From positions 138,448,001 through 138,512,000 of the forward strand of contig CM059431.1 of the NCBI GenBank assembly GCA_030390025.1: a stretch of 64,000 bases of DNA, written 5' to 3'. The position numbers and the translations under genes are program-made. Every line of letters begins with the position of its first letter. Position 1 is the stretch's first letter. This document shows positions 1-64,000 of the stretch, in pieces. The DNA comes from Squalus acanthias. Its lineage: Eukaryota. The notes under the pieces are model-generated. The model had not been told where the DNA came from and ran no database searches. It saw only the letters and a list, made by a program, of their open reading frames with translations.

Positions 1-240
1 CCAGTATATTAAAAGATAGTCACCACAAGTAATGTAAGAGCAGCGTCACCATCACTAATGTTAGAGTAGGGTTAGCACCACTAATGTTGGAGTAGATTCC
101 TCACCAGTAATTTTAGTGTAGAGTCATCACCAGTAATGTTAGAATAGGGTCACCATCAGTAATTTTAGATTAGAGTCACCACCAGCAACGTTAAATTCGG
201 GTCACCACCGATTATGTTACAGCAGAATCAAGTATTTCGC

Positions 241-500
241 ACAGAAGACATCGGAGCAGGAACAGGCCATTCGCACTTTCCAGCCTGCTCCGCATTTCAA
301 TAAGGTCATGGCTGAACTTGTACATCAACTCCACTATTCAGCCCTATATCTTCATCCGTTGATTTCCTTTCTATCCAAAATCTATCGATTTCTCTCTTGA
401 ATGTATCCAACGACTGACCATCCGCAGCTCTTTGTGGTAGAGCATTCAAAAGATTCACAAAGTTTTCTGTGAATACATTTCTCTTCATCTCAGTCAAAAA
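241..500 (-). mobile_element. CR1-type LINE 3' end fragment
   Basis: Reverse complement resembles the CR1 3' UTR at 18225-18305 in this window (ggagttga...agccatga...ttgaa...ggagcaggct...tggcct...cctgctcc) plus the C-terminal coding remnant (RNVFTENFVNLLNALPQ). Confidence 0.8.
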
Positions 501-711
501 GGTTATTGTCAGCTCACCACCGGTAATGTGAGAGTAGGGTTACCAACAGTAATATTAGATTAGCGTCATCACCAGTCATTTTAGAGTAGGGTCACCAAAA
601 GTTATGTTAGAATAGGCTCAACACAAGTAAGGTTAGAGAGAAGTCATCACCAGTAATGTTATACAGGAGTTCTCACCAGTAATATTAGAGCAGGAACACC
701 AGCAGTAATAT

Positions 712-1075
712 GAAAGCAAAATATGCGGATGCTGGAAATCTGAAATAAAACAAGAAATGCTGGAAACACTGATCAGGTCGGGCAGCATCTGTAGAAAGAA
801 AAACAGAGTTAACGTTTCAAGTCGATGACCCTTCGTCAGAACTGGAAAAAGTTGGAAATAAAAAAGGTTTTTAAGCAAGTGCAGGGGCAGGGAGAGTGGG
901 GAGGAGAGGAAAGAACAAAGGGGAAGGTCTGTGATCGGAAGGAAAGCAGGGGGGGATTAAGAGGTTAAAGGGATGATGGAGCAAGGCAAAAGGAGATGGT
1001 TATAGGACAAGTTAAGAAACAAAGATGAGTCTAGATGAAGGGTAAATGGCAATAGCAGAATCATTAACAGCTGCC
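712..1075 (-). mobile_element. Penelope-like retroelement terminal fragment
   Basis: Motif gatgctggaaatctgaaataaaa...ggcagcatctgt...gagttaacgtttc..gtcgatgacccttcgtcagaactgg, recalled as an abundant fish/shark Penelope-type terminal repeat. Contains a minimal hammerhead core on the minus strand. Confidence 0.65.
807..843 (-). ncRNA. Minimal type I hammerhead ribozyme motif
   Basis: Minus strand reads AGUU CUGACGA A GGGUC AUC GACUU GAAA CGU U AACU: CUGANGA and GAAA cores, stem I AGUU/AACU, stem II GGGUC/GACUU, loopless palindromic stem III ACGU, GUU cleavage triplet. Confidence 0.7.
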
Positions 1076-2918
1076 ATGTGAAACTCCACCAGTAATGTTA
1101 GATTACGTTCATCACCAGTAATGATAGAGTAGTTTCACCGCTAGTAATGTTAAAGTAGGGTCATCACCAGACAGGTGTCCTCAACATTAAAGCAGGGACA
1201 CCACCAGTAATGTTAGATTAGGATTATCAGCAGTAATTATAGAGTCGAGTCAGAACTAGTGATGTTAGAGTAGGGTCACCACCAGTAATGTTAGAGTAGC
1301 GTACTACCAGTAACGTTGGAATAGGGTCAGCAGCAGTAAAGTTTGAGTAGGATCACCGCCATTAATGTTAGAGTAGAGTCACCTCCATTAATGTTAGATT
1401 ATGGTCACCACAAGCAATGTTACCGTAGAGTCATCAATATTTATGTTAGAGAAGATACTCTACCAGATATGTTAGGTTTTGTTCACCACCAGTAATGTTA
1501 GTGTCGGGTCACCACAAGATATGTTAGATTAGGCACACCACCAGTTAAGCAGGAGTAGGCTCATCATCAGTAATAGTAGAGTAGGATCACCATCAGTAAT
1601 GTTAGAATAGGGTCTTCACCTGTAATGCTAGAGTAGAGTCACCATCAGTAATGATAGAGTAGGGTCAGCACCAGTAATGTTAGAGTAGGGTTACCATAAT
1701 TAATGATACAGTAGGGACATTACCAGTAATGTTAGCGTAGGGTCACCATCAGTAACTTTAGAGTAGGCCCAGCACCTCTCACGTTAGAGATGAGTCATCA
1801 CCGGTCATGTAAGGGTAGGCTTACCACCAGTAATATTAGTGTAGGGTCACCACCAGTAGGTTTGGAGTTGAGTCACCACCAGTAATGATAAAGAGGAGTC
1901 ATCACCAGTATTGTTAGTGTAGGGTCACCAGCAGTAATGTTAGAGTAGAGTCACCACCAGTAATGTTAGAGTACAGTCACCACCAGAAATATTAGTGTAG
2001 GGTCACCGGCAGTTTTGTTGGAGTCGGGTCACCAGCAGTAATGTTAGAGTAGGGTCACCACCAATAACGTTACAAAAGGGTCAACACGAGTATTGTTATT
2101 GTAGGGTCATTACCAGTAATGTCAGTGTATAGTCACCACCAATACTGTTAGAATATGATCACTAACAGTAATGTTAGAGTTGTATCATCATCAGTAATCC
2201 TAGTGTACCGTCACGACCAATAATATTAGAGTAGGGTCAACACCAGTAATATTAGAGTTGTGTCACTACCAGTAATGTTAGAGTAGGGTCACCACCAGTA
2301 ATATTAGAGTAGGATCAACACCAGTAAAGTTAGAGTAGAGTCACCACCAGTGATGTTAGAGCAGGGTCACCACCAGTAATATTCGAGCAGGGTCACCACC
2401 AGTAATGTTAGAGTAGAGTCACCACCATTAATATTAGAGTTGTGTCGCTACCAGTAATGTTAGAGTAGGGTCACCACCAGTAATGTTAGAGTAGAGTCAC
2501 CACCAGTAATGTTCGAACAGGGTCACCACCAGTAATATTAGAGTTGTGTCGCTACCAGTAATGTTAGAGTAGAGTCACCACCAGTAATGTTAGAGTAGGA
2601 TCAACAACAGTAATGTTAGAGTAGAGTCACCACCAGTGATGTTAGAATAGGGTCACCACCAGTACTGTTAGAGTAGAGTCACCACCAGTAATATTAGAGC
2701 AGTGTCTCCACCAGTATTGTTAGAGTAGGGTCATCAGCATTCATTCGGGAGTACCGTCAGCACCAGTAATGTTAGCGTAGAGCCACCACCAGTAATTTTA
2801 GAGCCGATTCATCAGCAGCCATTATAACAGTACAAAGCAAATTTTAATTATGTGATGGATGAGTGAAGATTTCACTAAATTAACATGAGGCTCCAAGATC
2901 CTAACGCAGAGATCAGGA

Positions 2919-3072
2919 GGGAGATTCCCTTCAGGGATCACGGGGCATGCGCAGAGCACATTCCCTCTGGGATTACTTTCCGTTCATTGATTTTAATGGA
3001 CGGAGTTTCATGGACTGAGCTGTTCAATTTCCCCAGTGGCGGCCGGGGCGCACTGAAGGGGAAAATCGTCCC
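2919..3072. mobile_element. Short MITE-like element
   Basis: Imperfect terminal inverted repeats (gggagattcccttcag / ctgaaggggaaaatcgtccc) and a central hairpin tccgttcattgattttaatggacgga. Confidence 0.5.
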
Positions 3073-3099
3073 TTGTTTGTTAAGTGACTGTAACTAACG

Positions 3100-3150
3100 C
3101 CAATTATTGTGTAACCTGATTGTCTCACCGGGCACGGATTGTTTTATAAA
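3100..3150 (+). promoter_or_regulatory. Candidate core promoter of the GPCR gene (CCAAT and TATAAA)
   Basis: CCAAT at 3100-3104 and TATAAA at 3145-3150, ~80 nt upstream of the ATG at 3229 (context GAAATGG). Confidence 0.45.
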
Positions 3151-3228
3151 TTGGGAGCTTTTACGCATTTCAGATACGCTGCGGTCGGAATCGTAAAGCT
3201 GGGCGAATCCACACAAATCTTCAAAGAA

Positions 3229-3298
3229 ATGGCACGGCCAGCAATTCAACAGATAAGTGACATTTACTACCATATTCTCGCAACCTTCGGTGTTCCCG
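3229..3298 (+). CDS. GPR139-like class A GPCR, coding exon 1 (MARPAIQQISDIYYHILATFGVP)
   Basis: ATG in good Kozak context; ends at phase-1 donor G|GTAAGT (3299). YYxIL..GVP matches the TM1 start of the GPR139/GPR142 family and joins in frame to exon 2. Confidence 0.85.
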
Positions 3299-4053
3299 GT
3301 AAGTCAATGTCTCTTGTTGCCTAATAGCTGTTGACTATCTCACATTTAATGATTATGTAACAGATTCCGGTAATACTCTCATTGCAGAGTCATTTATCCA
3401 CCGGGATAATCGGTGAATACAATGCGGGAATTCGAGCCGTCCGCGCAGCCGCTGAGGCGCTGTTCTCCTCGGAAGGTCGTTTGCACCGGGCGCTCAGTAT
3501 TCCTCCCTATACTGAGGGAGGGCGAGGCTGATTCCCCAGCACCTCCAAACGTTCATAGCCCACTACACAATGTGTTGCTCAGTGTCCATAATAATCACCT
3601 AATTTGTGCCGTTGTTCCCTGTCTACATTAAGTTGATAAATCCTCGGACTGCAGACACCCCCACCCAACAGGGCACTTTGAAAGATAAGTTGAGAAATAA
3701 TTGCCGCTCAGGAATGTGTTCCCATCCACCCGGCAGCGGTTGGACATAAATTCAACGTTGTTGTGTGAGCTGAATATTTTATTTGAATTATATCTCTCCA
3801 TTAATTGCTGTGGAATTATGTTTAATACTGGACTGGAGTTTGCTGGACGGAAGGCGGATTTTCAGTTCCTCTATATTGAATGTTCAAAGATTTCATTACT
3901 TTAAATAAAATGTCGAGAACACTCGCCTATATTAATGATAATAATCCGTGAGCATAGCGCTAAATAGGGACAGATCTGAACCTTTCCCCACAATAAGCTG
4001 TGAGATTTATCCGAGTGTCCCCGTTACTGACCTCGTCTCCCTCTTTCTCACAG

Positions 4054-4982
4054 CGAACCTACTGACAATCGTGATTCTCTCCCGAGGAAACTGCGGCCTT
4101 TCCACTTGTATCTCTGTCTACATGGTGGCCATGGCAACAGCAGATCTACTGGTCATGATCGTTAATATATTAGTGAATCGCATTTTACGTTATCACTTTC
4201 CACATTCCTTCCTGTCCTACACTGTCGTTTGTAAGATCATTCTGTATGTGCAATGTGTCACCCTGTATTTGTCGGTGTGGTTTACAGTCTCGTTCACATT
4301 TGACCGATTTGTAGCTATATGTTGTGAGAAATTTAAAACCAAGTATTGCACAGTGAGAACTGCGGCCGCGGTTATAACGACGGTTTCTGTCCTGATCTGT
4401 TTACAGAGCCTCCTGTTTTGGTTTGCATATGAACCTGAGCGAATAATTAAGAATGTTCCCTGGGGTTGCCGCGCCAGAGTGGAGTTTTTTTCATCGCCGA
4501 CAGGTGTGGCGTTCTCTTGGTTACAAAGCATTTGTTTTAATTGGCTTGCTTTTGCTTTGATATTACTGTTTAATTGTTTGACAGTCAGACGTATTTTAAT
4601 GGCCAGTAGAGCCCGCAGGGGACTCCGGGGTCACAGCATTGAGAATCATAGCGATCCAGAGATGGAGAACAGAAGGAAATCCATAATTTTACTGTTCAGT
4701 GTATCGGGCAGTTTTATACTGTTGTGGCTGACAACTGTTGTTACTTTTGTAACTACCAGAATGACAAGCACCGTGCATTACAGAGGTGATTATGCAGCCC
4801 CTGCCTATATTGCCGCAGAAACCGGATATATGCTCATGTATTTGAGTTCCTGTACAAACACATGCATTTATGCAACTACTCAAACTAAATTCAGGGAAGA
4901 GCTCAAGCAGGTGATGAAAATTCCTTGGACATTTATTGGGAAAAGAATGAAAAGTCAAACCAAAGCTTCCAGTCCTACCTAG
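4054..4982 (+). CDS. GPR139-like class A GPCR, coding exon 2 (spliced protein 332 aa)
   Basis: Branch point TACTGAC, pyrimidine tract and CAG acceptor at 4051-4053. Reads ANLLTIVILS, MATADLL (TM2), SVWFTVSFTFDRFVAIC (TM3/DRY-like), ILLFNCLTV (TM5), SFILLWL (TM6), SSCTNTCIY (TM7), TKFREEL (helix 8). No disruptions. Confidence 0.92.
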
Positions 4983-5554
4983 AGCTCAAATACAAACTGT
5001 GTTGTATTTTAGAATGTCTGCGTTTCTGTTGTGAATATTAATGATAATAATCCGTGTGCATAACGCTAAATAAGGACAGTTGTGGTATCAGAAAACATTT
5101 CTCCCACTTTGTGCCGTATGTTTGATGTCTGCTGCTTTCCCCGGGTGAACAGAATCGTTCCCCGCTGAAACAGCGCCCTTCCCGCTCAAGATTCAAAGAG
5201 AACAGTCATCACTGAGCTTCAGCAGTGGAGTAGAACATGTGACGTCAGCGTTAACTGCCTCACGCCGCAGGTACTGGAATGAGACGCCCCAGTTTAATTA
5301 ACAGATACATTTTCTTTAGTGTAGAAACAATGTGTTAAAATGGTGGTTATCTGTAATTCTGTAATCTTGGTGTGAATGTTGCAGGCGCTGGTCTCCCCAT
5401 CAGACTCCGCCCCCATTGTCTCCTGGACCAATAGAACGGGGCCCTGTCTCCTGATCAGTGTCTGATGATGGAGACAGTAGGAACTTGACTCGTCAATGTG
5501 ACATTAGACATCTTTGTTCACAGATATTTACTGAAAATCTCAACTGGTCATCAC

Positions 5555-5900
5555 AAAGTTGGAACAGGGGGACAGACCATTCGACCCAATCAGTTCGTGT
5601 CGACTGTTACCCTCCACCCGCGGCAATTGTTCCATACACTTCACCCAGCCGGTCTTAACATCACTTCAACCTATTTTTATTTAGCCGTCTATACAATTTA
5701 ATCTTCAATATTGATATTATTTCTGCCTCCGTTATTTCCATCGTCTCACAACACTCCATGTAAAGGGGTTTTCATAACTTTAGTTCTAAATCTCTTAAAT
5801 GTATTATTTTTTCTCTGGCCGCATGTTTTTGATCCTTCAACTAACGGAAGGTTCTGCTTCTATCTATCCTGTGCCATCCTTTCTTAAAGTAAACCACCTG
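5555..5900 (-). mobile_element. Degenerate CR1 3' fragment
   Basis: ggaacagg...accattcgaccc and ttttgatccttcaactaacggaagg...tctatcctgtg resemble the reverse complement of CR1 3' ends elsewhere in the window. Confidence 0.5.
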
Positions 5901-6283
5901 GGTACGACTAGCCTAAATATATGAGTCTGGCATCAAAGCACAGTCTAGTGAAAGTCTGGAAAGTGTACTTAAGATCGTTATTTGCAAGCTTTCTCTTGGT
6001 GATGTCTGAATCCTTGATTTGGCTGAAGAAATAAAGTAATGTATTTGATAGCCAGGCAAATACCCAAAACCTTGTGACGTGTTGTACATGAGCAACCAGC
6101 ATGCTCTATGCGTGATACACATACTCTGAGGAATGGATCCAAAACATGGTCAGTCACGCAGACAACACCATTACATGAAATGGTTATTGTGGCTCTAGAT
6201 AGTGAGAACTTATGTAAAATTAATGGAAGGGGATCTGCACAATAGAATAGGCCGAGATAGATTTATAATGCTAAGGAGATTAT

Positions 6284-7027
6284 GGCCCAGAAATTGGAGT
6301 TCGATGGTTGCCGCGGGGGTAAGGATCCCCCGCGATATCGCACTCTGCGCCTACCTTTATGGTTTTGGCCCACATGAACTTCAGTTCCTCGGCCTCTCCC
6401 TGGTGCCAGCGCGCAGTGTGTGCGTGTCCCAGAGGCGCAGCTAATTCGATGCGACCTCTGGGATCACGTGGGCCAGTTAAAGCCAATAGCAGCACACCAT
6501 CTTTCATTCATAGTTTTGACAGCAAGTGCTGTCAAAACTATGAATACAACAAGCCCCCAAAAGAACAGCTAAACCTCAATTAAATTTAAAAAAGCCATCA
6601 CATTAATAAAATAACTATAGTTAAATAAATTAACCACTTTAAACAAAAATTTAAATTCTTTTTAAAAGTTATAAAAATAAACTTACCTTTCTTTAAAGTC
6701 TCTAAAAAAGATAAACCTGTTGAAAAAAATTTAAAATATTACTTAATTAATTACTTACCTTGTTAAAAGGGGATCTTACGCCTGCTTTCTTTATGTGTAA
6801 AATCTTTAACACTTACCTGCGCGTTCAAACCTGAAAAAAAACTAAGTGCACTCCGTGCGCACAACCCGAAGCACGCACGTGGTTCACTTAGGAACCGCCC
6901 CCTTCCCAATACCCGAAGTGCCGGTTTCCCACGCATGTGCAGTGCATGCAGGAAACCGGCACTTCGGGACCTAATACACGAGAGTACACAGTGCGGACTC
7001 TCCCGCATTAGGTCTAATTTTCGGGCC
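6284..7027 (+). mobile_element. Non-autonomous PIF/Harbinger-type MITE, copy A (744 bp)
   Basis: TIRs GGCCCAGAAATTGGA / TCTAATTTTCGGGCC, flanks TAT/AAT, GC-rich ends with AT-rich core; homologous to 14791-15550 and 23463-24206. Confidence 0.85.
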
Positions 7028-7075
7028 AATATTTAGTGTTCACCTTAAATCCTCTAACGCCAACAAAGGGGGCGC

Positions 7076-7824
7076 TGTAAGGAAAGGATTAATCAGGTTA
7101 TCATAACGAATGCTAATGTTACATGGTATGGGTTTCTCTTTATATTGTAGCAATGTTAACCTTTAGCCTTGTCCTGTTAAGCAGGGAAGCACTGGTCTGT
7201 TTAAAGTACCGCTGGGCTATTGGGCCAGTCCAGACCATGCAACAATGGTCAGTTTCAGGATGAAGCAATAAGCGATTTAATTAAACACATGTCATTGCAA
7301 ACAGATTCACCAATTTCAGGGAACTTTAATCATTTTGTAACAGTTTGGGAATAGAGTTAGTTCTGCAAAGGAAAACACCTGGACATACATCATCATTTTC
7401 AATTTGTAGGATACAGAAACAGACAGAATTACTGTTAAAGGTTTCACTTGGTACAACTGCAAATATATGGGTCAAGAGCGAAACTATCGATCAGATAAAT
7501 CAATTAAATTATCTTTACGTGGAGGTTGATTTTAACTTTGATATCATTGTGTAAAGCAGAATTGTGAGGATAGTCAAGTAGAGGGAGTGAGAAAAATGAA
7601 TAAAAACGAATAGTTTTAATAAGTATTCGGTTTGGTAAAGGCCTAAGATACTGAGCTCAGGACTGTGACATGTTTGGGTCTCCACGCCAACCATCATCAG
7701 GTGTGGTTCTAATTCCTACCTTTTAAGTGTGTGTGTAAGTACTATTGTATGTATTATGTGCTTAATAAACCTATGGCACCTCACGCCAATGTTCAAGTAC
7801 ATTATTGAAAAGCTTATGCTGACA
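7076..7824 (+). mobile_element. Possible LTR (TGT...ACA) preceded by a polypurine tract
   Basis: AACAAAGGGGGCGC immediately before TGTAAGG; AATAAA near 7764; candidate end TGACA at 7824. No second LTR or coding region seen. Confidence 0.3.
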
Positions 7825-8254
7825 ATAGCCTTTGTACTTTAATTCTGAATTGGCTTCATTTATTAACTGTGATTAGGAGCCCGCTTTACCCGTCACTCTT
7901 TAACGTTCCACTTGACCCAGACGTTCTCCAAAACCAAAGTCCTCTTGGTTGCAGGGCCCCGTGGAGCCCGGGCTCTGCCAGTCCGGCTGGAATCCAGCTT
8001 CTGGGGAAAGTGGTGATTAGTTGCGGGTGGTTTTGTGTAAGAGCCACATTCTCATTTACCTGGATGCGGACAACCAGTAGTATTTAAGGCCCGAGTCAGG
8101 CAGCCGGCAGAGGTTTTAGTTCCATCAGTCAGAGATGTTCTGCATCCAGCTACAACCCTGAGAAGGCGACGTTCAATCAACCACATCATCCAAACTCCAC
8201 AGGTAAAATAGAAAGGAAAGGCATGAATAATTAACCATTACATTACCGTGTCAA

Positions 8255-8690
8255 ATTCAATCTGATGTGGTTCTGATTCCCCATCCCCTGTTTCTAATTA
8301 ACCAGTTGTTGTATTCCCTTGTGTGTCTCTATTTCTAATTAAACAGTTACTGTGTTTCCCTGACATTCCCATCTCCTCTATTTATAAATAAACAGTTGCT
8401 GTCTTCCCCTGTCCCCTACTTCTGAATGAAGGGTTATTGTGATCCGCTGCTACCTATTTCTAATATCAGTTGACGTATTACCCTGCCCTCTATTTCTAAA
8501 TAAGCCATTACTGAGTTCCCCTCTATTCCTTTATTATATTTCTAATTAGCAGTTCGTTGGTTCCACTTAATGTTCCTGTTCTCCATTTCTAATTAAACAT
8601 TTACAGTGTTCCCCTAAATTTCCCTTTATTCTATTTCTAATGTTGCTTCACGTGTTCCGCTGAATTCCCCTGTCCTCTAGTTTTCATTCT
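8255..8690. repeat. Degenerate ~38-45-bp minisatellite (tatttctaattaaacagttgctgtgttcccctg...)
   Basis: Recurrent tttctaat..aacag..tgt.ttccc motif about ten times. Confidence 0.7.
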
Positions 8691-9589
8691 AAAGATTAGG
8701 AGCAAGTCTGTTCCATAGATAGACCGTCGCTCATTGAAATAACTGTTCCAGAAATTAGTTTTGAATTTACCCCCACCAATCTCAGGCCATGTCCTCTGGT
8801 TTTACAGTTCTGGACAAGGTGAAACAGCTCGTCATGAACCACATTACCTGGTGGATAAAGAGCAGTGTCTCGCACATATTCAGGTGCCCGGTATTCCTGT
8901 GCCCTTTTTATGTTTGTCATAGGATTGTTAACATGGAAAGGGTAACGGAACTTCTGGTGCTGAGGCAAGCTACAATTCAACAGTTTCAGTGGTTTACACG
9001 GGGCCGTATTTTGCGGACCTATGGGTGCGTATGACTTGCGCACGAGTCCGTAGGGGCCGCGCAAGTTCCGGGTTTAGGCATGCGAAGCGCATACGCTAAA
9101 AAATCGGAAATTGCAATCTGGCGCAGATTTGCGCTATTTGTCAAACTACTGGCCAGCAGTTACTGACGAAACTGCAACGACAGAAATAAAGCAGGCGGAC
9201 AGCCGGCATTCTATCTAAAGAAGAAGCAGGAAGAAGACGTGGAAGTCAGGGGGCTGGAAACCGGACTGTTTTAACTTTTAAAGTTAACAACGTTCTTGGT
9301 ACAAAGCCTGATTTAAGTTTTTAACAACTTTAATTTGTTAAATATTTCTTTGGTTTTGGATCTATTTCTGAGGAGTGTCGGTGATTAGAAGAGGAACTTT
9401 CGCTGTGGACCAGTTAAGCATTCCATTCAAATAGATTTCTTTTTTTTAACCTTGAAAATGACTGTTTAAAAATGATTTTGTTCACGTTAACTCATGTTTA
9501 GAATTATGCCAAAATATACGAATGTTTTAAATGTTAACTTTTGTAAGCTGTTTAAAAATTAATGTCTGACTTTGTAAAATGTTTTAAAA

Positions 9590-9696
9590 GTCTTAGAAAT
9601 TGTTCTCAGGCGGTGATATTGATCAGGCGGGTTTTGACGGGCGGCCGATCCGATACCGCCCGTTTCACATCACCACCCGCCGTGAATTTCTAACCA
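9590..9696. mobile_element. ~107-bp mini-MITE
   Basis: TTAGAAATT / AATTTCTAA inverted ends and an internal hairpin ACGGGCGG...CCGCCCGT; a GC-rich island in AT-rich sequence. Confidence 0.5.
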
Positions 9697-9787
9697 CTCA
9701 CTTTATTAATATGACGTTTACAACTCTTTCCATTTCTTCCCAACAGTTACTGCATCTATTTAAAGAGGAAGCCTGTGAGGGAGAATC

Positions 9788-10959
9788 ATGCCTCATGAGG
9801 AGTTTGCCCCGATCTTGTGTGTGATTCTGGCTCATAGAATCGAAAACACCAGGAAACAACAAAGAAGACTGAGGAACCATGACCGCCACCTAATCAGGAG
9901 GAACTACTACCCACCCAGAGAGGGTACAGGGAGAGGCTGTCTTTTCAGATGCTGTTGCAGGATTTGTGTGTGAGCAGGCTGCAATTTTGTAAATAAACAT
10001 TTGACCTACTATGTGACATGTTGAATGACGGCCTTCAAACACGCTCGAAGACCCTCACTGCCTTGTCAGTGTCCATGAAGGTAACCACAGCACTGAACTT
10101 CTTTGCATGCGGGTCAGTTCAGTCAGGCACCGGTGACAATTCAAACATCACCCAGAGTGCTCGAGGGCCTGCTTTCACCAGGTCACAGATGCAATATTCC
10201 GCAGGGATTCAGAGTTCATAGACTTCGACTTGTCCACTCGGCGGAAGAAGGAGAGGTCCTTTAATTTTATAGGATTACTGGCTTCCCCAAAGTGATTGGG
10301 GCCGTCGGTGGAACCCATGTTGCATAGAAGGCACCAATTGATGCACCTCTGACATACAACAACAGGAAGGGGTTTCATTCAATAAATGTAATAATTGTCT
10401 GTGATGCACAACTCAGGATCCTAAACATGAATGCAGTTCACCGGGGAAGTGCTCATGACTCCTTCGTCCTCCGTCACTCGGACTTAAATAGCGCCCACAG
10501 TACATTGCCTCCAGGATCTGCATGGATATTGGGTGACAAGAGCTACCCGATAAAACCATGGTTGATGACACCATACCGCAGGACCAATAATGGGGCTCAG
10601 GAGAGATACAACCAGGCACACGTGTCCACACGGCAATTGGTGGAAAGGACAATCGGGCTTCTGAAATCACGCTTCCGGTGCCTGGACAGGATGGGGCGGT
10701 GGGGGGGGGGGGGGGGGAGGTGCGGAGTTTGCAGTATTCTCCTCTGAAAGTGTCATGGAATGTGGTGGCCTTTTGTGCTTTGCATAACTTTGCCCTGCGG
10801 GAAGGACTGACCCTTAACCCTGCAGACGAGCTCCCTGCTGAAATGGAGGACATGGAGGATGCCAATATCTTTGTGGCCATGCCTGATGAGGAGGAGCCAA
10901 GTGCTGCCGAAACCAAAGCTGCCAGGGAACTGCTAGTAGCCAACACGTTTGCAAGGTGA
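9788..10959 (+). pseudogene. HARBI1-like (Harbinger DDE) transposase pseudogene
   Basis: Motifs across frames: KVTTALNFFACGSVQ, GFPKVIGAVGGTHVA, NRKGFHSINV, GSAHDSFVL, WILGDKSYP..PWLMTPY, YNQAH.STRQLVERTIGLLKSRFRCLD, LQYSP..V....AFCALHN. Several frameshifts and stops; first catalytic D replaced by G. Confidence 0.9.
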
Positions 10960-11644
10960 TGATAGTGTCGCCTCCTTCCTCGCCCTCCCCAGGAAGGCAC
11001 AGAAAAGAACAGACACAATTTAAAGTGAAACAGTGAACGTTTATTGCACCATTAAAAACTTTTGTTATACTGTTTTGATGTTCTACGTCTTTAAATACAA
11101 ATTGTTAGCTAGCTATTTTCTACATTGTAAACATTTGCAAAGATAAATTGGTTGATAAAAAATGTAAACCGTTTAATGTGACTTTTTGGGTTTCTTAGTG
11201 CAATAAAAACTTTACATTCAAGATGAAATCTAGCTATTTTCAAATTTTTTAAACAGTTGTAATGTTCAATTGACTGTTAATAAAAAAAAGTTGAAAAAAG
11301 AAATAAAGTGACAGGAGGCTTTACATATAAAACGAAATGGTTAAATACACTATGAGTCAGAAATATAAATTTCACGAAATAACACAACGCAAGCATTTAA
11401 AGAACAGCAAACATTAAAACATTGACAGATCTGCCCTTCGCATCTGTGACTGAGGATCGAAGAAGGTGAATTGTGCAAAAGGTGGCACCCTACTGTCTCC
11501 TGCGCTTTCCCCTTCCCCGTGACTGGAGCCCTCTGACCCAAGTGAAAGGCCCCTGTGGACAATCTCTGGCCCTTCAGCAACTGGCTCGTGACAGGGTTAC
11601 TGCTGCTGCTGCTGCTGCTTAAAGACAACATATACATGCAGATT

Positions 11645-12615
11645 AAAGCTACCTCTACACCGTCCCATCAAACACTCCCAGGTCACGTACAGCATGGGTT
11701 ACATACAGTGTAAAGCATATTTAAACTGACGATAAAATACTCACGCGACAGGTCCAGCATTGGTCACATACAGAGGAAATCTCCCTTCATATTATCCCAT
11801 CAAAGACGCCCACGACAGGTCCAGCACGGGGTAGATATTGAGTAAAGCTCCCTTCACACTATCCCATCAAAGATTCCCACAATAGTTCCAGCACGGGGTT
11901 GATATAGAGTGAAGCTCCCTCCACACCATCCCATCCAAGACTCCCACAATAGTTCCAGCAAGGGGTTGATATAGAGTGAAGCTCCCTCCACACCATCCCA
12001 TCAAAGTCTCCAAGGTCAGGAATAGCATGGGTTACATACAGAGTAAAGCTCCCACCACACTATCCCCTCAAATACTCCCACGACAGGTCCAGCACGGGTC
12101 ACATACAGAGTAAATCTCCCACCACATTATCCATCAAAGACTCCCACGACAGGTCCAGCACGGGGTAGATATAGAGTAAAGCTCCCTCCACACTATCCCA
12201 TCAAAGATTCCCAGATCAGGAATACATGGGTTACATACAGAGTAAAGCTCCCTCTATACTATCCCATCAAAGTCTCCTAATTCAGGAATAGCATGGGTTA
12301 CATACAGAGTAAAGCTCCCTCCATACTAACCCATCAAAGACTCCAAGGTGAGGTACAGCACGGGTCGCATACAGAAAGCTCCCTCGACACTGTTCCATTA
12401 AACACTCCCAGGGCAGGTAGGCAGGAGTTGGATACATTGTAAATCTCTGTATTATCGTTTATCAAGCACAGTGAACTCAGATACAGCATGAGGTCAAAGC
12501 AGCGTACAGCTCCTCTTACACTACCCAAGGAACCTCACCATCTCACGTACAGCATGGTATGAATACAGGACAGAAATCCCTTTACATGTGAGTATCACGC
12601 ACTCCCAGGTGAGGT
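11645..12615. repeat. 67-bp minisatellite, ~14 copies (agtaaagctccctccacactatcccatcaaagactccc...)
   Basis: agt(a/g)aagctc recurs at 11841, 11908 and 11975, a 67-nt period. Confidence 0.9.
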
Positions 12616-12975
12616 ATGGGCGAGCTTTACTTACCAGTGAATCCACAGTCAAATTATCGCATCAAATACCGAGACTTCTGCCAAAAATTAAACGGCGCCC
12701 AATAGCTTGATAGAATCTCACCTTGAAAAAATCCTGTACTGATGGGATTCCCAGCCTTTCCAATCATTGATGAAGCTTCCTGGTTTATGCCATCTTGTCC
12801 AATGTGAGTGTTGGTCGCACCAGGTCTGTTCTGTGAAATCAGAGACCTTTCTCTAGTCCCAGTTAGTTCATAAAATCAGCGTCAGTTCTTTATATTATCG
12901 GCCCGCACCACAGAAAATACTCCTGACCCCGCAAAAGTGGCAGGAAATCCCCCTTAGAGAGACCACATTGGCACG

Positions 12976-13528
12976 GGTGTGGGGAATGAAACCATGTTGT
13001 ACTGGGAGTGTCTCTGAGTCTGTTGCTGAGGTCCATGTGCTGCCTTTGGCCGATACTACAATGGGGCTGGTGTGGAGAATGAAACCATGTTGTACTGGGA
13101 GTCTCTCTGAGTCTGTTGCTGAGGCCCATGTGCTGCCTTTGGCCGATACTACAATGGGGCTGGTGTGGGGAATGGAACCATGTTGTACTGGGAGTCTCTC
13201 GGAGTCTGTTGCTGAGGCCCATGTGCTGCCTTTGGCCGATACTACAATGGAGCTGGTGTCGGGAATGAAACCATGTTGTACTGGGAGTCTCTCTGAGTCT
13301 GTTGCTGAGGCCCATGTGCTGCCTTTGCCCGATACTACAATGGGGCTGGTGTGGGTAATGAAACCATGTTGTACTCGGAGTCTCTCTGAGTCTGTTGCTG
13401 AGGCCCATGTGCTGCCTTTGGCCGATACTACAATGAGGCTGGTGTGGGAAATGAAACCATGTTGTACTGGGAGTCTCTCTGAGTCTGTTGCTGAGGCCCA
13501 TGTGCTGCCTTTGGCCGACACTACAATG
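12976..13528. repeat. 93-bp tandem repeat, 6 near-identical copies
   Basis: gaatgaaaccatgttgtact recurs every 93 nt (12984, 13077, ...), giving 31-aa periodic ORFs. Confidence 0.95.
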
Positions 13529-14790
13529 CCGTCCCAGCATAGTGTTAGAGTTTGAAAATGACACCCCGGGTGATGCTGGGTAGATTCAGTTTATTGCAGA
13601 ATGACTGGAACCAAGTGAACTCAGAAAGTCCACCAGTGGATGAAAGCCCTTTGCTCCGGGCTATAAAAGCCAACATTCACTGGCCATGGCGGGAGCGGCT
13701 CGGCTTTGCTCAGAGTGGCCGGAGATCAGTGAATTCAGCGAAGAGGGTCTGAGGACCATTGATGCTGGGGCTGAATTTCCATCAATCGACACTGGACCTC
13801 AAGGTCCCATTCAGCTGTGGACAGACTCCAAGAGCTGTGCCCATGGGTCGGGGATTTCTGGGACTATCCCTTTGTGTCCGGAATGGTCTGTCCGGAATGT
13901 TTCCTCTCTTTAAAGAGCCGGGGAAGAATCCTTCAGTACCTTGCACTCCCTCCATGGTCTGTGGGATCTACAGCCCGATCCTCTGCTGGGATCCAGTGCG
14001 TCATCTCACGGGAGCAGTCACATCCATCAAGGCCTTTCTCACAGTTTCACTCCTGAACCCTCAGCCTCATGGGTTTAACTCTATGAACAGTAAGTTCAGG
14101 AATCTAATCCTTTTTAATCAGTAGTATTTCTCTATTTGAAGTTCCAGCTCCTACTCACTCCCTTAGTTTACCAGGAGTTCACTGATCAGAAGTCCTTTCA
14201 TTTCTTTGCGATGATTGTTATTTTCACCATCCTGTGATCCCCTGGTCTGCAGCAGCGGTCGCGGTTTGTGGTTATAATGCTTTGTGTTTCAGCTGAATAT
14301 TATGTTTGAATTTATATATTTCCAGTAATTGTTTGTAAATTATATTGATTACAGCTGACATCTGATGCCGCTCCCGAGATCCCCCTCGCCAATTAAACCT
14401 ATGAGATTAAATGTAAAATTCCATCGATTGCTCCCTGGGGCCGCTGTAGTAACTCATCAAATTGGCTCGGTGTATCACATGGTCCCAGCCTCATGGCGGG
14501 TTGGTTTCAGCGCTCCACACTGCAATGGAATGTGTGTTTGGATTTATGTAAGGGAATCCGCTTCTTTATTGTCTCTGAATATGAACAAGTTACAGAACCA
14601 TCATAGGTTTCGCTTCAAGTGTCTTTTATCTGTAACTGCACCGTCCCTGCGAGGTACTCCGGTTTGAACTGGATCGCACAGTTAGAGTGTGAATGGAGAC
14701 TCAGTCTAGTGTCAGGGGCGATAGTGATTGAAATGACAATCGGGGGAGATGTATGACGGATGGCTGATCCAGTGTCGCCGGTTTTACATT

Positions 14791-15550
14791 GGGCCAGAAA
14801 TTCAGCTTTCCGGCTTCCTGCGGGTGCAAGCATCGCGCGCGTACTTACCCACCGCGGCTGCCGTTGTGCTTTGGGCCCACGAGGACTTCGGGTCCTGGGC
14901 CTCCTCCAGCTGCCGGCGGGCAGTGCTTGTGTATCCCAGGGGCGCAGTTAGTTCGAAGCGTCCCCTGGGATCACGTGGGCCATGGAGAGCCAATCCTAGC
15001 AGGGCATTTTCATTCATAGATTTGACAGGAAGACCTGTCAAATCTATGAATAGAGATCGGACCCAAAACCACACTTAAACTTCAAATAAATGAAAAAAAT
15101 TACCTTTTTAAAATAACTATAAGTTACATAAATTAACTACTTTAAACAAAAATTTAAATTTTTGAAAAAATTAATTATACTTTTTAACGTTGCTAAAAAT
15201 AAACTTACCTTTCTTTAAAGTATCTAAAAAAGATAAACCTGTTGAAAAAATGTTTAAATTGTAATTACTTAACCACTTACCTTGTTAAAAGCAGGCCTAG
15301 CGCCTCCTTGTTAAAAGTGCAGCTTTTCCATACTTACCCTTCAGGAGAAACCTGAAAAAAAAACCTGAAGTTTGCTGCGTGCGCGCAGCCTCTCCCGCGC
15401 ACGCATTCGACTTCTGAACCCTCCCTTCAGGGGAATGGAAGTTCCGGTTTCCCGCGCATGCGCAGTGCATGCAGGAAACCGGCACTTCAGGTGGCCTTAC
15501 GGTTGAGTACACAACGCGTACTCACCCGACATGGGCCGAATTTCTGGCCC
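14791..15550 (+). mobile_element. Harbinger-type MITE, copy B (760 bp)
   Basis: Perfect 13-bp TIR GGGCCAGAAATTC / GAATTTCTGGCCC with ATT target-site duplication (14788-14790, 15551-15553). Confidence 0.9.
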
Positions 15551-15877
15551 ATTATCTCACAAAGTTAATATCCTTCTACATCAGTGCCTGGGTTTCTGTG
15601 GTGGTGGGGATCGCTCTCCGTGTCCATTCCCGATACTGAATCCGAGCGACCCTCCTCCCCGCGCCACCTTGACAACGTCTGACTGAAGTAAGCTGGAAGG
15701 ATGATCATTCTCAGTCCCTCTATAGTGAGTGTAGAATCCTATAATTCTTTTGAACCAAATGTCGACAACGCTCACCTATATTAAAAATAATAGCAACACT
15801 TCTCAACATTTCACCACAATAAGCTGTGAGATTTATCCGAATTTCCCCGTTAATGACCTCTTGTCTCTTTCTCACAG

Positions 15878-18622
15878 CGAATCTACTGACAATGGTGATT
15901 CTCTCCGGAGGAAACTGTGGCATTTCCAAGTGTATCTCTGTCTACATGGTGGCCATGGCAACAGGAGATCTACTGGTCATGATCCTCAATGTAATAGAGT
16001 ATCATATTTGTACAAATCACTTTCCACATCCTTCCTGTCCTACACTGCCATTTGCAAGATCATTATTTACATCAATTCTACCAGCCTGGATAAGTCGGTG
16101 TGGTTTACAATCTTGTTTACATTTGACCAATTTGTAGCCATATGTTGTCAGAAGTTTAAAACTAATTATTGAAGAGTGAGAACTGCGGTTGTGGCCATAA
16201 CAACGGTCTCTGTCCTGATCTATTTACAAAGCATTCCAGATGTGATTGCCTATAAACCTGAACGAATAATTACCAATATTCATTTGGGTTGTTACCCCGG
16301 ATTGGACTATTTTCCATCGCCTGCAGGTGTCGTGTTCTCCCGGTTACAAGGTATGATTACGATGTGGATTCCTTTTGCTTTATATATTACTGTTTAATTG
16401 TTTGACAGTCAGAGGTATTTTAGTGATCAGTAGAGCCCGCAGGAGACTCCGGGGTCACAGGAGTGTGAATCAGAGCGATCCAGAGATTAGAACCGAAGGC
16501 AATCCATCATACATACATAAATGTAGGCCCTTTACAGTCAGAGATGGCAGAATTTATAACTGCGAATGAGGAAATGGCAGAGAAATTAAATAAATATTTT
16601 GTTTCTGTCTTCACGCAGGAAGACACAAAAAAAACTCCCAGAAATACGAGAAAACCAAGGGTGTGACGAGAATGAGGAAGTTAAAGAAATTATTATTAGT
16701 AAAGAAACAGTACTAGCAAAATTAATGGGACTAAAAGTCGACAAATCCCAAGGACCGGCTTACCGACATCCTAGAGTTTTGAAAGAGGTGGCAATTGGAA
16801 TAGCGGACGCATTGGTTGTCATCTTCCAAAATTCTATGGATTCTGGAACGGTTCCTGCAGATTGGGGGATAGCAAATGTATCCCCGCTATTTAAGAAATG
16901 AGGGAGAGAGAAAACGGGGAACTACAGACCTGTTAGCCTCACATCAGTAGTTGGGAAAATGCTGGAATCTATTATAAAGGATGCAATAACAGGGCACTTA
17001 GAAACTAATAGTAAGATTGGGCAGTGTCAACATGGATTTGTGAAAGGGAAATCATGTTTGACAAACCTATTGGAGTCCTTTGAGGATGTAACTAGTGGAG
17101 TAGACAAAGGGGAACGGTAGATGTGGTGTATCTGGATTTTCAGAAGACCTTCGATAAGGTCCCATACAAGAGGTTGGTGAACAAAATTAGGGCACATGGA
17201 ATTGGAGGTAATATACTAGCATGGATTGAGAATTGGTTAACAGACAGAAAACAAAGAGTAGGGATAAACGGGTCTTTTTCAGGATGGCAGGCTGTGACGT
17301 GTGGGGTACTGCAAGGATCGCTGCTTGGGCACCAGCTATTCACAATCTATATCAATGATTTGGATGGGGGGACTAAATGTAACATTTCCAAATTTGCTGA
17401 TGATACAAAGCTATGTGGCAGTGTCAGTTGCGAAGAGGATGTGAAGAGGCTTCAAGGGGATCTCGACAGGCTCAGTGAGTGGGCGAGAACATGGCAGATG
17501 GAATATAACGTGGATAAATGTGAAGTTATCCACTTTGGTAGAAAAAACAGAAAGGCAGAGTATTTCCTCAATGGTGAAAGATTGGGGAACGCAGATGCTC
17601 AAAGGGACCTGGGTGTCCTTGTACATGAGTCACTGAAAGTGAATGTGCTGGTACAGCAAGCCATTAGGAAGGCAAATGGTATGTTGGCCTTCATTACAAG
17701 AGGATTTGAGTACAGGAGTAAAGAAGTCTTACTCCAATTATATAGGGCTTTGGTGAGACCACACCTGGAGTACTGTGTGCAATTTTGGTCCCCTTACCTG
17801 AGGAAGGATATACTTGCCATAGAGGGAGTGCAATGAAGGATCACGAGCTTGATTGCTGGGATGGCGGGACTGTTGTATGAGAAGCGATTGAGTAAACTAG
17901 GCCTGTATTCTCTTGAATTCAGAAGAATGAGAGGGGATCTCATTGAAGCATACAAAATTATTACAGGGCTTGATTGGATGGATGCTGGGAGAATGTTTCC
18001 CTTAGCTGGGGAGTCTAGAACCCGGGGCCACTGGCTCAGGATAAAGGGTATGCCATTCAGGACTCAGATGAGAAGAAATTTCTTCACACAGAGGGTGGTG
18101 AATTTTTGGAATTCTCTACCCCAGGGGGGTTTGGAGGCTCAGTCATTGGGTAGATTCAAAACAGAAGTCGATAGATTTCTGACTAGTAAGAGCATCAAGG
18201 GATATGGCGATAGGGCCGGTGAATGGAGTTGAGGCAGAAGATTAGCCATGATCTCATTGAATGGCGGAGCAGGCTCGATGGGCCGATTGGCCTACTCCTG
18301 CTCCTATTTCTTATGTTCTTATTTTTCTGTTCATTGTATCGGGCAGTTTTATAGTGTTGTGGCTGACAGTTGTCGTTCGTTATTTCACTACTGGACTGAG
18401 AAACCCCGCGCATTAAGGAGATGGTCATACATCTCCTGCTTAAATCGCCTCTAAAACCCGGTTTATGCTCATATATTTGAGTTCCTGAACAAACACGCGT
18501 ATTTATGCAGATACACAAACTAAATTCAGAGAAGAGCTGAAGTGGTGAAATCTCTTTCGACATTTATTCTGATATTGGTTAAAAAAATCAAACATTAAAT
18601 CAAAGCTTCCTGTCCTAACTAG
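15878..18622 (+). pseudogene. GPR139-like paralog exon 2 pseudogene, split by a CR1 insertion
   Basis: Collinear with 4054-4982 including the acceptor ctttctcacag. 1-nt deletion ~16029, TGA at 16170-16172, further indels ~16382 and ~16488. Interrupted at ~16510 and resumes at ~18321 (atttttctgttcattgtatcgggcagtttt). Confidence 0.92.
16511..18320 (+). mobile_element. 5'-truncated CR1 LINE (ORF2 reverse transcriptase remnant and 3' UTR)
   Basis: YLDFQKTFDKV, QGS, YINDL, KFADDTKL, RPHLEYCVQFWSP, ESRTRGH motifs with in-frame stops; ends in a ttcttatgttctt tail. Confidence 0.95.
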
Positions 18623-19064
18623 AGTAAAATTACAGCCCGTGTTCCATTTTGGAATGGCCGTCTTTCTGTTAGGACGAAAGCCAAATGTTGTTGTGGAATT
18701 GAACAGGTATCAGAAAATACTTCCTTCACTTTGTGCCGTGTGTTTGATGTCTGCTGCTTCCTCAGGGTGAACATAATCGATTACCGTAAAACAGAGCACC
18801 TCCCGCTCAAGATTCCAAGAGATTTCATATAAATGCAAGTTGTTGTTGTAGTCTAATTGATAACAGATTGTTTGCTATGAATAGTCAATAACTCCATTAT
18901 CAACAATAACAAGAATCACAAATGATTCAGGTTAATAAGGCCATAAACAAGCACACCAAGCACGAGTCGTTATTTCTGGAAGAAGAGAGTTGCAAAGCAG
19001 TTAAGTAATGTAAAACTTGTATCGAACCTTGGGTAAACCACACTTAGATAGTTACTAATAAATC

Positions 19065-19328
19065 CAATAGGAAGTTCAGGGGAAACTTATTTTCCCAAAG
19101 AGTGGTGGGAATGAGGAACTCGCTGCCACATGGAATAGTTGAGGTGAATAACAGATGTATTTAAGGGGAAGCTGGATAGGCACATGTGGGAGAAAGGGAT
19201 AGAAGGATATGTTGATGGGGTTAGAGGGAGATGGGTGGAACTAGGCTCGTGTGGAGCATAAACACCAGCATGAACTTGTTGGGCCGAATGGTCTGTTCCC
19301 TTGCAGTAAATACTATGTAATACTCTGA
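19065..19328 (+). mobile_element. CR1 3' end fragment
   Basis: agagtggtgggaatgaggaactcgctgcc...gggccgaatggtctgtt and a (ta)ctatgtaa-type tail. Lies in an insertion absent from the paralogous flank near 5200. Confidence 0.75.
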
Positions 19329-19467
19329 AAGAACGGGCACGATTTAGCTTCAGCAGTGGAGCAGAACATATGGCCGTCAGCATTACCTGCCTTGCACCGC
19401 ATGTACTGAAATGAGACGCTCAGTTTAATTAACAGATAACGTTTCCTTTAGTGTAGAAACAATGTGT

Positions 19468-19692
19468 GCTTCAATGAGATCCCCTCTCATTCTTCTGAAT
19501 TCAAGAGAATGCAGGCCTAGTTTACTCAATCTCTTCTCATATGACAGCCTCGCCATCCCAGGAATCAATCTTGTGAACCTTTGTTGCACTCCCTCTGTGG
19601 CAAGTATATCCTTCCTGAGGTAAGGAGACCAAAATTATACACAGTACTCCAGGAGTGGTCTCACCAAAGCCCTATGTAATTGTAGTAAGACT
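19468..19692 (-). mobile_element. CR1 ORF2 fragment, inverted
   Basis: Reverse complement closely matches ~17725-17949 (ttcaatgagatcccctctcattcttctgaattcaagagaa). Confidence 0.85.
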
Positions 19693-19699
19693 TTGATAG

Positions 19700-20924
19700 G
19701 CATATAAATTGTAAACGGGTAGTAAGAGGAGAGGTGGGGCTGATTAGGGACCCAAAAGGAGAGCTAGGCGTGGAGTCAGGGGGTATGACTGAGCTACTAA
19801 ATGAATACTTTGCATCTCTCTTTACAAAGGAAGAAGATGCTGCCTAATTCATAACGAAAGAAGAGGTAGTTGTGATACTGGTTGGGACAAAAATCGATAA
19901 AGAGGAGGTACTAGAATGGGTGGCTGTATTAAAGGAGGTAAGTAAGCAGGACCGGATGGGATGCATCCCAAGATACTGAGGGAGGAAAAGGTGGAAATTA
20001 CGGATGTACTGGTCATAATCTTCCAATTCATCTTAGATACATGGGTGGTGGCAGAGGACCGGAGAATTGCAAGTTTTACACCCTTGTACAAAAAAGGCTG
20101 TAAGGATAAATCCAGCAATTACAGGCCAGTCACGCTAACCTCGGTAGTGGGGAAGCTTTTAGAAACGATAATAGGGCCAAAATTAACGGGACGAGTGTGG
20201 ATTAATTAAGGAAAGCCAGCACGGATTTGTTTGAGATTTTTGATGAGGTAACAGAGGGGGTTGATGAGGGCCATGTGGTTGATGTGGTGTACATGGACTT
20301 CCAAAATGTGTTTGATAAAGTTCCACATAATAGGCTTGTCAGCAAAGTTGAAGCCCAGGAAATGAAAGGGACAGTGGCATAACGGATAAGAAATTGGCTG
20401 TGACAGGAAACAGAGTAGTGGTAAATGGTTATTTTTCAGACTGGAGGAAGGTAGATAGTGCTCTTCCCCAGGGGTCGGTACCAGGACCACAGCTTTTCTT
20501 GATATATATTAATGAATTGGACTTGGGTGTACAGGGCACAATTTCAAAATTTGAAGATGGCACAATACCTGAAGTATAGTGAACAGTGAGGAGGATAGTG
20601 ATAGACTTCAAAAGGACATAGACAGGCTGGTGGAATGGGCGGACGTATGACAGATGACATTTAATGCAGAAAAGAGCGAAGTGATACATTTTTGTAGGAA
20701 GGACGAGGAGAGGCAATACAATCTAAAGGGTGAATTCTAAAGGGGATGCATGAACAGCGAGACCTGGGGGTATATGTGCACAAATCGTTGCATGTGGCAG
20801 GGCAGGTAGAGAAAGCAGTTAAAAAAACATACAGGATCCTGGGTTTCATAAATAGAGCCATAGAGTGCAAAAGAAAGACAGTTATGATGAACCTTTATAA
20901 AACACTGTTCCGACCTCAACTGAG
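19700..20924 (+). mobile_element. CR1 LINE X, 5' part (RT remnant)
   Basis: HPKILRE, NYRPVTLTSVVGKLLE, PQGSVPGP, YINEL, YKTLFRPQL. Breaks off where element Y begins. Confidence 0.85.
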
Positions 20925-23900
20925 GGGGGAGGGTGAACAGCCAGAGGTCGTGGATCATATCGGTACCAACGACATAGGTAGGAAGAGGGATGAGGTCCTG
21001 CAGGCAGAGTTTAGGGAGCTAGGAAAGAGGCTAAAAAGCAGGAGCTCAAAGGTAGTAATCTCCGTGAGTACAGAAATAGGAAGATAGAGCAGTGAATGCA
21101 GGGCTGGAGAGATGGTGTATGAGGGAAGGCTTTAAATTCCTGAGGAATTGGAACCGTTTCTGGGGGAGGTGGGTCCTCTACAAACCAGATGGGTTGCACC
21201 TCAACGGGAACGGGATCAATATCAACGCGGGAGGGTTTGCTGGTGTATGTTGGGGAGGGTTTAAACTAGCTTGACAGGAGGATGGGAACCGAAGTATAGA
21301 AAAACTGGAATTGGAAAAGAAAAACGTAGAAAGTACATTGGAAGGACAGAGGAATCAAGGGCTAGATAGTAGTCAACAAGGAGTTTTGCCTTTACTAAAT
21401 GGTATATTATTCAATGCAAGGAGTATAGCGAACAAGGCAGATGAGCTGAGGGCACAGGTAGAGACTTGGGACTATGATATTATAACTATTACAGAGACGT
21501 GGCTGAAAGAGGGGCAGGTATGGCAGCTCAACATTCCTGGTTACAGGATTTTCAGATGGGATAGAGAGAGAGGTAAAAAGAGAAGGGGTTGCGGTATTGA
21601 TTAAAGAAACAAATACAGCTGTGAGGAAGGATATGTTGGAGGGATCATCAAACGAGGCCATATGGGTCGAATTGAAAAACAAAAAAAGGGGAGATCACAC
21701 TGCTGGGAGTGTATTACAGACACCCAAACAGTGAGAGGGAGATAGAAGAACAAATATGTAGACACATTTCTGAGAAGTGAAAAAACTATAGGGCAGTAAT
21801 AATAGGAGATTTCAACTATCCCAATATTCACTGGAATAAAATTAGTGTGAAGGGTATAGAGGGTGCAGAATTCCTAAAATGCATCCAGGAAATCTTTTTT
21901 AGCCAATATGTAGCAAGCCCAGCAAGGGAGGGGGCGGTTCTGGACTTGGTTTTAGGGAATGAAGCTGGGCAGGTAGAAGGCGTATCAGTGGGGGAGCATT
22001 TTGGTGCTAGTGACCATAATTCTGTTAGATTTAAGGTAGTTATGGAAAAGGACAAGGATAGACCAGGAATAAAAATTCTAAATTGTGGAAAAGCAAATTT
22101 TGCTTAGCTCAGAGGGGATTTAGCCATAGTGGACTGGAAGCAGCTACATGAAGGTAAATCAGTGTCAGAGTAGTGGGAGGCATTCAAGGAGGAGATCCGA
22201 AGGGTTCAGACCAAATATGTGCCCTTAAAGAAAAAAGGTGGGACTAACAAATCTTGATCCCCCTGGATGTCCAGGGACATACAGGGTAGGATAAAGAAAG
22301 ATACCGAGGGCGAAATACTGCAGAATCTTTAGAGGAGTACAGAAAATGCAGGGGTGCAATTACAAAAGGATTTTATGAAAGCAATAAGAGAGCATGAAAA
22401 ATTCTTGGCAAGTAAAATCAAGGGAAACCCAAAGATGTTTTATAAATATATTAAGAGTAAGAGGATAACTAAAGAAAGGGTGGTGCCTAGTCGAGATCAT
22501 TAGGGTAATCTGTGTGTGGATGCGGGAGACGTTGGAGGGGTGCTTAATGAATATTTTGCATCTGTTTTCACAAAGGAGAGGGGCGAAGCAGACATTGCTA
22601 TCGGGGAGGAGCAGTGTGAAATATTACAAGAAATAAACATAGTGAGAGAGGAAGTATGAAGGGGTTTAGCAGCTTTAAAAGTGGATAAATCCCCAGGCCC
22701 AGATGAAATGTATCCCAGGCTGTTAAGCGAAGGAAAAGAGGAAATAGCAGAGGCCCAGACCATCATTTTTCAATCCTCTTTGGCTACAGGTGTGGTGCCG
22801 GAGGACTGCTAATGTGGTACCCTTGTTTAAAAAGGGTGAAAAGGATAGACCGAGTAACTATAGTCCAGTCAGCCTAACCTCGGTGGTGGGAAAATTATTG
22901 GAAAGAATTTTGAAGGACAGGATAAATCTTCATTCAGAAAGACACGGATTAATCAAGGATAGTCAGCACGGATTTGTTAAGGGAAGGTCGTGTCTGACAA
23001 ACATGATTGAATTTTTTGAGGAGGTAACAAGGAGGGTAGATGAGGGTAGTGCTTTTGATGTCGTTTACATGGACTTTAGCAAGGCTTTTGATAAGATTCC
23101 ACATGGCAGACTGGTCACGAAGTTAAAAGCCCATGGGATCCAGGGCAAAGTTTCAAGTTGGATTCAAGAGTGGCTCGGAGACAGGAAGCAGAGGGTAATG
23201 GTTGATGGGTGTTTTGTGACTGGAAGGCTGTTTCCAGTGGGGTTCCACAGGGATCAGTACTAGGTCCCTTGCTTTTTGTGGTATATATCAATGATCTAGA
23301 CTTGAATATAGGGGATATGATTAAGAAGTTTGCAGATGATACTAAAATCGTTTGTGTGGTTGATACTGAAGAAGGAAGCTGTAGACTGCAGGAAGATATC
23401 AATAAATTGGTCAGGTGGGCAGAATAGTGGCAAATGGAATTCAATCAGAAGTGTGAGGTAATGGGCCGAAAATTGATCCCGGGACGCGAGAGTACGCACT
23501 GCGTACTCTCGCGTATTCCCACTCCAATTGCCGGTTTTCTGCATGCCCTGCGCATGCGCTGAAAACCGGCAATTGCTCTTCTGAAAAGGGGGTGGGGCCT
23601 GGGTGCATCGCGTGCGCGCTACAGGCTGCGCGCACGCTGTGCACTTCATGCTTTGGACGCGCAGGTAAGTAGGGAAGATTTTGGAAATGTAAAAAGGAGG
23701 AGGAAGACCCGCTTTTAAGAAGGTAAGTAGTGAATTAAGTATTTTTTTGAATTTTTTTTTACAGGTATATCTTTTTTAGAGACTTTAAAGACAGGTAAGT
23801 TTATTTTTATAACTTTTTAAAAGATTTTAAATTTTTTTAAAAATTTAATTTTTTATTTAAAATGGTTAATTTAATTAACTATACTTATTTTATTAATGTG

Positions 23901-25001
23901 ATGGTTTTTTTTTTAAATTTAATTGAGGTTTAGCTGTTATTTTGGGGGGGTGTAAGATTCATAGATTTCACAGCCATGCTGTGAGACTTATGAATGGAAG
24001 ATGGTGTGCTGCCATTGGCTCTAACTGAGTCACGTGATCCCAGAGCTCGCACGAATTCACTACGCCGCTGGGATACGCAAGCCCAGCACAGCTGATGTCT
24101 GGAACATCAAGTTCGTGCGAGCTGGATCTGAAAAAGCACAAGCGAGGTGAGACATCGCGGGGAAGGCTTACCCCCGTGGGAACAGAGCGAGATCAATTTC
24201 TGGGCCAATGATTTTGGGGAGGGCTAACACGGAAAGGGAATACACATTAAATGGTAGGACACTGAGTAGCGTAGAGGAACAAAGAGATACGGAGTGCATG
24301 TCCACAGATCTCTGAATGTAGCAAGCCAGGTCGATAAGGTGGTTAAGAATGCATATGGAATGCTTGCCTTTATTAGCCGTGGCATAGAATACAAGAGCAG
24401 GGGGGTTATGCATCAACTGTATAAAACACTAGTTAGGCCTCAGCTAGAGTACTGCGTGCAGTTCTGGTCACCACATTACAGGAAAGATGTGATTGCACTA
24501 GAGAGGGTACAGAAGAGATTTACAAGGTTGTTGCCGGGAGTAGAGAATTTTAGCTATGAGGAAAGACTGTATAGGCTGGGTCTCTATTCCTTGGAACAGA
24601 GGAGGCTGAGGGGAGACCTTATTGAGGTGTATAAAATTATGAGGGACATAGATAAAGTGAATTGAAAGGACCTATTTCCCTTAGCAGAAGGATCAAAAAT
24701 CAGGGGGCACAGATTTAAAGTAATTTGTGGAAGGTTTAGAGGGGATTTGAGGGGAAATGTCTTCACCCAGAAGGTTGTGGGGGTATGGAACTCGCTGCCT
24801 GAAAGGGTGGTAGAGGCAGGAAATCTAACCACATTTAAAAAGTACTTGGATGTGCACTTGGGATGCTCTAACCTGCAGGGCTACGGACCAAGAGCTGTGA
24901 AGTGGGATTAGATTGGATAGCTCTTTGTTGGCCGGGGCAGACACAATGGGTCGAAATGGCCTCCTTCCGTGCTGTAACTTTCTATGACTCTATGATTCTA
25001 T
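20925..25001 (+). mobile_element. CR1 LINE Y: ORF1 SGNH esterase C-terminus, APE endonuclease, RT and 3' tail; degenerate
   Basis: HIGTNDIG and DGLHLN (esterase); NARSIANKADEL, ITETWL, GDFNYP, SDHN (endonuclease); YMDFSKAFDK, PQGSVLGP, KFADDTK (RT); tail ttctatgactctatgattctat. Confidence 0.93.
23463..24206 (-). mobile_element. Harbinger-type MITE, copy C (744 bp), inverted, inserted in CR1 Y
   Basis: TIRs GGGCCGAAAATTGATC / GATCAATTTCTGGGCC with AAT duplication. Removing it restores the CR1 sequence gtgtgaggtaatgattttggg. Confidence 0.92.
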
Positions 25002-25518
25002 GTCCAATTCTGGTCACCACACTTTAGGAAGGATGTGTACGCCTTAGTGAGGGTGCAGAAAAGATTTACAAGAATGGTTCCAGGGATGAGGCACTTCAGT
25101 TACGTGGATAGGCTGTAGAGGCTGGGCTTGTTCTCCTTACAGCAGAAAAGATTGAGAGGAAATTTGATAGAGGTGTTCAAAATCATGAGGGATCTATACA
25201 GAGTAGATAGAGAGAAACTGTTCCCATTGGCGGAAGGGTTGAGAACCGAAGGAGACAGATGTAAGGTGATTGGCAGAAGAACCAAAGGTGATGTGAGGGG
25301 AAAGTTTTTACGCAGCGAGTGGTTATGACCTGGATTGCACTGCCTGAATGTGTGGTGGAGGCAGATTCAATCGTGTCTTTCAAAAGAGAAATCGATAAAT
25401 ATCTGATGGAAAGAAATGCAGGGCTACAGGGAAAGGGTGGAGGAGTGGGACTAGCTAAAATGCTCGTGAAGAGATTCGGCACAGGTTCGTCAGTCCGACT
25501 GTAACCATTCTATTATTC
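25002..25518 (+). mobile_element. CR1 LINE X, 3' part
   Basis: Resumes with gtccaattctggtcaccacactttagg (VQFWSPHFR), the expected continuation of RPQL at 20920; ends near gtaaccattctattattc. Confidence 0.85.
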
Positions 25519-25569
25519 AACAGGTTAATCCCAGTATATAGGGAAAGTTCATCACTTTCTGGGGAGAGG

Positions 25570-25745
25570 GGTTATCCCCAGACAAGGTATACACACGGGG
25601 GGTTGAAGCACGTAAGTGATGGAAAGGATGTCCCCAGACAAGGAATCCAAACAGGGGTGTTTAGAGCAAGGGAGGGAGCGAGAGGATGTACCAGACAAGG
25701 AATACAGACAGGGGGGTTTGGAGCAGGGGAGGGAGCGAGAGGAGA
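25570..25745. repeat. Short degenerate tandem repeat (ccagacaaggaatacagacaggggg...), ~3 copies
   Basis: ccagacaagg recurs at ~25577, 25634 and 25691, about a 57-nt period. Confidence 0.6.
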
Positions 25746-26112
25746 GGATGGGGTTGGAGCCCGTCCAATGTCACACTGGCTCCTTCCAGCCCTGTCTGCA
25801 TGGTTTGGTGTGAGCTGTGGCTAGAATTGATCTGTTTCCCTGGGCGCTTTTCTTGGCCCAGCCCTGTGTAGGGCCTGTGGTGAGATCAGTGTTTATTACT
25901 ATATCAAACTGCACTAATATTCACAACAAATCCTGATGTTTCAAAGCAACACACAGGTCCCTGGAATGTACCTGGACAAAGCAGTCCGGTCCTGGAAAGC
26001 ATTAGCCCGGATTGACATGAGAGTGGGCAGCAATATAGGATGTGCAAGAGCGATAAACCAAAATGTGAAAGGCTCAAGCGAAGACCTCCAGCCTGCAGTC
26101 TACAAAACGCTC

Positions 26113-26520
26113 ACCTGGGTGGGTGGGTCCCAGGACGGATAGGTCCCAGTGTGGGTCGTTTCGCGGATGGTGGGTCCCAGTGTGAGGTGTGGTTTGGTTG
26201 GTAGGTCATTGGGCATGTCTTTATGTGGGCTGATCTCTGTGTGGGTGTGTCTCTAGGTCGGTGGATCTCTGCGTGGGGTATGTCTCGATTGGTAGGTCGC
26301 TGGGTGTGTAGGTCTCTGGGCGGGTTGTGTTTGGGTGGGTGGATCCCAGGGTGGGTTGTGTCTCGATTGGTAGGTCCCTGGGTAACTGAGTCTCTGGGTG
26401 GGGTGCTGTTTGAGTGGATGGGACCCAGGGTGGGTTGTGTCTCGATTGCTGAGTCCCTGGGTGGGTGGATCTCTGGATGGGGTGGTGCCTGGATGGGTGT
26501 GTCCCAGGGTGGGGTCCCCA
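26113..26520. repeat. G/T-rich degenerate minisatellite (gggtgggtggatcccagggtgggttgtgtctcgattggtaggtc)
   Basis: Repeated gggtggg, tgtctcgatt and ggtaggtc blocks with strong G/C strand skew. Confidence 0.8.
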
Positions 26521-26858
26521 AAGGTAGCTGATTCCCAATCCAAACCGGCCCCCATCTCTGGTGGAAAAAAAACTCTCAGTCTAGCTTCCCTTGTGTGTCC
26601 AAAACGTCTTTCTTGTGTCTCAATCTTTTACGCTTCAGTTTCTCCGGTTTATAACTGGGAATGGTTTGTAAATGGTGTTGCTGCGACATTGTCCGTATAA
26701 CTGAGTGAGAGAGAGGGAGTCCAGGACTCGTGCTGTGTCTTAACTAATTGTACTTTGTTTTAATCAATTTATTTTCACTCTCTCTCCTGAGGATATTTTT
26801 TAAAACTGCAACAAGTTTCTGGGAAAGAAAGTTTTGGGCAAGAGGAATGTTTGGACAA

Positions 26859-29800
26859 GACCCTCCTCCAGAGGAGACTGACCGAGACCTCCTCCAGAGG
26901 GGACTGACCGAGACCTCCTCCAGAGGGGGCTGAACGAGACCTCTTCCAGAGGAGACTGACTGGGAGCTCCTCCAGAGGGGACTGACCGAGACCTCCTCCA
27001 GAGACTGACCAAGACTTCCTCCAGAGGAGACTGACCGAGACCTCCTCCAGAGACTGACCGAGACCTCCTCCAGAGACTGACCGAGACCTCCTCCAGAGGA
27101 GACTGACCGAGACCTCCTCCAGAGAAGACTGACCGAGACCTCCTCCAGAGGGGACAGACCGAGACCTCCTGCAGAGGGGACTGACCGAGACCTCCTCCAG
27201 AGACGACTGACCGAGACCTCCTCCAGAGATGACTGACCGAGACCTCCTCCAGAGACTGACCGAGACCTCCTCCAGAGACTGACCGAGACCTCCTCCAGAG
27301 GGGACTGACCGAGACCTCGCCAGAGACTGACCGAGACCTCCTCCAGAGACTGACCGAGACCTCCTCCAGAGGGGACTGACCGAGACCTCCTCCAGAGGAG
27401 ACTGACCGAGACCTCCTCCAGAGGAGACTGACCGAGACCTCCTCCAGAGGGGACTGACCGAGACCTCCTCCAGAGGAGACTGACCGAGACCTCCTCCAGA
27501 AAATGACCGAGACCTCCTCCAGAGACTGACCGAAACCTCCTCCAGAGACTGACCGAGACCTCCTCCAGAGGAGACTGACCGAGACCTCCTTCAGAGACTG
27601 ACCGAGACCTCCTTCAGAGACTGACCGAGATCTCCTCCAGAAACTGACCAAGACCTCCTCCAGAGGTGACTGACCGAGATCTCCTCCAGAGGAGACTGAC
27701 CGAGACCTCCTCCAGAGGAGACTGACCGAGACCTCCTCCAGAGGGGACTGACCGAGACCTCGTCCAGAGGAGACTGACCGAGACATCCTCCAGAGACTGA
27801 CCGAGACCTCCACAGAGGAGGCTGACCGAGACCTCCTCCAGAGGAGACTGACCGAGACCTCCTCCAGAGACTGACCGAGACCTCCTCCAGAGGGGACTGT
27901 CCGAGACCTCCTTCAGAGACTGACCGAGACCTCCTCCAGAGACTGACCAATAGCTCCTCCAGAGGAGACTGACCGAGACAACCTCCAGAGACGGACCGAG
28001 ACCTCCTCCAGAGGAGACTGACCGAGACCTCCTCCAGAGGAGACTGACCGAGACCTCCTCCAGAGGAGACTGACCGAGACCTCCTCCAAAGGAGACTGAC
28101 CGAAACCTTCTCCAGAGACTGACCGAGACCTCCTCCAGAGGGGACTGACCGAGACCTCCTCCAGAGGAGACTGACCGAGACCTCCTCCAGAGACTGACCG
28201 AGACCTCCTCCAGAGGAGGCTGACCGAGACCTCCTCCAGAGACTGACCGAGACCTCCTCCAGAGGAGGCTGACCGAGACCTCCTCCAGAGGGGACTGAAC
28301 GAGACCTCCTCCAGAGACTGACCGAGACCTCCTCCAGAGGGGACTGACCGAGACCTCCTCCAGAGGGGACTGAACGAGACCTCCTCCAGAGACTGACCGA
28401 GACCTCCTCCAGAGATTGACCGAGACCTCCTCCAGAGGAGACTGACCGAGACCTCCTCCAGAGACTGACCGAGACCTCCTCCAGAGGGGACTGACCGAGA
28501 CCTCCTTCAGAGACTGACCGAGATCTCCTCCAGAGGAGACTGACCGAGACCTCCTCCAGAGACTGACCGAGACCTCCTCCAGAGGGGACTGACCGAGACC
28601 TCCTCCAGAGACTGACCGAGATCTCCTCCAGAGGAGACTGACCGAGACCTCCTCCAGAGACTGACCGAGACCTCCTCCAGAGGGGACTGACCGAGACCTC
28701 CTTCAGAGACTGAACGAGACCTCCTCCAGAGACTGACCGATACCTCCTCCAGAGGGAACTCACCGAGACAACCTCCAGAGACTGACCGAGACCTCCTCCA
28801 GAGGAGACTGACCGAGACCTCCTCCAGAGGAGACTGACCGAGACCTCCTCCAGAGGAGACTGACCGAGACCTCCTCCAGAGGAGACTGACCGAGACCTCC
28901 TACAGAGGGGACTGACCGAGACCTCCTCCAGAGGAGACTGACCGAGACCTCCTCCAGAGACTGACCGAGACCTCCTCCAGAGACTGACCGAGACCTCCTC
29001 CAGAGACTGACCGAGACCTCCTCCAGAGGGGACTGACCGAGACCTCCTTCAGAGACTGACCGAGACCTCCTCCAGAGACTGACCGAGATCTCCTCCAGAA
29101 ACTGACCGAGACCTCCTCCAGAGGAGACTGACCGAGACCTCCTCCAGAGGAGACTGACCGAGACCTCCTCCAGAGGAGACTGACCGAGACCTCCTCCAGA
29201 GGAGACTGACCGAGACCTCCTCCAGAGACTGACCGAGACCTCCACAGAGGAGGCTGACCGAGACATCCTCCAGAGGAGACTGACCGAGACCTCCTTCAGA
29301 GACTGACCGAGACCTCCTCCAGAGACTGACCGATACCTCCTCCAGAGGAGACTGACCGAGACAACCTCCAGAGACTGACCGAGACCTCCTCCAGAGGAGA
29401 CTGACCGAGACCTCCTCCAGAGGAGACTGACCGAGACCTCCTCCAGAGGAGACTGACCGAGACCTCCTCCAGAGGAGACTGACCGAAACCTTCTCCAGAG
29501 ACTGACCGAAACTTTCTCCAGAGACTGACCGAGACCTCCTCCAGAGACTGACCGAGACCTCCTCCAGAGGAGACTGACCGAGATCTCCTCCAGAGGGGAC
29601 TGACCGAGACCTCCTTCAGAGACTGAACGAGACCTCCTCCAGAGACTGACCGATACCTCCTCCAGAGGGAACTGACCGAGACAACCTCCAGAGACTGACC
29701 GAGACCTCCTCCAGAGGAGACTGACCGAGACCTCCTCCAGAGGAGACTGACCGAGACCTCCTCCAGAGGAGACTGACCGAGACCTTCTCCAGAGACTGAC

Positions 29801-32800
29801 CGAGACCTCCTCCAGAGACTGACCGAGACCTCCACCAGAGGGGACTGACCGAGACCTCCTGCAGAGGAGACTGACCGAGACCTTCTCGAGAGACTGACCG
29901 AGACCTCCTCCAGAGACTGACCGAGACCTCCTCCAGAGGAGACTGACCGAGACCTCCTCCAGACGAGAGTGGCCGAGACCTCCTCCAGTGACTGACTGAG
30001 ACCTGCTCCAGAGGAGGCTGACCGAGACCTCCTCCAGAGGTGACTGACCGAGACCTCCTCCAGAGGTGACTGACCGAGACCTCCTCCAGACGAGAGTGAC
30101 CGAGACCTCCTCCAGAGACTGACCGAGACCTCCTCCAGAGACTGACCGAGACCTCCTCCAGAGGAGACTGACCGAGAAATCTTCCAGAGGAGACTGACCG
30201 AGACCTCCTCCAGAGACTGACCGAGACCTCCTCCAGAGGGGACTGACCGAGACCTCCTTCAGAGACTGACCGAGACATCCTCCAGAGACTGACCGATACC
30301 TCCTCCAGAGGAGACTGACCGAGACAACCTCCAGAGACTGACCGAGACCTCCTCCAGAGGAGACTGACCGAGACCTCCTCCAGAGGAGACTGACCGAGAC
30401 CTCCTCCAGAGGAGACTGACCGAGACCTCCTCCAGAGGAGACTGACAGAGAACTTCTCCAGAGACTGACCGAGACCTCCTCCAGAGACTGACCGAGACCT
30501 CCTCCAGAGGCGACTGACCGAGACCTCCTCCAGAGACTGACCGAGACCTCCTCCAGAGGAGACTGACCGAGACCTCCTCCAGAGGAGACTGACCGAGACC
30601 TCCTCCAGAGGAGACTGACCGAGACCTCCTCCAGAGGAGACTGACCGAGACCTCCTCCAGAGCAGACTGACCGAGACCTCCTCCAGAGGAGACTGACCGA
30701 GACCTCCTCCAGAGGAGACTGACCGAGACCTCCTCCAGAGGAGACTGACCGAGACCTCCTCCAGAGGAGACTGACCGAGACCTCCTCCAGAGACTGACTG
30801 AGACCTCCTCCAGAGGGGACTGACCGAGACCTCCTCCAGAGACTTACTCAGACCTCCTCCAGAGGAGACTGACTGAGACCTCCTCCAGAGGGGACTGACC
30901 AAGACCTCCTCCAGAGACTGACCGAGACCTCCTCCAGAGACTGACCCAGACATCCACCAGAGGGGACTGACCGAGACCTCCTCCAGAGACTGACCGAGAC
31001 CTCCTCCAGAGGGGACTGACCGAGACCTCCTCCAGAGACTGACCGAGACCTCCCCCAGAGGGCACTGACCGAGACCTCCTCCAGAGGGAACTGACCGAGA
31101 CCTCCTGCAGAGGAGACTGACTGAGACCTCCTCCAGAGGGGACTGACCGAGACCTCCTCCAGAGGAGACTGACCGAGACCTCCTCCAGAGGAGACTGACC
31201 GAGACCTCCTCCAGAGACTGACCGAGATCTCCTCCAGAGGGGACTGACCGAGACCTCCTTCAGAGACTGACCGAGACCTCCTCCAGAGACTGACCGATAC
31301 CTCCTCCAGAGACTGACCGATACCTCCTCCAGAGGAGACTGACCGAGACAACCTCCAGAGACTGACCGAAACCTTCTCCAGAGGAGACTGACCGAGACCT
31401 CCTCCAGAGGAGACTGACCGAGGCCTCCTCCAGAGGCGACTGACCGAGACCTTCTCCAGAGACTGACCGAGACCTCCTCCAGAGACTTTCCGAGACCTCC
31501 TCCAGAGGGGAATGACCGAGACCTCCTCCAGAGGAGACTGACCGAGAACTCCTCCAGAGGAGACTGACCGAGACCTCCTCCAGAGGGGACTGACCGAGAC
31601 CTCCTCCAGAGGAGACTGACCGAGACCTCCTCCAGACGAGAGTGACCGAGACCTCCTCCGGTGACTGACTGAGACCTGCTCCAGAGGAGTCTGACCGAGA
31701 CCTCCTCCAGAGGTGACTGACCGAGACCTCCTCCAGAGGTGACTGACCGAGACCTCCTCCAGACGAGAGTGACCGAGACCTCCTTCAGAGACTGACCGAG
31801 ACCTCCTCCAGAGACTGACCGAGACCTCCTCCAGAGGAGACTGACCGAGAAATCTTCCAGAGGAGACTGACCGAGACCTCCTCCAGAGACTGACCGAGAC
31901 CTCCTCCAGAGGGGACTGACCGAGACCTCCTTCAGAGACTGACCGAGACCTCCTCCAGAGACTGACCGATACCTCCTCCAGAGGAGACTGACCGAGACAA
32001 CCTCCAGAGACTGACCGAGACCTCCTCCAGAGGAGACTGACCGAGACCTCCTCCAGAGGAGACTGACCGAGACCTCCTCCAGAGGAGACTGACCGAGACC
32101 TCCTCCAGAGGAGACTGACAGAGACCTTCTCCAGAGACTGACCGAGACCTCCTCCAGAGACTGACCGAGACCTCCTCCAGAGGCGACTGACCGAGACCTC
32201 CTCCAGAGACTGACCGAGACCTCCTCCAGAGGAGACTGACCGAGACCTCCTCCAGAGGAGACTGACCGAGACCTCCTCCAGAGGAGACTGACCGAGACCT
32301 CCTCCAGAGGAGACTGACCGAGACCTCCTCCAGAGGAGACTGACCGAGACCTCCTCCAGAGGAGACTGACCGAGACCTCCTCCAGAGGAGACTGACCGAG
32401 ACCTCCTCCAGAGGAGACTGACCGAGACCTCCTCCAGAGGAGACTGACCGAGACCTCCTCCAGAGGAGACTGACCGAGACCTCCTCCACAGGAGACTGAC
32501 CGAGACCTCCTCCAGAGACTGACTGAGACCTCCTCCAGAGGGGACTGACCGAGACCTCCTCCAGAGACTTACTCAGACCTCCTCCAGAGGAGACTGACTG
32601 AGACCTCCTCCAGAGGGGACTGACCGAGACCTCCTCCAGAGACTGACCCAGACATCCACCAGAGGGGACTGACCGAGACCTCCTCCAGAGACTGACCGAG
32701 ACCTCCTCCAGAGGGGACTGACCGAGACCTCCTCCAGAGACTGACCGAGACCTCCCCCAGAGGGCACTGACCGAGACCTCCTCCAGAGGGAACTGACCGA

Positions 32801-35800
32801 GACCTCCTGCAGAGGAGACTGACTGAGACCTCCTCCAGAGGGGACTGACCGAGACCTCCTCCAGAGGAGACTGACCGAGACCTCCTCCAGAGGAGACTGA
32901 CCGAGACCTCCTCCAGAGACTGACCGAGATCTCCTCCAGAGGGGACTGACCGAGACCTCCTTCAGAGACTGACCGAGACCTCCTCCAGAGACTGACCGAT
33001 ACCTCCTCCAGAGACTGACCGAGACCTCCTCCAGAGGAGACTGACCGAGAACTCCTCCAGAGGAGACTGACCGAAACCTTCTCCAGAGGAGACTGACCGA
33101 GACCTCCTCCAGAGGAGACTGACCGAGGCCTCCTCCAGAGGCGACTGACCGAGACCTTCTCCAGAGACTGACCGAGACCTCCTCCAGAGACTTTCCGAGA
33201 CCTCCTCCAGAGGGGACTGACCGAGACCTCCTCCAGAGGAGACTGACCGAGAACTCCTCCAGAGGAGACTGACCGAGAACTCCTCCAGAGGGGACTGACC
33301 GAGACCTCCTCCAGAGGAGGCTGACCGAGACCTCCTCCAGAGGGGACTGAACGAGACCTCCTCCAGAGACTGACCGAGACCTCCTCCAGAGACTGACCGA
33401 GACCTCCTCTAGAGGAGACTGACCGAGAAATCCTCCAGAGGAGACTGACCGAGACCTCCTCCAGAGGAGACTGACAGACACCTTCTCCAGAGACTGACCG
33501 AGACATCCTCCAGAGCTGACCGAGACCTCCTCCAGAGGAGACTGACCGAGACCTCCTCCAGAGACTGACCGAGACCTCCTCCAGAGACTGACCGAGACCT
33601 CCTCCAGAGGAGACTGACCGAGACCTCCTCCAGAGACTGACCGAGACCTCCTCCAGAGACTGACCGAGACCTCCTCCAGAGGGGACTGACCGAGACCTCC
33701 TCCAGAGACTGACCGACACCTCCTCCAGAGGGGACTGACCGAGACCTCCTCCAGAGACTGACCGAGACCTCCACCAGAGGGCACTGACGGAGACCCCCTC
33801 CAGAGGGGACTGACCGAGACCTCCTGCAGAGGAGACTGACTGAGACCTCCTACAGAGGAGACTGACCCAGACCTCCTCCAGAGGGGACTGACCGAGACCT
33901 CCTCCAGAGGAGACTGACCGAGACCTCCTCCAGAGACTGACCGAGACCTCCTCCAGAGGAGGCTGACCGAGACCTCCTCCTGAGGAGACTGACCGAGACA
34001 TCCTCCAGAGACTGACCGAGACCTCCTCCAGAGGGGACTGACCGAGACCTCCTTCAGAGACTGACCGAGACCTCCTCCAGACACTGACCGATACCTCCTC
34101 CAGAGACTGACCGAGACCTCCTCCAGAGGAGACTGACCGAGACCTCCTCCAGAGGAGACTGACCGAGACCTCCTCCAGAGACTGACCGAGACCTCCTCCA
34201 GAGGAGACTGAACGAGAACTCCTCCAGAGGGGACTGACCGAGACCTCCTCCAGAGGGGACTGAACGAGATCTCCTCCAGAGACTGACCGAGACCTCCTCC
34301 AAAGACTGACCGAGACCTCCTCCAGAGGATACTGACCGAGACCTCCTCCAGAGGAGACTGACCGAGACCTTCTCCAGAGACTGACCGAGACCTCCTCCAG
34401 AGACTGACCGAGACCTCCTCCAGAGGGGACTGACCGAGACCTCCTCCAGAGGAGACTGACCGAGACCTCCTCCAGAGGAGACTGACTGAGACCTCCTCCA
34501 GAGGGGACTGACCGAGACGTCCTCCAGACGAGACTGACCGAGACCTCCTCCAGAGGCGACTGACCAAGACCTCCTCCAGAGACTGACTGAGACCTCCTCC
34601 AGAGGGGACTGACCGAGACCTTCTCCAGAGGAGACTGACCGAGACCTCCTCCAGAGGAGACTGACCGAGACCTTATCCAGAGACTGACCGAGACCTCCTC
34701 CAGAGACTGACCGAGACCTCCTCCAGAGGAGACTGACCGAGACCTTCTCCAGAGACTGACCGAGACCTCCTCCAGAGACTGACCGAGACCTCCTCCAGAG
34801 ACTGACCGAGACCTCCTCCAGAGCAGACTGACCGAGACCTCCTCCAGAGACTGTCCGAGACCTCCTCCAGAGGTGACTGACCGAGACCTCCTCCAGAGGG
34901 GACTGAACGAGACCTCCTCCAGAGGGGACTGAACGAGACCTCCTCCAGAGACTGACTGAGACCTCCTCCAGAGACTGACCGAGACCTCCTCCAGAGGAGA
35001 CTGACCGAGAAATCCTCCAGAGGAGACTGACCGAGACCTCCTCCAGAGACTGACCGAGACCTCCTCCAGAGGGGACTGACCGAGACCTCATTCAGAGACT
35101 GACCGAGACGTCCTCCAGAGACTGACAGATACCTCCTCCGGAGGAGACTGACCGAGACAACCTCGAGAGACTGACCGAGACCTCCTCCAGAGGAGACTGA
35201 CCGAGACCTCCTCCAGAGGAGACTGACCGAGACCTCCTCCAGAGGAGACTGACCGAGACCTTCTCCAGAGACTGACCGAGACCTCCTCCAGAGACTGACC
35301 GAGACCTCCTCCAGAGACTGACCGAGACCTCCTCCAGAGGAGACTGACCGAGACCTCCTCCAGAGGAGGCTGAACGAGACCTCCTCCAGAGACTGACCGA
35401 GACCTCCTCCAGAGACTGACCAATACCTCCTCCAGAGGAGACTGACCGAGACAACCTACAGAGACTGACCGAGACCTCCTCCAGAGGAGACTGACCGAGA
35501 CCTCCTCCAGAGGAGACTGACCGAGACCTCCTCCAGAGGAGACTGACAGAGACCTTCTCCAGAGACTGACCGAGACCTCCTCCAGAGACTGACCGAGACA
35601 TCCTCCAGAGGAGACTGACCGAGACCTCCTCCAGAGAGTGACCGAGACCTCCTCCAGAGACTGACCGAGACCTCCTCCAGAGGAGACTGACCGAGACCTC
35701 CTCCAGAGGAGACTGACCGAGACCTCCTCCAGAGACTGACCGAGACCTCCTCCAGAGGAGACTGAACGAGACCTCCTCCAGAGGGGACTGACCGAGACCT

Positions 35801-38800
35801 CCTCCAGAGGGAACTGAACGAGACCTCCTCCAGAGACTGACCGAGACCTCCTCCAAAGACTGACCGAGACCTCCTCCAGAGGAGACTGACCGAGACCTCC
35901 TCCAGAGGAGACTGACCGAGACCTTCTCCAGAGACTGACCGAGACCTCCTCCAGAGACTGACCGAGACCTCCTCCAGAGGGGACTGACCGAGACCTCCTC
36001 CAGAGACTGACCGAGACCTCCTCCAGAGGAGACTGACCGAGACCTCCTCCAGAGGAGACTGACCGAGACCTCCTCCAGAGGAGACTGACCGAGACCTCCT
36101 CCAGAGGAGACTGACCGAGACCTTCTCCAGAGACTGACCGAGACCTCCTCCAGAGACTTTCCGAGACCTCCTCCAGAGGGGACTGACCTAGACCTCCTCC
36201 AGAGGAGACTGACCGAGACCTCCTCCAGAGGAGACTGACCGAGACCTCCTCCAGAGGAGACTGACCGAGACCTCCTCCAGAGGAGGCTGAACGAGACCTC
36301 CTCCAGAGACTGACCGAGACCTCCTCCAGAGGAGACTGACCGAGACCTCCTCCAGAGGAGACTGACCGAGACCTCCTCCAGAGACTGACCGAGACCTCCT
36401 CCAGAGGAGACTGAACGAGACCTCCTCCAGAGGGGACTGACCGAGACCTCCTCCAGAGGGGACTGAACGAGATCTCCTCCAGAGACTGACCGAGACCTCC
36501 TCCAAAGACTGACCGAGACCTCCTCCAGAGGAGACTGACCGAGACCTCCTCCAGAGGAGACTGACCGAGACCTTCTCCAGAGACTGACCGAGACCTCCTC
36601 CAGAGACTGACCGAGACCTCCTCCAGAGGGGACTGACCGAGACCTCCTCCAGAGGAGACTGACCGAGACCTCCTCCAGAGGAGACTGACTGAGACCTCCT
36701 CCAGAGGGGACTGACCGAGACGTCCTCCAGACGAGACTGACCGAGACCTCCTCCAGAGGCGACTGACCAAGACCTCCTCCAGAGACTGACTGAGACCTCC
36801 TCCAGAGGGGACTGACCGAGACCTTCTCCAGAGGAGACTGACCGAGACCTCCTCCAGAGGAGACTGACCGAGACCTTATCCAGAGACTGACCGAGACCTC
36901 CTCCAGAGACTGACCGAGACCTCCTCCAGAGGAGACTGACCGAGACCTTCTCCAGAGACTGACCGAGACCTCCTCCAGAGACTGACCGAGACCTCCTCCA
37001 GAGACTGACCGAGACCTCCTCCAGAGGAGACTGACCGAGACCTCCTCCAGAGACTGTCCGAGACCTCCTCCAGAGTGACTGACCGAGACCTCCTCCAGAG
37101 GGGACTGAACGAGACCTCCTCCAGAGGGGACTGAAAGAGACCTCCTCCAGAGACTGACTGAGACCTCCTCCAGAGACTGACCGAGACCTCCTCCAGAGGA
37201 GACTGCCCGAGAAATCCTCCAGAGGAGACTGACCGAGACCTCCTCCAGAGACTGACCGAGACCTCCTCCAGAGGGGACTGACCGAGACCTCATTCAGAGA
37301 CTGACCGAGACGTCCTCCAGAGACTGACAGATACCTCCTCCAGAGGAGACTGACCGAGACAACCTCGAGAGACTGACCGAGACCTCCTCCAGAGGAGACT
37401 GACCGAGACCTTCTCCAGAGACTGACCGAGACCTCCTCCAGAGACTGACCGAGACCTCCTCCAGAGACTGACCGAGACCTCCTCCAGAGGAGACTGACCG
37501 AGACCTCCTCCAGAGGAGACTGACCGAGACCTCCTCCAGAGGGGAATGACCGAGAACTCCTCCCGAGACTTACCCAGACCTCCTCCAGAGGAGACTGACT
37601 GAGACCTCCTCCAGAGGGGACTGACCGAGACATCCTCCAGAGACTGACCGAGACCTCCTCCAGAGACTGACCCAGACATCCTCCAGAGGAGACTGACCGA
37701 GACCTCCTCCAGAGACTGACCGAGACCTCCTCCAGAGGGGACTGACCGAGACCTCCTCCAGAGACTGACCGAGACCTCCCCCAGAGGGCACTGACCGAGA
37801 CCTCCTCCAGAGGGGACTGACCGATAACCTCCTCCAGAGGGGACTGACTGAGACCTCCTCCAGAGGGGACTGACCGAGACCTCCTCCAGAGGAGACTGAC
37901 CGAGACCTCCTCCAGAGGAGACTGACCGAGACCTCCTCCAGAGGAGACTGACCGAGACCTCCTCCAGAGGAGACTGACCGAGACCTCCTCCAGAGGAGAC
38001 TGACCGAGACCTCCTCCAGAGGAGACTGACCGAGACCTTCTCCAGAGACTGACCGAGACCTCCTCCAGAGACTGACCGAGACCTCCTCCAGAGGGGACTG
38101 ACCGAGACCTCCTCCAGAGGAGACTGACCGAGACCTCCTCCAGAGGAGACTGACCGAGACCTCCTCCAGAGGAGACTGACTGAGACCTCCTCCAGAGGGG
38201 ACTGACCGAGACGTCCTCCAGACGAGACTGACCGAGACCTCCTCCAGAGGCGACTGACCAAGACCTCCTCCAGAGACTGACTGAGACCTCCTCCAGAGGG
38301 GACTGACCGAGACCTTCTCCAGAGGAGACTGACCGAGACCTCCTCCAGAGGAGACTGACCGAGACCTTATCCAGAGACTGACCGAGACCTCCTCCAGAGA
38401 CTGACCGAGACCTCCTCCAGAGGTGACTGACCGAGACCTTATCCAGAGACTGACCGAGACCTCCTCCAGAGACTGACCGAGACCTCCTCCAGAGACTGAC
38501 CGAGACCTCCTCCAGAGGAGACTGACCGAGACCTCCTCCAGAGACTTTCCGAGACCTCCTCCAGAGGTGACTGACCGAGACCTCCTCCAGAGACTGACCG
38601 AGACCTCCTCCAGAGGGGACTGACCGAGACCTCATTCAGAGACTGACCGAGACATCCTCCAGAGACTGACAGATACCTCCTCCAGAGGAGACTGACCGAG
38701 ACAACCTCGAGAGACTGACCGAGACCTCCTCCAGAGGAGACTGACCGAGACCTCCTCCAGAGGAGACTGACCGAGACCTCCTCCAGAGGAGACTGACCGA

Positions 38801-41800
38801 GACCTCCTCCAGAGGAGACTGACCGAGACCTCCTCCAGAGACTGACCGAGACCTCCTCCAGAGACTGACCGAGACCTCCTCCAGAGGAGACTGAACGAGA
38901 CCTCCTCCAGAGGGGACTGACCGAGACCTCCTCCAGAGGGAACTGAACGAGACCTCCTCCAGAGACTGACCGAGACCTCCTCCAAAGACTGACCGAGACC
39001 TCCTCCAGAGGAGACTGACCAAGACCTCCTCCAGAGGAGACTGACCGAGGACCTTCTCCAGAGACTGACCGAGACCTCCTCCAGAGACTGACCGAGACCT
39101 CCTCCAGAGGGACTGACCGAGACCTCCTCCAGAGACTGACCGAGACCCTCCTCCAGAGGAGACTGACCGAGACCTCCTCCAGAGTGAGACTGACCGAGAC
39201 CTCCTCCAGAGGAGACTGACCGAGACCTCCTCCAGAGGAGACTGACCGAGACCTTCTCCAGAGACTGACCGAGACCTCCTCCAGAGACTTTCCGAGACCT
39301 CCTCCAGAGGGGACTGACCTAGACCTCCTCCAGAGGAGACTGACCGAGACCTCCTCCAGAGGAGGCTGAACGAGACCTACTCCAGAGACTGACCGAGACC
39401 TCCTCCAGAGACTGACCAATACCTCCTCCAGAGGAGACTGACCGAGACAACCTACAGAGACTGACCGAGACCTCCTCCAGAGGAGACTGACCGAGACCTC
39501 CTCCAGAGGAGACTGACAGAGACCTTCTCCAGAGACTGACCGAGACCTCCTCCAGAGACTGACCGAGACATCCTCCAGAGGAGACTGACCGAAACCTCCT
39601 CCAGAGACTGACCGAGACCTCCTCCAGAGACTGACCGAGACCTCCTCCAGAGACTGACCGAGACCTCCTCCAGAGGGGACTGACCGAGACCTCCTTCAGA
39701 GACTGACCGAGACCTCCTCCAGAGACTGACCGAGATCTCCTCCAGAAACTGACCGAGACCTCCTCCAGATGAGACTGACCGAGACCTCCTCCAGAGGAGA
39801 CTGACCGAGACCTCCTCCAGAGGAGACGGACCGAGACCTCCTCCAGAGGAGACTGACCGAGACCTCCTCCAGAGACTGACCGAGACCTCCACAGAGGAGG
39901 CTGACCGAGACATCCTCCAGAGGAGACTGACCGAGACCTCCTTCAGAGACTGACCGAGACCTCCTCCAGAGACTGACCGATACCTCCTCCAGAGGAGACT
40001 GACCGAGACAACCTCCAGAGACTGACCGAGACCTCCTCAGAGGAGACTGACCGAGACCTCCTCCAGAGGAGACTGACCGAGACCTCCTCCAGAGGAGACT
40101 GACCGAGACCTCCTCCAGAGGAGACTGACCGAAACCTTCTCCAGAGACTGACCGAAACTTTCTCCAGAGACTGACCGAGACCTCCTCCAGAGACTGACCG
40201 AGACCTCCTCCAGAGGAGACTGACCGAGATCTCCTCCAGAGGGGGACTGACCGAACCTCCTTCAGAGACTGAACGAGACCTCCTCCAGAGACTGACCGAT
40301 ACCTCCTCCAGAGGGAACTGACCGAGACAACCTCCAGAGACTGACCGAGACCTCCTCCACAGGAGACTGACCGAGACCTCCTCCAGAGGAGACTGACCGA
40401 GACCTCCTCCAGAGGAGACTGACCGAGGACCTTCTCCAGAGACTGACCGAGACCTCCTCCAGAGACTGACCGAGACCTCCACCAGAGGGGGACTGACCGA
40501 GACCTCCTGCAGAGGAGACTGACCGAGACCTTCTCGAGAGACTGACCGAGACCTCCTCCAGAGACTGACCGAGACCTCCTCCAGAGGAGACTGACCGAGA
40601 CCTCCTCCAGACGAGAGTGGCCAGACCTCCGCCAGTGACTGACTGAGACCTGCTCCAGAGGAGCTTGACCGAGACCTCCTCCAGAGGTGACTGACCGAGA
40701 CCTCCTCCAGAGTGACTGACCGAGACCTCCTCCAGACGAGAGTGACCGAGACCTTCCTCCAGAGACTGACCGAGACCTCCTCCAGAGACTGACCGAGACC
40801 TCCTCCAGAGGAGACTGACCGAGAAATCTTCCAGAGGAGACTGACCGAGACCTCCTCCAAGGACTGACCGAGACCTCCTCCAGAGGGGACTGACCGAGAG
40901 ACCTCCTTCAGAGACTGACCGAGACATCCTCCAGAGACTGACCGATACCTTCCTCCAGAGGAGACAGACCGAGACAACCTCCAGAGACTGACCGAGACCT
41001 CCTCCAGAGGAGACTGACCGAGACCTCCTCCAGAGGAGACTGACCGAGACCTCCTCCAAGGAGACTGACCGAGGGACCTCCTCCAGAGGAGACTGACAGA
41101 GAACTTCTCCAGAGACTGACCGAGACTCCTCCAGAGACTGACCGAGACCTCCTCCAGAGGGCGACTGACCGAGACCTCCTCCAGAGACTGACCGAGAACC
41201 TCCTCCAGAGGAGACCTGACCGAGACCTCCTCCAGAGGAGACTGACCGAGACCTCCTCCAGAGAGACTGACCGAGACCTCCTCCAGAGGAGACTGACCGA
41301 GACCTCCTCCAGAGCAGACTGACCGAGACCTCCTCCAGAGGAGACTGACCGAGACCACCTCCAGAGGAGACTGGACCGAGACCTCCTCCAGAGGAGACTG
41401 ACCGAGACCATCCTTCCAGAGGAGACTGACCGAGACCTCCTCCAGAGACTGACTGAGACCTCCTCCAGAGGGGACTGACCGAGACCTCCTCCAGAGACTT
41501 ACTCAGACCTCCTCCAGAGGAGACTGACTGAGACCTCCTCCAGAGGGGACTGACCAAGACCTCCTCCTCCAGAGACTGACCGAGACCTCCTCCAGAGACT
41601 GACCCAGACATCCACCAGAGGGGGACTGACCGAGACCTCCTCCAGAGACTGACCGAGACCTCCTCCAGAGGGGACTGACCGAGAACATCCTCCCAGAGAC
41701 GAGACCGAGACCTCCCCCAGAGGGCACTGACCGAGACCTCCTCCAAGGGAACTGACCGAGACCTCCTGCAGAGGAGACTGACTGAGACCTCCTCCAGAGG

Positions 41801-44800
41801 GGACTGACCGAGACCTCCTCCAAGGAGACTGACCGAGACCTCCTCCAGTAGAGACTGACCGAGACCTCCTCCAGAGACTGACCCGAGATCTCCTCCAGAG
41901 GGGACTGACCGAGACCTCCTTCAGAGACTGACCGAGACCTCCTCCAGAGACTGACCGAGACCTCCTCCAGAGACTGACCGATACCTCCTCCAGAGGAGAC
42001 TGACCGAGACAACCTCCAGAGACTGACCGAAACCTTCTCCAGGAGACTGACCGAGACCTCCTCCAGAGGAGACTGACGAGGCCTCCTCCAGAGGCGACTG
42101 ACCGAGACCTTCTCCAGAGACTGACCGAGACCTCCTCCAGAGACTTTTCCGAGACCTCCTCCAGAGGGGAATGACCGAGACCTCCTCCAGAGGAGACTGA
42201 CCGAGAACTCCTCCAGAGGAGACTGACCGAGACCTCCTCCAGAGGGGACTGACCGAGACCTCCTCCAGAGGAGACTGACCGAGACCTCCTCCAGACGAGA
42301 GTGACCGAGACCTCCTCCAGTGACTGACTGAGACCTGCTCCAGAGGAGTCTGACCGAGACCTCCTCCAGAGGTGACTGACCGAGACCTCCTCCAGAGGAG
42401 ACTGACCGAGACCTCCTCCAGACGAGAGTGACCGAGACCCTCCTCAGAGACTGACCGAGACCTCCTCCAGAGACTGACCGAGACCTCCTCAGAGGGAGAC
42501 TGACCGAGAAATCTTCCAGAGGAGACTGACCGAGACCTCCTCCAGAGACTGACCGAGACCTCCTCCAGAGGGGACTGACCGAGACCTCCTTCAGAGACTG
42601 ACCGAGACAACCTCCAGAGACTGACCGATACCTACTCCAGAGGAACTGACCGAGACAACCTCCAGAGACTGACCGAGACCTCCTCCAGAGGAGACTGACC
42701 GAGACCACCTCCAGTGGAGACTGACCGAGACCTCCTCCAGAGGAGACTGACCGAGACCTCCTCAGAGGAGACTGACAGAGACCTTCTTCCAGAGACTGAC
42801 CGAGACCTCCTCCAGAGACCTGACCGAGACCTCCTCCAGAGGCGACTGACCGAGACCTCCTCCAGAGACTGACCGAGACCTCCTCCAGAGGAGACTGATC
42901 CGAGACCTCCTCCAGAGGAGACTGACCGAGACCTCCTCCAGAGGAGACGACCGAGACCTCCTCCAGAGGAGACTGACCGAGGACCTCCTCCAGAGGAGAC
43001 TGACCGAGACCTCCTCCAGAGGGGAGACTGACCGAGACCTCTCCGAAGGAGACTGACCGAGACCTCCTCAAGAGACTGAGACCGAGACCTCCTCCAGAGG
43101 AGACTGACCGAGACCTCCTCCAAGGAGACTGACCGAGACCTCCTCCACAGGAGACTGACCGAGACCTCCTCCAGAGACTGACTGAGACCTCCCCTCCAGA
43201 GGGAACTGACCGAGACCTCCTCCAGAGACTTACTCAGACCTCCTCCAGAGAGACTGACTGAGACCTCCTCCAGAGGGGACTGACCGAGACCTCCTCCAGA
43301 GGACGGACCCAGACATCCACCAGAGGGGACTGACCGAACCTCCTCCAGAGACTGACCGAGACCTCCTCCAGAGGGGACTGACCGAGACCTCCTCCAGAGA
43401 CTGACCGAGACCTCCTCCAGAGGGACTGACCGAGACCTCCTCCAGAGGGACTGACCGAGACCTCCTCCAGAGGAGACTGACCGAGACCTCCTCCAGAGGG
43501 GACTGACCGAGACCTCCTCCAGAGGAGACTGACCGAGACCTCCTCCAGAGGAGACTGACCGAGACCTCCTCCAGAGACTGACCGAGACCTCCTCCAGAGG
43601 GGACTGACCGAGACCTCCTCCAGAGACTGACCGAGACCTCCTCCAGAGACTGACCGAGACCTCCTCCAGAGACTGACCGAGACCTCCTCCAGAGGAGACT
43701 GACCGAGACCTCCTCCAGAGGAGACTGACCGAGACCTCCTCCAGAGGAGACTGACCGAGACCTCCTCCAGAGGAGACTGACCGAGACCTCCTCCAGAGAC
43801 TGACCGAGACCTCCTCCAGAGACTGACCGAGACCTCCTCCAGAGACTGACCGAGACCTCCTCCAGAGGGACTGACCGAGACCTCCTCCAGAGGAGACTGA
43901 CCGAGACCTCCTCCAGAGGAGACTGACCGAGACCTCCTCCAGAGGGGACTGACCGAGACCTCCTCCAGAGGACTGACCGAGACCTCCTCCAGAGGGGACT
44001 GACCGAGACCTCCTCCAGAGACTGACCGAGACCTCCTCCAGAGACTGACCGAGACCTCCTCCAGAGGAGACTGACCGAGACCTCCTCCAGAGGAGACTGA
44101 CCGAGACCTCCTCCAGAGGAGACTGACAGAGACCTCTCCAGAGACTGACCGAGACCTCCTCCAGAGACTGACCGAGACCTCCTCCAGAGGAGACTGACCG
44201 AGACCTCCTCCAGAGACTGACCGAGACCTCCTCCAGAGACTGACCGAGACCTCCTCCAGAGGAGACTGACCGAGACCTCCTCCAGAGACTGACCGAGACC
44301 TCCTCCAGAGACTGACCGAGACCTCCTCCAGAGGGACTGACCGAGACCTCCTCCAGAGACTGACCGAGACCTCCTCCAGAGGGGACTGACCGAGACCTCC
44401 TCCAGAGACTGACCGAGACCTCCTCCAGAGGGACTGACCGAGACCTCCTCCAGAGGGGACTGACCGAGACCTCCTCCAGAGGAGACTGACCGAGACCTCC
44501 TCCAGAGGAGACTGACCGAGACCTCCTCCAGAGGGGACTGACCGAGACCTCCTCCAGAGGAGACTGACCGAGACCTCCTCCAGAGACTGACCGAGACCTC
44601 CTCCAGAGGAGACTGACCGAGACCTCCTCCAGAGGAGACTGACCGAGACCTCCTCCAGAGACTGACCGAGACCTCCTCCAGAGGGGACTGACCGAGACCT
44701 CCTCCAGAGACTGACCGAGACCTCCTCCAGAGACTGACCGAGACCTCCTCCAGAGACTGACCGAGACCTCCTCCAGAGGAGACTGACCGAGACCTCCTCC

Positions 44801-47800
44801 AGAGGAGACTGACCGAGACCTCCTCCAGAGACTGACCGAGACCTCCTCCAGAGGAGACTGACCGAGACCTCCTCCAGAGGGGACTGACCGAGACCTCCTC
44901 CAGAGGGACTGACCGAGACCTCCTCCAGAGACTGACCGAGACCTCCTCCAGAGACTGACCGAGACCTCCTCCAGAGGAGACTGACCGAGACCTCCTCCAG
45001 AGGAGACTGACCGAGACCTCCTCCAGAGACTGACCGAGACCTCCTCCAGAGACTGACCGAGACCTCCTCCAGAGGGGACTGACCGAGACCTCCTCCAGAG
45101 GAGACTGACCGAGACCTCCTCCAGAGGAGACTGACCGAGACCTCCTCCAGAGGGGACTGACCGAGACCTCCTCCAGAGAGACTGACCGAGACCTCCTCCA
45201 GAGGAGACTGACCGAGACCTCCTCCAGAGACTGACCGAGACCTCCTCCAGAGGGGACTGACCGAGACCTCCTCCAGAGGAGACTGACCGAGACCTCCTCC
45301 AGAGGAGACTGACCGAGACCTCCTCCAGAGACTGACCGAGACCTCCTCCAGAGACTGACCGAGACCTCCTCCAGAGGAGACTGACCGAGACCTCCTCCAG
45401 AGACTGACCGAGACCTCCTCCAGAGACTGACCGAGACCTCCTCCAGAGACTGACCGAGACCTCCTCCAGAGGAGACTGACCGAGACCTCCTCCAGAGACT
45501 GACCGAGACCTCCTCCAGAGGAGACTGACCGAGACCTCCTCCAGAGGGGACTGACCGAGACCTCCTCCAGAGGGGACTGACCGAGACCTCCTCCAGAGAC
45601 TGACCGAGACCTCCTCCAGAGACTGACCGAGACCTCCTCCAGAGGAGACTGACCGAGACCTCCTCCAGAGGAGACTGACCGAGACCTCCTCCAGAGACTG
45701 ACCGAGACCTCCTCCAGAGGGGACTGACCGAGACCTCCTCCAGAGACTGACCGAGACCTCCTCCAGAGACTGACCGAGACCTCCTCCAGAGGAGACTGAC
45801 CGAGACCTCCTCCAGAGACTGACCGAGACCTCCTCCAGAGGAGACTGACCGAGACCTCCTCCAGAGGAGACTGACCGAGACCTCCTCCAGAGGAGACTGA
45901 CCGAGACCTCCTCCAGAGACTGACCGAGACCTCCTCCAGAGACTGACCGAGACCTCCTCCAGAGACTGACCGAGACCTCCTCCAGAGGAGACTGACCGAG
46001 ACCTCCTCCAGAGGAGACTGACCGAGACCTCCTCCAGAGACTGACCGAGACCTCCTCCAGAGACTGACCGAGACCTCCTCCAGAGGAGACTGACCGAGAC
46101 CTCCTCCAGAGACTGACCGAGACCTCCTCCAGAGGAGACTGACCGAGACCTCCTCCAGAGGAGACTGACCGAGACCTCCTCCAGAGGAGACTGACCGAGA
46201 CCTCCTCCAGAGACTGACCGAGACCTCCTCCAGAGACTGACCGAGACCTCCTCCAGAGGAGACTGACCGAGACCTCCTCCAGAGACTGACCGAGACCTCC
46301 TCCAGAGACTGACCGAGACCTCCTCCAGAGGAGACTGACCGAGACCTCCTCCAGAGGAGACTGACCGAGACCTCCTCCAGAGACTGACCGAGACCTCCTC
46401 CAGAGGAGACTGACCGAGACCTCCTCCAGAGGGGACTGACCGAGACCTCCTCCAGAGGGAACTGACCGAGACCTCCTCCAGAGACTGACCGAGACCTCCT
46501 CCAGAGACTGACCGAGACCTCCTCCAGAGGAGACTGACCGAGACCTCCTCCAGAGGAGACTGACCGAGACCTCCTCCAGAGACTGACCGAGACCTCCTCC
46601 AGAGACTGACCGAGACCTCCTCCAGAGGGGACTGACCGAGACCTCCTCCAGAGACTGACCGAGACCTCCTCCAGAGGAGACTGACCGAGACCTCCTCCAG
46701 AGGAGACTGACCGAGACCTCCTCCAGAGGAGACTGACCGAGACCTCCTCCAGAGGAGACTGACCGAGACCTCCTCCAGAGACTGACCGAGACCTCCTCCA
46801 GAGACTGACCGAGACCTCCTCCAGAGGGGACTGACCGAGACCTCCTCCAGAGGAGACTGACCGAGACCTCCTCCAGAGGAGACTGACCGAGACCTCCTCC
46901 AGAGGAGACTGACCGAGACCTCCTCCAGAGGAGACTGACCGAGACCTCCTCCAGAGACTGACCGAGACCTCCTCCAGAGGAGACTGACCGAGACCTCCTC
47001 CAGAGGAGACTGACCGAGACCTCCTCCAGAGACTGACCGAGACCTCCTCCAGAGGAGACTGACCGAGACCTCCTCCAGAGGGGACTGACCGAGACCTCCT
47101 CCAGAGGGGACTGACCGAGACCTCCTCCAGAGACTGACCGAGACCTCCTCCAGAGACTGACCGAGACCTCCTCCAGAGGAGACTGACCGAGACCTCCTCC
47201 AGAGGAGACTGACCGAGACCTCCTCCAGAGACTGACCGAGACCTCCTCCAGAGACTGACCGAGACCTCCTCCAGAGGGGACTGACCGAGACCTCCTCCAG
47301 AGGAGACTGACCGAGACCTCCTCCAGAGGAGACTGACCGAGACCTCCTCCAGAGGGGACTGACCGAGACCTCCTCCAGAGGAGACTGACCGAGACCTCCT
47401 CCAGAGGAGACTGACCGAGACCTCCTCCAGAGACTGACCGAGACCTCCTCCAGAGGGGACTGACCGAGACCTCCTCCAGAGGAGACTGACCGAGACCTCC
47501 TCCAGAGGAGACTGACCGAGACCTCCTCCAGAGACTGACCGAGACCTCCTCCAGAGACTGACCGAGACCTCCTCCAGAGGAGACTGACCGAGACCTCCTC
47601 CAGAGACTGACCGAGACCTCCTCCAGAGACTGACCGAGACCTCCTCCAGAGACTGACCGAGACCTCCTCCAGAGGAGACTGACCGAGACCTCCTCCAGAG
47701 ACTGACCGAGACCTCCTCCAGAGGAGACTGAGCGAGACCTCCTCCAGAGGGGACTGACCGAGACCTCCTCCAGAGGGGACTGACCGAGACCTCCTCCAGA

Positions 47801-50800
47801 GACTGACCGAGACCTCCTCCAGAGACTGACCGAGACCTCCTCCAGAGGAGACTGACCGAGACCTCCTCCAGAGGAGACTGACCGAGACCTCCTCCAGAGA
47901 CTGACCGAGACCTCCTCCAGAGGGGACTGACCGAGACCTCCTCCAGAGACTGACCGAGACCTCCTCCAGAGACTGACCGAGACCTCCTCCAGAGGAGACT
48001 GACCGAGACCTCCCAGAGACTGACCGAGACCTCCTCCAGAGGAGACTGACCGAGACCTCCTCCAGAGACTGACCGAGACCTCCTCCAGAGACTGACCGAG
48101 ACCTCCTCCAGAGACTGACCGAGACCTCCTCCAGAGGAGACTGACCGAGACCTCCTCCAGAGGAGACTGACCGAGACCTCCTCCAGAGGGGACTGACCGA
48201 GACCTCCTCCAGAGACTGACCGAGACCTCCTCCAGAGGAGACTGACCGAGACCTCCTCCAGAGGGACTGACCGAGACCTCCTCCAGAGACTGACCGAGAC
48301 CTCCTCCAGAGACTGACCGAGACCTCCTCCAGAGGAGACTGACCGAGACCTCCTCCAGAGACTGACCGAGACCTCCTCCAGAGGGACTGACCGAGACCTC
48401 CTCCAGAGACTGACCGAGACCTCCTCCAGAGGGACTGACCGAGACCTCCTCCAGAGGGGACTGACCGAGACCTCCTCCAGAGGGGACTGACCGAGACCTC
48501 CTCCAGAGGGGACTGACCGAGACCTCCTCCAGAGGAGACTGACCGAGACCTCCTCCAGAGGAGACTGACCGAGACCTCCTCCAGAGGAGACTGACCGAGA
48601 CCTCCTCCAGAGGAGACTGACCGAGACCTCCTCCAGAGGAGACTGACCGAGACCTCCTCCAGAGGAGACTGACCGAGACCTCCTCCAGAGACTGACCGAG
48701 ACCTCCTCCAGAGACTGACCGAGACCTCCTCCAGAGGGGACTGACCGAGACCTCCTCCAGAGGAGACTGACCGAGACCTCCTCCAGAGGAGACTGACCGA
48801 GACCTCCTCCAGAGGAGACTGACCGAGACCTCCTCCAGAGGGGACTGACCGAGACCTCCTCCAGAGGAGACTGACCGAGACCTCCTCCAGAGGAGACTGA
48901 CCGAGACCTCCTCCAGAGACTGACCGAGACCTCCTCCAGAGGGACTGACCGAGACCTCCTCCAGAGGAGACTGACCGAGACCTCCTCCAGAGGAGACTGA
49001 CCGAGACCTCCTCCAGAGACTGACCGAGACCTCCTCCAGAGACTGACCGAGACCTCCTCCAGAGGAGACTGACCGAGACCTCCTCCAGAGACTGACCGAG
49101 ACCTCCTCCAGAGACTGACCGAGACCTCCTCCAGAGACTGACCGAGACCTCCTCCAGAGGAGACTGACCGAGACCTCCTCCAGAGACTGACCGAGACCTC
49201 CTCCAGAGGACTGACCGAGACCTCCTCCAGAGACTGACCGAGACCTCCTCCAGAGGGGACTGACCGAGACCTCCTCCAGAGACTGACCGAGACCTCCTCC
49301 AGAGACTGACCGAGACCTCCTCCAGAGGAGACTGACCGAGACCTCCTCCAGAGACTGACCGAGACCTCCTCCAGAGGAGACTGACCGAGACCTCCTCCAG
49401 AGGAGACTGACCGAGACCTCCTCCAGAGACTGACCGAGACCTCCTCCAGAGGAGACTGACCGAGACCTCCTCCAGAGACTGACCGAGACCTCCTCCAGAG
49501 ACTGACCGAGACCTCCTCCAGAGGGGACTGACCGAGACCTCCTCCAGAGGAGACTGACCGAGACCTCCTCCAGAGGGACTGACCGAGACCTCCTCCAGAG
49601 ACTGACCGAGACCTCCTCCAGAGACTGACCGAGACCTCCTCCAGAGACTGACCGAGACCTCCTCCAGAGGAGACTGACCGAGACCTCCTCCAGAGACTGA
49701 CCGAGACCTCCTCCAGAGACTGACCGAGACCTCCTCCAGAGGAGACTGACCGAGACCTCCTCCAGAGACTGACCGAGACCTCCTCCAGAGAGACTGACCG
49801 AGACCTCCTCCAGAGGAGACTGACCGAGACCTCCTCCAGAGGAGACTGACCGAGACCTCCTCCAGAGGAGACTGACCGAGACCTCCTCCAGAGACTGACC
49901 GAGACCTCCTCCAGAGACTGACCGAGACCTCCTCCAGAGGGACTGACCGAGACCTCCTCCAGAGGAACTGACCGAGACCTCCTCCAGAGGAGACTGACCG
50001 AGACCTCCTCCAGAGACTGACCGAGACCTCCTCCAGAGACTGACCGAGACCTCCTCCAGAGGAGACTGACCGAGACCTCCTCCAGAGACTGACCGAGACC
50101 TCCTCCAGAGGAGACTGACCGAGACCTCCTCCAGAGGAGACTGACCGAGACCTCCTCCAGAGGAGACTGACCGAGACCTCCTCCAGAGACTGACCGAGAC
50201 CTCCTCCAGAGACTGACCGAGACCTCCTCCAGAGGAGACTGACCGAGACCTCCTCCAGAGACTGACCGAGACCTCCTCCAGAGACTGACCGAGACCTCCT
50301 CCAGAGAGACTGACCGAGACCTCCTCCAGAGACTGACCGAGACCTCCTCCAGAGACTGACCGAGACCTCCTCCAGAGGAGACTGACCGAGACCTCCTCCA
50401 GAGGGGACTGACCGAGACCTCCTCCAGAGGGGACTGACCGAGACCTCCTCCAGAGACTGACCGAGACCTCCTCCAGAGACTGACCGAGACCTCCTCCAGA
50501 GGAGACTGACCGAGACCTCCTCCAGAGGAGACTGACCGAGACCTCCTCCAGAGACTGACCGAGACCTCCTCCAGAGACTGACCGAGACCTCCTCCAGAGG
50601 AGACTGACCGAGACCTCCTCCAGAGACTGACCGAGACCTCCTCCAGAGACTGACCGAGACCTCCTCCAGAGGGACTGACCGAGACCTCCTCCAGAGGAGA
50701 CTGACCGAGACCTCCTCCAGAGGAGACTGACCGAGACCTCCTCCAGAGGGGACTGACCGAGACCTCCTCCAGAGGAGACTGACCGAGACCTCCTCCAGAG

Positions 50801-53800
50801 GAGACTGACCGAGACCTCCTCCAGAGACTGACCGAGACCTCCTCCAGAGGGACTGACCGAGACCTCCTCCAGAGGAGACTGACCGAGACCTCCTCCAGAG
50901 GAGACTGACCGAGACCTCCTCCAGAGACTGACCGAGACCTCCTCCAGAGACTGACCGAGACCTCCTCCAGAGACTGACCGAGACCTCCTCCAGAGGAGAC
51001 TGACCGAGACCTCCTCCAGAGACTGACCGAGACCTCCTCCAGAGACTGACCGAGACCTCCTCCAGAGACTGACCGAGACCTCCTCCAGAGGAGACTGACC
51101 GAGACCTCCTCCAGAGACTGACCGAGACCTCCTCCAGAGGAGACTGACCGAGACCTCCTCCAGAGGGGACTGACCGAGACCTCCTCCAGAGGGACTGACC
51201 GAGACCTCCTCCAGAGACTGACCGAGACCTCCTCCAGAGACTGACCGAGACCTCCTCCAGAGGAGACTGACCGAGACCTCCTCCAGAGGAGACTGACCGA
51301 GACCTCCTCCAGAGACTGACCGAGACCTCCTCCAGAGGGGACTGACCGAGACCTCCTCCAGAGACTGACCGAGACCTCCTCCAGAGACTGACCGAGACCT
51401 CCTCCAGAGGAGACTGACCGAGACCTCCTCCAGAGACTGACCGAGACCTCCTCCAGAGGAGACTGACCGAGACCTCCTCCAGAGGAGACTGACCGAGACC
51501 TCCTCCAGAGGAGACTGACCGAGACCTCCTCCAGAGACTGACCGAGACCTCCTCCAGAGACTGACCGAGACCTCCTCCAGAGACTGACCGAGACCTCCTC
51601 CAGAGGAGACTGACCGAGACCTCCTCCAGAGGAGGCTGACCGAGACCTCCTCCAGAGACTGACCGAGACCTCCTCCAGAGACTGACCGAGACCTCCTCCA
51701 GAGGAGACTGACCGAGACCTCCTCCAGAGACTGACCGAGACCTCCTCCAGAGGAGACTGACCGAGACCTCCTCCAGAGGAGACTGACCGAGACCTCCTCC
51801 AGAGGAGACTGACCGAGACCTCCTCCAGAGACTGACCGAGACCTCCTCCAGAGACTGACCGAGACCTCCTCCAGAGGAGACTGACCGAGACCTCCTCCAG
51901 AGACTGACCGAGACCTCCTCCAGAGACTGACCGAGACCTCCTCCAGAGGAGACTGACCGAGACCTCCTCCAGAGGAGACTGACCGAGACCTCCTCCAGAG
52001 ACTGACCGAGACCTCCTCCAGAGGAGACTGACCGAGACCTCCTCCAGAGGGGACTGACCGAGACCTCCTCCAGAGGGACTGACCGAGACCTCCTCCAGAG
52101 ACTGACCGAGACCTCCTCCAGAGACTGACCGAGACCTCCTCCAGAGGAGACTGACCGAGACCTCCTCCAGAGGAGACTGACCGAGACCTCCTCCAGAGAC
52201 TGACCGAGACCTCCTCCAGAGACTGACCGAGACCTCCTCCAGAGGGGACTGACCGAGACCTCCTCCAGAGACTGACCGAGACCTCCTCCAGAGGAGACTG
52301 ACCGAGACCTCCTCCAGAGGAGACTGACCGAGACCTCCTCCAGAGGAGACTGACCGAGACCTCCTCCAGAGGAGACTGACCGAGACCTCCTCCAGAGACT
52401 GACCGAGACCTCCTCCAGAGACTGACCGAGACCTCCTCCAGAGGGGACTGACCGAGACCTCCTCCAGAGGAGACTGACCGAGACCTCCTCCAGAGGAGAC
52501 TGACCGAGACCTCCTCCAGAGGAGACTGACCGAGACCTCCTCCAGAGGAGGCTGACCGAGACCTCCTCCAGAGGGGACTGACCGAGACAACCTCCAGAGA
52601 CTGACCGAGACCTCCTCCAGAGGAGACTGACCGAGACCTCCTCCAGAGACTGACCGAGACCTCCTCCAGAGGAGACTGACCGAGACCTCCTCCAGAGGAG
52701 ACTGACCGAGACCTCCTCCAGGAGACTGACCGAGACCTCCTCCAGAGACTGACCGAGACCTCCTCCAGAGACTGACCGAGACCTCCTCCAGAGGAGACTG
52801 ACCGAGACCTCCTCCAGAGACTGACCGAGACCTCCTCCAGAGGAGACTGACCGAGACCTCCTCCAGAGGAGACTGACCGAGACCTCCTCCAGAGACTGAC
52901 CGAGACCTCCTCCAGAGGAGACTGACCGAGACCTCCTCCAGAGGGGACTGACCGAGACCTCCTCCAGAGGGGACTGACCGAGACCTCCTCCAGAGACTGA
53001 CCGAGACCTCCTCCAGAGACTGACCGAGACCTCCTCCAGAGGAGACTGACCGAGACCTCCTCCAGAGGAGACTGACCGAGACCTCCTCCAGAGACTGACC
53101 GAGACCTCCTCCAGAGACTGACCGAGACCTCCTCCAGAGGGACTGACCGAGACCTCCTCCAGAGGAGACTGACCGAGACCTCCTCCAGAGGAGACTGACC
53201 GAGACCTCCTCCAGAGGGGACTGACCGAGACCTCCTCCAGAGACTGACCGAGACCTCCTCCAGAGGAGACTGACCGAGACCTCCTCCAGAGACTGACCGA
53301 GACCTCCTCCAGAGGGGACTGACCGAGACCTCCTCCAGAGGAGACTGACCGAGACCTCCTCCAGAGGAGACTGACCGAGACCTCCTCCAGAGACTGACCG
53401 AGACCTCCTCCAGAGGAGACTGACCGAGACCTCCTCCAGAGGAGACTGACCGAGACCTCCTCCAGAGACTGACCGAGACCTCCTCCAGAGACTGACCGAG
53501 ACCTCCTCCAGAGACTGACCGAGACCTCCTCCAGAGGAGACTGACCGAGACCTCCTCCAGAGGAGACTGACCGAGACCTCCTCCAGAGACTGACCGAGAC
53601 CTCCTCCAGAGGAGACTGACCGAGACCTCCTCCAGAGGGGACTGACCGAGACCTCCTCCAGAGGGGACTGACCGAGACCTCCTCCAGAGACTGACCGAGA
53701 CCTCCTCCAGAGACTGACCGAGACCTCCTCCAGAGGAGACTGACCGAGACCTCCTCCAGAGGAGACTGACCGAGACCTCCTCCAGAGACTGACCGAGACC

Positions 53801-56800
53801 TCCTCCAGAGACTGACCGAGACCTCCTCCAGAGGAGACTGACCGAGACCTCCTCCAGAGGAGACTGACCGAGACCTCCTCCAGAGGAGACTGACCGAGAC
53901 CTCCTCCAGAGGGACTGACCGAGACCTCCTCCAGAGGAGACTGACCGAGACCTCCTCCAGAGGAGACTGACCGAGACCTCCTCCAGAGACTGACCGAGAC
54001 CTCCTCCAGAGGGGACTGACCGAGACCTCCTCCAGAGGAGACTGACCGAGACCTCCTCCAGAGGAGACTGACCGAGACCTCCTCCAGAGACTGACCGAGA
54101 CCTCCTCCAGAGACTGACCGAGACCTCCTCCAGAGACTGACCGAGACCTCCTCCAGAGGAGACTGACCGAGACCTCCTCCAGAGACTGACCGAGACCTCC
54201 TCCAGAGACTGACCGAGACCTCCTCCAGAGACTGACCGAGACCTCCTCCAGAGGAGACTGACCGAGACCTCCTCCAGAGACTGACCGAGACCTCCTCCAG
54301 AGGAGACTGACCGAGACCTCCTCCAGAGGGGACTGACCGAGACCTCCCTCCAGAGGGACTGACCGAGACCTCCTCCAGAGACTGACCGAGACCTCTCTCC
54401 AGAGGGAGACTGACCGAGACCTCTCCAGAGGAGACTGACCGAGACCTCCTCCAGAGGAGACTGACCGAGACCTCCTCCAGAGGAACTGACCGAGACCTCC
54501 TCCAGAGGAGACTGACCGAGACCTCCTCCAGAGAGACTGACCGAGACCTCCTCCAGAGAGACTGACCGAGACCTCCCCAGAGGAGGACTGACCGAGACCT
54601 CCTCCAGAGGAGACTGACCGAGACCTCCTCCAGAGACTGACCGAGACCTTCTCCAGAGGAGACTGACCGAGACCTCCTCCAGAGGGACTGACCGAGACCT
54701 CCTCCAGAGACTGTCCGAGACCTTCTCCAGAGACTGACCGAGACCTCCTCCAGAGGAGACTGACCGAGAACCTACTCCAGAGGGACTGACCGAGACCTCC
54801 TCCAGAGGGGACGGACCGAGACTCCTCAGAGTCTGACAGAGACCTCCTTCAGATACCTGACGAGACCGTCCTCCAGAGACTGACCGAGACCTCCTCCAGA
54901 GACTGACCGAGACCTCCTCCAGAGGAGACTGACCGAGACCTCCTCCAGAGGAGACTGACCGAGACCTCCTCCAGAGGAGACTGACCGAGACCTCCTCCAG
55001 AGACTGACCGAGACCTCCTCCAGAGACTGACCGAGACCTCCTCCAGAGGAACTGACCGAGACCTCCTCCAGAGACTGACCGAGACCTCCTCCAGAGACTG
55101 ACCGAGACCTCCTCCAGAGGACTGACCGAGACCTCCTCCAGAGGAGACTGACCGAGACCTCCTCCAGAGACTGACCGAGACCTCCTCCAGAGGAGACTGA
55201 CCGAGACCTCCTCCAGAGGGGACTGACCGAGACCTCCTCCAGAGGGACTGACCGAGACCTCCTCCAGAGACTGACCGAGACCTCCTCCAGAGACTGACCG
55301 AGACCTCCTCCAGAGAGACTGACCGAGACCTCCTCCAGAGGAGACTGACCGAGACCTCCTCCAGAGACTGACCGAGACCTCCTCCAGAGACTGACCGAGA
55401 CCTCCTCCAGAGGGGACTGACCGAGACCTCCTCCAGAGACTGACCGAGACCTCCTCCAGAGGAGACTGACCGAGACCTCCTCCAGAGGAGACTGACCGAG
55501 ACCTCCTCCAGAGGACTGACCGAGACCTCCTCCAGAGGAGACTGACCGAGACCTCCTCCAGAGACTGACCGAGACCTCCTCCAGAGACTGACCGAGACCT
55601 CCTCCCTCCAGAGGGACTGACCGAGACCTCCTCCAGAGGAGACTGACCGAGACCTCCTCCAGAGGAGGACTGACCGAGACCTCCTCCAGAGAGACTGACC
55701 GAGACCTCCTCCAGAGAGACTGACCGAGACCTCCTCCAGGGACTGACCGAGACCTCCTCCAGAGACTGACCGAGACCTCCTCCAGAGGAGACTGACCGAG
55801 ACCTCCTCCAGAGACTGACCGAGACCTCCTCCAGAGGAGACTGACCGAGACCTCCTCCAGAGAGACTGACCGAGACCTCCTCCAGGAGACTGACCGAGAC
55901 CTCCTCCAGAGACTGACCGAGACCTCCTCCAGAGACTGACCGAGACCTCCTCCAGAGGAGACTGACCGAGACCTCCTCCAGAGGTGACCGAGAGACCTCC
56001 TCCAGAGGAGACTGACCGAGACCTCCTCCAGAGGACTGACCGAGACCTCCTCCAGAGACTGACCGAGACCTCTCCAGAGGAGACTGACCGAGACCTCCTC
56101 CAGAGGGGACTGACCGAGACCTCCTCCAGAGGGGACTGACCGAGACCTCCTCCAGAGACTGACCGAGACCTCCTCCAGAGACTGACCGAGACCTCCTCCA
56201 GAGGAGACTGACCGAGACCTCCTCCAGAGAGACTGACCGAGACCTCCTCCAGAGACTGACCGAGACCTCCTCCAGAGACTGACCGAGACCTCCTCCAGAG
56301 GGAGACTGACCGAGACCTCCTCCAAGGAGACTGACCGAGACCTCCTCCAGAGGAGACTGACCGAGACCTCCTCCAGAGGGGACTGACCGAGACCTCCTCC
56401 AGAGGGACTGACCGAGACCTCCTCCAGAGGGACTGACTGAGACCTCCTCCAGAGACTGGACCGAAGACCTCCTCCAGAGACTGACCGAGACCTCCTCCAG
56501 AGGAGACTGACCGAGACCTCCTCCAGAGGGACTGAACCGAGACCTCCTCCAGAGGACTGTCCGAGAACCTCCTCCAGAGACTGACCGAGACCTCCTCAGA
56601 GGAGACTGACCGAGACCTCCTCCAGAGGAGCTGACCGAGACCTTCCTCCAGAGAGACTGACCGAGACCTCCTCCAGAGACTGACCGAGACCTCCTCCAGA
56701 GTATACTGACCGAGACCTCCTCCAGAGACATGACCGAGACCTCCTCCAGAGGAGACTGACCGAGAACCTTCCTCCAGAGGAGACTGACCGAGACCTTCCT

Positions 56801-59800
56801 CCAGAGGAGACTGACCGAGACCTCCTCCAGAGGAGAGCTGACCGAGACTCTCCTCCAGAGGACTGACCGAGACCTCCTCCAGAGGAGACTGACCGAGACT
56901 CCCCAGAGACTGACCGAGACCTCCTCCGAGACTGACCGAGAACCTCCTCCAGAGGGACTGACCGAGACCTCCTCAGAGGAGACTGACCGAGACCTCCTCC
57001 AGAGAGACTGACCCGAGACCTCCTCCAGAGGACTGACCGAGACCTCCTCCAGAGGAGGACTGACCGAGACCTCCTCCAGAGGTGACTGACCGAGACCTCC
57101 TCCAGAGGGACTGACCGAGACCTCCTCCAGAGGAGACTGACCGAGACCTCCTCCAGAGACACTGACCGAGACCCTCCAGAGGAGNNNNNNNNNNNNNNNN
57201 NNNNNNNNNNNNNNNNNNNNNNNNNNNNNNNNNNNNNNNNNNNNNNNNNNNNNNNNNNNNNNNNNNNNNNNNNNNNNNNNNNNNNNNNNNNNNNNNNNNN
57301 NNNNNNNNNNNNNNNNNNNNNNNNNNNNNNNNNNNNNNNNNNNNNNNNNNNNNNNNNNNNNNNNNNNNNNNNNNNNNNNNNNNNNNNNNNNNNNNNNNNN
57401 NNNNNNNNNNNNNNNNNNNNNNNNNNNNNNNNNNNNNNNNNNNNNNNNNNNNNNNNNNNNNNNGACTGACCGAGACCTCCTCCAGAGGAGACTGACCGAG
57501 ACCTCCTCCAGAGGGACTGACCGAGACTCCTCCAGAGACTGACCGAGACCTCCTCAGAGGACTGACCGAGACCTCCTCCAGAGAGGAGACTGACCGAGAC
57601 TCCTCCAGAGACTGACCGAGACCTCCTCCAGAGGAGACTGACCGAGACCTCCTCCAGAGGAGACTGACCGAGACCTCCTCCAGAGGAGACTGACCGAGAC
57701 CTCCTCCAGAGGAGACTGACCGAGACCTCCTCCAGAGACTGACCGAGACCTCCTCCAGAGGGACTGACCGAGACCTCCTCCAGAGGGACTGACCGAGACC
57801 TCCTCCAGAGGGGACTGACCGAGACCTCCTCCAGAGGGACTGACCGAGACCTCCTCCAGAGGAGACTGACCGAGACCTCCTCCAGAGGAGACTGACCGAG
57901 ACCTCCTCCAGAGGGGACTGACCGAGACCTCCTCCAGAGGGACTGACCGAGACCACCTCCAGAGGAGACTGACCGAGACCTCCTCCAGAGGGGACTGACC
58001 GAGACCTCCTCCAGAGGAGACTGACCGAGACCTCCTCCAGAGAGACTGACCGAGACCTCCTCCAGAGGGGACTGACCGAGACCTCCTCCAGAGGGGACTG
58101 ACCGAGACTCCTCCAGAGGAGACTGACCGAGACCTCCTCCAGAGACTGACCGAGACCTCCTCCAGAGGACTGACCGAGACCTCCTCCAGAGGGACTGACC
58201 GAGACCTCCTCCAGAGGGGACTGACCGAGACCTCCTCCAGAGACTGACCGAAACCTCCTCCAGAGACTGACCGAGACCTCCTCCAGAGGAGACTGACCGA
58301 GACCTCCTCCAGAGGAGACTGACCGAGACCTCCTCCAGAGAGCTGACCGAGACCTCCTCCAGAGGGACTGACCGAGACCTCCTCAGAGACTGACCGAGAC
58401 CTCCTCCAGAGACTGACCGAGACCTCCTCCAGAGGAGACTGACCGAGACCTCCTCCAGAGACTGACCGAGACCTCCTCCAGAGGAGACTGACCGAGACCT
58501 CCTCCAGAGGAGACTGACCGAGACCTCCTCCAGAGGAGACTGACCGAGACCTCCTCCAGAGGAGACTGACCGAGACCTCCTCCAGAGACTGACCGAGACC
58601 TCCTCCAGAGACTGACCGAGACCTCCTCCAGAGGGGACTGACCGAGACCTCCTCCAGAGGGACTGACCGAGACCTCCTCCAGAGGGGACTGACCGAGACC
58701 TCCTCCAGAGACTGACCGAGACCTCCTCCAGAGACTGACCGAGACCTCCTCCAGAGGAACTGACCGAGACCTCCTCCAGAGACTGACCGAGACCTCCTCC
58801 AGAGGGCACTGACCGAGACCTCCTCCAGAGGACTGACCGAGACCTCCTCCAGAGGACTGACCGAGACCTCCTCCAGAGGAGACTGACCGAGACCTCCTCC
58901 AGAGGGACTGACCGAGACCTCCTCCAGAGACTGACCGAGACCTCCTCCAGAGAGACTGACCGAGACCTCCTCCAGAGAGACTGACCGAGACCTCCTCCAG
59001 AGGAGACTGACCGAGACCTCCTCCAGAGGAGACTGACCGAGACCTCCTCCAGAGACTGACCGAGACCTCCTCCAGAGGACTGACCGAGACCTCCTCCAGA
59101 GGAGACTGACCGAGACCTCCTCCAGAGGAGACTGACCGAGACCTCCTCCAGAGACTGACCGAGACCTCCTCCAGAGGGACTGACCGAGACCTCCTCCAGA
59201 GGACTGACCGAGACCTCCTCCAGAGGAGACTGACCGAGACCTCCTCCAGAGACTGACCGAGACCTCCTCCAGAGGAGACTGACCGAGACCTCCTCCAGAG
59301 GAGACTGACCGAGACCTCCTCCAGAGGGGACTGACCGAGACCTCCTCCAGAGACTGACCGAGACCTCCTCCAGAGACTGACCGAGACCTCCTCCAGAGAC
59401 TGACCGAGACCTCCTCCAGAGGAGACTGACCGAGACCTCCTCCAGAGACTGACCGAGACCTCCTCCAGAGGAGACTGACCGAGACCTCCTCCAGAGAGAC
59501 TGACCGAGACCTCCTCCAGAGAGCTGACCGAGACCTCCTCCAGAGACTGACCGAGACCTCCTCCAGAGACTGACCGAGACCTCCTCCAGAGACTGACCGA
59601 GACCTCCTCCAGAGGAGACTGACCGAGACCTCCTCCAGAGGAGACTGACCGAGACCTCCTCCAGAGGAGACTGACCGAGACCTCCTCCAGAGACTGACCG
59701 AGACCTCCTCCAGAGACTGACCGAGACCTCCTCCAGAGGGACTGACCGAGACCTCCTCCAGAGACTGACCGAGACCTCCTCCAGAGGACTGACCGAGACC

Positions 59801-62800
59801 TCCTCCAGAGGGGACTGACCGAGACCTCCTCCAGAGGAGACTGACCGAGACCTCCTCAGAGGAGACTGACCGAGACCTCCTCCAGAGGGACTGACCGAGA
59901 CCTCCTCCAGAGGGACTGACCGAGACCTCCTCCAGAGGAGACTGACCGAGACCTCCTCCAGAGGAGACTGACCGAGACCTCCTCCAGAGGAGACTGACCG
60001 AGACCTCCTCCAGAGGAGACTGACCGAGACCTCCTCCAGAGACTGACCGAGACCTCCTCCAGAGGAGACTGACCGAGACCTCCTCCAGAGGAGACTGACC
60101 GAGACCTCCTCCAGAGGAGACTGACCGAGACCTCCTCCAGAGACTGACCGAGACCTCCTCCAGAGGGACTGACCGAGACCTCCTCCAGAGGAGACTGACC
60201 GAGACCTCCTCCAGAGGGACTGACCGAGACCTCCTCCAGAGGGACTGACGAGACCTCCTCCAGAGGGAGCTGACCGAGACCTCCTCCAGGAGACTGACCG
60301 AGACCTCCTCCAGAGGGGACTGACCGAGACCTCCTCCAGAGACTGACCGAGACCTCCTCCAGAGACTGACCGAGACCTCCTCCAGAGGAGACTGACCGAG
60401 ACCTCCTTCAGAGGGGACTGACCGAGACCTCCTTCAGAGGGGACTGACCGAGACCTCCTTCAGAGACTGACCGAGACCTCCTTCAGAGACTGACCGAGAC
60501 GTCCTCCAGAGACTGACCGATACCTCCTCCAGAGACTGACCGATACCTCCTCCAGAGACTGACCGATACCTCCTCCAGAGACTGACCGAGACCTCCTCCA
60601 GAGACTGACCGAGACCTCCTCCAGAGACTGACCGATACCTCCTCCAGAGACTGACCGATACCTCCTCCAGAGGAGACTGACCGAGACCTCCTCCAGAGGA
60701 GACTGACCGAGACCTCCTCCAGAGGAGACTGACCGAGACCTCCTCCAGAGGAGACTGACCGAGACCTCCTCCAGAGGAGACTGACCGAGACCTCCTCCAG
60801 AGGAGACTGACCGAGACCTCCTCCAGAGACTGACCGAGACCTCCTCCAGAGACTGACCGAGACCTCATCCAGAGACTGACCGAGACCTCCTCCAGAGGAG
60901 ACTGACCGAGACCTCCTCCAGAGGAGACTGACCGAGACCTCCTCCAGAGGAGACTGACCGAGACCTCCTCCAGAGGAGACTGACCGAGACCTCCTGCAGA
61001 GGAGACTGACCGAGACCTCCTCCAGAGGAGACTGACCGAGACCTCCTCCAGAGGAGACTGACCGAGACCTCCTCCAGAGGAGACTGACCGAGACCTCCTC
61101 CAGAGGAGACTGACCGAGACCTCCTCAGAGGACTGACCGAGACCTCCTCCAGAGGAGACTGACCGAGACCTCCTCCAGAGGAGACTGACCGAGACCTCCT
61201 CCAGAGGAGACTGACCGAGACCTCCTCCAGAGGAGACTGACCGAGACCTCCTCCAGAGGAGACTGACCGAGACCTCCTCCAGAGGAGACTGACCGAGACC
61301 TCCTCCAGAGGAGACTGACCGAGACCTCCTCCAGAGGAGACTGACCGAGACCTCCTCCAGAGGAGACTGACCGAGACCTCCTCCAGAGGAGACTGACCGA
61401 GACCTCCTCCAGAGGAGACTGACCGAGACCTCCTCCAGAGGAGACTGACCGAGACCTCCTCCAGAAACTGACCGAGACCTCCTGCAGAGGGGACTGACCG
61501 AGACCTCCTCCAGAGACTTACCCAGACCTCCTCCAGAGGAGACTGACTGAGACCTCCTCCAGAGGGGACTGACCGAGACCTCCTCCAGAGACTGACCGAG
61601 ACCTCCTCCAGAGACTGACCCAGACATCCTCCAGAGACTGACCCAGACATCCACCAGAGGAGACTGACCGAGACCTCCTCCAGAGGAGACTGACCGAGAC
61701 CTCCTCCAGAGACTGACCGAGACCTCCTCCAGAGGGAACTGACCGAGACCTCCTCCAGAGACTGACCGAGACCTCCCCCAGAGGGCACTGACCGAGACCT
61801 CCTGCAGAGGGGACTGACCGAGACCTCCTGCAGAGGAGACTGACTGAGACCTCCTCCAGAGGGGACTGACCGAGATCTCCTCCAGAGGAGACTGACCGAG
61901 ACCTCCTCCAGAGGAGACTGACTGAGACCTCCTCCAGAGGAGACTGACCGAGACCTCCTCCAGAGGAGACTGACCGAGACCTGCTCCAGAGACTGACCGA
62001 GATCTCCTGCAGAGACTGACCGATACCTCCTCCAGAGACGGACCGATACCTCCTCCAGAGGAGACTGACCGAGACAACCTCCAGAGACTGACCAAAACCT
62101 CCATCAGAGGAGACTGACCAAGACCTCCTCCAGAGGAGACTGACCGAGACCTCCTCCAGAGGAGACTGACCGAGACCTTCTCCAGAGACTGACCGAGACC
62201 TCCTCCAGAGACTTTCCGAGACCTCCTCCAGAGGGGACTGACCGAGACCTCCTCCAGAAGAGACTGACCGAGACCTCCTCCAGAGGGGACTGACCGAGAC
62301 CTCCTCCAGAGGGGACTGACCGAGACCTCCTCCAGAGGGACTGACCGAGACCTCCTCCAGAGGAGACTGACCGAGACCTCCTCCAGAGACTGACCGAGAC
62401 CTCCTCCAGAGGAGCTGACCGAGACCTCCTCCAGAGGAGACTGACCGAGACCTCCTCCAGAGGGGACTGACCGAGACCTCCTCCAGAGACTGACCGAGAC
62501 CTCCTCCAGAGACTGACCGAGACCTCCTCCAGAGGAGACTGACCGAGACCTCCTCCAGAGGGACTGACCGAGACCTCCTCAGAGACTGACCGAGACCTCC
62601 TCCAGAGACTGACCGAGACCTCCTCCAGAGGAGACTGACCGAGACCTCCTCCAGAGACTGACCGAGACCTCCTCCAGAGGAGACTGACCGAGACCTCCTC
62701 CAGAGGAGACTGACCGAGACCTCCTCCAGAGGAGACTGACCGAGACCTCCTCCAGAGGAGACTGACCGAGATCTCCTCCAGAGACTGACCGAGACCTCCT

Positions 62801-64000
62801 CCAGAGACTGACCGAGACCTCCTCCAGAGGGGACTGACCGAGACCTCCTCCAGAGGGGACTGACCGAGACCTCCTCCAGAGGGGACTGACCGAGACCTCC
62901 TGCAGAGGAGACTGACCGAGACCTCCTCCAGAGGAGACTGACCGAGACCTCCTACAGAGGGGACTGACCGAGACCTCCTCCAGAGGGGACTGACCGAGAC
63001 CTCCTCCAGAGGAGACTGACCGAGACCTCCTCCAGAGGGGACTGACCGAGACCTCCTCCAGAGGAGACTGACCGAGACCTCCTCCAGAAGAGACTGACCG
63101 AGACCTCCTCCAGAGGGACTGACCGAGACCTCCTCCAGAGGGACTGACCGAGACCTCCTCCAGAGGAGACTGACCGAGACCTCCTCCAGAGACTGACCGA
63201 GACCTCCTCCAGAGGAGGCTGACCGAGACCTCCTCCAGAGGTGACTGACCGAGACCTCCTCCAGAGGGGACTGAACGAGACCTCCTCCAGAGACTGACCG
63301 AGAACCTCCTCCAGAGACTGACCGAGACCTCCTCCAGAGGAGACTGACCGAGAAATCCTCCAGAGGAGACTGACCGAGACCTCCTCCAGAGACTGACCGA
63401 GACCTCCTCCAGAGGGGACTGACCGAGACATCCTTCAGAGACTGACCGAGACCTCCTCCAGAGACTGACCAATACCTCCTCCAGAGGAGACTGACCGAAA
63501 CAACCTCCAGAGACTGACCGAGACCTCCTCCAGAGGAGACTGACCGAGACCTCCTCCAGAGGAGACTGACCGAGACCTCCTCCAGAGGAGACTGACCGAG
63601 ACCTCCTCCAGAGGAGACTGACCGAGATCTCCTCCAGAGACTGACCGAGACCTCCTCCAGAGACTGACCGAGTCCTCCTCCAGAGGGGACTGACCGAGAC
63701 CTCCTCCAGAGGGGACTGACCGAGACCTCCTCCAGAGGGGACTGACCGAGACCTCCTGCAGAGGAGACTGACCGAGACCTCCTCCAGAGACTGACCGAGA
63801 CCTCCTCCAGAGGGGACTGACCGAGACCTCCTCCAGAGACTGACCGAGACCTCACCCAGAGGGCACTGACCGAGACCTCCTCCAGAGGGGACTGACCGAG
63901 ACCTCCTGCAGAGGAGACTGACCGAGACCTCCTCCAGAGGAGACTGACCGAGACCTCCTCCAGAGGAGACTGACCGAGACCTGCTCCAGAGACTGACCGA
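26859..64000. repeat. Large satellite array (>37 kb, continues past window) of GACTGACCGAGACCTCCTCCAGA (23 bp) and 26-bp variants ending +GGA or +GGG
   Basis: Continuous head-to-tail repetition in one orientation. Each consensus unit carries GAGACC (BsaI site) and one CpG. Confidence 0.98.
57185..57463. other. Assembly gap (279 N)
   Basis: Run of N inside the satellite. Confidence 1.

Follow-up and report, generated by a model that had tools for sequence, protein, structure and literature searches.

An apparently undescribed family of GPR139-related receptors in cartilaginous fishes, seen from an intact gene and a dead paralog in Squalus acanthias

A 64-kb stretch of the Squalus acanthias genome (all of the DNA analysed, hereafter the window) carries a gene for a GPR139-like receptor, gene A, and a related copy downstream, copy B. 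The question raised by this locus is whether the two are close kin of a known amino-acid sensor or members of a larger receptor repertoire, and what such a repertoire would detect. An earlier note on the same DNA had proposed a lineage-expanded family evolving like odorant or taste receptors. Judged from sequence comparison, the best explanation is probably a diversified, chondrichthyan-wide repertoire for external or non-self chemicals, of which gene A would be a working member and copy B a dead one.

Gene A and copy B

Gene A is intact, as the earlier note had it: the open frame and the GT..AG intron were confirmed (Table 1), and the coding sequence of 999 nt (3229-3298 plus 4054-4982) specifies 332 amino acids. 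The product matches Pfam 7tm_1 (E 5.8e-20) and has N1.50, D2.50, R3.50 and Y7.53, which identifies a class A GPCR, and its N-terminus agrees with those of annotated relatives. The splice is supported by one paralog contig of run X1, in which exon-1-like sequence is joined at the position equivalent to 4053; the intron of GPR139 presumably lies at the same TM1 position. The exon 2 product is 80% identical to a sawshark protein, and the predicted model of P0002 (80% identical to gene A) has seven TM helices with a pLDDT of 78. Gene A deviates at 5 of 126 conserved columns (family median 8). It is without the family prolines P4.60 and P5.50 and for that reason may be an atypical member. The motifs DRF and NTCIY, the absence of a TM6 proline and the peptides quoted earlier all occur in the sequence as described, the pairs in the two copies being VQCVTLYLSVW and INSTSLDKSVW, and GCRARVEFF and GCYPGLDYF.

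Table 1. Features of the locus, in window coordinates
Feature	Position	Strand	Details
26-bp tandem satellite array	18..2803	+	5' of gene A; three blocks and a short one
Putative promoter	3100..3150	+	CCAAT 3100-3104, TATAAA 3145-3150, ~80 bp 5' of ATG; read from sequence
Gene A exon 1	3229..3298	+	ATG 3229, GT donor after 3298; first half of TM1, preceded by a very short N-terminus
Gene A intron	3299..4053	+	phase 1; GT..AG ends
Gene A exon 2	4054..4982	+	open frame, intact; remainder of 7TM receptor
3' flank shared with copy B, possible 3' UTR	4983..5335	+	blastn; 77-86% identity
Copy B intron 3' end, remnant with acceptor	15681..15877	+	80% identity to gene A 3831-4053
Copy B exon 2, first part, pseudogene	15878..16510	+	3 frameshifts, stop 16170, DRF to DQF
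LINE fragment in copy B ICL3/TM6	16511..18318	+	RVT_1 E 1.9e-17 at 17096-17833
Copy B exon 2, second part, pseudogene	18319..18622	+	stops 18414, 18441, 18486; frameshift 18542
Copy B 3' flank	18623..19467	+	blastn; interrupted by ~500-bp unaligned insertion 18823-19329

By TRF the array 5' of gene A has a period of 26, up to 61.8 copies and 73% matches, and satellite also fills the window from 26.7 to 64 kb (~37 kb); no other cellular gene was recognised within the 64 kb. Three runs with the same species label, guessed to be RNA, gave contigs that are fragments of paralogs (80-99% alike), almost all with shallow coverage and some with intron sequence, and a number of paralog contigs map onto the 3' flank of gene A at 5084-5349. 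Contigs at least 99% like gene A numbered 0 of 14, 0 of 11 and 0 of 12 in these runs, which has no bearing on its expression either way.

Alignment by blastn confirmed the same-strand downstream paralog with a common intron end and 3' flank: gene A 3831-4687 corresponds to 15681-16510 (78.8% identity), 4686-5201 to 18321-18822 (73.3%) and 5199-5335 to 19330-19467 (84.2%). The paralog is thus real, but its pseudogene status had been overlooked. Copy B has four frameshifts (the first three at 16029, 16382 and 16488), at least four stops, with two more at 16488 and 18596 that depend on the alignment, and the ~1.8-kb LINE, at which homology to gene A stops at 16510 and restarts at 18319. A further 68-bp match lies at 14285-14352, and no exon 1 was detected for copy B by tblastn, blastn or local alignment (the best local alignment scored 39, the highest shuffled one 49). 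The idea that copy B is a recent twin of gene A was rejected, as gene A comes 51st when 121 family proteins are ordered by their summed tblastn scores against copy B; the latter is an old paralog and a pseudogene.

The uneven divergence of the two copies also holds. Nucleotide identity is 0.67-0.78 in the outer segments (TM2top/ECL1, TM3top, TM4, ECL2, TM5top, TM6top/ECL3 and TM7top) against 0.86-0.94 in the cytoplasmic ones. Overall dN/dS is 0.86, and the outer-half value of 0.97 (0.57-1.7), from the sole pair with DNA, does not show positive selection. Because B is a pseudogene that decays neutrally, the A-vs-B dN/dS is uninformative, and some of the 'pocket differences' may likewise be neutral decay. 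The outer and inner halves have dS values of 0.35 and 0.19, with overlapping intervals, and gene conversion in the inner half could account for this contrast.

Size, lineage and nearest relatives of the family

Gene A and copy B are apparently part of a large, undescribed receptor family. At E<=1e-3 gene A has 2011 homologs, and the best 120 are all elasmobranch (120/120). Distinct close paralogs (<95% identical) among these best 120 of 2011 number at least 29 in Pristiophorus, at least 26 in Heptranchias and at least 31 in Heterodontus; within the same 120, 18 of 31 matches in Heterodontus, all 8 in S. canicula and 8 of 27 in Heptranchias apparently share a contig within their species. The family profile recovers 133 clusters (50% identity) at E<=1e-30, many of them fragments, and the high-scoring cluster representatives examined are chondrichthyan (18 of 18), one being from Callorhinchus. 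In the tree the chondrichthyan family is monophyletic (support 99/98), with the gene of the chimaera Callorhinchus nested inside and sturgeon, reedfish and amphibians as sister group (100/99). A quick tree of 65 rows agrees; true GPR139 and GPR142 proteins are absent from both trees. The topology shows an expansion that began before chimaeras split from sharks and rays, and it is apparently restricted to these three groups. Copies cluster on few chromosomes and die by frameshift and LINE insertion. Lineage-specific expansion, clustering and pseudogenes, all found here, are features of chemosensory repertoires. The homolog listing, the tree and the paralog counts thus support the earlier proposal of a birth-and-death family expanded in one lineage and distinct from the GPR139 ortholog; as for its tandem cluster, clustering was seen in other genomes, but the window holds only two copies by tblastn.

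No description of the family was found in listings and abstracts of the open literature. The strings 'receptor 139' and 'GPR' have 0 occurrences in the main texts of PMC10620051 and PMC11979771, and 'receptor 139' and 'GPR139' gave nothing in the supplements of PMC10620051, PMC12361510 (readable files), PMC13188829, PMC10529500 and PMC11806052. The tandem-gene passages of the Squalomix preprint (bioRxiv 10.1101/2025.06.08.657570) name SUCNR1 and V2R and not the family of gene A.

Among named proteins, those closest to the family are GPR139-like. A PDB search with the family profile places human GPR139 first (E 2e-18), and GPR139 is also the top PDB match for salamander, coelacanth, teleost and amphioxus-type relatives; judged by these matches, the family belongs to the GPR139/GPR142 superfamily and its closest characterised relative is GPR139. 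The sister clade is an unnamed gene, auto-named 'probable GPR139' (e.g. XP_069092602.1, P0206), on which we found no study. Like the shark genes it has a short N-terminus, DR, N5.58 and a similar ICL3/TM6 motif, at 31% identity to gene A. Unlike them, it gives one match per species (20 amphibian clusters), has a near-invariant, basic-rich pocket, keeps P6.50 and K6.51, and has N2.50 in place of D2.50. No teleost or amniote member of this clade appeared in word-based searches, which are too narrow to prove loss. Rinne et al. (2019, PMC6504862) describe GPR210A and GPR210B, present in coelacanth, gar and fishes, as third subtypes within the GPR139/142 group; that survey, in the text available, is without cartilaginous fish ('shark' and 'cartilag' have 0 occurrences). 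P0212, P0215, P0243 and P0267 (coelacanth, teleost, caecilian) are probably the GPR210A/B counterparts, which share the superfamily with the shark receptors but branch as clades of their own (100/99 each), retain ERF/ERY as well as R6.51, and are apparently low-copy.

Variation of the pocket and the cytoplasmic face

Alignment shows that the predicted cytoplasmic face of the shark receptors is conserved and the extracellular half, including the pocket, hypervariable, whereas in the bony-vertebrate co-ortholog the pattern is reversed, with a polar pocket that is frozen. We worked with a putative list of pocket sites, and the residue numbering is our own assignment. Within each of three sharks pocket heterozygosity is 0.46-0.50, against 0.20-0.28 in the half of the TM region on the cytoplasmic side; in the amphibian orthologs the values are 0.05 and 0.20. 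Compared with all other TM sites, the shark pocket gives p 3e-4 to 8e-4. Of 39 pocket sites, 31 are invariant in 21 amphibians and none in the shark paralogs. Ranked by variability, the top 25 TM sites include 10 from the pocket in sharks (p 0.013) and none from it in amphibians. Codes of eight pocket sites, picked post hoc, take 112 distinct forms in 120 shark proteins and a single form in 21 amphibians. Since the amphibian proteins have diverged less as a whole (TM identity 0.83, compared with 0.62-0.67 in sharks), this contrast is one of pattern and not a matched comparison.

The pocket divergence claimed earlier is clear against the cytoplasmic half and the single-copy ortholog, but weak against adjacent extracellular non-pocket sites (0.46-0.50 vs 0.39-0.45). 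A radical-change test of pocket against outer non-pocket sites gave p 0.013-0.13, and 28 divergent members have no pocket excess in heterozygosity (0.65 vs 0.65 at outer non-pocket sites). The small excess suggests that the entire outer half varies, not the pocket alone. A sawshark protein shares 7 of the 8 sites of gene A's pocket code and a horn-shark protein 6 (each 79% identical overall), whereas 11 relatives at 75-77% identity retain just 0-3, which points to retained specificities and not noise.

Variation of this kind could also come from genomic drift, in which duplication-prone, satellite-flanked, repeat-rich regions multiply genes, outer constraint is relaxed after loss of the ancestral ligand, and most copies are redundant. 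The surroundings of gene A fit such a history, with the 26-bp array beside it, a LINE-killed neighbour and 37 kb of satellite close by, as do the outer-half dN/dS near 1 between A and B, the small excess of the pocket over other outer sites, and the tendency, in the passages available of the preprint, for tandem duplicates to be more numerous in larger elasmobranch genomes (bioRxiv 10.1101/2025.06.08.657570). However, dozens of intact, deeply diverged subfamilies persisting since before the chimaera split, the strong conservation of the cytoplasmic face and the retention of the gene A code across two distant shark orders make drift an unlikely explanation.

Candidate ligands and roles

For the preferred reading, a repertoire for external or non-self chemicals, we envisage repeated duplication of one jawed-vertebrate gene of the GPR139/GPR142 superfamily, whose product would have had one fixed ligand. 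An ancestral pocket with R2.61, K6.51, K6.55, R7.35, D5.39 and E6.58 suggests an anionic molecule or a peptide end as that ligand. The shark copies would then have lost the ancestral anchor and diversified toward many ligands while retaining one G-protein output, which by analogy with GPR139 we take to be Gi/o or Gq; many ligands feeding one output would most simply mean a set of receptors for external or non-self chemicals. Of 120 shark proteins, 119 have C3.25 and 113 the ECL2 cysteine, and the predicted P0002 model has an ECL2 hairpin; this cysteine pair and beta-hairpin suggest peptides or mid-sized organic molecules over free Trp or Phe.

Alternatively, each paralog could be tuned to one member of a diversified set of the animal's own peptides or metabolites, with hormonal, reproductive, gut or neural roles. 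The superfamily is related to invertebrate FMRFamide, MIP and proctolin peptide receptors (Atlas neighbours; the sections available of PMC12208981). The disulfide and ECL2 hairpin are peptide-receptor-like, pocket codes are retained across species, and the best matches in a fold search are peptide receptors, at near-equal scores that give no separation (GPR139 ranks 29). Receptors for endogenous ligands are, however, usually few and conserved, like the single amphibian gene, and 112 pocket variants in 120 proteins together with frequent gene death fit them poorly, so we regard this alternative as quite improbable.

The GPR139 residues F3.33, N7.39 and R6.51 bind Trp and Phe according to mutagenesis or modelling (PMC5430874). 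At F3.33, H5.42(5x43), W6.48, R6.51 and N7.39(7x38) gene A has C, Q, W, T and Y. Among the 120 shark proteins F3.33 occurs in 6 and H5.42 in 53, position 7.39 is mostly Y/A/T, and 6.51 is mostly A/T/S/V, with R and K outside the seven commonest residues; within the binding set just W6.48 (118/120) is conserved family-wide, and 7.36 is acidic in 111. R6.51 is kept in 8 of 8 outgroup GPR139-likes, and K6.51, F3.33 and N7.39 in 23 co-orthologs. With these residues lost in sharks, amino-acid sensing in the GPR139 manner, as raised in the earlier note, is unlikely. GPR139 itself (PDB 7VUG, 9M42; a class A orphan activated by L-Trp and L-Phe, grouped with GPR142) shares with the shark family the absence of Pro 7.50, W6.48, the acidic 7.36 and a similar TM1, but differs in having no C3.25-ECL2 cysteine pair in human and in keeping P6.50; the shark N-terminus is also unlike that of GPR139, being ~12 residues long and carrying a glycosylation sequon in 1 of 72 cases. 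P0002 is 19% identical to 7VUG in structural alignment, and in phmmer gene A matches GPR139 at E 4.4e-6, below AT2R and OX1R. A GPR139-type sensor of L-Trp, L-Phe or a related amino acid would fit the profile match, W6.48 and the acidic 7.36, but given this low identity, the multiple variable copies and the lost Trp/Phe residues it is highly improbable, and orthology of gene A to GPR139 was rejected on the same grounds. Nor does the odd TM7 motif serve as an odorant-like sign, since human GPR139 has NFFLY and Pro 7.50 is missing from all of the amphibian, bony-fish and amphioxus relatives; the departure from NPxxY is an ancestral trait and not a chemosensory hallmark.

With OR, TAAR, V1R, V2R and T2R the shark family has in common birth-and-death evolution, genomic clustering, a compact gene and a variable pocket on a conserved signalling face, and it may share with TAARs an origin from a conserved single-ligand receptor. 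It is unrelated to them: Pfam searches with gene A and with four relatives gave 7tm_1 alone above the threshold. FPR and MRGPR are co-opted expansions with comparable birth-and-death repertoire features. Olfactory receptors of cartilaginous fishes average 43.8 genes, the smallest vertebrate repertoire, in a count without the gene A family (PMC10869828), and catshark olfactory expression is V2R-dominated in a study that, as far as its text was available, covered four known families only (PMC10116579).

As for where the receptors might act, expression in chemosensory cells (nose, taste buds, or solitary cells of skin or gill) is a tentative suggestion. That they constitute a further vertebrate chemosensory family, independently recruited from the GPR139 branch in cartilaginous fishes and deployed in olfactory, taste or skin sensory cells, is possible but doubtful, and expression in immune or barrier cells we think rather less probable.

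A large family of GPCRs whose binding side has diversified has been hidden in databases as 'probable GPR139' and omitted from counts of olfactory receptors in cartilaginous fishes. Cartilaginous fishes have the smallest reported olfactory repertoire (mean 43.8 genes; PMC10869828) though their sensory neurons are many, and the family may be the missing chemical-sensor set in animals thought poor in such receptors. Immune or barrier expression would make it a new innate-sensing repertoire, whereas expression in sensory cells would change the view of shark smell and taste. A chemosensory family of this size would outnumber all known odorant receptors of these fishes and would reconcile the large olfactory organ of sharks with their mere ~44 receptor genes. 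The single-copy co-ortholog of frogs, salamanders and sturgeon, with its frozen pocket, would make the ancestral ligand and tissue accessible to laboratory study in Xenopus and axolotl.

A receptor gene and its dead neighbor

The intact GPR139-like receptor gene (gene A) has two exons separated by a phase 1 intron with GT..AG ends, giving a spliced frame of 999 nt (332 aa) that matches Pfam 7tm_1 (E 5.8e-20). Its downstream paralog, copy B, has the same orientation; the earlier note was right that the two share an intron end and 3' flank, as these regions and exon 2 are alike at 73-84%. Copy B is a pseudogene: it has four frameshifts, four clear internal stops, two alignment-dependent stops and a LINE insertion, the DRF of the receptor motif is DQF, and exon 1 was undetectable in the window. 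Of the proposed tandem cluster, the two same-strand copies stand, one of them dead, and a search of the window for a third receptor copy found none. Because gene A ranks only 51st when 121 family proteins are ordered against copy B, the latter is an old paralog.

A 45-bp direct repeat, 93% identical, brackets exon 2 of gene A (3929-3973 in the intron and 5035-5079 just past the stop); copy B carries different sequence at the position of the second unit, so the repeat apparently arose by templated copying in the lineage of gene A only. Gene A lacks two prolines that nearly every family member has, P4.60 being Leu (4413 region, aa 144) and P5.50 Ala (4548 region, aa 189; class A generic numbering), and its residue 15 is His instead of Pro; these changes are common to a few relatives. 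Among the repeats of the window, no 26-bp array was found ahead of copy B, itself without exon 1. All three minus-strand frames of the terminal satellite are open for thousands of codons, a repeat artefact, and the window contains 279 N.

Three sequencing runs guessed to be RNA yielded paralog pieces only. In one contig of a sequencing run, X1, exon-1-like sequence is joined at 4053, in support of the intron position and of splicing in some family member.

Genes, putative promoter motifs and repeats in the window
Feature	Position	Strand	Remark
26-bp satellite array	18-2803		stops ~425 bp short of gene A ATG
CCAAT	3100		upstream of gene A
TATAAA	3145		upstream of gene A
Gene A exon 1	3229-3298	+	
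Gene A exon 2	4054-4982	+	
~700-bp element, 3 copies	6313-7032, 14820-15555, 23459-24079		73-77% alike; internal palindromes; possibly a non-autonomous DNA transposon
DDE_Tnp_4 transposase fragment	10328-10960		E 1.6e-30; presumably Harbinger/PIF type
Minisatellite, period 67	11633-12418		11.8 copies; between gene A and copy B
Minisatellite, period 93	12976-13528		5.9 copies, 95% matches; between gene A and copy B
LINE	16511-18318		inside copy B
GC-rich satellite, ~37 kb	26744-64000		period 26 at start; unit unlike array upstream of gene A

Extent and origin of the family

A homolog search with gene A gave 2011 proteins, a search return and no family count; the best 120, from which taxonomy and identity are taken, all come from elasmobranchs (sharks, rays, skates), with identities of 50-80%, and in most cases carry the automatic name 'probable G-protein coupled receptor 139'. 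Among these listed matches, Pristiophorus, Heptranchias and Heterodontus have 29, 26 and 31 distinct paralogs, which upholds the suggestion of a lineage-expanded family, and many paralogs lie on contigs of equal length (18/31 in Heterodontus, 8/8 in S. canicula and 8/27 in Heptranchias, by our own count of the matches listed). A profile built from 40 of the 120 found 133 clusters (50% identity) at E<=1e-30, many being fragmentary or mispredicted. Species identification covered 30 of the 150 profile matches listed: the 18 high-scoring ones are all chondrichthyan, Callorhinchus milii among them, and the 12 lower-scoring ones comprise a salamander, a coelacanth, two teleosts, a caecilian, two Branchiostoma and five without a species name.

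Searching from the salamander match recovered 20 amphibian clusters, one match per species at 66-74% identity, and also sturgeon and reedfish. In a tree of 29 rows, a selected subset with invertebrate-type proteins as outgroup, the chondrichthyan sequences form a single clade (99/98) with Callorhinchus nested within, and its sister is the sturgeon, reedfish and amphibian gene (100/99); amphioxus and two further bony-vertebrate GPR139-like clades fall outside. A 65-row quick tree is consistent with this; true GPR139 and GPR142 are absent from both trees, and the label 'frog' on P0257 is a guess. The two outside clades probably correspond to GPR210A/B from the survey by Rinne et al., which includes no cartilaginous fish (PMC6504862). 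A single ancestral gene underwent a large, old chondrichthyan expansion, with gene death.

GPR139 is the top PDB match of the family profile (E 2e-18), as it is for 4/4 relatives tested, yet it is only 19% identical to the model of P0002, a shark relative 80% identical to gene A. Gene A therefore probably belongs to the GPR139/GPR142 superfamily and is not the GPR139 ortholog, which the low identity to GPR139 rules out. The sister gene is a single-copy orphan GPCR mis-named GPR139 (P0206, P0270, P0277-P0296, P0319); in amphibians N2.50 replaces D2.50 and the basic pocket is nearly invariant. It is a good ligand-discovery target by itself.

Variation on the binding side

Pocket sites were the 39 generic class A positions that we take, with our own numbering, to line the pocket. 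Among paralogs inside each of the three sharks, heterozygosity is 0.46-0.50 in the pocket, against 0.39-0.45 for the remaining extracellular TM sites and 0.20-0.28 for the cytoplasmic half; in 21 amphibian orthologs the values are 0.05, 0.20 and 0.20. Pocket sites without variation number 31/39 in amphibians and 0/39 in sharks. When TM sites are ranked by variability, the top 25 include 10 from the pocket in sharks (p 0.013) and none in amphibians. Eight sites, picked after inspection, give 112 codes among 120 shark proteins and one among 21 amphibians; gene A's code is retained at 7/8 sites in a sawshark protein and 6/8 in a horn-shark protein, and at 0-3 in 11 relatives of near-equal overall identity. 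The signalling face of the shark family is conserved and its binding side variable. However, the pocket exceeds the adjoining outer sites by a modest margin (radical-change p 0.013-0.13), the amphibian orthologs are less diverged overall than the shark paralogs compared, and in the A-B pair, one member of which is a pseudogene, the outer half has a dN/dS of 0.97 with raised dS, no signal of positive selection. Drift is an unlikely explanation of the family, and we consider receptors for endogenous peptides slightly less likely still.

Pro is absent at 7.50 from the shark family, human GPR139 (NFFLY) and all relatives compared, so this absence is ancestral. At 6.50, 116/120 shark proteins have Thr, with Pro in 5/28 divergent members and in all 23 amphibian, sturgeon and reedfish co-orthologs; the loss of P6.50 is confined to the shark side. 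Unlike human GPR139, the shark family retains C3.25 (119/120) and the ECL2 cysteine (113/120); its N-terminus is ~12 residues, with a sequon in 1/72. Mutagenesis and modelling (PMC5430874) place F3.33, H5x43, W6.48, N7x38 and R6.51 in contact with Trp/Phe in GPR139. R6.51 is kept in 8/8 outgroup GPR139-likes, and K6.51, F3.33 and N7.39 in the 23 co-orthologs; the shark family has lost the 6.51 basic anchor, F3.33 and N7.39, which argues against the amino-acid sensing first guessed and makes Trp/Phe sensors highly improbable.

A candidate receptor repertoire

Many ligands would converge on one G-protein pathway, and they would most simply be external or non-self chemicals. Tentatively, these may be read by sensory cells; reading by immune or barrier cells is a more doubtful option. 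According to PMC10116579, all olfactory neurons of the catshark are positive for Go/TRPC2 and known-receptor expression is V2R-dominated, with v2r1 at moderate frequency, a pattern that speaks neither for nor against a further family. The genes are already in public annotations under their automatic name, and no description of the family was found in searches of the openly accessible literature and in the text and accessible supplements of several shark papers. Judged from its sequences, the GPR139-like chondrichthyan family is a real and probably undescribed candidate receptor repertoire.
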